DNA of 32,000 bases, taken from the NCBI GenBank assembly GCA_020025775.1, contig JAHHRN010000001.1, positions 345,348-377,347 of the forward strand. The letters are read 5' to 3'. Positions 1 through 32,000 of this stretch are shown here, piece by piece (the stretch's first letter is position 1; each line of letters opens with the position of its first letter). Made by a program: the position numbers and the translations under genes. This DNA comes from Acutalibacter sp. (lineage in GTDB: Bacteria > Bacillota > Clostridia > Oscillospirales > Acutalibacteraceae). The notes beneath the pieces were generated by a model. It made no database searches and was not told the origin of the DNA. It saw nothing but the letters and a program-made list of their open reading frames with translations.

Positions 1-11
1 CAAAAAGAAAG

Positions 12-45
12 TCCCCTACGGAAATAAAACCGTAGGGGATTTTTG
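12..45. terminator. bidirectional rho-independent terminator
   Basis: There is a perfect 10-bp inverted repeat, TCCCCTACGG (12-21) / CCGTAGGGGA (30-39), with an 8-nt loop. A T-run follows at 40-45 on the + strand. The A-rich stretch at 2-10 reads CTTTCTTTTT on the - strand, so the hairpin can also end the minus-strand NUDIX operon. Confidence 0.7.
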
Positions 46-109
46 GTTTAAATAATCAAAACAGCAATAGAAGAAATCCGCAGAGCTTTGTAGGGGGGCT
101 TTAAAACAG

Positions 110-616
110 TTATTTGTGCAAAGCTAAAAGAGAAAGTGCTCTTTTGGTTGCTTCGGGGCGGCAAATTTTGCAGTCCTTTTCTAAGAGCATATTTTGGAGC
201 GTCTCTAAAGAAACCCAAGAAAAGGAAATGGTTTCGTCATCTTGCAGGCGAATGGCTTCTTTATCGCAATCGGTTTTACAATAGAATACTTTAAAAATAC
301 TGCGGTATTCCTCTGAAACAATCGATTCCAAAAACGTGAACGTACTGCTTTCTATGCCGGTTTCTTCGAATAGCTCACGGCGCGCGCCCTCTTCGGCGGT
401 TTCGCCCTGTAAAACAGAACCTCCGGCGCTGATTTCGTATTTTCCCGGGGCAATGGGCTTTTTAAAATCCCGTTGCATCATGAGAAAATCGCCGTCTGTG
501 TGTTGAACGAGGATTTCCGAAACCACATGATAAACACCCTTCGGCACCGGTTCGCCGCGGCGCAGAGTTTGCCCGGTTTTGACTTCCGCTTTTGTATAAG
601 CATCCCAAAGCTCCAT
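110..616 (-). CDS. NUDIX family hydrolase
   Basis: 168-aa ORF containing a Nudix box, GGSVLQGETAEEGARRELFEETGI (pattern GX5EX7REUXEEXGU). Confidence 0.85.
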   Translation of the reverse strand: MELWDAYTKAEVKTGQTLRRGEPVPKGVYHVVSEILVQHTDGDFLMMQRDFKKPIAPGKYEISAGGSVLQGETAEEGARRELFEETGIESSTFTFLESIVSEEYRSIFKVFYCKTDCDKEAIRLQDDETISFSWVSLETLQNMLLEKDCKICRPEATKRALSLLALHK

Positions 617-646
617 GGTGCTTCTCCTTTTTGAAAGGTTCGGCGT

Positions 647-1510
647 TTAAACGCTGTCTTTATGTATATCGGTGGTCAGCTTAATGTCACCGTTCGCGCC
701 GATGTCGGCAATGATGCCGTTTTCGTCGGCAGAGGTGTGCACCTCTGCCTTAGCATCGTGTAAAAGACGATTTAAAACGTCAGGATAGACGTTTTTCTTG
801 TAATTAAGGATAATAGCTATCTCCGGTGAAAGGCCCTCAATAAAGGGTTTAGAGGAAGAATAGGTCAATCCGTGATGACCGACCTTTAAAAGGTCAATCT
901 TGCCAACCAGATTCGCCAGCTTGCGCTCTGTGCCGAAACCGCGGTTAATGTCGGCGGCCAAAAGAATTCTGGTGCCGTCCTTTTCTAAAAGTGTGGCGAC
1001 GGCATCCACATTTTCGCCGTAGCGTCGCCAGGTTTTCGGTTGAAAATAGAAATAGGTAACTTTAAAATTGCCGAACATAAAGCTTTCACGGTTGAAATCC
1101 GTAATCTGCGGAACACCTCTGGTGCGAAGCGCATCGACCATTTGGTCATAAACCTCTTGATTATCCCACGCCGTGCGTTCAAAGTGATTGATTTTTTTAC
1201 TGTCATAAACACGAAGGTAGGCTTTTTTTACGGTGATTTGTGGATGCAGAATGACGGTGTCGAAGCCGCCGATATGGTCGGAATGGGCGTGCGTGCCTAG
1301 AACAAAATCCAAGGTGACTTGCCCATTTTCGTCCGCGGCGTTTTCCAAAAGGTAGGCAATCACTCTATCTTCATAGCCTTTTAGCTCAAGCTGTTTAAGG
1401 CCGCGCGGATTGTCTGTGTCTTCAGCGGCATCCACGAGCGCAAAGTGCCCGTCGCTCTCTAAGAGAATGCAATCGCTGGAACCTGTGTTTAGGAAATGAA
1501 TTCTGTCCAT
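647..1510 (-). CDS. MBL-fold metallo-hydrolase
   Basis: 287-aa ORF with the metallo-beta-lactamase HxHxDH motif (GTHAHSDHIGG) and a later GHHG. The N-terminal strand LNTGSSDCILLE is typical of the fold. Confidence 0.85.
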   Translation of the reverse strand: MDRIHFLNTGSSDCILLESDGHFALVDAAEDTDNPRGLKQLELKGYEDRVIAYLLENAADENGQVTLDFVLGTHAHSDHIGGFDTVILHPQITVKKAYLRVYDSKKINHFERTAWDNQEVYDQMVDALRTRGVPQITDFNRESFMFGNFKVTYFYFQPKTWRRYGENVDAVATLLEKDGTRILLAADINRGFGTERKLANLVGKIDLLKVGHHGLTYSSSKPFIEGLSPEIAIILNYKKNVYPDVLNRLLHDAKAEVHTSADENGIIADIGANGDIKLTTDIHKDSV

Positions 1511-1531
1511 AAGTTAACCACCTTTCTGATT

Positions 1532-3424
1532 TCAGGAAAGCTCAAACTGTCCTGTATAGAGTTTATAATATCTACCCTTCTGGGAGAGTAAATCCTCGTG
1601 GTCGCCGCGCTCAATGACGCGGCCGTTTTCGAGCACTAAAATCGCATTGGCGTTGCGAACGGTGGAAAGTCTGTGTGCGATAACGAAAACGGTTCTGCCC
1701 TGCATCAAGCGATCCATGCCTTTTTCGATGATGCTTTCGGTGCGGGTGTCGATGGAGCTGGTGGCTTCATCCAGAATCAAAACGGGCGGATCGACAACGG
1801 CGGCGCGGGCAATCGCCAACAGCTGGCGCTGACCTTGACTCAAGTTACTGCCGTCGCCGGTGATAACGGTATCGTAGCCCTCGGGCAAATGACGAATAAA
1901 ATCGTCTGCACCGGAAAGCTTCGCGGCGGCAATGACGTCTTCACGTGTGGCATCCAAATTGCCGTAGCGGATGTTCTCTTCGACCGTGCCGGTAAAGAGG
2001 TGCGTATCCTGTAAAACAGTGGAGAGACTGCGGCGTAAATCATCCTTTTTGATTTTTTGGATGTTGATGCCGTCATAGCGAATCTTGCCGCTTTCAATTT
2101 CGTAGAAACGGTTTAAAAGATTGGTAATGGTGGTTTTGCCGGCACCTGTAGAGCCGACAAGAGCGATTTTTTGACCGGGTTTGGCATAGAGACTCACGTC
2201 ATGGAGAATCTCTTTTTTACCGTCATAGCTAAAGTGCACGTGCTCAAACTGCACGTCGCCCTCGAGCTTTTTATAGGTCACGGAGCCGTCCTCTTGGTGG
2301 ATGTGTTTCCACGCCCAAATACCCGTGTGTTCTTTGCATTCTTCTAAGGTGCCGTTTGCGCTGTAGCGTGCATTTACGAGTGTAACATAGCCGTCGTCGA
2401 GTTCTGCTTTTTGGTCGATGACGTCGAAGATGCGTTCTGCACCGGCGAGCGCGGATAAAATATTATTGAACTGCTGGGTCAGGTTTACAAGCGGGTCAAT
2501 AAAGGAACGGGTGTATTGCAGGAAGGAAGCTACCGTACCGATGGTCAGCACGTTGCCGATGACGAAAGCACCGCCCGATACTGCCACAAGGGTGTAAACG
2601 AGGTGAGAGAAGTTGCCGACAATCGGCCAGAGAATACTGCCGAAGGTTGCCGCATTGGTCGCGGCATGGCGCAGAGCCTCGTTAAGCTCTTTAAAATCTT
2701 CCTGGCTTTTCTTTTCGTGATTAAAGACCTTAATAACCTTTTGCCCCTCAATCATTTCTTCAATAAAGCCGTTTGCTTTGCCGAGCGCTGCCTGCTGTTT
2801 TCTAAAATAGCGGGCACTTTTTTTGCCCAAAAAGCGGATGATGAGCGACATGCAAAGGACGCCCACCGCCATAACAATGGAAAGTCTCCAGCTCAAAACC
2901 AGCATCATAATCGAGGTGGAAAGAATCGAGAGCAGAGACGAAAGGGTCTGTACGAAGCCTGTGCTTAAAAAGTTACGAACGGTGTCCACATCGTTCGTAA
3001 AACGGCTCATCATATCGCCGTGGGTGTGGGTGTCGAAATAGGAAATCGGCAGGGCTTCGGTCGCTTCAAATAAATCATGACGCAGAAGCTTTACCGTGGA
3101 TTGGGAAAGCTGAAGCATGATGCGCGCATAGCCGTAGGAGGCAAGTGCACTGAGTAGGAATACCGTTGCCATAACGCCGAGAAGTTTGAAAAGCGGGGTG
3201 AAATCGGCATTTGCAAGACCGACGGAAATCATGGGGGTTAAATAATCATCAATTAACACCTTTAAAAAGTAAGAGGCGGAAACCATGCCGGCGGTGCTGA
3301 GAGCGACCAGTAAAAATACGGGTAAAAGCAGCCATTTCTGCTTCGCTAAATACGAGAGCAGACGGAAAAAGGTCTTTTTCGTGTTTTTAGGCTTTGCATA
3401 TTTGTTCTTATTCGGTTTTGCCAT
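1532..3424 (-). CDS. ABC exporter, fused permease/ATP-binding subunit (consensus ATP site)
   Basis: 630 aa with an N-terminal multi-TM exporter domain. The NBD has Walker A GSTGAGKTT, signature LSQGQRQ, Walker B plus catalytic Glu VLILDEATS, and H-loop AHRLST. The start overlaps the stop of the upstream partner by 17 nt. Confidence 0.9.
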   Translation of the reverse strand: MAKPNKNKYAKPKNTKKTFFRLLSYLAKQKWLLLPVFLLVALSTAGMVSASYFLKVLIDDYLTPMISVGLANADFTPLFKLLGVMATVFLLSALASYGYARIMLQLSQSTVKLLRHDLFEATEALPISYFDTHTHGDMMSRFTNDVDTVRNFLSTGFVQTLSSLLSILSTSIMMLVLSWRLSIVMAVGVLCMSLIIRFLGKKSARYFRKQQAALGKANGFIEEMIEGQKVIKVFNHEKKSQEDFKELNEALRHAATNAATFGSILWPIVGNFSHLVYTLVAVSGGAFVIGNVLTIGTVASFLQYTRSFIDPLVNLTQQFNNILSALAGAERIFDVIDQKAELDDGYVTLVNARYSANGTLEECKEHTGIWAWKHIHQEDGSVTYKKLEGDVQFEHVHFSYDGKKEILHDVSLYAKPGQKIALVGSTGAGKTTITNLLNRFYEIESGKIRYDGINIQKIKKDDLRRSLSTVLQDTHLFTGTVEENIRYGNLDATREDVIAAAKLSGADDFIRHLPEGYDTVITGDGSNLSQGQRQLLAIARAAVVDPPVLILDEATSSIDTRTESIIEKGMDRLMQGRTVFVIAHRLSTVRNANAILVLENGRVIERGDHEDLLSQKGRYYKLYTGQFELS

Positions 3425-5168
3425 CAGAAAGACCTCCTTCCTGCTGTAACGTGCCTTTCTGCTGGGAAAGGTAGATCTCTTCGTAAACGGGACAGCGTTC
3501 GAGAAGCTCCTCGTGTGTGCCCATGTCCTCGATTTTGCCGCTGTTTAACACGATGATTTTATCGGCATCCATCACGGAGGTGATGCGCTGGGCGATGATA
3601 AACACGGTGGTATCGGGGATTTCTTTGCGGAATGCCGCACGGATTTTGCTGTCGGTAATGGTATCCACGGCGCTCGTGGAGTCATCCAAAATTAAAATTC
3701 GGGGCTTCTTTAAGAGGGCGCGTGCGATGCAAAGACGCTGTTTTTGACCGCCGGAAACATTGACGCCGCCCTGTCCCAAATCGGTTTCATAGCCGTCGGG
3801 GAAGCTTTCAATGAAGTCATGCGCCTGTGCGGCTTTGCAGGCTTCGATAATTTCTTCCTTTGTGGCGTTTTCATTGCCCCAACGCAGGTTTTCTAAGATA
3901 CTGCCCGAAAAAAGAACGTTCTTTTGCAGAACCATACTGCAAGCTTCGCGGAGGGTTTCAATAGAATAATCCTTTACGTTTTTACCCGAGACGAGCACTT
4001 CGCCTTCGGTGACATCGTAAAGACGGGGAATCAGGCTTAAAAGGGTGGTTTTTGCACTGCCCGTGCCGCCGACGATGCCGATGGTTTCACCTGATTTTAC
4101 CGAGAATGAAACGTGGTCTACCACGTTTTCTGCACCCTCGGGGTTGTATTTAAAGGAAACGTCTTTAAACTCGACACTGCCGGTGGGAATGGGGGCGGTG
4201 TCGGCATTTTCTTTGTCCTTAATTTGCGGTTCTTCGTTTAAGACCTCACAAATTCTCGAAATGGATGCGCGTGCCAAAACATAGTTGACAAGGAGCATCG
4301 CAATCATTACGAGAGACATGAGAATTTGCATGATGTAGGTGACAACGGTGGTGAATTTACCGATTTCAAGCTCACCTGCCACGATGAGGCGCGAGCTTAA
4401 ATACACAATAACCAAAATGGTAGCGTATAAAACGAGCATCATGAGGGGCTGTGCAGTTACCATGAGACGCTCTGCGGAAATGGCGGCGTTTACAAGGTTG
4501 CTGTTTGCCTTTTCGAATTTCTGCTTTTCAAAGGGCTCACGGGCAAAGGCCTTGACCACACGGATGCCGATGAGGTTTTCCTGCAGGGAGGCATTAAGAC
4601 CGTCGAACATACCCATCATTTTTTTAAACCTTTTCATCGCGAGAGGTCCGAAGATGAGCATAAAGCAGACAATAAGCGGAATGACGAATAAAAAGACCAC
4701 CGAAACCTTACGGTTAATGCGGAAGCACAGAATAAGTGCGGATACGAACTGCACGGGCGCACGGAAGGTCATGCGCAGGAGCATTTGGTAAACGTTCTGC
4801 ACTGTGGTGACATCGGTCGTCATACGGGTGACGAGAGATGCGGTGGAAAATTTGTCGATGTTCGCAAAGGAAAATTCCTGCATGCGACCGAACATGGCCT
4901 CGCGCACATTGGCACCGAGACCCATGGCGGCAATCGAAGAAAGACGTGCCGCGCTCGCACCGCAAATCAGGGCGCAAAGCGCAAAGGTCAGCATCTTTGC
5001 ACCTGTTCTGAGAATATAGGGCATGTTTGCTTCTGCAATACCGACGTCGATAATATCTGCCATGTAATACGGGATGAAAAGCTCGAAAATAACTTCTGCA
5101 ATCATCAAAAACGGACAAATGATCGAGTGGATTCGATAAGCTTTAGCGTAGGGAAATAGCTTATGCAT
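3408..5168 (-). CDS. ABC exporter, fused permease/ATP-binding subunit (degenerate ATP site)
   Basis: 586 aa with a TMD and an NBD carrying Walker A GGTGSAKTT and signature VSGGQKQR. Walker B reads ILILDDSTS, so Asp replaces the catalytic Glu. AQRITS sits where the H-loop His is expected. This pattern is typical of the degenerate half of heterodimeric exporters. Confidence 0.9.
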   Translation of the reverse strand: MHKLFPYAKAYRIHSIICPFLMIAEVIFELFIPYYMADIIDVGIAEANMPYILRTGAKMLTFALCALICGASAARLSSIAAMGLGANVREAMFGRMQEFSFANIDKFSTASLVTRMTTDVTTVQNVYQMLLRMTFRAPVQFVSALILCFRINRKVSVVFLFVIPLIVCFMLIFGPLAMKRFKKMMGMFDGLNASLQENLIGIRVVKAFAREPFEKQKFEKANSNLVNAAISAERLMVTAQPLMMLVLYATILVIVYLSSRLIVAGELEIGKFTTVVTYIMQILMSLVMIAMLLVNYVLARASISRICEVLNEEPQIKDKENADTAPIPTGSVEFKDVSFKYNPEGAENVVDHVSFSVKSGETIGIVGGTGSAKTTLLSLIPRLYDVTEGEVLVSGKNVKDYSIETLREACSMVLQKNVLFSGSILENLRWGNENATKEEIIEACKAAQAHDFIESFPDGYETDLGQGGVNVSGGQKQRLCIARALLKKPRILILDDSTSAVDTITDSKIRAAFRKEIPDTTVFIIAQRITSVMDADKIIVLNSGKIEDMGTHEELLERCPVYEEIYLSQQKGTLQQEGGLSDGKTE

Positions 5169-5412
5169 GTGTTCTGCCTCGTTTCTTTTCTAATAAAACC
5201 ATAGTTTAAAAATGCGAATAAAAATGTATATCATTATATTTTAGGCGTTTTATAGACATTTGTCAACAGGAGCAGAGGGGCAGGAACAGTGCATTTTAGT
5301 GATAATGAACATAATTTTAAAAAGTGTTGTTCTAGGATTTCTGCAATTTCGTGCACTTCGGACTATGGGTGAAAGCGCTTGATTCCAAACACCGAAGAAA
5401 GGACGAAAAAGC

Positions 5413-5910
5413 ATGGAAAAAAAGAAGAAACTCAGTAAAAAGCAAGCGGATTTTTGCAGATTTTATGTAAAAACGCGCAACGGCAGGGAAGCGGCACGCG
5501 CCGCAGGCTTTCCCGTTTTTCCCGAGCAAACGGCAAATAAGCTGCTCTCGGAAAAGGCGGTGCAAAAGGAGATTGCCGCCCTCGAAGCCGAGGAAAAAAC
5601 CGTGGAGGCGGAGCTGATTGCAGGCTATCGCCGTTTGGCGTTCGGCTCGGCGGCAGATGCGGTGCGCCTGCTCTTTTCAGAAAATCCCGCCGCGGAATTT
5701 GACCTCGACAGCCTCGATTTATTTATGGTTTCGGAAATTAAGAGACCCAAAACGGGCGGCATGGAGATTAAATTTTTCGACCGCTTAAAGGCACTCGAGA
5801 AGCTGGCGGAATTAAAGGGCGGCGACAAGGAGACGGCAGAGCCCTTCTATAAGGCCCTCGAAAAATCAGCGTTGGCGCTCCAAAACGGCGGTGAAACAGC
5901 ATGCGAATAG
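5413..5910 (+). CDS. terS: phage terminase small subunit
   Basis: 165 aa. The N-terminus LSKKQADFCRFYVKTRNGREAARAAGFPVFPEQTANKLL matches the HTH signature of Terminase_2-type small subunits. It lies immediately upstream of terL and overlaps it (ATGCGAATAG at 5901-5910). Confidence 0.8.
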   Translation: MEKKKKLSKKQADFCRFYVKTRNGREAARAAGFPVFPEQTANKLLSEKAVQKEIAALEAEEKTVEAELIAGYRRLAFGSAADAVRLLFSENPAAEFDLDSLDLFMVSEIKRPKTGGMEIKFFDRLKALEKLAELKGGDKETAEPFYKALEKSALALQNGGETACE

Positions 5911-7166
5911 ACGAATTCACCGAGTTTTCCGAAAAGCAGTTAAAGCTGCTTTGCTGGTGGTGTCAGGACAGCCCCTATAAAAATCGCGATGCGGTCATTT
6001 GCGACGGTGCGGTGCGCAGCGGCAAAACGGTCTGCATGTCGCTGTCGTTCATCTTTTGGGCGTTTTACCGCTTCAATGACACCTCGTTTGCGCTTTGCGG
6101 CAAAACGATTATGGGGCTTCGTCGCAATGTATTAACACCGCTTTTGCCCCTGCTTTCCCAACTGGGCTTTACCTGCAAGGAGCAGGTTTCCAAGCATTAT
6201 TTAGAAATTTCTAAGGGAGAAAGAACCAATCGCTTTTATCTTTTCGGCGGCAAGGATGAATCCTCTGCCGCACTCATTCAGGGTATGACCCTTGGCGGCG
6301 TCATGCTCGACGAAGCGGCACTGATGCCACGTTCGTTTTGCGAACAGGCGATTGCACGTTGTTCCTTAGAGGGCGCAAAGCTCTGGTTCAACTGCAATCC
6401 CGAGCATCCCGCACACTGGTTTTATAAGGAATGGATTTTGAAAAGTGAGGAGAAAAACTGCCTATATCTCCATTTTCAAATGGAGGACAATCCCACGCTT
6501 TCCGAAAAGACCCTACAGCGTTACCGAAGCCTTTACAGCGGCGCGTTTTATAAGCGCTTCGTTTTAGGGCAGTGGGTGGCGCAGGACGGGCTTGTTTATC
6601 CGTTCTTTGACTCGACCTATCTCTTTGATGCACCGAAAACATGCAGTCGTTATATCGTTTCGTGTGACTACGGCACAGTCAACCCGACTTCTATGGGTCT
6701 TTGGGGCGAAAAGGACGGCTGTTGGTATCGCTTGAAGGAATTCTATCACGACTCAAAGCAGAAAGGCTTTCAAATGACCGACGAGGAATATTACCGTTCG
6801 CTTTGCACTCTCGTCGGCTCACGTAAGGTGGAGCGTGTGATTGTTGACCCCTCGGCGGCATCCTTTATCGCGTGCATCAAGCGGCACGGCAAATTCACCG
6901 TGACCCGCGCGCAAAACGATGTTTTAAGCGGTATTCGCAAGACCTCGGATGCACTCAAAAACAAGGAGATTCGTATAACCAAGGAGTGTACGGATGCTAT
7001 TCGCGAATTTTCACTTTATCGCTGGGATGAAAGTGCCCGTTACGATGCGGTGAAAAAAGAGCATGACCACGCTATGGATGATATCCGTTATTTTGTGACA
7101 ACAGCACTCGAAGCGGAAGAGGACAGCTTCTTTGTTCTCACGACCGCGAGAGAAGGGAGGTGCTGA
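5901..7166 (+). CDS. terL: phage terminase large subunit
   Basis: 421 aa with Walker A GAVRSGKT and Walker B GGVMLDEAA. The C-terminal nuclease-domain acidic motifs VIVDPSAASF and DHAMDDIRY are characteristic of PBSX/SPP1-like TerL. Confidence 0.9.
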   Translation: MRIDEFTEFSEKQLKLLCWWCQDSPYKNRDAVICDGAVRSGKTVCMSLSFIFWAFYRFNDTSFALCGKTIMGLRRNVLTPLLPLLSQLGFTCKEQVSKHYLEISKGERTNRFYLFGGKDESSAALIQGMTLGGVMLDEAALMPRSFCEQAIARCSLEGAKLWFNCNPEHPAHWFYKEWILKSEEKNCLYLHFQMEDNPTLSEKTLQRYRSLYSGAFYKRFVLGQWVAQDGLVYPFFDSTYLFDAPKTCSRYIVSCDYGTVNPTSMGLWGEKDGCWYRLKEFYHDSKQKGFQMTDEEYYRSLCTLVGSRKVERVIVDPSAASFIACIKRHGKFTVTRAQNDVLSGIRKTSDALKNKEIRITKECTDAIREFSLYRWDESARYDAVKKEHDHAMDDIRYFVTTALEAEEDSFFVLTTAREGRC

Positions 7167-7167
7167 T

Positions 7168-8364
7168 TTGGCTATTTTAGAAAGATTCAGAAAATCCAAA
7201 ACTAGAAAAGAACAGAAAGAGCCTGTGCTTTCGGTAGAGGGACAGGAAAAGAAGCATCCGTTTTTACTGCTTTCAGAATATGTCGCACCGCCGTCTGTGA
7301 GCGGGGATTTATTTTTATCTTTGCGCGAAGCGATTCCGATTATTGACGCGGCGATTACGAAGCTCGTTAGGCTCACCGGCGGCTTTTATGTGGAATGCGA
7401 TTCCCCGCGTTTTCAAAAGGTTTTGGACCGCTTTCAGGAGGAAATCCCCTCGGACTGCGGCAGTGTATCGCTCCAAAGCTTTCTCGATACCTATTTTGAG
7501 GAGCTTTTGACCTTCGGCACGGCAGTGGCGGAAATGGTAAAGGATGAGGACGGCGCGATTTCCTATTTATATACCGCGCCGCGTAAGGATTACCTTTTAA
7601 AGCGCTCCAAAACGGATTTCAAACGGGCACAGGTGCTTTTAAATGACGGCGGCAACGGGACTCCACTTCCGAGACAGGAAAATTTCCTCACTACGGCGCT
7701 CAACGCCCAGCCCGGTGCGGTATACGGCACATCCATTTTAGAGGGCTTGCCGTTTGTCAGCTCCGTGCTTTTGAAAATCTATGAATCCATAGAGAAAAAC
7801 TGGGAGCGTGTGGGCAATGTGCGTTTCGCCGTGACCTATAAGCCGCCGGAGGATTTGGGCGGTAAGGCGTTCGCGAAAGAACGTGCGATGCAGATTGCTA
7901 ACGAGTGGAGCAGTGCGATGCGTAGCGCCGAGGTGCGCGATTTTGTGTCGGTCGGGGATGTGCAGATTAAAGCTATCGGTGCGGATAATCCGATTTTAGA
8001 CAGTGAAATCCCCGTGCGCCAGATGCTCGAGCAGATTGTGGCGAAGCTCTCTTTGCCGCCGTTCATGCTTGGTCTTTCCTGGTCGACCACCGAACGTATG
8101 GCGGCGGAGCAGGAGGATGTTTTAACAACGGAGCTTTTGCACTATCGCCGTGTGCTCACCCCTGTCATCCAGCAAATCTGCAAAACGCATTTGCTCGCCT
8201 TCGGCTACACGGGTGAGATTCGCGTGCACTGGAAGGACATCACCTTAGAGGATACACTCGACAGGGCACAGGTACGCAATTTGGATGCCAAGACACAGGA
8301 AATCTTAGAAAAGCTCTCGAAAGAGGGCAAAAAAGAGGAGGAAGAACATGCAAAAGAGCTTTGA
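7168..8364 (+). CDS. putative phage portal protein
   Basis: About 400 aa, directly between terL and the protease gene, with an acidic C-terminal tail. I prefer the TTG at 7168 because GGGAGG lies 7 nt upstream and it sits 1 nt after the terL stop. The ORF track begins at an in-frame TTG at 7132. The function is assigned from size and position only. Confidence 0.6.
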   Translation: MAILERFRKSKTRKEQKEPVLSVEGQEKKHPFLLLSEYVAPPSVSGDLFLSLREAIPIIDAAITKLVRLTGGFYVECDSPRFQKVLDRFQEEIPSDCGSVSLQSFLDTYFEELLTFGTAVAEMVKDEDGAISYLYTAPRKDYLLKRSKTDFKRAQVLLNDGGNGTPLPRQENFLTTALNAQPGAVYGTSILEGLPFVSSVLLKIYESIEKNWERVGNVRFAVTYKPPEDLGGKAFAKERAMQIANEWSSAMRSAEVRDFVSVGDVQIKAIGADNPILDSEIPVRQMLEQIVAKLSLPPFMLGLSWSTTERMAAEQEDVLTTELLHYRRVLTPVIQQICKTHLLAFGYTGEIRVHWKDITLEDTLDRAQVRNLDAKTQEILEKLSKEGKKEEEEHAKEL

Positions 8365-9316
8365 CGCGAATGCGGCGGGCACAGAGGTGCCGAGCGACGA
8401 AACCATGGCGCTCATCAACCGCTTTACGCAAAAGGAGCTGGGAAAGGATGAGGTCTTTGTCTTTTCCGCCGTGCTTTGCGACAACGAAATCGACCGTGAT
8501 TTCGAACGCTTTTCGGCAGAAAGCTTAAAAGCCCTTGCCCCCTTGTTTTTGGGCAAGACGGCAATTAAAAATCACAGCATGAATGCCGATGACCAGAGCG
8601 CCAGAACCTTTAAAACGGAGGTGATTTGCGACGAAACACGAAAGAACAGCCTCGGCGAGCCTTACACCTATTTAAAGGCTTATTGCTATATGCCGAGACT
8701 GCCCAAAAACGAAGAACTGATTGCGGAAATCGGTGCAGGTATTAAAAAGGAGGTCTCGGTGAGCTGTGCGGTGCAAAAGGCGGTTTGCTCCGTCTGTGGT
8801 AAGGATGAAAGACAGGAGCCTTGCCAGCATCGCCGCGGCAGAATCTACGGCGACACCCTTTGCCATTTCAGCTTAGAAGAGCCGACCGATGCCTATGAGT
8901 GGTCCTTTGTTGCCGTGCCTGCACAGAAAAATGCGGGTGTGACCAAGAGCTTTTCTCTCGAAAAGGTTTTGGAAAAGGCGGTGAAAACCGAAAAGGCCGA
9001 GGGAATTTATCTCACCAAGGCCGAAGCCGGTAAACTGCAAAAGGAATTTGCGGCGTTAAAGGCAAAAGCGGCGGACGGAGAGCGTTATTTGGCGGTATTG
9101 CGCGAAACGTTTCTGAAAGAAAGTGCTAAGGCGTTCCCGACGTTTTCCGAGGAAATGCGTCAGGCGATTTGCCGTGACCTTTCCACCGAAGAGCTGCAAA
9201 CCGCCTGCGAGGCATTTAAAGAAGCCCGCAAAACGGCGCAAATCCCCGTACCGCTTTTGGCGGCAAGAAAAAACACAGGTGAAAAAGCCGTGCAGAATAC
9301 GGCATTCAAATTTTAA
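8348..9316 (+). CDS. putative prohead protease fused to a scaffold-like C-terminal domain
   Basis: 322 aa with a strong SD (GAGGAGG) 6 nt before the ATG. The N-terminal half has S78-like elements: DRDFERF, GKTAIKNH and VSVSC. The C-terminal ~120 aa is A/K/E-rich and helical-looking (KAEAGKLQKEFAALKAKAADGERYL), like a scaffolding domain. It occupies the canonical position between portal and capsid. Confidence 0.5.
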   Translation: MQKSFDANAAGTEVPSDETMALINRFTQKELGKDEVFVFSAVLCDNEIDRDFERFSAESLKALAPLFLGKTAIKNHSMNADDQSARTFKTEVICDETRKNSLGEPYTYLKAYCYMPRLPKNEELIAEIGAGIKKEVSVSCAVQKAVCSVCGKDERQEPCQHRRGRIYGDTLCHFSLEEPTDAYEWSFVAVPAQKNAGVTKSFSLEKVLEKAVKTEKAEGIYLTKAEAGKLQKEFAALKAKAADGERYLAVLRETFLKESAKAFPTFSEEMRQAICRDLSTEELQTACEAFKEARKTAQIPVPLLAARKNTGEKAVQNTAFKF

Positions 9317-9336
9317 AAGAGAAAGGAAATGTTATT

Positions 9337-10338
9337 ATGGCACAATTTGAAACTTTAAAACTCGACAAGGGTCTTTATACTTCTGCAAAGGGCTTTACCG
9401 CAGAACTGGAAAATGTGGACCCGTCCGAAAACTATAAGGGCACCGCCTTAGAGGGCCTCGATGCGTTTGAAAGACAGTTAAAGCGCTTTGACATTAAAAT
9501 TCACGGTGCCGGCAGCGACAGCATCGAGAAATTCTTTAAAACCAGCGACAGCGCCGCGCTTTTCCCCGAATATGTGGCACGTGCCGTGCGCAAGGGCTTG
9601 GAGGAAGCGGACGTCTTGAAGGACCTTATCGCCACCAAGACCAATATCAACGGCATGGATTACCGCACCATCGCTTCCGTGCCGACCGATGCGGAAAAGG
9701 AACTCAAAATCACTGCCGAGGGTGCGGCAATTCCCGAAACTGCCGTTCATACACAGGAAAATCTTGTGAAGCTTAAAAAGCGCGGCAGAATGCTCGTAGC
9801 CTCCTATGAAGCCCTCCGCTTCCAGAGACTCGACCTTTTCACCGTCACCTTGAAGCAGATTGGCGCGTACATCGCCAGAACCCAGCTCAAGGATGCTGTG
9901 GAGGTTCTCGAAAAGGGCGACGGCAACAGCAATCCCGCACCTGTGGTCAGCCTCAATTCTAAGCCCCTCGACTATGCGGCTTTGGTCGATTTCTGGAACG
10001 GTTTCGACCCTTATGCACTCAATACCATGATCGCCGCACCCGACAGAGCGGCGGCAATTCTCAAAATGCCCGAAATGCGCGACGCGGCGGCAGGTCTTAC
10101 CTTCCACGGCACCGGCAAGGCAGTGACACCCTTCGGTGCAAAGCTCTTAAAGAGCGCGGCTGTACCGACCGGCAAGCTCATCGGTCTTGATAAGACCTGC
10201 GCCCTCGAAATGGTAACTGCCGGCGGCATTTTGACCGAATACGATAAGCTCATCGACAAACAGCTCGAGCGTGCGGCGATCACCCAGATTTCCGGCTTCT
10301 CCAAAATCTACACAGACGCGGCTAAGGTGCTCGCTTAA
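9337..10338 (+). CDS. phage major capsid protein (HK97-fold type)
   Basis: 333 aa in the canonical position after protease/scaffold. The C-terminal region (GLDKTCALEMVTAGGILTEYDKLIDKQLERAAITQISGF) resembles the conserved end of HK97-like capsid proteins. The SD is AAAGGAAA. Confidence 0.7.
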   Translation: MAQFETLKLDKGLYTSAKGFTAELENVDPSENYKGTALEGLDAFERQLKRFDIKIHGAGSDSIEKFFKTSDSAALFPEYVARAVRKGLEEADVLKDLIATKTNINGMDYRTIASVPTDAEKELKITAEGAAIPETAVHTQENLVKLKKRGRMLVASYEALRFQRLDLFTVTLKQIGAYIARTQLKDAVEVLEKGDGNSNPAPVVSLNSKPLDYAALVDFWNGFDPYALNTMIAAPDRAAAILKMPEMRDAAAGLTFHGTGKAVTPFGAKLLKSAAVPTGKLIGLDKTCALEMVTAGGILTEYDKLIDKQLERAAITQISGFSKIYTDAAKVLA

Positions 10339-10355
10339 CGCCGGGAGGTGGAGAG

Positions 10356-10718
10356 ATGCTGGATACCATTCAGATAGCCGGGATTCTTATGCGGTTCGGC
10401 GGCCTCTCCAAGGAAGAGCTTGCCGATGCCATGCCCGTGGTCGCGGTTTGTGCCGCCCAGTGCTTTAAAAGACTGAAAGACCCCAAATTTGCGAGCGAGC
10501 CTGCTGTCTTAGAGGCGGCGGCAGCGATTGCCAATTATCGCCTTTTACTGCGTTCCCCGAAGCTGCGCGAGGGCGAAACTGCATTTCGTGCCGGAGAGGT
10601 CAGTGTGCACAGCAGTCCGCAGGTGCTTTTGGAAGCGGCTGTGTGTCTGCGGGATGACTGTCTGCTTGCCGCCGCACCGTATTTAAAAGACGATGATTTC
10701 GTCTTTGCGCAGGTGTAG
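10356..10718 (+). CDS. putative head-tail connector/adaptor protein
   Basis: 120 aa, Ala-rich and helical-looking, first gene after the capsid gene. This is a position- and size-based call (gp6/gp15-like). The SD is GGGAGGTGGAG. Confidence 0.4.
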   Translation: MLDTIQIAGILMRFGGLSKEELADAMPVVAVCAAQCFKRLKDPKFASEPAVLEAAAAIANYRLLLRSPKLREGETAFRAGEVSVHSSPQVLLEAAVCLRDDCLLAAAPYLKDDDFVFAQV

Positions 10719-10720
10719 CC

Positions 10721-11020
10721 ATGGAGTTTAACAGCAGTTATGCGCGCAGTGTGTATCTCGAGGACGGGGCTTGGAAGTCTCCGCTTTTTAAAGCGTATTT
10801 ACAGCCGACCAAGCGCCTTCCGGAAGAAGATGTTACGCTTCTCGGCAGAATCGTGCGCGAACCCTATCTTTACATAGGGCCTGCCGCGCATGATCTTAGT
10901 AGACTTTCGAAAGAAGCTCGCCTTGTGGACAGCGAACACAGTCGCTATCGCATTTTGCACGCGCAGAAAATTTATAAAGGGGATAAGGTCTTTTACATTC
11001 GGGCCATTTTAGAAAAATAA
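10721..11020 (+). CDS. putative head-closure protein
   Basis: 99 aa. Its start lies 2 nt after the previous stop (TAGCCATG). The function is assigned from size and position only. Confidence 0.35.
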   Translation: MEFNSSYARSVYLEDGAWKSPLFKAYLQPTKRLPEEDVTLLGRIVREPYLYIGPAAHDLSRLSKEARLVDSEHSRYRILHAQKIYKGDKVFYIRAILEK

Positions 11021-11038
11021 CGGAAAGGAAGAGGAACT

Positions 11039-11470
11039 ATGCTTGTAGCCAGTGGCTATTTAGATAAGCTGGTGCAGGATTTCACAAGCGACCCGAGCTT
11101 TTCGGATTTGGATTTTAAAATCGCTTATGAAAACAGCATTTGCACAACGCCGGTGTCGAAACCGATTGTGGCATTCACAACCGATAAAACAACTATCGGC
11201 GAACAGCTGACACGCTATAATCCCGACGGCTCTCAGATTATTTCGAAGGGTCGAATTGTGGATACAGTGGTGAAAGTGGCAATTTTTGTGCCGTATGAAA
11301 GCGGCGCGGTCAAATCGTTTCAGGTCTTTGACCGGGTGTTTACCAAGTTGCTCTATGAGTCGGCGTTGAATATCACCGGCGCCCATTGCTATGACAGCAA
11401 CTATAACAAAAAGTGCGGCGCCTTGGAGCTGAACGCGGATTTCACCATTCACACAAGAGAAGAAAAGTAA
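11039..11470 (+). CDS. putative neck / head-completion protein
   Basis: 143 aa, the last gene of the operon, with SD GGAAAGGAAGAGG upstream and a terminator after it. The function is inferred from position only. Confidence 0.35.
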   Translation: MLVASGYLDKLVQDFTSDPSFSDLDFKIAYENSICTTPVSKPIVAFTTDKTTIGEQLTRYNPDGSQIISKGRIVDTVVKVAIFVPYESGAVKSFQVFDRVFTKLLYESALNITGAHCYDSNYNKKCGALELNADFTIHTREEK

Positions 11471-11475
11471 AAAAA

Positions 11476-11505
11476 GGCTGTGCCCGGAAAGGGTACAGCC
11501 TTTTT
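11476..11505 (+). terminator. rho-independent terminator closing the head/packaging operon
   Basis: 10-bp stem GGCTGTGCCC (11476-11485) / GGGTACAGCC (11491-11500) with one G-U pair and loop GGAAA. A T-run follows at 11501-11505, and an A-run precedes the stem. Confidence 0.8.
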
Positions 11506-11735
11506 GCATTAGAAAAGCAGAAAGAAATCGAAAAGAAAATTTCCGGCTTTTAGTGGCAGAAAAGCTCTTAGCTTTGTTTACAAAAATTTCTTTAAATTAT
11601 GGGAATATTTGACAATGGCAAATTGCACAAGAAAAAAATTCATATCTTAACTAAGACGCTTTCCAAAGCGTATATTTTGTAAAGAAACGAAAACAAATAG
11701 TAGTGTCCAAAAGTTTTGATAAAGTTTATAAACAA

Positions 11736-11863
11736 TGTTCAAAACTTTCTAAGTTTCTTATTTTTCGTGATTTTTGGGCTACTTATTAACACTTTGAACA
11801 GAGTTTTGAACATTTTTGAACATTAAAAAGCTATACTCTCTGTATATTTACAGTTTGTTCAAA
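11736..11863. repeat. five-copy TTTGAACA motif array in an AT-rich intergenic region
   Basis: There are three direct copies of TTTGAACA at 11793-11800, 11805-11812 and 11815-11822, with start-to-start spacing of 12 and 10 nt. They are flanked by two inverted copies, TGTTCAAA, at 11736-11743 and 11856-11863. Confidence 0.6.
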
Positions 11864-11994
11864 TTTGGTTAAAATCCCATATTGACAAAAAACGCCGTTT
11901 TTTGTTGCACAAAATTCCCGGAAATTTTTGTATAGTATTCTTAAAAATGCCGATACTAAAGCTTGAAACAAACAGAAAGAAAAGGAGCGTTTTT

Positions 11995-12264
11995 ATGGTG
12001 AAAGGCATCAATCGACAGGTTCTCGAAATTCGGGAAACCGGCTCTAAATATTTTGAACGCGCTTTTTTCTTTGTGAATCCCGATTATGCAAAAACCGACG
12101 AGAAAAAACTGCGCGCGGCGGCTGAATCCGCCCTTTGTTCTGCCGACCGTGTGCCGAAAACTGGGAAGCGAAAGGCAAAGGGTAAGCAGATTTGCCTTTT
12201 AACGCTTTCCTTTTTAGGGGCGGCAGGCGGTGGTGCACTTCTAACGGCACTCTTTCTGCATTAA
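11995..12264 (+). CDS. small C-terminally anchored membrane protein, unknown function
   Basis: 89 aa counted from the ATG at 11995, which has AAAGGAG 7 nt upstream. The N-terminus is soluble (MVKGINRQVLEIRETGSKYFERAFFFV). A basic stretch KTGKRKAKGK precedes a single C-terminal TM, ICLLTLSFLGAAGGGALLTALFL. Confidence 0.5.
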   Translation: MVKGINRQVLEIRETGSKYFERAFFFVNPDYAKTDEKKLRAAAESALCSADRVPKTGKRKAKGKQICLLTLSFLGAAGGGALLTALFLH

Positions 12265-12380
12265 AGCCTTTTAATACTAAAGAAAAGACTTTTAAAGCAC
12301 TTTAATGAGCTACCGAAGGTATTCTCCTAAAATATGCAAACCCGGTATCCAGCTTTTAAACAGACAATAAAATAGCATAG

Positions 12381-12422
12381 AAAAAGACTACCCCGCCTCC
12401 TGTAAGCACACAGGAAGCGGGG
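12381..12422 (-). terminator. rho-independent terminator of the ATPase gene
   Basis: On the - strand the stem is CCCCGCTTCCTGT / ACAGGAGGCGGGG (12391-12422, one mismatch), followed by TAGTCTTTTTCT. Confidence 0.6.
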
Positions 12423-12471
12423 CAGTCTAATATGGGAAAACGCCAACTAATGTCGCATTTGATAAGGTCAA

Positions 12472-15141
12472 TTATTTCGCATTGGCTTTGTGCTTCGTCA
12501 CAGCTCTTTGAATCAGCTTAACAATTTCAACTAAGGGAACAATCGCGAAGGCGAGTGCCATAGCTGTAATATATTCTACAAAGCTGATGTGTGTGAAGCC
12601 GAAGGCGTCGGAAAGGCCAGGGCAATAGATAACGAAGGTCGTGGTGATAAAGGACATGAGCGTGGAGAGCGCCAAGAACTTGTTGTGGCTGCCCTGCATC
12701 GCCATCTTAATTACGGAGCCTTTTTGCGAACGCATGTTGAGCGAGTGGAAGATTTCGCACATGGACATGGTTAAGAATGCCATGGTCATGCCGTCGGGGC
12801 TGTTTACAATTTCCCATCTGCCGGCTTCGATGAAATGACCGATGAAGTAAGCGGCAAGGGTTAAAATGGTAACGAATAAGCCCTGGTAAGCGACGTCGAA
12901 GCCGACACCGCCGGCGAAAATACCGTCTGTTGCTTTACGGGGCGGACGCTGCATGAGGTCTTTTTCACCCTTTTCCATGCTGAGCGCGAGTGCCGGGAAG
13001 CAGTCGGTTACAAGGTTAATCCAAAGTAAGTGTACGGGCTGTAAAATGGTGAAGCCTAAGAGGTTTGCGGCGAAAATCGAAAGTACCTCACTGAGGTTGG
13101 ATGCCAAAAGGAACTGGATAGATTTACGAATGTTGTCGTAAATACGTCTGCCTTCCTTAACAGCGGAAACGATGGTTGCGAAGTTATCATCCGCAAGAAC
13201 CATGTCGGCAACGTTCTTGGTAACGTCTGTACCGGTAATACCCATGCCGACGCCGATGTCTGCACTCTTAATGGAGGGTGCATCGTTTACGCCGTCACCG
13301 GTCATCGCGGTAACTAAGCCCTGTTTCTTGAGGGCGTTAACAATACGAACCTTGTGCTCCGGCTGAACTCGTCCGTAAACAGAGTAGTGAAGTACGGTCT
13401 TTTCGAAATCTTCATCCGAAATTTCGTCAAGCTCTGCACCGGTAAGAGCTTCGTCTGCGCTCTTTACAATGCCAAGCTCGGTAGCAATGGCTACTGCGGT
13501 GTCCTTATGGTCGCCGGTAATCATAATCGGACGGATGCCTGCTCTGCGGCACTCGTCGATAGCGGCTTTAACTTCGGGACGAACGGGGTCGATCATACCG
13601 ACAAGACCTAAGAAAACAAGGTTGTTTTCAAGGGCTTCGGGGCTTTGGTCTGCGGGCATATCGTCATACGTTTTGAAGCTACAGGCGAGTACGCGCAATG
13701 CCTTATCGGCAAAGGCTTTGTTGTGGGCGAGGATTTCTGCTCTGTCCTCGGCGGTGATGTCGCGGACTTTGCCGTCCTTTAAAATCTGGGTGCAATCCTT
13801 TAAGACAACATCGGGTGCGCCCTTTGTGAATTGCAGGAAGCCTTCTTCGGTTTTGTGAACGGTGGACATCTTTTTACGCATGGAGTCGAAGGGTGCTTCG
13901 CCTACACGCGGCATGGTTTTTAAGAGGTCATTCTTATTGAAGTTGAGAGAAAGACCATAGTTTACGAGTGCGGCTTCTGTCGGTTCACCGACCAAATTGC
14001 CGTCATCGTCGATATGCACGTCGGTGCAAAGGGTCATGCCCTGTGCCAAAAGCTCTTCATTATCGCCGTAATGCTCTACAACGGTCATCTTATTCTGGGT
14101 AAGTGTACCGGTTTTATCGGAGCAGATGACCTGTGCACAGCCGAGGGTTTCAACGGCGGTCAAGCGGCGAACAATCGCATTTTTCTTAGACATATTGGTA
14201 ACGCCGATAGAAAGCACGACGGTAACAACAGCGACAAGACCTTCGGGAATCGCGGCAACAGCCAGAGAAACCGCAATCATGAAGGAATTCAAGAGGAAGG
14301 AGAAATCGGGCACACCGCCGGTTACATAGCGGCGAATGATGTCGAAAATGAACATAAACACACAAATGCCCAAAACGATGCCGCTGAGGATTTTACTGAG
14401 CTGTGCAAGCTTTAACTGTAAGGGCGTCTGGGAATCCTTTGCATCGGCAAGTGCGCCTGCAATTTTACCCATTTCGGTGTCCATGCCTGTCCCGGTAACG
14501 ACCGCTTTACCGTGGCCGTATACAACGGAGGAGCCCATATACATCATGTTTTTACGGTCACCGAGCGGAACATCCTTCTGGTCACCTAACAGGAGTGTAT
14601 CAATTTTCTTTAAAACGGGTACGCTTTCGCCGGTCAGCGCGGCTTCTTCAATCTTGAGGCTGGCGCTTTCCAGGATTCGTGCATCGGCGGGTACGGCATC
14701 GCCGGCTTCTAAGAGAATCACATCGCCGACAACGAGGTCAGAGCTGTGGATTTCCATAACCTTGCCGTCACGCATGACTTTAGAGGTCGCAGCAGCCATT
14801 TCCTGTAAGGCTTCAATGGCTTTTTCGGCTTTGCTTTCTTGATATACGCCGAGCACAGCATTCAAAATAACAACAGCTAAGATGATGATAACATCGGTCG
14901 GGAATTCGTGCTCCATAGCGGCGGTGATAGCCGAAATGGCTGCCGCAGCGATTAAGATTAAAATCATTGGATCACAAAATTGTTCAAAAAGACGGCGCCA
15001 GATGCTTTTCTTTTTGCCCTCTTTTAACTTGTTCGGTCCGTTTTCGGCGAGTCTTTTTTCCGCTTCAGCCGCTGTTAGACCGGTTTCTTGGGTTTGAAGT
15101 TCGCTAAAAACTTCGTCTGTTGACTGCAAATATGCTTTCAT
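12472..15141 (-). CDS. P2-type cation-transporting ATPase (Ca2+/Mn2+ exporter type)
   Basis: 889 aa with the P-type motifs TGES (ALTGESVPV), phosphorylation site CSDKTGTLT, KGAPD, MITGDH and hinge TGDGVNDAPS. The TM architecture is SERCA/PMCA/YloB-like. Confidence 0.95.
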   Translation of the reverse strand: MKAYLQSTDEVFSELQTQETGLTAAEAEKRLAENGPNKLKEGKKKSIWRRLFEQFCDPMILILIAAAAISAITAAMEHEFPTDVIIILAVVILNAVLGVYQESKAEKAIEALQEMAAATSKVMRDGKVMEIHSSDLVVGDVILLEAGDAVPADARILESASLKIEEAALTGESVPVLKKIDTLLLGDQKDVPLGDRKNMMYMGSSVVYGHGKAVVTGTGMDTEMGKIAGALADAKDSQTPLQLKLAQLSKILSGIVLGICVFMFIFDIIRRYVTGGVPDFSFLLNSFMIAVSLAVAAIPEGLVAVVTVVLSIGVTNMSKKNAIVRRLTAVETLGCAQVICSDKTGTLTQNKMTVVEHYGDNEELLAQGMTLCTDVHIDDDGNLVGEPTEAALVNYGLSLNFNKNDLLKTMPRVGEAPFDSMRKKMSTVHKTEEGFLQFTKGAPDVVLKDCTQILKDGKVRDITAEDRAEILAHNKAFADKALRVLACSFKTYDDMPADQSPEALENNLVFLGLVGMIDPVRPEVKAAIDECRRAGIRPIMITGDHKDTAVAIATELGIVKSADEALTGAELDEISDEDFEKTVLHYSVYGRVQPEHKVRIVNALKKQGLVTAMTGDGVNDAPSIKSADIGVGMGITGTDVTKNVADMVLADDNFATIVSAVKEGRRIYDNIRKSIQFLLASNLSEVLSIFAANLLGFTILQPVHLLWINLVTDCFPALALSMEKGEKDLMQRPPRKATDGIFAGGVGFDVAYQGLFVTILTLAAYFIGHFIEAGRWEIVNSPDGMTMAFLTMSMCEIFHSLNMRSQKGSVIKMAMQGSHNKFLALSTLMSFITTTFVIYCPGLSDAFGFTHISFVEYITAMALAFAIVPLVEIVKLIQRAVTKHKANAK

Positions 15142-15168
15142 ACTGCGTCCTCCTTTGTAGTTACTTAT

Positions 15169-15332
15169 AAAAAAAGACCTTCGACAAAGCTTGGACTTAC
15201 TTTGTCGAAGGTCTCGCTACCGAAAATTGAACTGCACCGAAACACTCGACACATTTCCAATCTTAAGTCCCTCAGCCAGCCGCAGTGCGACACGATGTTG
15301 ACAGAGGGAAAAAAGCTACTCCCCTTCAAGGA
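15169..15332 (-). promoter_or_regulatory. yybP-ykoY (Mn2+) riboswitch with terminator expression platform
   Basis: The minus-strand leader contains the two hallmark segments UUGAAGGGGAGUAGC (plus coordinates about 15316-15330) and UAGCGAGACCUUCGA (about 15206-15220). The P1 pairing is UUGAAGG/CCUUCGA. The 3' P1 strand GACCUUC is also the start of a perfect 14-bp terminator stem (15176-15189 / 15200-15213) followed by U7 (15169-15175). It sits directly upstream of a P-type ATPase, a classic context for this riboswitch class. Confidence 0.75.
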
Positions 15333-15355
15333 ATAGTATCTACATACTGTAGTAA

Positions 15356-15385
15356 AGAATACCATATTGACCCTAGGATTGTCAA
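15356..15385 (-). promoter_or_regulatory. candidate sigma-A promoter for the riboswitch-ATPase transcript
   Basis: On the minus strand there is TTGACA (15385-15380), an 18-nt spacer and TATTCT (15361-15356), about 25 nt upstream of the aptamer. The -10 element is weak. Confidence 0.35.
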
Positions 15386-15392
15386 GCGAATT

Positions 15393-16559
15393 TTAAGAAA
15401 CCGAAATCGAGTGCGCAAAACCCGCATCTTGTATATTTTGCGTTGTATTTTCGCGGTTGGTTAAAACCACAACGGTCTTATCCTTCGCATCGGTTTCCAG
15501 CTTGGCTTCCACCGCCGCGGCGGCAGGCACAAAGTATTCGGCTTGAGAAAGCTCAGCAAAGCCGGCATTGTTGGCTTTTAAAACAGCTTCCACTTCCGCG
15601 GTTTTTTGAAAATCTATGGTAATAAAATTGCAGGGCGCGCTGAGCAAGGTACCGTCATACGCCACCGCATTGCCGTAAAGAATATCGGACACAGTGAGGG
15701 TGACGGAAAACTCTAAATCCCCAAGCGCATCCTTGACCTTTTGCAAAAATTCCTGCAAAGCCGCATTTTTGGAAATCCCCTTGACGTCTGCATAGGGGAA
15801 AACCGCCGTTTCGGCAAAGCGGCCGACCGGGAACTGCACGCCGTCCAAAAGCACATAATCTGCACCGAACGTTGGGGCTTCTTTGATAAGCCCTAAAAGA
15901 TAGTTTACCGCGACATCCGCATAAGGATTCAGCCAGGGTTTACCGTCCTTTTGTGCGCTTTCGTCCAGCCAAAGGCTGACACCGTCTGCCAAGGTGATAG
16001 CCGCACCCGGAAGAGAGGATGCCGCCAGAGTATCCTCAAAGCAGGCGTATTTCGCAATGATTTTATAGCCTTTCGCCTTTAAGGTTTCAATGCTGTCCAT
16101 AAAGGTCGGGTAGGCACGGGTGGAAGCACCGATGTCTGCCGCCGTGGAATCCATGGAAGTATAGCTCAAAAAGCCCGAAGGTGCTTTGTATTCAATCATT
16201 ACGGCATTGGCATTTTCATTTTGTAAATCTTCCAAAAACAGCTCTAAGGCGATGCCGCCGTTTAAGGCTTCCTTGGGCATCTCCAAAGCCACTAAATGCT
16301 CTGTCGACGGAAGCGGTGTGTGATTTTCTTCGCGAATGGGACGGTTGGAAAGAAATACCGCGAGATACACGAGGAAAAAGGTGAGCAGAAAGAGGAAGAC
16401 CAGCGCCAACGCATAAAAGACATTGGAACGCTGTTCGCGTTTTCTTCGTTCGCGGGTTTCACCGATGGCGTAGGTGCTGTGGGAACGCCCGGGATATTCT
16501 TTAGAAAACGGATAATAGCTTTTTCTGTGATGCTTTAAACGTTTGGAATCTTTCAACAT
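15393..16559 (-). CDS. membrane-anchored putative glycoside hydrolase-like protein (DUF4015/GHL type)
   Basis: 388 aa with a basic cytoplasmic N-terminus and one TM (VFYALALVFLFLLTFFLVYLAVFL). The extracytoplasmic domain has strings resembling DUF4015: NANAVMIEYKAPSGFLSY, YKIIAKYACFEDTLAA and GKPWLNPYADVAVNYLLGLIKEAPTFGADYVLLDGVQFP. Its start lies 1 nt after the RnfA-like stop. Confidence 0.55.
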   Translation of the reverse strand: MLKDSKRLKHHRKSYYPFSKEYPGRSHSTYAIGETRERRKREQRSNVFYALALVFLFLLTFFLVYLAVFLSNRPIREENHTPLPSTEHLVALEMPKEALNGGIALELFLEDLQNENANAVMIEYKAPSGFLSYTSMDSTAADIGASTRAYPTFMDSIETLKAKGYKIIAKYACFEDTLAASSLPGAAITLADGVSLWLDESAQKDGKPWLNPYADVAVNYLLGLIKEAPTFGADYVLLDGVQFPVGRFAETAVFPYADVKGISKNAALQEFLQKVKDALGDLEFSVTLTVSDILYGNAVAYDGTLLSAPCNFITIDFQKTAEVEAVLKANNAGFAELSQAEYFVPAAAAVEAKLETDAKDKTVVVLTNRENTTQNIQDAGFAHSISVS

Positions 16560-16560
16560 A

Positions 16561-17154
16561 TTATAAGCTCAGACTCCTTCCGGTAAATCCGGTAAAGGCG
16601 AGCGACAAAAGCGCCGCATAGAGAAAAATAGCGGGTGTGCCCTTGAATGCCGCCGGGATAGCTTCGTTTTTGTCTAAGGCGCGAAGGCCTAAGTTTAAAA
16701 GCAAAACCGCAAGCACAAAGGCAAGACCGGCACCGATGCCGACACCGAGTGCTTCGAAAATACCGAAAGCGGCACGCTGATTGATGAAAGGAATTGCCAA
16801 AACCAAGGTGTTAAAGGCAGCAATACCAACGCGACGCACGGTGCGCTTTTTCGCTTTGAATACATAGAGCACAAGCACGGTAGTGATGAGATAAAACACA
16901 ATCAGCACGCTGACAAAAAGAGCGGCGTGACCGTAAACGCTAAGCGCTCGAACGAACGGGATTCTTTCCAGAAGGACACAGGTGAGAGAAACAAAAGTGG
17001 AAAAATAAATAATGAAAAGGCTTAGCGGGAAGAGCTGACGGGGCTTTGCCGACATACGCAGGGCCTCATCTGCACCGTAGCCGCCCGTGAAAATCAGATT
17101 TTGCAAAAGGCAGGCTAAAAAGGCCGTGGAAAATAAACTGCTGATTACGGTCAT
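16561..17154 (-). CDS. RnfA/NqrE-like membrane protein lacking the Fe-S cysteine ligands
   Basis: 197 aa and collinear with RnfA: the C-terminus PAAFKGTPAIFLYAALLSLAFTGFTG compares with [26 protein letters not shown]. The FLGLCPF motif is replaced by FTGGYGA. The TNC motif is replaced by INQ. Confidence 0.8.
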   Translation of the reverse strand: MTVISSLFSTAFLACLLQNLIFTGGYGADEALRMSAKPRQLFPLSLFIIYFSTFVSLTCVLLERIPFVRALSVYGHAALFVSVLIVFYLITTVLVLYVFKAKKRTVRRVGIAAFNTLVLAIPFINQRAAFGIFEALGVGIGAGLAFVLAVLLLNLGLRALDKNEAIPAAFKGTPAIFLYAALLSLAFTGFTGRSLSL

Positions 17155-18278
17155 TTTGTATCGCCGCCTTTCTCTGTATCTTTCGGGGCTTCCTCGGAAG
17201 CCGTAGTTTCTTCGTGGGCTTTCTTATAGGCATCCAAATCCGAAAGAATTTCGTCGAAGTCTAAAAGATAGCTGTCACGTACGGCGCGGTGCTCTCTTCT
17301 TTCTTCGAGCTTTGCCGTTTCTTCGAGAGAAAGCGGCTTTTTCTGTTCGGGCTTTGCCGCCGATTTTTTCGGCTTCTTTTCTTTCTTTTCCTTTTTAGGC
17401 TTCGGCGCTTTTTCCGCCTTTACTTTTTCTGCTTTCGGTTTTTTGGATTTTGCTTTTTCGGATTTCGGCTTTTCTGCCTTTTCTTTTTTCGGCTTAGCCG
17501 ATTTTTTCATGCGCGGTACGGTTTCGGTTTCATCCTCTTCGTCCGCGTAGGGGTTAAATTCGGTATCTACAAGAGATTTAAAGGAATCTAAATGAGACTG
17601 CGAAATTTCCTGCATGCTGAACGCGCGTTCGGGATGTGCATCCGGTACGGTTCTTGCCAAAATGGCCTTTACCACTGCGGCAAGGAAGCCGAGGATTAAA
17701 AAGCCGCCGAAGGGCAGGAGCATACCGCTCAGCTTTACGGGGAAGTGCAAATCTACATCATAAATGGTGCCGCTGCCGATAATTTCACGAATCGTACCGA
17801 CCAGTAAAATAACGAACACGTAGCCGAGAGAGGCGAAAATCGCATCTGCCAAAGAGCTCTTTACAGAATGCTTGACGGCGTAACGCTCACAGTGCAGGGC
17901 AATGAGAGAATTTACAGCAATCAGCGGCAAAAAGATGCCGGCATAAAGAGACTCATTCGGTGCTACATAATTGAAAAAGGCGAAAACGGGAAGATTCAGC
18001 AGTACGCCGAGTAAGGCGTAAATCGGCATGCGAAGCCAACGCTTCACCTTTTTGAGTGCTAAACTTGCAAAAAATTCAATGAAAACAAGCTCCACGCAAG
18101 AGGCAACCGCCAAAATAATGGAGGACTTGAGAGAAACCGTCATTGCAAGTACGGGCGAAAGTCCGACCGCCTCAAATAAAATGGGGTTTTTAATCAGCGC
18201 ACTGGAGAGTATGCGCTTTTTAAGACTACCTTTCGGTTCAGCCATTTTGCGCACCCCCTTCTGCTTCGGTTTCTTCAT
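17151..18278 (-). CDS. RnfE/NqrD-like membrane protein lacking the Fe-S cysteine ligands, with a long Lys/Glu-rich C-terminal tail
   Basis: 375 aa. The first ~235 aa are collinear with RnfE: NPILFEAVGLSPVLAMT compares with NSALVQLLGLCPLLAVT, LPLIAVNSLIALHCERYA with IPLIVTNCIVVGRAEAFA, and GTIREIIGSGTIYD with GSLREIIGNGTLFD. A ~140-aa low-complexity tail follows (KKSAKPKKEKAEKPKSEKAKSKKPKAEK...). The start may instead be the ATG at 18245. Confidence 0.85.
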   Translation of the reverse strand: MKKPKQKGVRKMAEPKGSLKKRILSSALIKNPILFEAVGLSPVLAMTVSLKSSIILAVASCVELVFIEFFASLALKKVKRWLRMPIYALLGVLLNLPVFAFFNYVAPNESLYAGIFLPLIAVNSLIALHCERYAVKHSVKSSLADAIFASLGYVFVILLVGTIREIIGSGTIYDVDLHFPVKLSGMLLPFGGFLILGFLAAVVKAILARTVPDAHPERAFSMQEISQSHLDSFKSLVDTEFNPYADEEDETETVPRMKKSAKPKKEKAEKPKSEKAKSKKPKAEKVKAEKAPKPKKEKKEKKPKKSAAKPEQKKPLSLEETAKLEERREHRAVRDSYLLDFDEILSDLDAYKKAHEETTASEEAPKDTEKGGDTK

Positions 18279-19626
18279 CGGAAACTGCTTTAGAGACTGC
18301 TTCGGCTTTTTGTGATGCCTCCGGGACAGCCGGTGCGGCGTTCTTGGTCGGCTCAGTCTGCGAAGCGGCAGTTTCTTTTGCTTCTTTCTCTTCGAGAACC
18401 GTGGAATTTAAAATCTGTTCTTCTAATGTGGGCGCAGTTTCTTCAGTTGCCTTGGGAAGCTCTGCGGTGGATTCTTCCAAAGCTTCTTCGTTGATTTCGG
18501 TTTCACTTTCTTTAAACCATTGCTCATGTGCTTTTTCTTCTTCTAAAGCACGGCGCTTCTGGCGAGCCTTGGAAAGACGTTTTCTCTCAAAGCCGGTGAG
18601 CGGTAAATGGTTAAAGGTAGGTGCTAAAACGTTCATTAAAAGAATTACGAAAATAACACCCTCTTCAAAGGCACCGAAGCGGCGCAGAAGCATAGTGCAG
18701 AAGCCTGCCACAACGCCGTAAAGGATTCTGCCGTAAAAACGTTTGGGCAAAAGAATCTCATTGGGCAATAAGAAAATGGCGGCAAACAGCAAAAGACCGG
18801 AGGAAAGCTCCATAAAGACGGACTGGAAGCGTCCACTTAAAATTCTCGGGAACAGGAATGCGCCGATTGCGCAGGTGAGCAGGAAAGAAGCGGAAACTTC
18901 AAACGCCTTGAAGCGACGAATCGCCAAATAGCAAAGCGCACCCAAAAGGGCAATGATACAGGTTGCACCCATGGGGCCTGCGAAGTCACCCAGTAAAACC
19001 ATAAGATAGTTGGTGGAATGGTTGCCGAGCGCGGTACTGTTCGAAAGCATACTGGCAAGCGATACACCGGGTGTAAAGGCGGCTGTGCCGTACAGGCTGA
19101 CCGGTTCACCGACGCCGGGTACTGCGGGATAGCAAAAGAGAATCTTCGGGAAGCAGACCGCTAAAAAGCAAAGGCCTGCCGCTGTAGGCGAAAAGAGCGT
19201 GGTTCGCGCATTACCGAAGGGCAGCTTTGCAACCAAAATCGCAAACGCCGCACCGATAGACGCAAGCCAAAGCGGTGCGCTGGCAGGCAGACAAAGGGCA
19301 ATGCAAACACCCGTAACCACAGCGGAAAGGTCACGCGGGGTCGGGAAGTTGTGTAGCATTTTTCCGCCCAGATATTCTAGCACTACGGCGGTGAGGACGG
19401 ATGTTAAAATCAAATAAAAGGCGTGCGCGCCGTAATAATAAAGAGAAATGAGCGTCGGCGCTGCTAGCATGATGAGTAAATCCAGCATGGAGCGCTGTGT
19501 GGACTTGATGTCCGCTTTGACTTCGGGCGTAAAGATCTGCCCGTCGTCCGCTGTGAATGCATCTTGACGCAAGATTTCCACCTCGTTTTCCAAATTTTGT
19601 GCGTTGCAAGACAAGTTGCCCTGCAA
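18238..19626 (-). CDS. RnfD/NqrB-like membrane protein with degenerate flavinylation motif and acidic C-terminal tail
   Basis: 462 aa and collinear with RnfD: [53 protein letters not shown] compares with [62 protein letters not shown] sits where DGISQATPL (Dxx[ST]xAT) is expected. The last ~115 aa are Glu/Ala/Thr-rich. The start is uncertain: TTG at 19626 as in the track, or TTG at 19572, which is preceded by GAGGTGG. Confidence 0.85.
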   Translation of the reverse strand: [462 protein letters not shown]

Positions 19627-19669
19627 TATGATGAATTATAGAAACAAATCGTAAAAGGGGGAGAAGCCA

Positions 19670-20206
19670 TTGAAAATGTATAAGGGCTCGAAAAGCCGCT
19701 TGCTTGTCCGCATAAGCCGGGAAGAACTGGAGGATTTTTGCCTAAGCCTGGATTCCATTTGTAAAAAGAATCGAGAAACGAAGCTCTTTTTACAGGAAAT
19801 TCTGGGGCTTGCCGCGGAACGCCACGGCTTTTTTTGGCAAAGGGATGCGGCGCTTCGCATCGACGTATTGCCGAGCGAGGGCGGCGGCTGTTTTTTGATT
19901 TTTACACAGGAAAGCCCCGCAAAAACGGGTACTTCGGCAGAGAAAACCACACAACAGCTCATAGCTTTTCCCAATACAAATGCCTTTTTAGATTGCTTGA
20001 ATGCGTATTTAAAAACGGCTTCTTCCGAAACGAAAGGCGCAGATTTTTGGTATCGCCGCGCGCAAAGGTTTTATGCGCTTTTACCTGCTCAGCAGGAAGC
20101 CCTTTTGCCGCTCTTTTCAGAATACGGCAGTGTGCACCGCCTCACAGCGGAGGCCTGCGCGCGTTTTCGGGAAGAAGCAGAATATTTAAGCGTTTTCGGC
20201 GAGTGA
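19670..20206 (+). CDS. MecA-like adaptor protein (short form)
   Basis: 178 aa. The N-terminus SRLLVRISREELEDFCLSLD and the C-terminus FYALLPAQQEALLPLFSEYGSVHRLT parallel the MecA N- and C-terminal signatures (I..v.f.is..dle.rg ; YYL..d....l.l.EYG). This is a weak motif-level call. Confidence 0.45.
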   Translation: MKMYKGSKSRLLVRISREELEDFCLSLDSICKKNRETKLFLQEILGLAAERHGFFWQRDAALRIDVLPSEGGGCFLIFTQESPAKTGTSAEKTTQQLIAFPNTNAFLDCLNAYLKTASSETKGADFWYRRAQRFYALLPAQQEALLPLFSEYGSVHRLTAEACARFREEAEYLSVFGE

Positions 20207-20845
20207 TTTGAATTCTGCCACAGCGGCTTTCATGTCGCTCTGCGAGAAAAGGGCACTGCCCGAAACAAAGTTGTTGGCACCTTTCTTTGCGGCGAGTACG
20301 ATAGTATCCTTATTGATGCCGCCGTCTACCTGAATTTCCATAGAAAGGTTACGCTTTTGAAGCTCTTCTTTAAGAGCAGTAATTTTAGAAAGCTGATCTT
20401 CCATGAAGCTCTGACCGCCGAAGCCGGGCTCTACGGTCATCACGAGAACCATGAAAAGTCTGTCTAAATAGGGGAATACTGTTTCAATCGGTGTGGCGGG
20501 CTTTACAGCCAAAGCCGGCTTCATGCCTGCCTGCTCGATGGCGGTGATGGTTTCTTCAATATCGCTCTTGCTTTCCACGTGGAAGGTGAAGGAGTCCGCG
20601 CCTGCCGCGGCAAAATCCTTTACGAAGAAAAGCGGGTCATCTACCATTAAATGGGCGTCAAACGGTAAGTCGGAAACACGGCGAATGGCTTTGACAATCG
20701 GGGCACCGAGGGTTAAGTTCGGTACGAAGTGACCGTCCATAACGTCGATGTGTACCCAATCGGCACCGGCATCCTTGAGACGCTGTAATTCTTCTTTTAA
20801 AATACTGTAATCCGCAGAGAGAATGGAAGGGGAAATTTTAACCAT
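20186..20845 (-). CDS. rpe: ribulose-phosphate 3-epimerase
   Basis: 219 aa with ISPSILSADY, HIDVMDGHFVPNLTLG, MTVEPGFGGQSF and VDGGIN, all classic Rpe motifs. Confidence 0.95.
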   Translation of the reverse strand: MVKISPSILSADYSILKEELQRLKDAGADWVHIDVMDGHFVPNLTLGAPIVKAIRRVSDLPFDAHLMVDDPLFFVKDFAAAGADSFTFHVESKSDIEETITAIEQAGMKPALAVKPATPIETVFPYLDRLFMVLVMTVEPGFGGQSFMEDQLSKITALKEELQKRNLSMEIQVDGGINKDTIVLAAKKGANNFVSGSALFSQSDMKAAVAEFKSLAENA

Positions 20846-20884
20846 AATAAACCTCTTTTATTTCTTTATCGTTTTCTGTAACGG

Positions 20885-21685
20885 TTAAGCAGTTGTTTCG
20901 GCAGTAGCTTCGGTTTCCACGGGAGCGGGCACTTCGGTTACCGGCAGAGACGGTACTTCAGTGGTCGGTGCCTCGGTTGCAGGTGCTTCGGTCGGATTCG
21001 GCGTTGCGGTTTCGGGTGCCGAGGTGGACTGCAAAGCACTGATATAATAACTGCCCTCGTTTTCGCGAAGGGTTACACGCATATATTTGTCGGGCTCGGG
21101 CGGCAACATATTGCCGTTGGAATCCTGCTGCCACTGGTCACCGGATAAGTAACCAACGGTTAAAATCACGGCGTTATTTTTCTTTTCTTTTTCCAAAACC
21201 TTGGGGGTATACATCGGTACAATACCGGTCAGCGGAATCACATAGACCTGCTTGTTGGCGTCATAGGCGAAATCATAGCCGTAACCCTCAATAGAAGCGT
21301 GGGTGGGCTGGATTTCCGAACCGAAGAGGCGTTTAAATTCGGCGTTGACTTCTGCCTCGGGCAAAAGCATGCCGTTGTCGCCGTATTCGTAATCATCGGG
21401 GGAAAGTCCCTTTTTTAGAATGGACCAAATCGAAATATCCACAAGCTGTGAGGGGTTGGCTTTCGTAAGGTCATCAAAGGGGTCGGGGTCATTCATGACT
21501 ACGGGAATTAGCATTTTGTTGTATTCCTCGTAGTTTTTGCTTTTTTCAATGCCTTTTTTCGTGGCATTCACACCGGCAACTAAAATGGTAACTACACCGA
21601 TTATGGCAAGCACGGCAATGAGAAGCCCCAAGGGGAATGCCCAGCGGCGCGTACCTTTTTTATGTGTTTTCTGTTCGTTTGCCAT
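20885..21685 (-). CDS. membrane-anchored protein of unknown function with Thr/Pro/Ala/Glu-rich C-terminus
   Basis: I prefer the ATG at 21685, which has AAAGGAG 8 nt upstream and sits 1 nt after the proA stop. The track starts at 21706. There is an N-terminal TM (WAFPLGLLIAVLAIIGVVTILVAGV) and a C-terminal low-complexity stretch TSAPETATPNPTEAPATEAPTTEVPSLPVTEVPAPVETEATAETTA. Confidence 0.6.
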   Translation of the reverse strand: MANEQKTHKKGTRRWAFPLGLLIAVLAIIGVVTILVAGVNATKKGIEKSKNYEEYNKMLIPVVMNDPDPFDDLTKANPSQLVDISIWSILKKGLSPDDYEYGDNGMLLPEAEVNAEFKRLFGSEIQPTHASIEGYGYDFAYDANKQVYVIPLTGIVPMYTPKVLEKEKKNNAVILTVGYLSGDQWQQDSNGNMLPPEPDKYMRVTLRENEGSYYISALQSTSAPETATPNPTEAPATEAPTTEVPSLPVTEVPAPVETEATAETTA

Positions 21686-21686
21686 G

Positions 21687-22943
21687 TTACACTCTCCTTT
21701 GTCCATTGCCGGAAATCTGATATTTAAAGGATGTTAATTGCGGCAGACCTAAAGGGCCTCTTGCGTGGAGCTTCTGGGTAGAAATACCGATTTCCGCGCC
21801 GAAGCCGAAGCAACCGCCGTCTGTGAATCGGGTGGAAGCATTGTGGTAAACCGCCGCGGAATCAACTTCTTGCAAGAAGCGCTTTGCCGCCGCATCGTTA
21901 TCCGTCACAATGCAGTCACTGTGCCCGGTGGAGTATTTATAAATGTGGGAAATGGCTTCGTCTAAGGAATCCACAATCGCCACGGACATTTTATAGTCAA
22001 GATATTCGGTCGCAAAGTCTGCCTTGGTTGCCGCTTCAATCTGCGGTAAAATCGCCTTGGCACGTGCATCTCCATAGAGAATTACGTCTTTTTCTTTTAA
22101 TGCCTCGTAAAGCATCGGCAGGGCTTTTTCGGCAATATCCTTGTGCACGAGCAGGCTTTCCGCCGCATTGCAAACCGAAACGCGGGAGGTCTTGGCGTTA
22201 AAGACGATGTCTCGTGCCATTTCGAGGTTGGCATCCTTGTCTACATAAATGTGGCAGTTACCGACGCCGGTTTCAATCACGGGGACTGTTGCGTTTTCCA
22301 CCGTTGCACGAATGAGGTTTCTGCCGCCGCGCGGAATCAGCACGTCTACATATTCATTGAGACGCATGAGCGCATTAGCACTTTCACGGCTGGTATCTTC
22401 CACAAAGCCGATGCAGGCAGACGGAAGAGCCGTTCCCTCAAGTGCCTTTTGCATAACGGAAGCAATCGCCTTGTTGGAGTGAATGGCTTCCTTGCCGCCG
22501 CGCAAAATTACAGCGTTACCGGATTTTAAGCAAAGCGAAGCGGCATCGCTCGTCACATTCGGACGTGCCTCGAAAATCACCGCAATGACGCCGAGCGGTA
22601 CGCTGACTTTTTGAATATGTAAGCCGTTCGGGCGCACGGTGTCGGAAAGCACCTTGCCCACCGGGTCGGGAAGCTCAGAAACTTCCTTTACGCCCTGTGC
22701 CATACCCTCAATGCGTTCTTTCGAGAGCGCCAAACGGTCGAGCATGGAAGTAGCCATACCATTTTGACGGGCGGCTTCCAAATCCTTTTCGTTTTCTTCT
22801 AAAATATAATCACAGTTTTCCGAAAGAGCCTTGGCAATGGCGAGAAGCGCTTCGTTTTTCTGCTCGGTTGTTGCCGTGAGCAGTGCTCTTGCGCCCTGCT
22901 TTGCCGCTTGACCCAATGTTTCTAATGTGTTCAATGTATTCAC
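21687..22943 (-). CDS. proA: glutamate-5-semialdehyde dehydrogenase (gamma-glutamyl phosphate reductase)
   Basis: 418 aa with a ProA-type aldehyde dehydrogenase pattern. The catalytic Cys lies in the context SRVSVCNAAESLLVH, and LIPRGG is present. It uses a GTG start and follows proB. Confidence 0.95.
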   Translation of the reverse strand: MNTLNTLETLGQAAKQGARALLTATTEQKNEALLAIAKALSENCDYILEENEKDLEAARQNGMATSMLDRLALSKERIEGMAQGVKEVSELPDPVGKVLSDTVRPNGLHIQKVSVPLGVIAVIFEARPNVTSDAASLCLKSGNAVILRGGKEAIHSNKAIASVMQKALEGTALPSACIGFVEDTSRESANALMRLNEYVDVLIPRGGRNLIRATVENATVPVIETGVGNCHIYVDKDANLEMARDIVFNAKTSRVSVCNAAESLLVHKDIAEKALPMLYEALKEKDVILYGDARAKAILPQIEAATKADFATEYLDYKMSVAIVDSLDEAISHIYKYSTGHSDCIVTDNDAAAKRFLQEVDSAAVYHNASTRFTDGGCFGFGAEIGISTQKLHARGPLGLPQLTSFKYQISGNGQRRV

Positions 22944-22961
22944 CTCTTGGGGAAATCTATC

Positions 22962-23756
22962 TTAAATCTGTTCCTGTTTTCTGAAAATCGTGCCGATGTC
23001 CTCGCCATCTAAGACATGGTAAATGTTCTCGGGAGTGTCGCCGTTCATAACCACCATGTCAATGCCCGAAGCGGTAGCGATTTCTGCCGCGTGGAGCTTG
23101 GTGATCATGCCGCCGGTCGAGAATTTCGAACCGTGGTTGCCGGCTACGGCATAGAGGTCGGCGTCAATTTTTTTGACCTCGGGGATGCGCTTAGCGTCGG
23201 GATTTTCCTTCGGATTCGCATCGTAGAGACCGTCAATATCGGTTAAAATAATTAAAGCGTCCGCATCAATGAGCTTTGCCACGATAGCGGAAAGACTGTC
23301 GTTGTCGCCGTAAACGATTTCTTCAACGGCAACGGCATCATTTTCGTTGATAATCGGGATTGCACCGAATTCAAAAATTTTGTCGAAGGCGTTAATCAGA
23401 TTGCCACGGCGTTCTAAGCTGTCTACGTCGCTTTTGGTCATTAAAAGCTGACCGATGGAGTGACCGTATTCAGAAAAGAGTTTATCGTAAAGGAACATAA
23501 GCTCGCATTGACCGACGGTAGCGGCTGCCTGTCTGCCGGGGGTGTCGGTCGGTCTTTCACGCAGACCGAGTTTACCAACGCCGACGCCGATTGCGCCGGA
23601 GGTTACGAGAGCGATTTGCATCCCGGAATTCTGTAAATCGGAAAGAACGCGAACGAGTCTTTGCATCTGTCGAATATTGATTTTACCTGTATCATAGGTG
23701 AGGGAAGATGTACCAACCTTCACAACCAAACGATGGATATTTTGAAGCCTTGCCAA
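22962..23756 (-). CDS. proB: glutamate 5-kinase (short form without PUA domain)
   Basis: 264 aa with the amino-acid-kinase N-terminus LVVKVGTSSLT, plus VTSGAIG and INENDAV. It uses a TTG start with AGGAGG 9 nt upstream. Confidence 0.95.
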   Translation of the reverse strand: MARLQNIHRLVVKVGTSSLTYDTGKINIRQMQRLVRVLSDLQNSGMQIALVTSGAIGVGVGKLGLRERPTDTPGRQAAATVGQCELMFLYDKLFSEYGHSIGQLLMTKSDVDSLERRGNLINAFDKIFEFGAIPIINENDAVAVEEIVYGDNDSLSAIVAKLIDADALIILTDIDGLYDANPKENPDAKRIPEVKKIDADLYAVAGNHGSKFSTGGMITKLHAAEIATASGIDMVVMNGDTPENIYHVLDGEDIGTIFRKQEQI

Positions 23757-23900
23757 GTGCTTTTGCCTCCTAAGAAAATAAATATATATATAAGTATAAA
23801 CCAGTATACCATAATTTAAGGCGTTTCACAACATAAAATTTGTAAAGTGGGCATTCAAAAACCACTACATTCCGGCGGCGAACGGTACGTTTTCCCATGC

Positions 23901-23929
23901 TTGATTTTTAAGAAAGCAGCGTGTATAAT
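23901..23929 (+). promoter_or_regulatory. candidate sigma-A promoter for the 473-aa gene
   Basis: TTGATT (23901-23906), a 17-nt spacer and TATAAT (23924-23929), about 50 nt upstream of the ATG at 23982, which has an AGAGAGG SD. Confidence 0.5.
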
Positions 23930-23981
23930 AAGCTACGAATACGAAAGAAAACCCCCTAAAACGAAAAGAGAGGTAACATAG

Positions 23982-25403
23982 ATGACTGAGCAGGAAAAAA
24001 AAGCAAAAAAAGAAGCTGCTGCCCGCGAAAAAGCCGAAGCAAAAGCAAAAAAGGCTGAAGAAAAAAAGCTGAAAGCAGAAGCTAAGAAGGAATTACAGGA
24101 AGAAAAGAAAAACGAAACGAAAAATACATCTGATTGGAAGAAAAATATCGTAACGATTGTGCTCGTTGTTTTGGCAGTCGCCGCTCTGATTGGTGTAGCG
24201 GTTTTGAAATTCGCCCCTGCAAAGCTGCCGGGCGGTACAGCGCAAAATCCCGAGGCAGGTCCGCTTACCACGGAGCTTTCTTCGGTTGTGCTCTCCAAAA
24301 AGATTACCAAAATTCCGCTCATGCCCACCGATATTCCCACGATTTCCTATACTGCCGATGCCGCAGGCAACATTGTCTATTATGAATGGAACGGCAAGGA
24401 ATATGTGGAAATCGAGCCGACCGGCAATATGGATTACACCCTCACCCTCAGCGGTCAGAAAATTGCCGTACACATTCCCTATATCGAGCGTGACGGCGTG
24501 CTTACCGGCTTCGGTCTCTTTACCGCCGACCAGAATCAAGAAAATGTTTATATTTATAATTTCATCATGTTCAAGGTGCAGAACCTGCCCGAAGCTTTTA
24601 AAAAGGACGGTTACTGCCTCTTGCTCATGCACACCGACAAAACCAAGGCATACACCTTAGACCCTGTTTGGGAGCAGGGCTTCATTTTGAACCGTTCGAA
24701 TGGCGAAATGCAGGATTTCTTAAATGACCGCAGCCAGATGGTCAGCCAGGACGGCGGTATTCGTCGCGCCCAGTATAAAATTACCGAGCGTGCTTTGCAA
24801 TCGGACAGCGCAAATCTTCTTTTCTGTTCCTCGAGAGATAACGAACCCGATGCCGAAGGCGTTCGCCGTACCGATGTTTATAAAAAGGACGGCAGAAAGG
24901 ACGTTATGGTTTTACAGGATGTGTTAGACGATTACGTAAAACCCCTCTCCAACGACAGCTTCGCCTTTATGCGTAAGGCAGAGGACGGCTTCTATACCGC
25001 TGAGTTTAAAAACGGCGAGGAACAAAAGCTCTACAGCTTCAAGCGTCCCTTGGGTGCCGGTTATTTGCGTAGCGGTGACTATCTGCTCGACAAGGAAGAC
25101 GGTAAAATTTACACCACCTACAATACCAATGTGATTGAAACCAAAGGCTTCAGACTCAATCCGCAGGTATTTGCCGTAAGCCCCAAGGAAAAACACGTGG
25201 TTATGGCAGGCACCTCTGCGAATGCGTTTGACTATTATATTTACATTTACAATGCAGACAGCGAGCAGTTCCTTTCCTTTAAGGATGAAAACTATGCACC
25301 GCACTACAACCTGCGTTTTATCGACGAAAAAACCGCTACCTACTACGCTATGAAGCTGGACGGCTATGAAAATGTTGTGGTAGACGTATCTAGAATTAAA
25401 TAA
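23982..25403 (+). CDS. membrane-anchored protein of unknown function with Lys/Glu/Ala-rich cytoplasmic N-terminus
   Basis: 473 aa. The N-terminal ~50 aa are low complexity (KKAKKEAAAREKAEAKAKKAEEKKLKAEAKKELQEEKK). One TM follows (IVTIVLVVLAVAALIGVAVL), then a ~390-aa extracytoplasmic domain rich in beta-type residues (Y/T/V/N). No motif was recognised. Confidence 0.65.
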   Translation: MTEQEKKAKKEAAAREKAEAKAKKAEEKKLKAEAKKELQEEKKNETKNTSDWKKNIVTIVLVVLAVAALIGVAVLKFAPAKLPGGTAQNPEAGPLTTELSSVVLSKKITKIPLMPTDIPTISYTADAAGNIVYYEWNGKEYVEIEPTGNMDYTLTLSGQKIAVHIPYIERDGVLTGFGLFTADQNQENVYIYNFIMFKVQNLPEAFKKDGYCLLLMHTDKTKAYTLDPVWEQGFILNRSNGEMQDFLNDRSQMVSQDGGIRRAQYKITERALQSDSANLLFCSSRDNEPDAEGVRRTDVYKKDGRKDVMVLQDVLDDYVKPLSNDSFAFMRKAEDGFYTAEFKNGEEQKLYSFKRPLGAGYLRSGDYLLDKEDGKIYTTYNTNVIETKGFRLNPQVFAVSPKEKHVVMAGTSANAFDYYIYIYNADSEQFLSFKDENYAPHYNLRFIDEKTATYYAMKLDGYENVVVDVSRIK

Positions 25404-25414
25404 GAGGGATATTT

Positions 25415-26077
25415 TTGAAAACAGCAAAATATGAAGTAGTTTTATTCGATTTCGACGGCACGATTGTGGATTCCTCCGAGGGCATTTACAACGGCCTGCG
25501 CTACGCCTTTGATGTGCACAATCTGCCGATTCCGACAGACGACGTGCTAAAAAAATTCATCGGCCCGCCGCTCATTGACAGCTTCCGCGAATTCACGGGA
25601 ATGCCCGACGAGCTCGGCTATCAAATGGTAGATTCCTACCGGGTATATTATAACGAAACCGGCTGGAAAGAGGTCTCTGTTTATGACGGCATCGAAGCAA
25701 TTTTAAAAGAACTCAAAAACGCCGGTGTCAAAATTGCGACGGCTTCCACCAAGCCTACGGTATTTGTGGAGCGCATTTTACAGCACATCGGTTTGGCATC
25801 TTATTTCGACCACTTCGGCGGCACGGATTTTTCCGAAACACCGAGCACCAAAACCGAAATCATTGAAAAAGGCATGGCGCTTCTTTCGGGTACACCCGAA
25901 AATACGCTCATGGTCGGCGACAGAAAGTTTGATATTATCGGCGCAAAAGAAGCGGGTATTCCCGTTGCCGCCGTGCTTTACGGCTTCGGCAGTCAGGCGG
26001 AATTCGAAGCGTACAAGGCAGATTACATCGCTGCCGATATGCAGGATTTAGAAGCGCTTTTATTTGCAGAAAATTAA
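25415..26077 (+). CDS. HAD-IA family hydrolase (phosphoglycolate phosphatase-like)
   Basis: 220 aa with motif I VLFDFDGTIVDS, motif II ASTKP and motif IV VGDRKFDIIGA. It uses a TTG start. Confidence 0.85.
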   Translation: MKTAKYEVVLFDFDGTIVDSSEGIYNGLRYAFDVHNLPIPTDDVLKKFIGPPLIDSFREFTGMPDELGYQMVDSYRVYYNETGWKEVSVYDGIEAILKELKNAGVKIATASTKPTVFVERILQHIGLASYFDHFGGTDFSETPSTKTEIIEKGMALLSGTPENTLMVGDRKFDIIGAKEAGIPVAAVLYGFGSQAEFEAYKADYIAADMQDLEALLFAEN

Positions 26078-26088
26078 GGAAGAACACT

Positions 26089-27354
26089 ATGGCAGCACCA
26101 CTTGCGGACCGCATCCGCCCCAAAGAATTAGAGGATATGGTCGGGCAAACGCATTTGCTCGGCGAGGGAAAGCCCCTGCGCAATATTGCGGAGTCGGGCG
26201 AGCTTCCCAATATGATTTTTTACGGGCCGTCGGGCACAGGAAAAACGACCCTTGCCCGTATTTTGGCACGCAAAACAAACCGTACCCTGCGTACTTTAAA
26301 CGGTACAAACGCTTCGATTGCGGATATTAAGGATATTGTCGCCGAACTCGGTACGCTTGCCGCACCGAACGGGATTCTTCTTTATCTTGACGAGCTGCAA
26401 TACTTCAATAAAAAACAACAGCAATCTCTTTTGGAATACATCGAAAACGGCAATATCACCTTGATTGCCTCCACTACGGAAAACCCGTATTTTTACGTGT
26501 ATAACGCGGTGCTCAGCCGTGCCACGGTGTTTGAATTTAAACCCATTACCGATAAGGACATTGAAAAAGCGGTGCGCCGCGGTTTCTCTGTTTTGCAGGA
26601 AGAACAGAAGATTCAAATGACCGTGCCAGACGAAGTCATCGAAGCCATTGCCCGTTCGGCAGGCGGCGATGTGCGAAAGTCCCTCAATATGGTGGAGCTT
26701 TGCACCCTCGCAACCAAGCCCGAAGCGGACGGCAGTAAGGTGCTTTCTCTCGAGGCACTCGAAACCGTCATTGGACAGGGCGGCTTTCGCTATGACCGAA
26801 GCGGCGATGAGCATTATGATGTGATGTCCGCGTTTCAAAAGTCCATGCGCGGTTCTGACCCCGATGCGGCTCTGCATTATTTAGCAAGGCTTTTAGCGGG
26901 CGGCGATTTGCCCTCCGCGATTCGTCGACTCATGGTTTGTGCGGCAGAGGATGTAGGTCTTGCCTATCCGCAGATTTTGCCGATTGTCAAGGCGGCGTGC
27001 GATATGGCGCTTATGGTAGGGCTTCCCGAAGCGAGAATCCCCTTGGCGGATGCCGTGGTGCTGGTTGCAACCGCACCGAAGTCCAACAGTGCCTATCTCG
27101 GCATTAACAAGGCTATGGCAGATATTGAAAACGGCAAGGCGGGTCCGATTCCGCGCACCTTGCAGAATAAGCATTTCGACGGCGACGAGGTGCAAAACAA
27201 GGGGCAGTTTTATCAGTACCCCCACGATTTTCCGAATCGCTGGGTAAGTCAGCAATATCTCCCCGATAATTTAAAAAATACGAAGTATTACGAATACGGC
27301 GAAAACAAAACCGAACAGACCGCCAAAGCCTATTGGGATAAGATTAAGAAATAG
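26089..27354 (+). CDS. rarA: replication-associated recombination protein A (AAA+ ATPase RarA/MgsA)
   Basis: 421 aa with PLADRIRPKELEDMVGQ, Walker A GPSGTGKTTLARILA and Walker B LLYLDELQ. The C-terminal MgsA domain is present (HYDVMSAFQKSMRGSDPDAALHYLARLL). Confidence 0.95.
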   Translation: MAAPLADRIRPKELEDMVGQTHLLGEGKPLRNIAESGELPNMIFYGPSGTGKTTLARILARKTNRTLRTLNGTNASIADIKDIVAELGTLAAPNGILLYLDELQYFNKKQQQSLLEYIENGNITLIASTTENPYFYVYNAVLSRATVFEFKPITDKDIEKAVRRGFSVLQEEQKIQMTVPDEVIEAIARSAGGDVRKSLNMVELCTLATKPEADGSKVLSLEALETVIGQGGFRYDRSGDEHYDVMSAFQKSMRGSDPDAALHYLARLLAGGDLPSAIRRLMVCAAEDVGLAYPQILPIVKAACDMALMVGLPEARIPLADAVVLVATAPKSNSAYLGINKAMADIENGKAGPIPRTLQNKHFDGDEVQNKGQFYQYPHDFPNRWVSQQYLPDNLKNTKYYEYGENKTEQTAKAYWDKIKK

Positions 27355-27380
27355 CCCTAACTTTTTAAATTTAAACAGAA

Positions 27381-27416
27381 AAAAGCACCGAATTTTCTTC
27401 GGTGCTTTTTGTTTTT
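27381..27416. terminator. bidirectional rho-independent terminator between rarA and the histidine kinase gene
   Basis: The stem is GCACCGAA (27385-27392) / TTCGGTGC (27398-27405) with loop TTTTC. A-runs lie upstream and TTTTTGTTTTT downstream. Confidence 0.8.
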
Positions 27417-27445
27417 ATAGGGGATAGTTAATTATTATCTATTTG

Positions 27446-29461
27446 CTAGGCAAGGGGAAAGGTGAGTTGTACTTTAAACAAATCTCCGTCAATTTGAATG
27501 TCAAAGCTGCCACCCTGTAGTTCGGTTAAGCTCTTGGCAATCGAAAGCCCCAAACCACTGCCCTCGGTGTTTCGGGAGGCATCTCCGCGCACAAAGCGTT
27601 CGGTTAAATCGGCGGCGGAAATGTGCAAGGGTTCTTTGGACATATTGCGCAAAAGAATTTGTGCTTTGCCGTCCTGCTCAGAAAGGTCGAAATAAACACG
27701 GCTCGTGGGCATGGCGTATTTGAATACATTCGAGAAAAGATTGTCCAGTACACGCCAAAGGTGACGGCTGTCTGCCAGCACGGTGATGTTGTCTCGCGAT
27801 TTTTGCAGGCGGAAATCGAGCTGCTTTTCAGCAAAGCGTTCTTCATATTCCCCGAGAATCTGCGAGGATAAAATATCTAAGTTTATGCTTTCGTTGTGTA
27901 CAGGAAGCGTGCCGGCAGAGGCCTTGGAAGCCTCCATTAAATCCTCAATCAGCTTTTTAAGTCTAGCAGATTGACGGGAAAGAACGGCAATATATTCTTT
28001 GGCGTTTTCGTTTTGAAGATGTTCCTTTTCGAGCAAATCCACGTAGCTCACAATCGAGGTTAAGGGTGTTTTAATGTCGTGAGAAACGTTGGTAATCAGC
28101 TCTGTTTTAAAACGCTCGCTTTTCATGCGCTCTTCGACAGCGTGTTCCATGCTATCCCCGATATGATTAATGGCATCTGCGTGGCGTTTGAAATCGCCGT
28201 AAAGATGTTGCTCGGAAACTTTTTTCTGCAAATCTCCCGCGGCAATGGCTTTGGTTTCTTTCATGATTTTTCGAAAACTGCGGTAGAGAAGCAAAACATA
28301 CAGGGCGAGACCAAGCGCCCAGGCAAAAGCCCAAAAACTCCAAATATTACTGCTTGAAAAGCTCAGACAAACGCCTATTCCGACGAGAAAAACAAGCACA
28401 ACAATGCCGACCTGCCAAAGCGAGGGTAAATCCTTTAAGAATTTCAGAAGGCGCTTGTTGCCGCGATGCAATTTGGCAAGGCAGGTCAGTCGCAGGAAAG
28501 CATGCGCTTTGGTCTGTACGGTGAGGCAATAAACGGTGAGCACAAAAATAAGGGAAGAAAGGCAAAAACCGAAGAAAAGCAGAAAAATGCTAAGCCGAAC
28601 GGCAAAATCCAAAACGCCGCCGTATAATAAAAAATGTGGCCCGAAGAAATCCGTCAAAAGGAAAAGCAAAGCGAAAATAACGATTAGGCCGGCAAGCGAA
28701 AGCAAAAGCAATAAGTCCCCGGGGAATCTGTGACGGCGAGGCAAATAAACGCCCGCTACGCCCTCTTTTTTACCGGCGGATTGTATCAGCAGTACCAATA
28801 AAGCCACACTGAGCACTGTGCTTATAAAGAACGTAAGCTTTACTGCAAGCGTATGGGTCTCGAGGGTTTCAAAAAAACGGTGGATGTAAAAGGGGGCATC
28901 CTGCGCTGTAAGATTTTCCGCCAGTGCAAGCTTTAACGTGTAGGTGAAATAGAGGGAAATGTTTTCGTTTCCGTTATATTGTTCCAGATTCGCCAAGGCT
29001 TCTTTGGAGCCTTTCGAAAGAAGCGAGGTGTCTAGTGTATTGTTTGCAAGCAGGCTGTTCAGCTCGGAAAGCCAAAATGTTTTGGAATCCGAATAGGAAT
29101 TGGCTTCCGCCTGTAGGGTGGCTTCCTCTTCCTTAAAATTGGAATAGACGGTTTCTCCGCTTTCGTTTTCCAAAGCTACACGAAGATTTCCGAAATTATA
29201 GCCGGAAAACTGTTTGTCTATGCTTTCGGATATGCCTCGTACGGGAAAAAGTCTTAGCTGTAGGGTGGATTGTGCTTTTCTGCAATACTCTCTTAAAAAC
29301 GCCTCTTCCAATAACGATGTATTGTTCTTAGAAACGGTAGAGTGATTAAAGGCTTGCAGACCGAAAAGCAGCCCCGAAAGGGCAGAAACGGTTAAAGAAA
29401 GTGTCAGAAAAAGAATGAGAAAAACTTTAAAGCCTTGGCTTTTAAAGAGCTTTTCTTTCAT
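27446..29461 (-). CDS. sensor histidine kinase
   Basis: 671 aa with an N-terminal TM, a ~190-aa extracytoplasmic region and a multi-TM block. The H-box is ITNVSHDIKTPLTSI, and the HATPase_c G-boxes include RNTEGSGLGLSIAKS. Confidence 0.9.
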   Translation of the reverse strand: MKEKLFKSQGFKVFLILFLTLSLTVSALSGLLFGLQAFNHSTVSKNNTSLLEEAFLREYCRKAQSTLQLRLFPVRGISESIDKQFSGYNFGNLRVALENESGETVYSNFKEEEATLQAEANSYSDSKTFWLSELNSLLANNTLDTSLLSKGSKEALANLEQYNGNENISLYFTYTLKLALAENLTAQDAPFYIHRFFETLETHTLAVKLTFFISTVLSVALLVLLIQSAGKKEGVAGVYLPRRHRFPGDLLLLLSLAGLIVIFALLFLLTDFFGPHFLLYGGVLDFAVRLSIFLLFFGFCLSSLIFVLTVYCLTVQTKAHAFLRLTCLAKLHRGNKRLLKFLKDLPSLWQVGIVVLVFLVGIGVCLSFSSSNIWSFWAFAWALGLALYVLLLYRSFRKIMKETKAIAAGDLQKKVSEQHLYGDFKRHADAINHIGDSMEHAVEERMKSERFKTELITNVSHDIKTPLTSIVSYVDLLEKEHLQNENAKEYIAVLSRQSARLKKLIEDLMEASKASAGTLPVHNESINLDILSSQILGEYEERFAEKQLDFRLQKSRDNITVLADSRHLWRVLDNLFSNVFKYAMPTSRVYFDLSEQDGKAQILLRNMSKEPLHISAADLTERFVRGDASRNTEGSGLGLSIAKSLTELQGGSFDIQIDGDLFKVQLTFPLA

Positions 29462-29463
29462 GG

Positions 29464-30156
29464 TTAATTCCCTCCTTCGATTTTATAGCCCTGCCCCCAA
29501 ACCACCTTGATATAGCGCGGCGCGGCAGGGTCGATTTCTAATTTTTCACGAAGATGGCGAATGTGTACGGCGACGGTGCTTTCTGCGCCGAAGGGGTCAT
29601 CCTTCCAAACCGCTTTATAGATTTCCCCGGGGGAAAAGACCTTACCCGGATGCTGTAGAAGTAAATGCAAAATCTCATATTCTGTGGGGGTCAGAAGGAC
29701 AGGCTCTCCGTCCACGGTGACGGATTTTTCGCTGTTATCGAGCGTAATGCCACCGATTTGCAGGGCATTTTTGGTGCTTTGCGTGCCGCCGAGTGTCATA
29801 TAACGGCGCAGCTGCGATTTGACTCGAGCCAAAACTTCAACCGGGTTAAAAGGCTTGGTGATATAGTCATCCGCCCCTATGTTCAGCCCTAAAATTTTGT
29901 CGGTGTCCTCGCTTTTTGCCGTCAATAAAATGACGGGCACATTGGAAAAACGGCGAATCTCGACCATGGCGCTGACGCCGTCCATTTCCGGCATCATAAT
30001 ATCCATTAAAATCAAATGGATTTCTTCTTTACGCATGGCTTCGAGCGCTTCTTTTCCGTTGTAGCAGAGCACGGTGGAGTAGCCTTCGGCTTTTAAATAA
30101 ATGTCCAGCGCGCGGACAATATCTTTTTCGTCGTCGCAAATCATGATTTTGTACAT
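29464..30156 (-). CDS. OmpR/PhoB-family response regulator
   Basis: 230 aa. The receiver domain has ICDDEKDI, LILMDIMMPEMDG and LLTAKS. The winged-helix output domain has VAVHIRHLREKLE and VWGQGYK. Its stop lies 2 nt before the kinase start. Confidence 0.95.
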   Translation of the reverse strand: MYKIMICDDEKDIVRALDIYLKAEGYSTVLCYNGKEALEAMRKEEIHLILMDIMMPEMDGVSAMVEIRRFSNVPVILLTAKSEDTDKILGLNIGADDYITKPFNPVEVLARVKSQLRRYMTLGGTQSTKNALQIGGITLDNSEKSVTVDGEPVLLTPTEYEILHLLLQHPGKVFSPGEIYKAVWKDDPFGAESTVAVHIRHLREKLEIDPAAPRYIKVVWGQGYKIEGGN

Positions 30157-30191
30157 AGTTTCATCCTCCGCTATACAGTATAAGCTAAATC

Positions 30192-30234
30192 TCTTTAAGA
30201 AAAAAGAGGGAAAATCTTTAAGAAATTCTTAAGA
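30192..30234 (-). promoter_or_regulatory. repeated TCTT(T)AAGA motif upstream of the response-regulator gene (possible autoregulatory site)
   Basis: TCTTTAAGAA occurs at 30192-30201 and 30215-30224 (23-nt spacing), with TCTTAAGA at 30227-30234. The copies lie 36-78 nt upstream of the RR start codon. Confidence 0.3.
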
Positions 30235-30434
30235 TGCCTAAAATTACGGCTTTAATAAGAAAAGCAGCGAAGGATTATCTCAAATCTTTAATAATTGCAA
30301 ACACATAAGAAGGACCATACACGTCTTTTGTTATATCGCTAGGTTTGGACGGATGCAGTTCTATTGCTGTTTGAAAAACTCTACCTTCATTTTCTTTAAC
30401 TTTTTCCCATATTTTTTCTTTCGTTAATATAATT

Positions 30435-31301
30435 TTATTCTTCCCAGTGTACTTTTAAATCGTTATAAGCAAAAAGCGGAATATCGTATAAATCCCCAAA
30501 GAGCTCATAAATCTGTTCCGAAGATTTCAAAATGGCATCCATGTTGGTATTGTGTTTTCGTATGGGAATATTAAATATCGGTAAAAAAGCTGTATCTCGT
30601 ACACGTTTATCCGGTACACAACACCATTTTCCGGGGATGTTTTTATATATATTTTGGATGCGCAATTCTCGAAGCACCAAAGGAACTTTAATTTTCATTG
30701 CCTTTTTACCGACACTTAATCCTTCCAATTTTGATATATAGGAAATGAAAATGGCATAGTTATTTTTATTTTCTGATTCACTTAATTTCTTTTTAATATC
30801 TTCCCAGTTTTTTGCTAAAACATATAAGCTGTCATAAAAGTCCGAGCGAAATGAAATATCTTTTCTTGGATGTTCTGCATCAGGTCTTTGTGGCACATTA
30901 TAATGAATACATACTTCTTTACTTCTGATTTTTCTTAAAGTTTTTGCCTTCTTAACAAAATCTAAATCATTCCAAATGGTTGGATGATCTAACGCATACA
31001 TTTTTAAATAAATCACAAAACAAGCGCTGTTTTCCCATTGCCCCGCTCTTGACCAACAAGATGCTAACACGAATAGCAAAAACAGATCATTTTCTTTATG
31101 TAAGTCTAACGCCATAGATTGATGCGTTTCCTTGGAGCAAATATGAAAATCCCTCACCCAACCAGCATAGCTCTTTTCATTGGTAAGATTAATATATGGC
31201 AATTGTTCTTTATTTTCGATAGTCTTTTTTATTAACTTATCAATACCAGTTTGCTGAATCATTAAATCACATCCTTCATTTAGTTTCAGTATACCAAGCA
31301 C
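30435..31301 (-). CDS. hypothetical protein (orphan, AT-rich codon usage)
   Basis: 288-aa ORF with a GTG start in the track. An ATG at 31262 with GAAGGA upstream is an alternative start. I could not recognise a family with confidence. Confidence 0.55.
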   Translation of the reverse strand: MLGILKLNEGCDLMIQQTGIDKLIKKTIENKEQLPYINLTNEKSYAGWVRDFHICSKETHQSMALDLHKENDLFLLFVLASCWSRAGQWENSACFVIYLKMYALDHPTIWNDLDFVKKAKTLRKIRSKEVCIHYNVPQRPDAEHPRKDISFRSDFYDSLYVLAKNWEDIKKKLSESENKNNYAIFISYISKLEGLSVGKKAMKIKVPLVLRELRIQNIYKNIPGKWCCVPDKRVRDTAFLPIFNIPIRKHNTNMDAILKSSEQIYELFGDLYDIPLFAYNDLKVHWEE

Positions 31302-31449
31302 GAAAAATTTTTCAAGAAAGCAAACGAAAGAGTCCTGAAAAAAGGACTCCGGATTTTAAAGCGCTTGTTTATAAAGAACTATTAAGTATAATTAAAAGCA
31401 AGTAAGGAAAATATCATTGTTATTTTTTATTATATATAGGAGAAGAATT

Positions 31450-31509
31450 ATGTTTGCATTTTTTATTTGCTTTGTCTACGGATTTATTCGAGGACTCTTA
31501 AAAGGTTGA
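31450..31509 (+). CDS. candidate 19-aa hydrophobic peptide (type I toxin-like or small membrane protein)
   Basis: ATG at 31450 with AGGAG (31438-31442) 7 nt upstream, encoding MFAFFICFVYGFIRGLLKG. A candidate promoter lies upstream: TTGTTT (31365-31370), 16 nt, TATAAT (31387-31392). A long hairpin terminator follows. Confidence 0.3.
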   Translation: MFAFFICFVYGFIRGLLKG

Positions 31510-31532
31510 CATTTTTTGAACTATATAAAGTA

Positions 31533-31620
31533 AAAGCACCGCTAATTGATCTGACCCCAAAAAGTTAGTTTTTAGGTCTAACTTTTGGAAATTAGATCAC
31601 CTTTCGGTGCTTTTTGTTTT
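31533..31620. terminator. long compound hairpin / bidirectional terminator
   Basis: The outer arms are AAAGCACCG (31533-31541) / CGGTGCTTT (31604-31612). They enclose a ~62-nt segment with internal pairings TGATCT/AGATCA and CCAAAAAGTTAG/CTAACTTTTGG. TTTTTGTTTT follows on the + strand and TTTTACTTTA on the - strand. It lies between the peptide ORF (+) and malQ (-). Confidence 0.55.
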
Positions 31621-31633
31621 ATATAACTTAGGT

Positions 31634-32000
31634 TTAACTTCTTCGGAACAGGCGGTTTAAATGCTTATAATATTCTTCGTCGATTTGGTTTATCATGTCG
31701 TCGGTGGTTCTGAAAAGCCAGTTGCCGTCGGCTTTGCCGGGGGTGTTCATACGGGCATCGGAGCCGAAGCCACAAAGGTCTTGATAGGAGAGAATCGCGA
31801 GTGCGGCAGAAGAACGCCACACGGTTTCGATGATTTTACGGCAGGCAGGGCTTCTAAAGCCGCCCTCACCCCAGTTGTCGCCCGTAAAGCCACAGTAATC
31901 CAGGGCGAATTTGCGCTCCTCGGGCGTGGCTTCCCAAAGCCAAGCGAGCAGGGTCTGATTATCATGTGTACCGACATACGCCACGGCGTTACGGGGATAA
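31634..32000 (-). CDS. malQ: 4-alpha-glucanotransferase (amylomaltase, GH77), C-terminal part; 5' end off-window
   Basis: It carries the GH77 C-terminal signatures YVGTHDNQTLLAWL and MNTPGKADGNWLFR. The reading frame remains open to the window edge. Confidence 0.85.
   Translation of the reverse strand, partial: YPRNAVAYVGTHDNQTLLAWLWEATPEERKFALDYCGFTGDNWGEGGFRSPACRKIIETVWRSSAALAILSYQDLCGFGSDARMNTPGKADGNWLFRTTDDMINQIDEEYYKHLNRLFRRS

Follow-up and report, generated by a model that had tools for sequence, protein, structure and literature searches.

The window, a stretch of 32,000 nucleotides from a gut Clostridia chromosome, carries at 5413–11470 on the plus strand an operon of eight phage head and packaging genes, all of them intact, in the order TerS, TerL, portal protein, a putative protease–scaffold fusion (g4), major capsid protein and three small proteins (g6, g7 and g8). 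A preliminary description of the sequence had reported eight co-directional, tightly coupled genes, and the ORF coordinates bear this out. The stop codon of terS (5413–5910) overlaps the start of terL (5901–7166) in ATGCGAATAG at 5901–5910, and the terL TGA at 7164–7166 is followed by a TTG at 7168, to which a GGGAGG is spaced by 8 nt on the upstream side. This TTG is the start that an independent gene caller, too, assigns to the 398-residue portal protein (7168–8364). The portal gene overlaps g4 (8348–9316) by 17 nt, and the subsequent intergenic gaps, which precede the genes for the capsid protein (9337–10338), g6 (10356–10718), g7 (10721–11020) and g8 (11039–11470), measure 20, 17, 2 and 18 nt.

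A promoter-like box, GGACTATGGGTGAAAGCG (5360–5377, plus strand), lies 36 nt upstream of the terS ATG and occurs once in the window. Upstream alignments show the box conserved as CTWWDKRTGRRAGG in front of terS in all four architecture types (A to D) of the wider family, with a -35-like element about 17 nt upstream of it, within an inverted repeat. We infer from the sequence that the box functions as a promoter; no LexA box was found near it. At its other end the operon stops, as described earlier, at an intrinsic terminator (11471–11505, plus strand), in which a 15-bp hairpin (-26.1 kcal/mol, z = -7.1) precedes a U-run.

TerS (165 residues) is a full-length Terminase_2 protein, N-terminal region included: the match to Pfam PF03592 (4.2e-14) spans residues 7–135 of 165, from profile position 1, and phrog_51 is also matched at 9e-16. 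TerL (421 residues) scores above the NCBIfam family cut-off for TIGR01547, the PBSX family (1.4e-50), and further matches Pfam Terminase_6N (2.7e-12) and phrog_2 (1e-46). It retains intact Walker A and Walker B motifs and the acidic motifs of the nuclease, and the GAVRSGKT, VMLDEA, DPSAASF and DHAMDDIRY sequences read off previously are all found in the translation. The portal protein matches phrog_30703, 'portal protein', at 9.9e-112; the portal and terminase identities proposed at the outset are thus backed by profile matches.

The 322-residue product of g4 matches phrog_16951 (7e-95). In an alignment of 30 sequences, His76 and Ser137 of its N-terminal domain are invariant; the protein further contains a Cys/His cluster (C147, C150, C159, H161 and C172) and a variable, helical C-terminal part that ends in a conserved PQL...N..FKF tail. 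No sequence match was found in the PDB, and one member of the g4 family matches PF14550 (Peptidase_S78_2/XkdF) at 4.6e-5. The invariant His and Ser residues and this one-member match agree with the protease/scaffold role first proposed for g4 and suggest an XkdF-like (S78_2) prohead protease combined with a scaffold-like region. The major capsid protein (333 residues) matches PF25209 (Phage_capsid_4, 7.4e-19) and phrog_3922 (3.2e-96). Its AlphaFold2 model (pLDDT 68.5) finds the capsid of the cf-PICI EcCI2 as best Foldseek match (2e-10), and also those of HK97 and RcGTA as well as encapsulins, with moderate TM-scores of 0.45–0.5, in line with the HK97-like fold that had been assigned to it. An encapsulin is an HK97-fold shell with cargo, without portal or terminase. 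Despite the match in capsid fold, an encapsulin nanocompartment is rejected here, because a portal and both terminase subunits are encoded and under selection.

The three small proteins are less uniform than they appeared. For g6 (120 residues), no match was found in Pfam, PHROG, NCBIfam or the PDB, and for g7 (99 residues) no match to a family. Both are conserved in types A to D and, with gene order as the sole guide, g6 is probably a head–tail adaptor and g7 probably a head-closure or stopper protein. The AlphaFold2 model of g8 (143 residues; pLDDT 78.8, pTM 0.72) is matched by Foldseek in the PDB to the E217 gateway protein (8fvh_M, 2.8e-6), the tail terminators of T1 and T5, the collars of pyocin R2 and diffocin, and lambda gpU, at moderate TM-scores of 0.45–0.6. 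In BFVD, it matches neck terminator, tail terminator and tail completion proteins. Alignment shows that the 270–300-residue fusion proteins of type B carry a homologue of g8 as their N-terminal half, and that the gene in front of the baseplate or sheath genes of types C and D is a homologue as well. Three connector-sized proteins had been counted initially. This may hold for g6 and g7, judged by their positions, but g8, as modelled, has a tail-terminator (gpU/gateway/collar) fold and is for that reason not a head connector.

The gene set had also been equated with the packaging block of cf-PICIs, and the comparison holds: TerS, TerL, portal, protease, HK97-fold capsid, adaptor and connector are all represented. 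The tail-less, DNA-filled capsids that cf-PICIs produce (Alqurainy et al. 2023; bioRxiv 10.1101/2025.02.11.637232) bind free phage tails, with the adaptor and connector setting tail specificity. The block could accordingly be pictured as a domesticated 'tail pirate', host-owned and immobile, whose finished tail-less capsids dock on the free tails of unrelated prophages or infecting phages and are infectious only once docked. The shared gene set and the EcCI2-like capsid model speak for such a device, as does the pace at which g6 and g7 evolve, the highest among the conserved genes of the block, with 25–46% identity across clades versus 62–83% for the capsid protein. However, a head and a tail that each bring a terminator ring would not fit together, and no helper phage is known, and we regard tail piracy as unlikely.

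Genes for tails, lysis, integration, replication and regulation had been reported missing near the block, and their absence extends across the whole 32 kb, in which the other sizeable ORFs are housekeeping genes or have no phage-structural match in profile searches. The G+C content, previously equated with that of the flanks, is close but slightly higher in the block (0.511) than in the flanking genes (0.487), and the codon usage of block and flanks correlates at 0.84.

The block sits between an ABC exporter pair and DUF4015/Rnf genes, and the same neighbours are found in related genomes, as expected if it were a fixed part of the chromosome. The site is common to conspecific strains (L084–L086 and L175, 97.4% nucleotide identity), the sister species L082 and L083 hold the block at the same site, and the ABC pair adjoins it in 18 species-level loci. 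Divergence of the head proteins follows that of the ABC pair (Pearson 0.95, Spearman 0.87, calculated from pairwise values that are not independent), and the mean identity is 71% for both alike. Between species, the head proteins are 64–89% identical and the flanking proteins 58–88%. The proposed purifying selection is likewise evident: within the species, the 2001 codons compared in the block differ at 156 nucleotides and 15 amino acids, for a dN/dS of 0.031, below the 0.070 of the flanks, and none of the eight genes exceeds 0.12 (g8, 0.09). No complete prophage was found at this site in relatives. A 46.7-kb 'phage' record, MT835508, is in fact a piece of bacterial chromosome in which the block lies next to a ribosomal protein operon.

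These data bear on two further explanations. A capsid-forming phage satellite, i.e. a cf-PICI-like mobile island, or another mobile element would have packaging genes of the same kind. Yet the integrase, AlpA, replication and regulatory genes that cf-PICIs carry are absent from the 32 kb, as are primase/rep and repressor genes and att-like repeats; the DNA packaged by cf-PICIs, from a cos/pac site, is their own genome, whereas this block stays at one chromosomal site across species, co-diverging with its flanks and the host, and has host-like G+C and codon usage. Membership of the cf-PICIs is rejected on the lack of an integrase/AlpA/replication module and of mobility, and a mobile element of any kind, contradicted by the fixed site and the missing mobility genes, is highly improbable. 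A decaying prophage remnant without function would account for the lost tail, lysis and regulatory genes and for the progressive gene loss among relatives. On the other hand, the eight ORFs are free of frameshifts and internal stops, as noted from the start, and keep the same lengths in all the strains and sister species compared; their dN/dS of 0.03 lies below that of the housekeeping flanks, and the capsid protein is 67–97% identical in a clade whose ABC exporters are 58–96% identical. Decay is contradicted by these selection data and hardly credible. Since the block is inherited with the host under strong selection, it looks more like a domesticated DNA-packaging device than a dead prophage, and the same site across species, the co-divergence and the purifying selection uphold the earlier view of a chromosomally fixed module.

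The block belongs to a very large Oscillospirales family, which is found in at least 596 GTDB species representatives, in more than 8000 protein clusters and in 375 IMG/VR contigs and can be divided into four architectures. Type D relatives have sheath, tube and baseplate genes in cis and type C relatives only a baseplate; in type B, a further C-terminal domain with weak DUF7483 and receptor-binding-protein-like matches is joined to the terminator, while type A, the clade of the window, is the most reduced form of the family. The tail-bearing relatives contain, in cis, a tail sheath gene and Mu gp43–48/XkdP–U-like baseplate genes, the baseplate set comprising a LysM protein, hub, spike, gp25-like, Baseplate_J and gpI-like proteins. 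The block stands alone in the window, as had been said, but not in evolution: baseplate and sheath genes are retained in cis by other members of its family. On a tree of TerL and the capsid protein, the four architectures fall into a coherent pattern, with type A monophyletic and derived; since the tree was built from these two proteins by neighbour joining and rooted at the midpoint, the direction in which tails were lost is a deduction from it. The closest tail-bearing relative of type A (L097) has a miniature contractile tail, and its baseplate gene is only 22–28% identical to those of other family members.

In about 60 type A and type B loci, no tail genes are present within ±10 kb, and the tail-bearing relatives, too, have no lysis or regulator genes in cis. 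The latter indicates that the family already depends on unlinked genes, and supports a multi-locus GTA, in which the block would be the head locus and the sheath, tube, baseplate, fibre and holin–endolysin genes would reside at unlinked loci. Such an arrangement is also suggested by the terminator, which caps a tail tube in every solved structure and is represented here by a g8 that is under selection, and by the documented split architecture of FpGTA, whose operons I and II are about 125 kb apart (PMC12946183); RcGTA, too, has its genes at unlinked loci. However, none of these genes was found in the 32 kb or in the flanks of the type A and type B loci, the terminator fusion of type B suggests that the neck became the distal end of the particle, and a search for another copy of the promoter box was negative. 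An arrangement of this kind is a serious possibility, although not the one we expect. It represents a special case of the explanation favoured below.

Among known systems, PBSX of Bacillus subtilis, whose packaged host DNA comes in fragments of about 13 kb, offers several parallels. TerL belongs to the PBSX family, g4 appears related to the XkdF protease, the order terS–terL–portal–protease–capsid–small proteins is shared, and the type C and D relatives go on to sheath and XkdP–U-like baseplate genes. In contrast to PBSX, the window lacks sheath, tube, tape measure, baseplate and fibre genes, the xre/xpf regulators and the xhlAB–xlyA lysis genes; its capsid protein belongs to Phage_capsid_4, and its family spans a whole order instead of one genus.

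FpGTA of Faecalibacterium prausnitzii shares a gut Oscillospirales host, a chromosomal operon that starts with terS–terL–portal and has no replication or integration genes, and a head operon without the full set of tail and lysis genes. Borodovich et al. 2026 (PMC12946183) observed FpGTA capsids of 40 nm that looked tail-less and held about 8.5–9 kb of host DNA. The FpGTA capsid is annotated 'N4-gp56 family', a Prp-like protein is encoded between it and the portal, and a tail nozzle is present (Supplementary Data 2, PMC12946183), whereas the window capsid has no match to NCBIfam N4-gp56 at E <= 0.1 and no tail nozzle gene is present in the window. The protease–scaffold protein is probably XkdF-like, the tail-bearing relatives are myovirus-like, not podovirus-like, and TerS is a full-length Terminase_2 protein, unlike those of FpGTA and RcGTA, which lack the DNA-binding domain. 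The different capsid family and the full-length TerS exclude the block from FpGTA, and the differences in capsid, protease, tail type and TerS taken together point to a parallel domestication in a separate family.

Head-only RcGTA-like clusters of alphaproteobacterial endosymbionts likewise keep capsid, portal and terminase genes and miss tail genes. They are under purifying selection, and some lineages retain stopper and terminator genes (George et al. 2022, PMC9254644). These clusters are of the siphovirus-like RcGTA type and occur in reduced endosymbionts of another phylum, whereas the window block is PBSX-type and myovirus-like, is found in free-living gut anaerobes and has relatives that form a graded series of tail reduction. 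For the endosymbiont clusters, in which a role in gene transfer is difficult to justify, other functions have been proposed (PMC9254644), and the window block, which has no delivery apparatus in cis, might similarly be a repurposed capsid, used for example to package chromosomal DNA for release as eDNA or nutrient, to shield DNA in stationary phase or while the cell sporulates, or to ward off phages with common head components, be it as a decoy or as a defence. Both terminase subunits and the neck proteins are nevertheless kept under selection, which argues for stable DNA packaging, and no specific alternative is positively supported; repurposing of this sort is rather doubtful.

The locus is probably a domesticated PBSX-like, GTA-like viriform that has been reduced to head plus neck. 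It would descend from a defective, PBSX-like myophage that was fixed in the chromosome of a forebear within the Oscillospirales and whose sheath, tube and baseplate genes were lost in Candidatus Fimenecus and related Acutalibacteraceae, leaving the head-and-neck half. Selection on all eight genes suggests that capsid building and DNA packaging are retained. A dedicated, family-wide promoter would produce a single transcript from terS to the terminator, g4 and the HK97-fold capsid protein would assemble a procapsid on the portal, and TerS and the PBSX-family TerL would fill it with DNA by a headful mechanism. As replication and excision genes are lacking, the packaged substrate would have to be chromosomal DNA. 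Closure of the portal vertex by g6, g7 and the terminator-fold g8 would then yield a tail-less, DNA-filled capsid with a neck, in which 'tail-less' is established in cis only. Release and delivery may be provided from elsewhere, by unlinked tail and lysis genes or borrowed phage tails, or may not occur at all. The block shares with GTAs in the broad sense that it is a cluster of phage structural genes without replication, integration or lysogeny-control genes and that it is inherited vertically under purifying selection. In related families (Ruminococcaceae, Oscillospiraceae and Christensenellaceae), measurements on faecal VLPs have revealed GTA-like packaging of host DNA (PMC12946183). With the full Terminase_2 domain of its TerS, packaging by the block described here could be site-directed and not random.

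The block comprises eight intact ORFs on the forward strand (window 5413–11470), encoding TerS, TerL, a portal protein, the protease-scaffold-like g4, a capsid protein, the small proteins g6 and g7, and g8. The tight coupling of these genes claimed in the preliminary description is reproduced exactly: the terL start overlaps the terS stop in ATGCGAATAG (5901–5910), a TTG at 7168, with GGGAGG eight bases upstream, follows the terL TGA (7164–7166), the portal gene and g4 overlap by 17 nt, and the subsequent gaps measure 20, 17, 2 and 18 nt. The terminator proposed for the operon end corresponds to a hairpin at 11471–11505 (−26.1 kcal/mol, z = −7.1). Profile searches match TerS to Pfam Terminase_2 (4e-14), TerL to NCBIfam TIGR01547 'PBSX family' (1.4e-50), the portal to phrog_30703 (1e-111) and the capsid protein to both Pfam Phage_capsid_4 (7e-19) and phrog_3922 (3e-96). 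The remaining ORFs of the window encode an ABC exporter pair, a NUDIX hydrolase, a metallo-beta-lactamase-fold hydrolase, a P-type cation ATPase, a DUF4015 protein, Rnf subunits, Rpe, ProA/ProB, a HAD phosphatase, MgsA, a two-component system and a few proteins without any match. No tail, lysis, integrase, repressor or replication gene is present among them across the 32 kb. A membrane protein (23982–25403) with a K/E-rich N-terminus and one TM helix clusters with a gene near the tail end of the compared locus L072; it has no phage match and was not counted as part of the element.

The structural model of the capsid protein (61 sequences, pLDDT 68.5) matches HK97-fold shells, with the capsid of the capsid-forming phage satellite (cf-PICI) EcCI2 (2e-10), HK97, the gene transfer agent RcGTA and encapsulins as best matches. 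The g8 model (51 sequences, pLDDT 78.8, pTM 0.72) matches almost exclusively tail-terminator, gateway and collar proteins, from the phages E217, Pa193, T1, T5 and lambda (gpU) as well as from the tailocins pyocin R2, diffocin and monocin, and its BFVD matches are 'neck terminator', 'tail terminator' and 'tail completion' proteins. On the strength of these model matches, the last gene of a 'head-only' operon is predicted to encode the type of protein that sits atop the tail tube in every solved particle. For g6 and g7 no recognisable family was found, and their putative roles as adaptor and stopper, respectively, are assigned solely from gene order. When every member of g6, of g7 and of the type-B fusion (described below) was scanned against Pfam, only scattered weak matches appeared (Minor_capsid_1, Caud_tail_N, DUF7483), and profile searches of PDB sequences with g4, g6, g7 and g8 yielded nothing useful except one weak match in the type-B fusion region.

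In the alignment, the N-terminal domain of the 322-aa g4 is strongly conserved and includes a Cys/His cluster as well as His76 and Ser137, both invariant; the C-terminal part is helical and variable and ends in a conserved tail. Based on this conserved domain and on a match of one g4 family member to Pfam Peptidase_S78_2 (XkdF; 4.6e-5), g4 is read as a putative XkdF-type prohead protease fused to a scaffold-like region. The Cys/His cluster (C147, C150, C159, H161 and C172, all invariant; residues 147–172, window 8786–8866) is zinc ribbon-like and inserted into the protease-like domain. Such an insertion is not known from HK97-type prohead proteases.

Among named organisms, those nearest to the host are Candidatus Fimenecus and Acutalibacteraceae MAGs recovered from the guts of humans, chickens and ruminants, and contig RCNI01000030.1 of GCA_003704445.1 is conspecific with the window (97.4% nucleotide identity). 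The same eight genes, with equal lengths, are found in the conspecific contigs L084–L086 and L175 and in two sister species, L082 and L083, whose capsid proteins are 89% and 86% identical to that of the window. In all of these the block is flanked by the same ABC exporter pair on one side and the DUF4015/Rnf genes on the other. The P-type cation ATPase (12472–15141), located between a small ORF and the DUF4015 gene, occurs in the window and L082, is missing from L083, and is the sole difference in gene content at the locus among these three.

Within the species, the block shows 15 amino-acid versus 156 nucleotide differences over 2001 codons, corresponding to a dN/dS of 0.031, compared to 0.070 for the flanks (3941 codons), and no single block gene exceeds 0.12. 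When 18 species-level loci with the same ABC-exporter synteny are compared, the averaged identity of TerL, portal and capsid protein follows that of the ABC pair (Pearson r 0.95, Spearman 0.87; the 153 pairs are not independent of one another), and both sets have a mean identity of 71%. The block has a G+C content of 0.511, the flanking genes one of 0.487, and their codon usage correlates at 0.84. Synteny, selection, co-divergence and composition therefore exclude both a decaying remnant and a mobile island. A virome record of 46.7 kb, MT835508, was considered as a possible prophage at this position and rejected, because its secY-adk-map-rpsD-rpoA-rplQ flank identifies it as bacterial chromosome. 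The record (MT835508.1, locus L001) comes from a faecal VLP virome, bears the database name 'Bacteriophage sp.' and contains a type-A head block. One flank of this block holds the ribosomal-protein cluster, MgtC and an MCRA hydratase, and the opposite flank the ABC exporter pair and Rnf genes.

The block belongs to a large family: the capsid protein has more than 8000 relatives in the protein collection, and relatives were also found in at least 596 GTDB species representatives and 375 IMG/VR contigs. Gene maps resolve four architectures that share the head genes. Type D (high-G+C Oscillospiraceae-like contigs, ~13 kb) continues after the terminator with a sheath (Phage_sheath_1/1C), a tube-sized gene and baseplate genes that resemble Mu gp43-48 and PBSX XkdP-U, without a long tape-measure gene. 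Type C, which is Ruminococcus-like and is also carried by the complete genome of Ruminococcus sp. JE7B6, lacks the sheath and retains six baseplate genes, encoding LysM/DNA_circ_N, hub, Mu Gp45-like, sheath-initiator/gp25-like, Baseplate_J (1e-48) and gpI-like proteins. In type B, found in many Acutalibacteraceae, the last protein has 270–300 aa and combines the g8 terminator domain in its N-terminal half with an extra C-terminal domain, while in type A, to which the window belongs, the 143-aa terminator stands last and carries no such extension. In types B, C and D the g4 and capsid genes are separated by a gene for a 111-aa 'virion structural protein' (phrog_4588); the window lacks it and has a 20-nt gap at this position (9316–9337; compare 9648–9983 in the type-B locus L043). 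Lysis and regulator genes in cis are absent from all four types.

In a neighbour-joining, midpoint-rooted tree of TerL and capsid protein from 126 loci, the distribution of each architecture is phylogenetically coherent. Type D branches at the base, and type A forms a single clade whose sister is L097, a contig that carries sheath, tube and baseplate genes in a compact set. The simplest reading, for which we infer the direction of change, is that tail genes were repeatedly lost from a PBSX-like contractile ancestor. The type-D relatives L097 (6129–11699) and L141 (6318–12964) encode a sheath of 340–401 aa, a tube-sized protein of 128–129 aa and a full baseplate; a tape measure of normal length is missing and its position holds only a 182–194-aa ORF, which predicts an unusually short contractile tail. 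The type-B fusion (L043 11723–12565 and about 35 other loci) has a C-terminal domain of ~135 aa with weak DUF7483 matches, and its junction weakly matches the N-terminus of the Listeria phage PSA receptor-binding protein; it may represent a terminator ring that bears its own receptor-binding domains, a minimal 'tail'. A scan for tail loci acting in trans with the Baseplate_J of L097, the nearest relative that bears a tail, found the query alone, and since this protein shares only 22–28% identity with other family members, similarity ranking cannot single out type-A orthologues.

A promoter-like box, GGACTATGGGTGAAAGCG, is located at 5360–5377 of the window (family consensus CTWWDKRTGRRAGG) and occurs 35–60 nt upstream of terS in all types A–D. 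A −35-like element lies ~17 nt upstream of the box within an inverted repeat, the sequence of which varies among clades, and close by the minus strand carries TTGACA-17-TAAAAT, which serves as promoter for the divergent ABC operon. The box shows no convincing match to the consensus sequences of sigma A, B, E, F, G, H and K, and no sigma factor is assigned to it. No LexA (Cheo) box is present near the operon, which argues against SOS control; the window contains no Rfam element, and the 5' leader folds no better than shuffled sequence (z = −1.0). A second copy of the box was not found in the window, and co-regulated loci could not be recovered by this route, since a position-weight-matrix scan of the compared loci gave background matches only and an exact-motif scan of IMG/VR gave eight unrelated matches in coding sequences. 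The conservation of the box in types A–D, together with the absence of a LexA box, an Rfam element or a second copy, makes it appear that the family shares one dedicated mode of control, exerted via factors encoded elsewhere.

Several further sequence elements accompany the locus. Past the operon terminator, an AT-rich spacer contains five TTTGAACA boxes (11736–11863), arranged as three direct copies (spaced by 12 and 10 nt) between two inverted ones, just upstream of a sigma-70-like promoter (TTTACA-17-TAAAAT, 11847–11875) and an 89-aa ORF (11995–12264). The product of this ORF is conserved, has a basic stretch and one C-terminal TM helix, and lacks a family match; L082 and L083, the sister species, keep both the boxes and the ORF. 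Direct repeats of a similar kind, TGTGAACA, precede terS in other type-A and in type-B species, and both repeats may constitute a shared response-regulator-type site. An alignment of loci L003–L039 shows that in most type-A relatives the stretch separating the head operon from the ABC exporter promoter contains TTAACCG-N-TTAA repeats in tandem; these look like an exporter operator, and they are absent from the window. Positions 30000–31500 are markedly AT-rich (G+C 0.32–0.33 versus 0.48 for the whole window) and may be recently acquired DNA; a 288-aa ORF without PHROG match (30435–31301, minus strand) adjoins the two-component system there.

Four known systems invite comparison. By ancestry, the closest is the defective prophage PBSX of B. 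subtilis, with which the block shares a PBSX-family TerL and the XkdF-like protease and its relatives also the XkdP-U-like baseplate and sheath, but none of the tail, lysis and regulatory genes that define PBSX is present in the window. In terms of host and ecology, the closest is the Faecalibacterium gene transfer agent FpGTA, the first GTA-like element found in a human gut bacterium (PMC12946183); its N4-gp56-type capsid protein, Prp-like protein and tail nozzle place it in a different family, and homology to the block is ruled out on capsid family and gene content. By gene content, it is the cf-PICIs, which produce tail-less capsids (bioRxiv 10.1101/2025.02.11.637232), but are mobile and self-packaging, whereas the block is neither. 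The closest precedent for the phenomenon is provided by head-only RcGTA-like clusters of alphaproteobacterial endosymbionts, in which head genes are kept without tails under purifying selection (PMC9254644), although these derive from another phage lineage and reside in another bacterial phylum. A full-text literature search found no description of this Oscillospirales family or of its reduction series, although either may already have been published.

Long-read virome data show that much of the bacterial DNA in faecal virus-like particles is of Oscillospirales origin, and that this packaging is GTA-like, with a gene cluster assigned only in Faecalibacterium (PMC12946183). Five 'Bacteriophage sp.' contigs from Mexican faecal VLP preparations carry members of the present family, and the four that were mapped comprise one type A, one type D and two type C; the type-A contig contains ~20 kb of plain chromosome on either side of the block. 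These contigs are compatible with packaging of host DNA and equally compatible with contamination or with the contigs having been picked for their phage-like genes. Supplementary Data 4 of PMC12946183 was considered as a source for VLP enrichment and set aside, as Acutalibacteraceae appear there only among spline coefficients, which are unreadable as enrichment.

The observation of an isolated head operon is real, and its interpretation as a chromosomally fixed capsid-building device has held up in all feasible tests. The description that fits the element best is that of a PBSX-derived head-and-neck module which has been domesticated and is inherited vertically, and which forms the tail-less end of a very large GTA-like family. 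It is possible, albeit rather unlikely, that it constitutes a host-owned machine for tail-less, DNA-filled capsids with an adaptor–stopper–terminator neck, in a genome without a cognate tail, and that free-living gut Clostridia have retained this machine over an evolutionary span of genus-to-family level. If so, the capsids would either dock onto the tails of unrelated phages, a domesticated 'tail piracy', or have a use for which no injection is required, and the series from D via C and B to A would record how a functional gene-transfer particle was stripped of its contractile tail step by step.

Loci of this family are routinely labelled as proviruses or 'Bacteriophage sp.' contigs, as exemplified by MT835508, which inflates virome catalogues. 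Because the family is distinct from FpGTA, is present in at least 596 species representatives and also occurs among IMG/VR 'proviruses', in hundreds of them, it offers a concrete candidate source for some of the Oscillospirales packaging that lacks an explanation. The form in the window is its extreme case, a strongly selected head-and-neck operon without a tail in cis, and makes it testable what use a capsid-plus-terminase machine has after the loss of its tail.

Follow-up and report, generated by a model that had tools for sequence, protein, structure and literature searches.

An Rnf-like membrane core without canonical cofactor ligands, conserved in Oscillospirales and often encoded with a DUF4015 protein

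A group of gut Clostridia conserves the membrane core of the Rnf complex stripped of its cofactor residues. In the window (the whole 32 000-nucleotide stretch of Acutalibacter sp. contig JAHHRN010000001.1 analysed here), three consecutive minus-strand genes encode relatives of RnfD, RnfE and RnfA in which these residues have been replaced. The Rnf complex, RnfCDGEAB, is a ferredoxin:NAD+ oxidoreductase that translocates Na+ or H+. Loss of all of the Fe–S and flavin cofactor residues argues for a role other than electron transfer, and it is very likely that the D/E/A complex is not an Rnf-type oxidoreductase; in all probability the Rnf membrane core (RnfD, RnfE and RnfA) has here given rise to a paralogue whose oxidoreductase role has ended. 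For the mechanism as a whole, sequence comparisons lead us to propose, with a probability of roughly 40%, a redox-dead Rnf-derived module that would translocate a cation or solute, often together with an extracytoplasmic cell-wall glycan enzyme. The preliminary description, made from the sequence of the window, knew of no characterised example, and a literature search likewise found no paper describing this clade.

Gene organization

The operon comprises genes for an RnfD/NqrB-like polytopic membrane protein (18238–19626, minus strand; PF03116, E = 2e-62), an RnfE/NqrD-like membrane protein (17151–18278, minus strand; PF02508, E = 5e-32), an RnfA/NqrE-like membrane protein of 197 aa (16561–17154, minus strand; PF02508, E = 2.6e-14) and a DUF4015 protein of 388 aa (15393–16559, minus strand; PF13200, E = 6e-20, 71.9 bits). 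The collinearity with RnfD, RnfE and RnfA claimed in the preliminary description is borne out by these Pfam matches and by alignment to solved Rnf and Nqr chains, and the coordinates and the PF13200 match agree with its continuation of the operon across a 1 nt gap into a membrane-anchored DUF4015 gene. An AF2 model of the RnfA-like protein (pLDDT 70, moderate confidence) has NqrE and RnfA chains as its best PDB matches (TM ∼0.6). The E-like and A-like genes overlap by 4 nt, and the D-like and E-like genes by 41 nt as open reading frames or by 8 nt using the starts called in near-identical contigs; the four genes are translationally coupled on the minus strand. Translation of the RnfD-like reading frame (462 aa) probably begins at a TTG near 19572 with the ribosome-binding site GAGGTG, which yields a protein of 444 aa, and that of the RnfE-like reading frame (375 aa) at the ATG at 18245, which yields 364 aa. 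A strong terminator-like hairpin with a 17 bp stem and then a run of T (15174–15215, minus strand) lies 180 nt downstream of the DUF4015 gene and is probably the 3′ end of the operon; the same hairpin lies within the leader of the next gene, which encodes a P-type ATPase.

On the other side, a gene for a MecA-like protein of 178 aa (19670–20206, plus strand; PF05389, E = 7e-9) diverges from the D-like gene and is followed by rpe, encoding ribulose-phosphate 3-epimerase (20186–20845, minus strand; PF00834, E = 2.6e-73). The match of this protein to the MecA profile is confined to the N-terminal part, and the protein had no match among PDB sequences. When a canonical Oscillospiraceae rnfCDGEAB set was used as the phmmer query, no RnfC, RnfG or RnfB was detected in the window, as had been described.

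Cofactor-ligand positions

Ligand columns were set by alignment to the solved structures 7ZC6, 9ERI, 8AHX and 7XK3, the D-like protein being aligned to chains 7zc6_D and 9eri_D, the E-like protein to 7zc6_E, 9eri_E and 7xk3_D and the A-like protein to 7zc6_A. All four cysteines that ligate the [2Fe–2S] centre of RnfA/RnfE are substituted in the window. In the RnfE-like protein both have become serine (GLCP to GLSP and VNC to VNS), exactly as first described. In the RnfA-like protein the first cysteine column is the Asp of GGYGADEA, within the TGGYGA stretch that had been singled out; the second had been placed at INQ, which proved to be a misalignment, and is the Thr of AAFNT. The original claim that no cysteine remains thus stands, the columns being Ser/Ser for E and Asp/Thr for A.

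Comparison of the RnfD-like protein with the canonical flavinylation motif TLDGVTTATP corroborates the reported loss of Asp (−6), Ser/Thr (−3) and Ala (−1). The column aligned with the FMN acceptor keeps a hydroxyl, which is Thr when aligned with HMMER and a Ser shared across the clade when aligned with MAFFT. A further loss, absent from the preliminary description, concerns N123 and D249, the riboflavin ligands of RnfD in Acetobacterium woodii (PMC11889175; A. woodii numbering), which are Ser and Asn in the window. In A. woodii Rnf, mutation of cofactor-ligand residues abolishes activity (PMC11889175).

Related loci

At about 70 Oscillospirales loci the genes are arranged as rpe–(mecA-like)–(RnfC-like)–D–E–A–(DUF4015). 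A homology search found neither RnfG nor RnfB within 10 kb at any of them, the same search having recovered 6/6 subunits at a canonical locus (L068); an RnfG-like FMN_bind protein and an NAD-binding domain were likewise absent from every related locus. No related locus keeps more than two of the four cysteines. Across the clade the two RnfE columns read A30/C22/F6/G3/S2/Y1/P1 and S39/P20/A5/T1 and the two RnfA columns S46/D17/R1 and T59/C4/A1, so that the second RnfE and first RnfA columns hold no Cys at all. The flavinylation motif D..[ST][GS]AT occurs in 0/66 RnfD-like sequences, in which the acceptor-aligned column is S63/T3; N123 is retained in seven of the 66, the basal members among them, and D249 is kept by many. 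The wider family, drawn from 1.84 billion proteins, comprises 262 representatives (50% identity clusters, E ≤ 1e-10); among the 116 best-scoring full-length RnfA-like representatives the first RnfA cysteine is absent in 112 and both are kept in three.

A degenerate RnfC-like gene is present in five basal relatives; its product has two intact CxxCxxCxxxCP 4Fe–4S motifs, has lost the GMGGAGFPT FMN/NADH loop and scores under the Complex1_51K threshold. The idea that the clade always lacks RnfC, RnfG and RnfB therefore holds for RnfG and RnfB and fails for RnfC. The broader proposal of a non-redox Rnf scaffold gains from clade-wide ligand loss, the lack of RnfG and RnfB and purifying selection, while RnfC is not always absent.

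Derived members have lost RnfC and gained long charged cytoplasmic tails. The RnfE tail measures 14–28 aa in 5/5 RnfC-bearing loci and 100–330 aa in all RnfC-less loci but one. In the window, the RnfE-like core (about residues 20–205) is followed by a 170 aa Lys/Glu-rich disordered tail, and the RnfD-like protein has a Glu-rich C-terminal tail of ∼120 aa that is predicted to be cytoplasmic. The RnfE-like tail bears a conserved short motif, RDSYLLDFDEILSDLDAYKK (17220–17279, minus strand), a putative amphipathic acidic helix, after which the protein terminates in GGDTK. Kindred motifs (DYLxDFDEMLxELD, YESEFDDILLDLE, ELESFADVLAALN and ELEELMSKSLDDII) lie near the tail C-terminus in most RnfC-less subclades. 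The charged tails with their acidic helix would have arisen when RnfC was lost and probably replace it as a cytoplasmic interaction surface.

rpe lies upstream of the D-like gene at every related locus whose contig is long enough to show it, and at several it overlaps the start of D (in locus L036, for example, rpe spans 3629–4363 of that locus and D begins at 4360). The MecA-like gene takes the same position at many loci, the distant L001, L073 and L075 among them. These two, which the preliminary description had missed, are the most constant neighbours.

The DUF4015 protein

The DUF4015 protein begins with a conserved Lys/Arg-rich peptide (about aa 1–47), predicted to be cytoplasmic, followed by a single transmembrane helix (about aa 48–71) and a TIM-barrel domain resembling glycoside hydrolases; the charge distribution flanking the helix indicates an N-in, C-out topology. 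The GxPWLNPY motif is invariant in the alignment and acidic residues are conserved. An AF2 model (pLDDT 82) is a TIM barrel most similar to Cthe_0052 (PDB code 4S1A; sequence E = 4e-10, Foldseek E = 2e-13) and, remotely, to Cwp19 of Clostridioides difficile (GHL10, PF02638; PDB code 5oq2; Foldseek E = 8e-11, 12% identity, TM 0.54), and one DUF4015 homolog matches both PF02638 and PF13200. Cwp19 is a proven peptidoglycan lytic transglycosylase (PMC6016235) and is anchored by CWB2 repeats, whereas the DUF4015 protein is anchored by its N-terminal helix. The resemblance to Cwp19 favours a cell-wall glycan role, and on the strength of the modelled fold the protein may cleave cell-wall glycan; GH31 and GH36 enzymes score almost as high as Cwp19 against the model.

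DUF4015 is present at 46/65 distinct loci with an RnfA-like gene, very distant ones included, so that co-occurrence is frequent; it is not universal, since one whole subclade is devoid of DUF4015 and no substitute gene was found there. This absence without replacement indicates that DUF4015 is dispensable for the core function and that the D/E/A trio has a function of its own.

Proposed function and comparison with known systems

Work on A. woodii Rnf implicates R67, E115, N107 and L103 of RnfE and N112 of RnfA in the entry and binding of Na+ (PMC11889175), and a review likens RnfA/RnfE to alternating-access symporters (PMC12174285). The window's proteins keep equivalents of all five. Across the clade, R67 is kept in 64/65 sequences, E115 in 61/65, N107 in 65/65 and RnfA N112 in 64/64, and the L103 column is Leu or Ile in 65/65. 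This conservation favours retained ion handling, although it could instead be structural; the evidence for a transport role consists of ancestry and residue conservation.

We propose that the two half-helix tips of the pseudo-symmetric RnfE/RnfA-like pair, the former seat of the Fe–S cluster, may still bind a cation; this would be Na+ or H+, although a divalent metal or a small polar solute is also possible. Two Ser residues, Asp/Glu/Arg, Thr and two invariant Asn residues would line the putative site. If the pair also still alternates between inward-open and outward-open states, the trio would be a transporter or channel powered by a gradient and not a redox-driven pump. The DUF4015 barrel, outside the cell and topologically at the place of RnfG in the pump, might generate the product that is transported; alternatively, the D/E/A complex might position or control the DUF4015 protein.

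The proteins share with the Rnf complex (7ZC6, 9ERI and 8AHX) homology and collinearity along the entire membrane core, the gene order D–E–A, the half-helix PL..N motifs, the RnfE R67–E115 pair and the RnfA N112 equivalent. They differ in lacking RnfG, RnfB and, in the window, RnfC, in the loss of the cysteines, FMN motif and riboflavin ligands and in the addition of long charged tails and a DUF4015 exo-enzyme. Na+-NQR (NqrA–F) shares a common ancestor and offers a precedent within the superfamily for a cofactor-less retained subunit, namely NqrA, the RnfC homolog, which has lost all of its cofactors (PMC12174285). However, NQR has gained NqrF and retains both the Fe–S centre of NqrD/NqrE and the flavins of NqrB and NqrC, whereas here the loss extends to the membrane cofactors themselves, and NqrA, NqrC and NqrF homologs are absent.

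Alternative explanations

The D/E/A complex might instead be a pseudo-enzyme regulator or scaffold for cell-wall remodelling, holding and switching the exposed DUF4015 glycan-cleaving enzyme, possibly using ion flow in the manner of MotAB, ExbBD or TolQR, with tails connecting it either with ClpC and the MecA-like adaptor or with proteins of division or sporulation. We consider this rather unlikely. The coupling of DUF4015 to the A-like gene, its strongly conserved cytoplasmic peptide and its Cwp19-like fold speak for it, as do the recurrence of the MecA-like gene even in distant members, disordered tails with a conserved short motif typical of partner binding, and the precedent of RnfG, a mobile exo-domain on the same membrane face of the pump (PMC12174285). 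Yet some 19 loci without DUF4015 keep D/E/A and the tails under equal constraint, the MecA-like gene is missing at many loci and the conserved ion path fits transport equally well.

A residual or altered redox function through noncanonical cofactors (a noncovalent flavin in RnfD, a metal on Asp/Glu/Ser/Thr in A/E or the Fe–S RnfC-like subunit) is improbable, above all for the lineage of the window, which has no RnfC, has Ser and Asn for N123 and D249 and has 4/4 cysteines substituted. Elsewhere in the family some redox role may persist, because the acceptor-column hydroxyl is conserved and many relatives keep riboflavin ligands and an RnfC-like protein with both CxxCxxCxxxCP motifs. Such a function might resemble that of a two-subunit flavinylation-associated Nqr/Rnf-like system (Meheust et al., 2021; 10.1101/2024.03.13.584918), in which an RnfD/NqrB-like protein likewise occurs outside a full Rnf operon and functions without the flavinylated Thr. 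There, however, one protein joins the RnfD-like domain to a cytosolic NAD-binding PF00175 domain and is paired with a flavinylated RnfG/NqrC-like subunit (10.1101/2024.03.13.584918); that system has no RnfE or RnfA, whereas the present clade has both and lacks RnfG and the NAD-binding domain. The FMN/NADH loop of the RnfC-like protein is also lost, and the electron donor/acceptor module is gone.

That these are ordinary Rnf subunits assembling in trans with RnfC, RnfG and RnfB encoded elsewhere is very improbable and is contradicted by the ligand columns: with four cysteines, the flavinylation motif and the riboflavin ligands gone, there is no electron path whatever the partners. A canonical operon elsewhere in the genome is possible, and likely in some species; rnfCDGEAB occurs in Oscillospiraceae, and 'RnfABCDGE type electron transport complex subunit D' is the database label of the D-like proteins. 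The window's proteins nevertheless score far under the NCBIfam curated cut-offs (RnfD-like, 142 against 207 bits for TIGR01946; RnfE-like, 89 against 213; RnfA-like, 36 against 229), and in a tree the clade is monophyletic and apart from canonical RnfD, the distinct grouping that the preliminary description had envisaged. The current name is a misnaming of a conserved complex.

That subunits and ligands disappear step by step along the tree could suggest decaying, functionless remnants of a duplicated rnf operon, a reading that has next to no credibility given intact reading frames of constant length with overlapping start and stop codons at about 70 loci, the gain of clade-specific invariant motifs (GGYGxxEAxR, AAFNT and FPRxxTGR), a family as large as the 262 representatives and dN/dS values of 0.04–0.25 (pairs with dS < 1), which indicate purifying selection. 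The RnfA-like gene is the most constrained of the set, with dN/dS of 0.04–0.12 (pairs with dS < 1).

Gene cluster and sequence analysis

Three minus-strand genes of the window encode an RnfD-like protein (18238–19626; PF03116, E = 2e-62, 211.7 bits), an RnfE-like protein (17151–18278; PF02508, E = 5e-32, 111.6 bits) and an RnfA-like protein (16561–17154; PF02508, E = 2.6e-14, 54.1 bits), and a fourth gene on the same strand (15393–16559) encodes a DUF4015 protein (PF13200, E = 6e-20, 71.9 bits against a cut-off of 27). The RnfD- and RnfE-like genes overlap, the RnfE- and RnfA-like genes share 4 nt and a single nucleotide separates the latter from the DUF4015 gene. Near-identical contigs and ribosome-binding sites suggest shorter forms of the first two genes, starting at a TTG near 19572 (RnfD-like) and an ATG at 18245 (RnfE-like). 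The bit scores of all three Rnf-like proteins exceed the Pfam gathering scores, and their homology to the two superfamilies is evident at the level of the fold. The nearest NCBIfam models are rnfD, rnfE and rnfA, with scores that fall short of the curated cut-offs (142 versus 207.05, 89.4 versus 213.4 and 36 versus 229.3 bits, respectively); the window proteins match Nqr models less well than Rnf models. The best structural matches of the predicted RnfA-like model are NqrE/RnfA chains (TM ∼0.6).

The six subunits of Rnf, the ion-translocating ferredoxin:NAD+ oxidoreductase (C, D, G, E, A and B), are encoded together, whereas the window cluster lacks C, G and B. A phmmer search with canonical Oscillospiraceae rnfCDGEAB queries found none of these three in the 32 kb window, in agreement with the preliminary description. 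The cluster differs from Na+-NQR in a similar way, with neither the NqrA, NqrC and NqrF genes in the window nor the cofactor ligands found in NqrB, NqrD and NqrE. Upstream of the RnfD-like gene lie a divergent MecA-like gene (19670–20206, plus strand), which encodes a short MecA-like protein (ClpC adaptor family) with no sequence match in the PDB, and rpe (20186–20845, minus strand). A 273-residue protein encoded between rpe and proA (20885–21706, minus strand) is conserved in all close relatives, namely Ca. Fimenecus and its allies; it is membrane-anchored, has a C-terminus rich in Thr, Pro, Glu and Ala, and matches no Pfam family.

Cofactor and ion-path residues

The ligand columns of the window proteins were located in HMMER alignments against solved complexes (7ZC6, 9ERI, 8AHX and 7XK3), with ligand identities taken from the Acetobacterium woodii Rnf structure (PMC11889175). 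Rnf uses four cysteines, two each in RnfA and RnfE, for its intramembrane [2Fe–2S] cluster, and in the window none of the four columns holds Cys. Both RnfE cysteines are replaced by Ser (C25, canonical GMCP, reads GLSP; C108, canonical VVNC, reads AVNS), while in the RnfA-like protein C25 is replaced by Asp (GICP to GADE) and C113 by Thr (TTNC to AFNT). The substitutions had been recognized in the preliminary description, which however assigned the second RnfA column to an INQ motif that lies downstream, at a different position. Its claim that the RnfD flavinylation motif is lost is borne out by alignment to the solved chains, in which DGVTTAT of the canonical TLDGVTTATP aligns with YGTAAFT. 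The riboflavin ligands N123 and D249 of RnfD are replaced by Ser and Asn, so that the cluster has neither the flavinylation motif nor the riboflavin ligands of Rnf. Mutation of these cysteines or of the riboflavin ligands abolishes the activity of A. woodii Rnf (PMC11889175). Equivalents of RnfE R67, E115, L103, V106 and N107 and of RnfA N112, all of which have been tied to Na+ entry or binding in A. woodii (PMC11889175), are retained.

The same pattern extends across the related loci. Cys occupies the second RnfE column in 0 of 65 sequences and the first RnfA column in 0 of 64; it occurs at the first RnfE column in 22 sequences and at the second RnfA column in four, and none of the 65 loci combines three or more of the cysteines. 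The ApbE motif D-x-x-[ST]-[GS]-A-[ST] is missing from all 66 RnfD-like sequences of the clade, although Ser or Thr persists at the aligned FMN-acceptor column. RnfD-like proteins of the basal members, which also carry an RnfC-like gene, retain N123 together with Asp or Glu at 249, unlike those of the RnfC-less crown group to which the window belongs.

Family distribution and gene order

About 65 close RnfD-like clusters emerged from a homology search; they come without exception from Oscillospiraceae, Ruminococcaceae or Clostridiales metagenome-assembled genomes and a few isolates. A genome scan using one genome per species gave 63 loci, from organisms that include Ca. Fimenecus, Acutalibacteraceae, Ca. 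Limimonas, Fimivicinus and Eubacterium sp. CAG:180. The two peptide patterns of the scan skew these 63 loci towards the crown group; this was offset by context look-ups of distant representatives, which brought in Paludicola and Caproiciproducens as well as several distant members from metagenomes. Complete or nearly complete assemblies with the cluster include OZ007023.1, CP133133.1 (Paludicola sp. MB14-C6) and GCA_019448085.1 (Caproiciproducens faecalis). ORFs were called in all loci and searched with two query sets, the proteins of the window and a canonical rnfCDGEAB operon from Oscillospiraceae (L068).

The order D–E–A is found in every locus and rpe precedes it wherever the contig reaches upstream; in many cases the rpe stop codon overlaps the start of the RnfD-like gene. 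The overall pattern is rpe–[mecA-like, opposite strand]–[RnfC-like]–D–E–A–[DUF4015]. In L001, L073, L075 and many other loci, even very distant ones, the interval separating rpe from the RnfD-like gene holds the short MecA-like gene in opposite orientation. None of the related loci has a match to RnfG or RnfB within 10 kb, while the control L068 yielded all six subunits, and no locus encodes an FMN_bind protein. Absence of C, G and B throughout the clade, a question raised in the preliminary description, thus holds for G and B but not for C, as five basal loci carry a degenerate RnfC-like gene. Its products keep both CxxCxxCxxxCP motifs but no longer have the GMGGAGFPT FMN/NADH loop, and they score below the Complex1_51K threshold.

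The family extends further than these loci. An RnfA-like profile searched against 1.84 billion representatives matched 854 proteins at E ≤ 1e-3 and 262 at E ≤ 1e-10; among the full-length top matches, the first Cys is missing in 112 of 116 and both in 76 of 116. Of the distant matches that could be assigned a genomic position, two have the rpe/MecA/D/E/A/DUF4015 context.

Pairwise dN/dS values for pairs with dS below 1 are 0.04–0.25 for all four genes, lowest for the RnfA-like gene, and invariant motifs new to the clade have appeared (GGYG[AS][DS]EA[IV]R and AAFNT in the RnfA-like protein, FPRxxTGR in the RnfD-like protein). A neighbour-joining tree without support values recovers the clade as a single group separate from canonical RnfD and NqrB, which answers a question raised in the preliminary description. 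The RnfC-bearing members (Caproiciproducens, L063–L065) are basal in this tree, from which alone the order of losses was read. A 417-residue RnfD-like protein (P0097) that also lacks the flavinylation motif is placed as sister to the cofactor-less clade. Another partial Rnf arrangement, different in kind, is an RnfC–RnfD pair in Natronobacillus azotifigens (L069, 4635–7029), which keeps a flavinylation motif (DATTQATP) and has no adjacent G, E, A or B.

Charged C-terminal tails

The RnfE-like protein ends in a low-complexity, Lys/Glu-rich tail of 170 residues (17154–17663, minus strand) and the RnfD-like protein in a low-complexity, Glu-rich tail of 122 residues (18238–18603, minus strand). 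The RnfE C-terminus is short (14–28 residues) in all five RnfC-bearing loci and forms a Lys/Glu/Asp/Pro/Ala-rich tail of 100–330 residues in all RnfC-less loci except that of Paludicola; across loci L003–L062, tail presence tracks loss of the RnfC-like gene. Close to their C-terminal ends the tails have in common a short motif resembling an acidic helix (DYLxDFDEILxELD and variants), and they terminate in a sequence of the GG[DE]E type. They should be cytoplasmic, given the 11 Lys/Arg among 31 residues at the N-terminus of the RnfE-like protein and a strongly basic stretch after the last RnfD helix, and might plausibly take the place of RnfC as a cytoplasmic interaction surface. In one locus (L077) the RnfD-like tail exceeds 350 residues.

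The DUF4015 protein

The DUF4015 protein comprises a basic, conserved N-terminal peptide (KSYYPFSKEYPGRSHSxYAIGETRERRKRE; 16419–16559, minus strand), one transmembrane helix and a C-terminal domain predicted to be extracellular, a single-helix anchor with an outside domain that mimics the topology of RnfG. The peptide, which is predicted to be cytoplasmic, exceeds much of the putative enzyme domain in conservation, and this suggests a specific intracellular partner. By its profile, predicted TIM barrel and conserved acidic residues the protein belongs to PF13200 and is related to GHL10. A homology search returned only nine proteins, so the alignment for structure prediction was shallow (ten sequences); the AlphaFold (AF2) model is nevertheless a confident TIM barrel (mean pLDDT of 82, core above 90). 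GxPWLNPY, D176 and E227 are invariant in the alignment, with D199 and D234 near-invariant. The best Foldseek matches in the PDB are Cthe_0052 (4s1a), Cwp19 of Clostridioides difficile (E = 8e-11) and GH31/GH36 barrels, in that order; the uncharacterized Cthe_0052 is also the sole PDB match at the sequence level.

The GHL10 domain of Cwp19 has been shown experimentally to be a peptidoglycan lytic transglycosylase (PMC6016235), and one homologue of the window protein matches both PF02638 (GHL10) and PF13200. The single paper found that mentions DUF4015 describes its fusion to a YkyA domain, which in other proteins is joined to polysaccharide deacetylase domains (PMC12700454); the papers found report no activity for any PF13200 member. 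Taken together, the likeness to Cwp19, the GHL10/PF13200 double match and the YkyA link make a cell-wall glycan a reasonable candidate for the substrate.

A DUF4015 gene is present in 46 of 65 distinct RnfA-like-bearing loci, including RnfC-bearing and very distant ones. The coupling proposed in the preliminary description is therefore frequent but not universal, as one subclade lacks it. Ordinary housekeeping genes lie 3′ of the RnfA-like gene there (cysteine desulfurase-like, ThiI, CinA), and a substitute partner gene in such loci was rejected.

Functional implications

The RnfD-, RnfE- and RnfA-like proteins form a monophyletic, Rnf-derived set under selection that lacks the subunits and ligands of the Rnf electron path. 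A non-redox role is very likely for the window cluster; it is less certain for the family as a whole, given that a Ser is conserved where FMN formerly attached and that basal members retain cofactor-like remnants. The RnfE/RnfA pair would retain the architecture and polar residues needed for Na+ binding and alternating access, with the former cluster cavity now lined by oxygen ligands. On these features, the most economical function would be gradient-driven translocation of a cation or small solute. The putative outward-facing DUF4015 enzyme, as a frequent partner, could supply the substrate or be positioned or controlled by the complex. A bolder proposal, to which we give roughly one chance in ten, is that an ion-gradient-powered Rnf core drives or gates a putative extracellular peptidoglycan-cleaving enzyme at the old RnfG site, with the tails read by a MecA/ClpC-type adaptor. 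If true, this would be an energized cell-wall remodelling complex of a new class in Gram-positive gut anaerobes, with a logic like that of Tol–Pal, ExbBD and MotAB.

The three proteins might instead act purely as a scaffold or regulator of a putative wall hydrolase, a possible arrangement that is weakened by the subclade without DUF4015. Residual redox chemistry is conceivable in basal members, but is unsupported in the lineage of the window. Selection and the new conserved motifs exclude decay into pseudogenes, and the ligand columns exclude an ordinary Rnf complex whose missing subunits come in trans.

The only described `Rnf-like' reduced system, the two-subunit Nqr/Rnf-like pair of Meheust and Light, combines an RnfD-like protein fused to a PF00175 NAD-binding domain with a flavinylated RnfG/NqrC-like partner. 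In contrast, the window RnfD-like protein consists of PF03116 and a low-complexity tail only, and this different architecture rules out identity with that system. A 2025 review of Rnf/Nqr describes the membrane-subunit cofactors as strictly conserved (PMC12174285), and the clade is not described in the papers found. The parts themselves are familiar; what is new is the cofactor-free state, the partners and the probable function.

A large clade that has been kept by selection without the membrane cofactors offers a natural experiment that parts the ion-handling scaffold from redox chemistry, and could help to decide whether ions travel through RnfA/E or through RnfD/NqrB. Public records label these proteins as Rnf electron-transport subunits or `Rnf-Nqr domain containing protein', so Rnf energy conservation may be wrongly credited to gut Oscillospirales in metabolic reconstructions; the taxa possibly affected (Ca. 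Fimenecus, Acutalibacteraceae, Ruminococcaceae) are abundant in the gut. In these poorly studied anaerobes, the close association of the set with a glycosidase-like exo protein, with rpe and with a MecA-like gene suggests a role in the envelope or in transport.

Flanking elements

The remainder of the window contains housekeeping genes, two ABC exporters, a P-type ATPase, a two-component system and a small phage-head cluster. The leader of the P-type cation ATPase gene (15142–15392, minus strand) comprises a promoter-like TTGACA-18-TATTCT, a structured region (fold z = −4.3), a terminator hairpin and a ribosome-binding site. The strong hairpin (17 bp stem followed by T7) lies within this leader, 180 nt downstream of the DUF4015 gene. 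At the gathering threshold, Rfam matched only tRNAs in the window and in the loci of seven relatives, and did not match the leader; its likeness to the yybP-ykoY Mn2+ riboswitch is weak (12.4 bits against a gathering score of 45, E = 0.18). The leader may be a divergent metal-sensing attenuator.

The phage head and packaging cluster (5413–11470, plus strand), between the ABC exporter genes and the P-type ATPase, encodes small and large terminases, a portal (phrog_30703, E = 1e-111), a protein of unknown function (phrog_16951), a major head protein (phrog_3922) and small ORFs, with no tail, lysis or integrase genes nearby. It is kept in near-identical strains (L070, L071); candidate identities are a phage remnant, a GTA-like element and a capsid-forming island.
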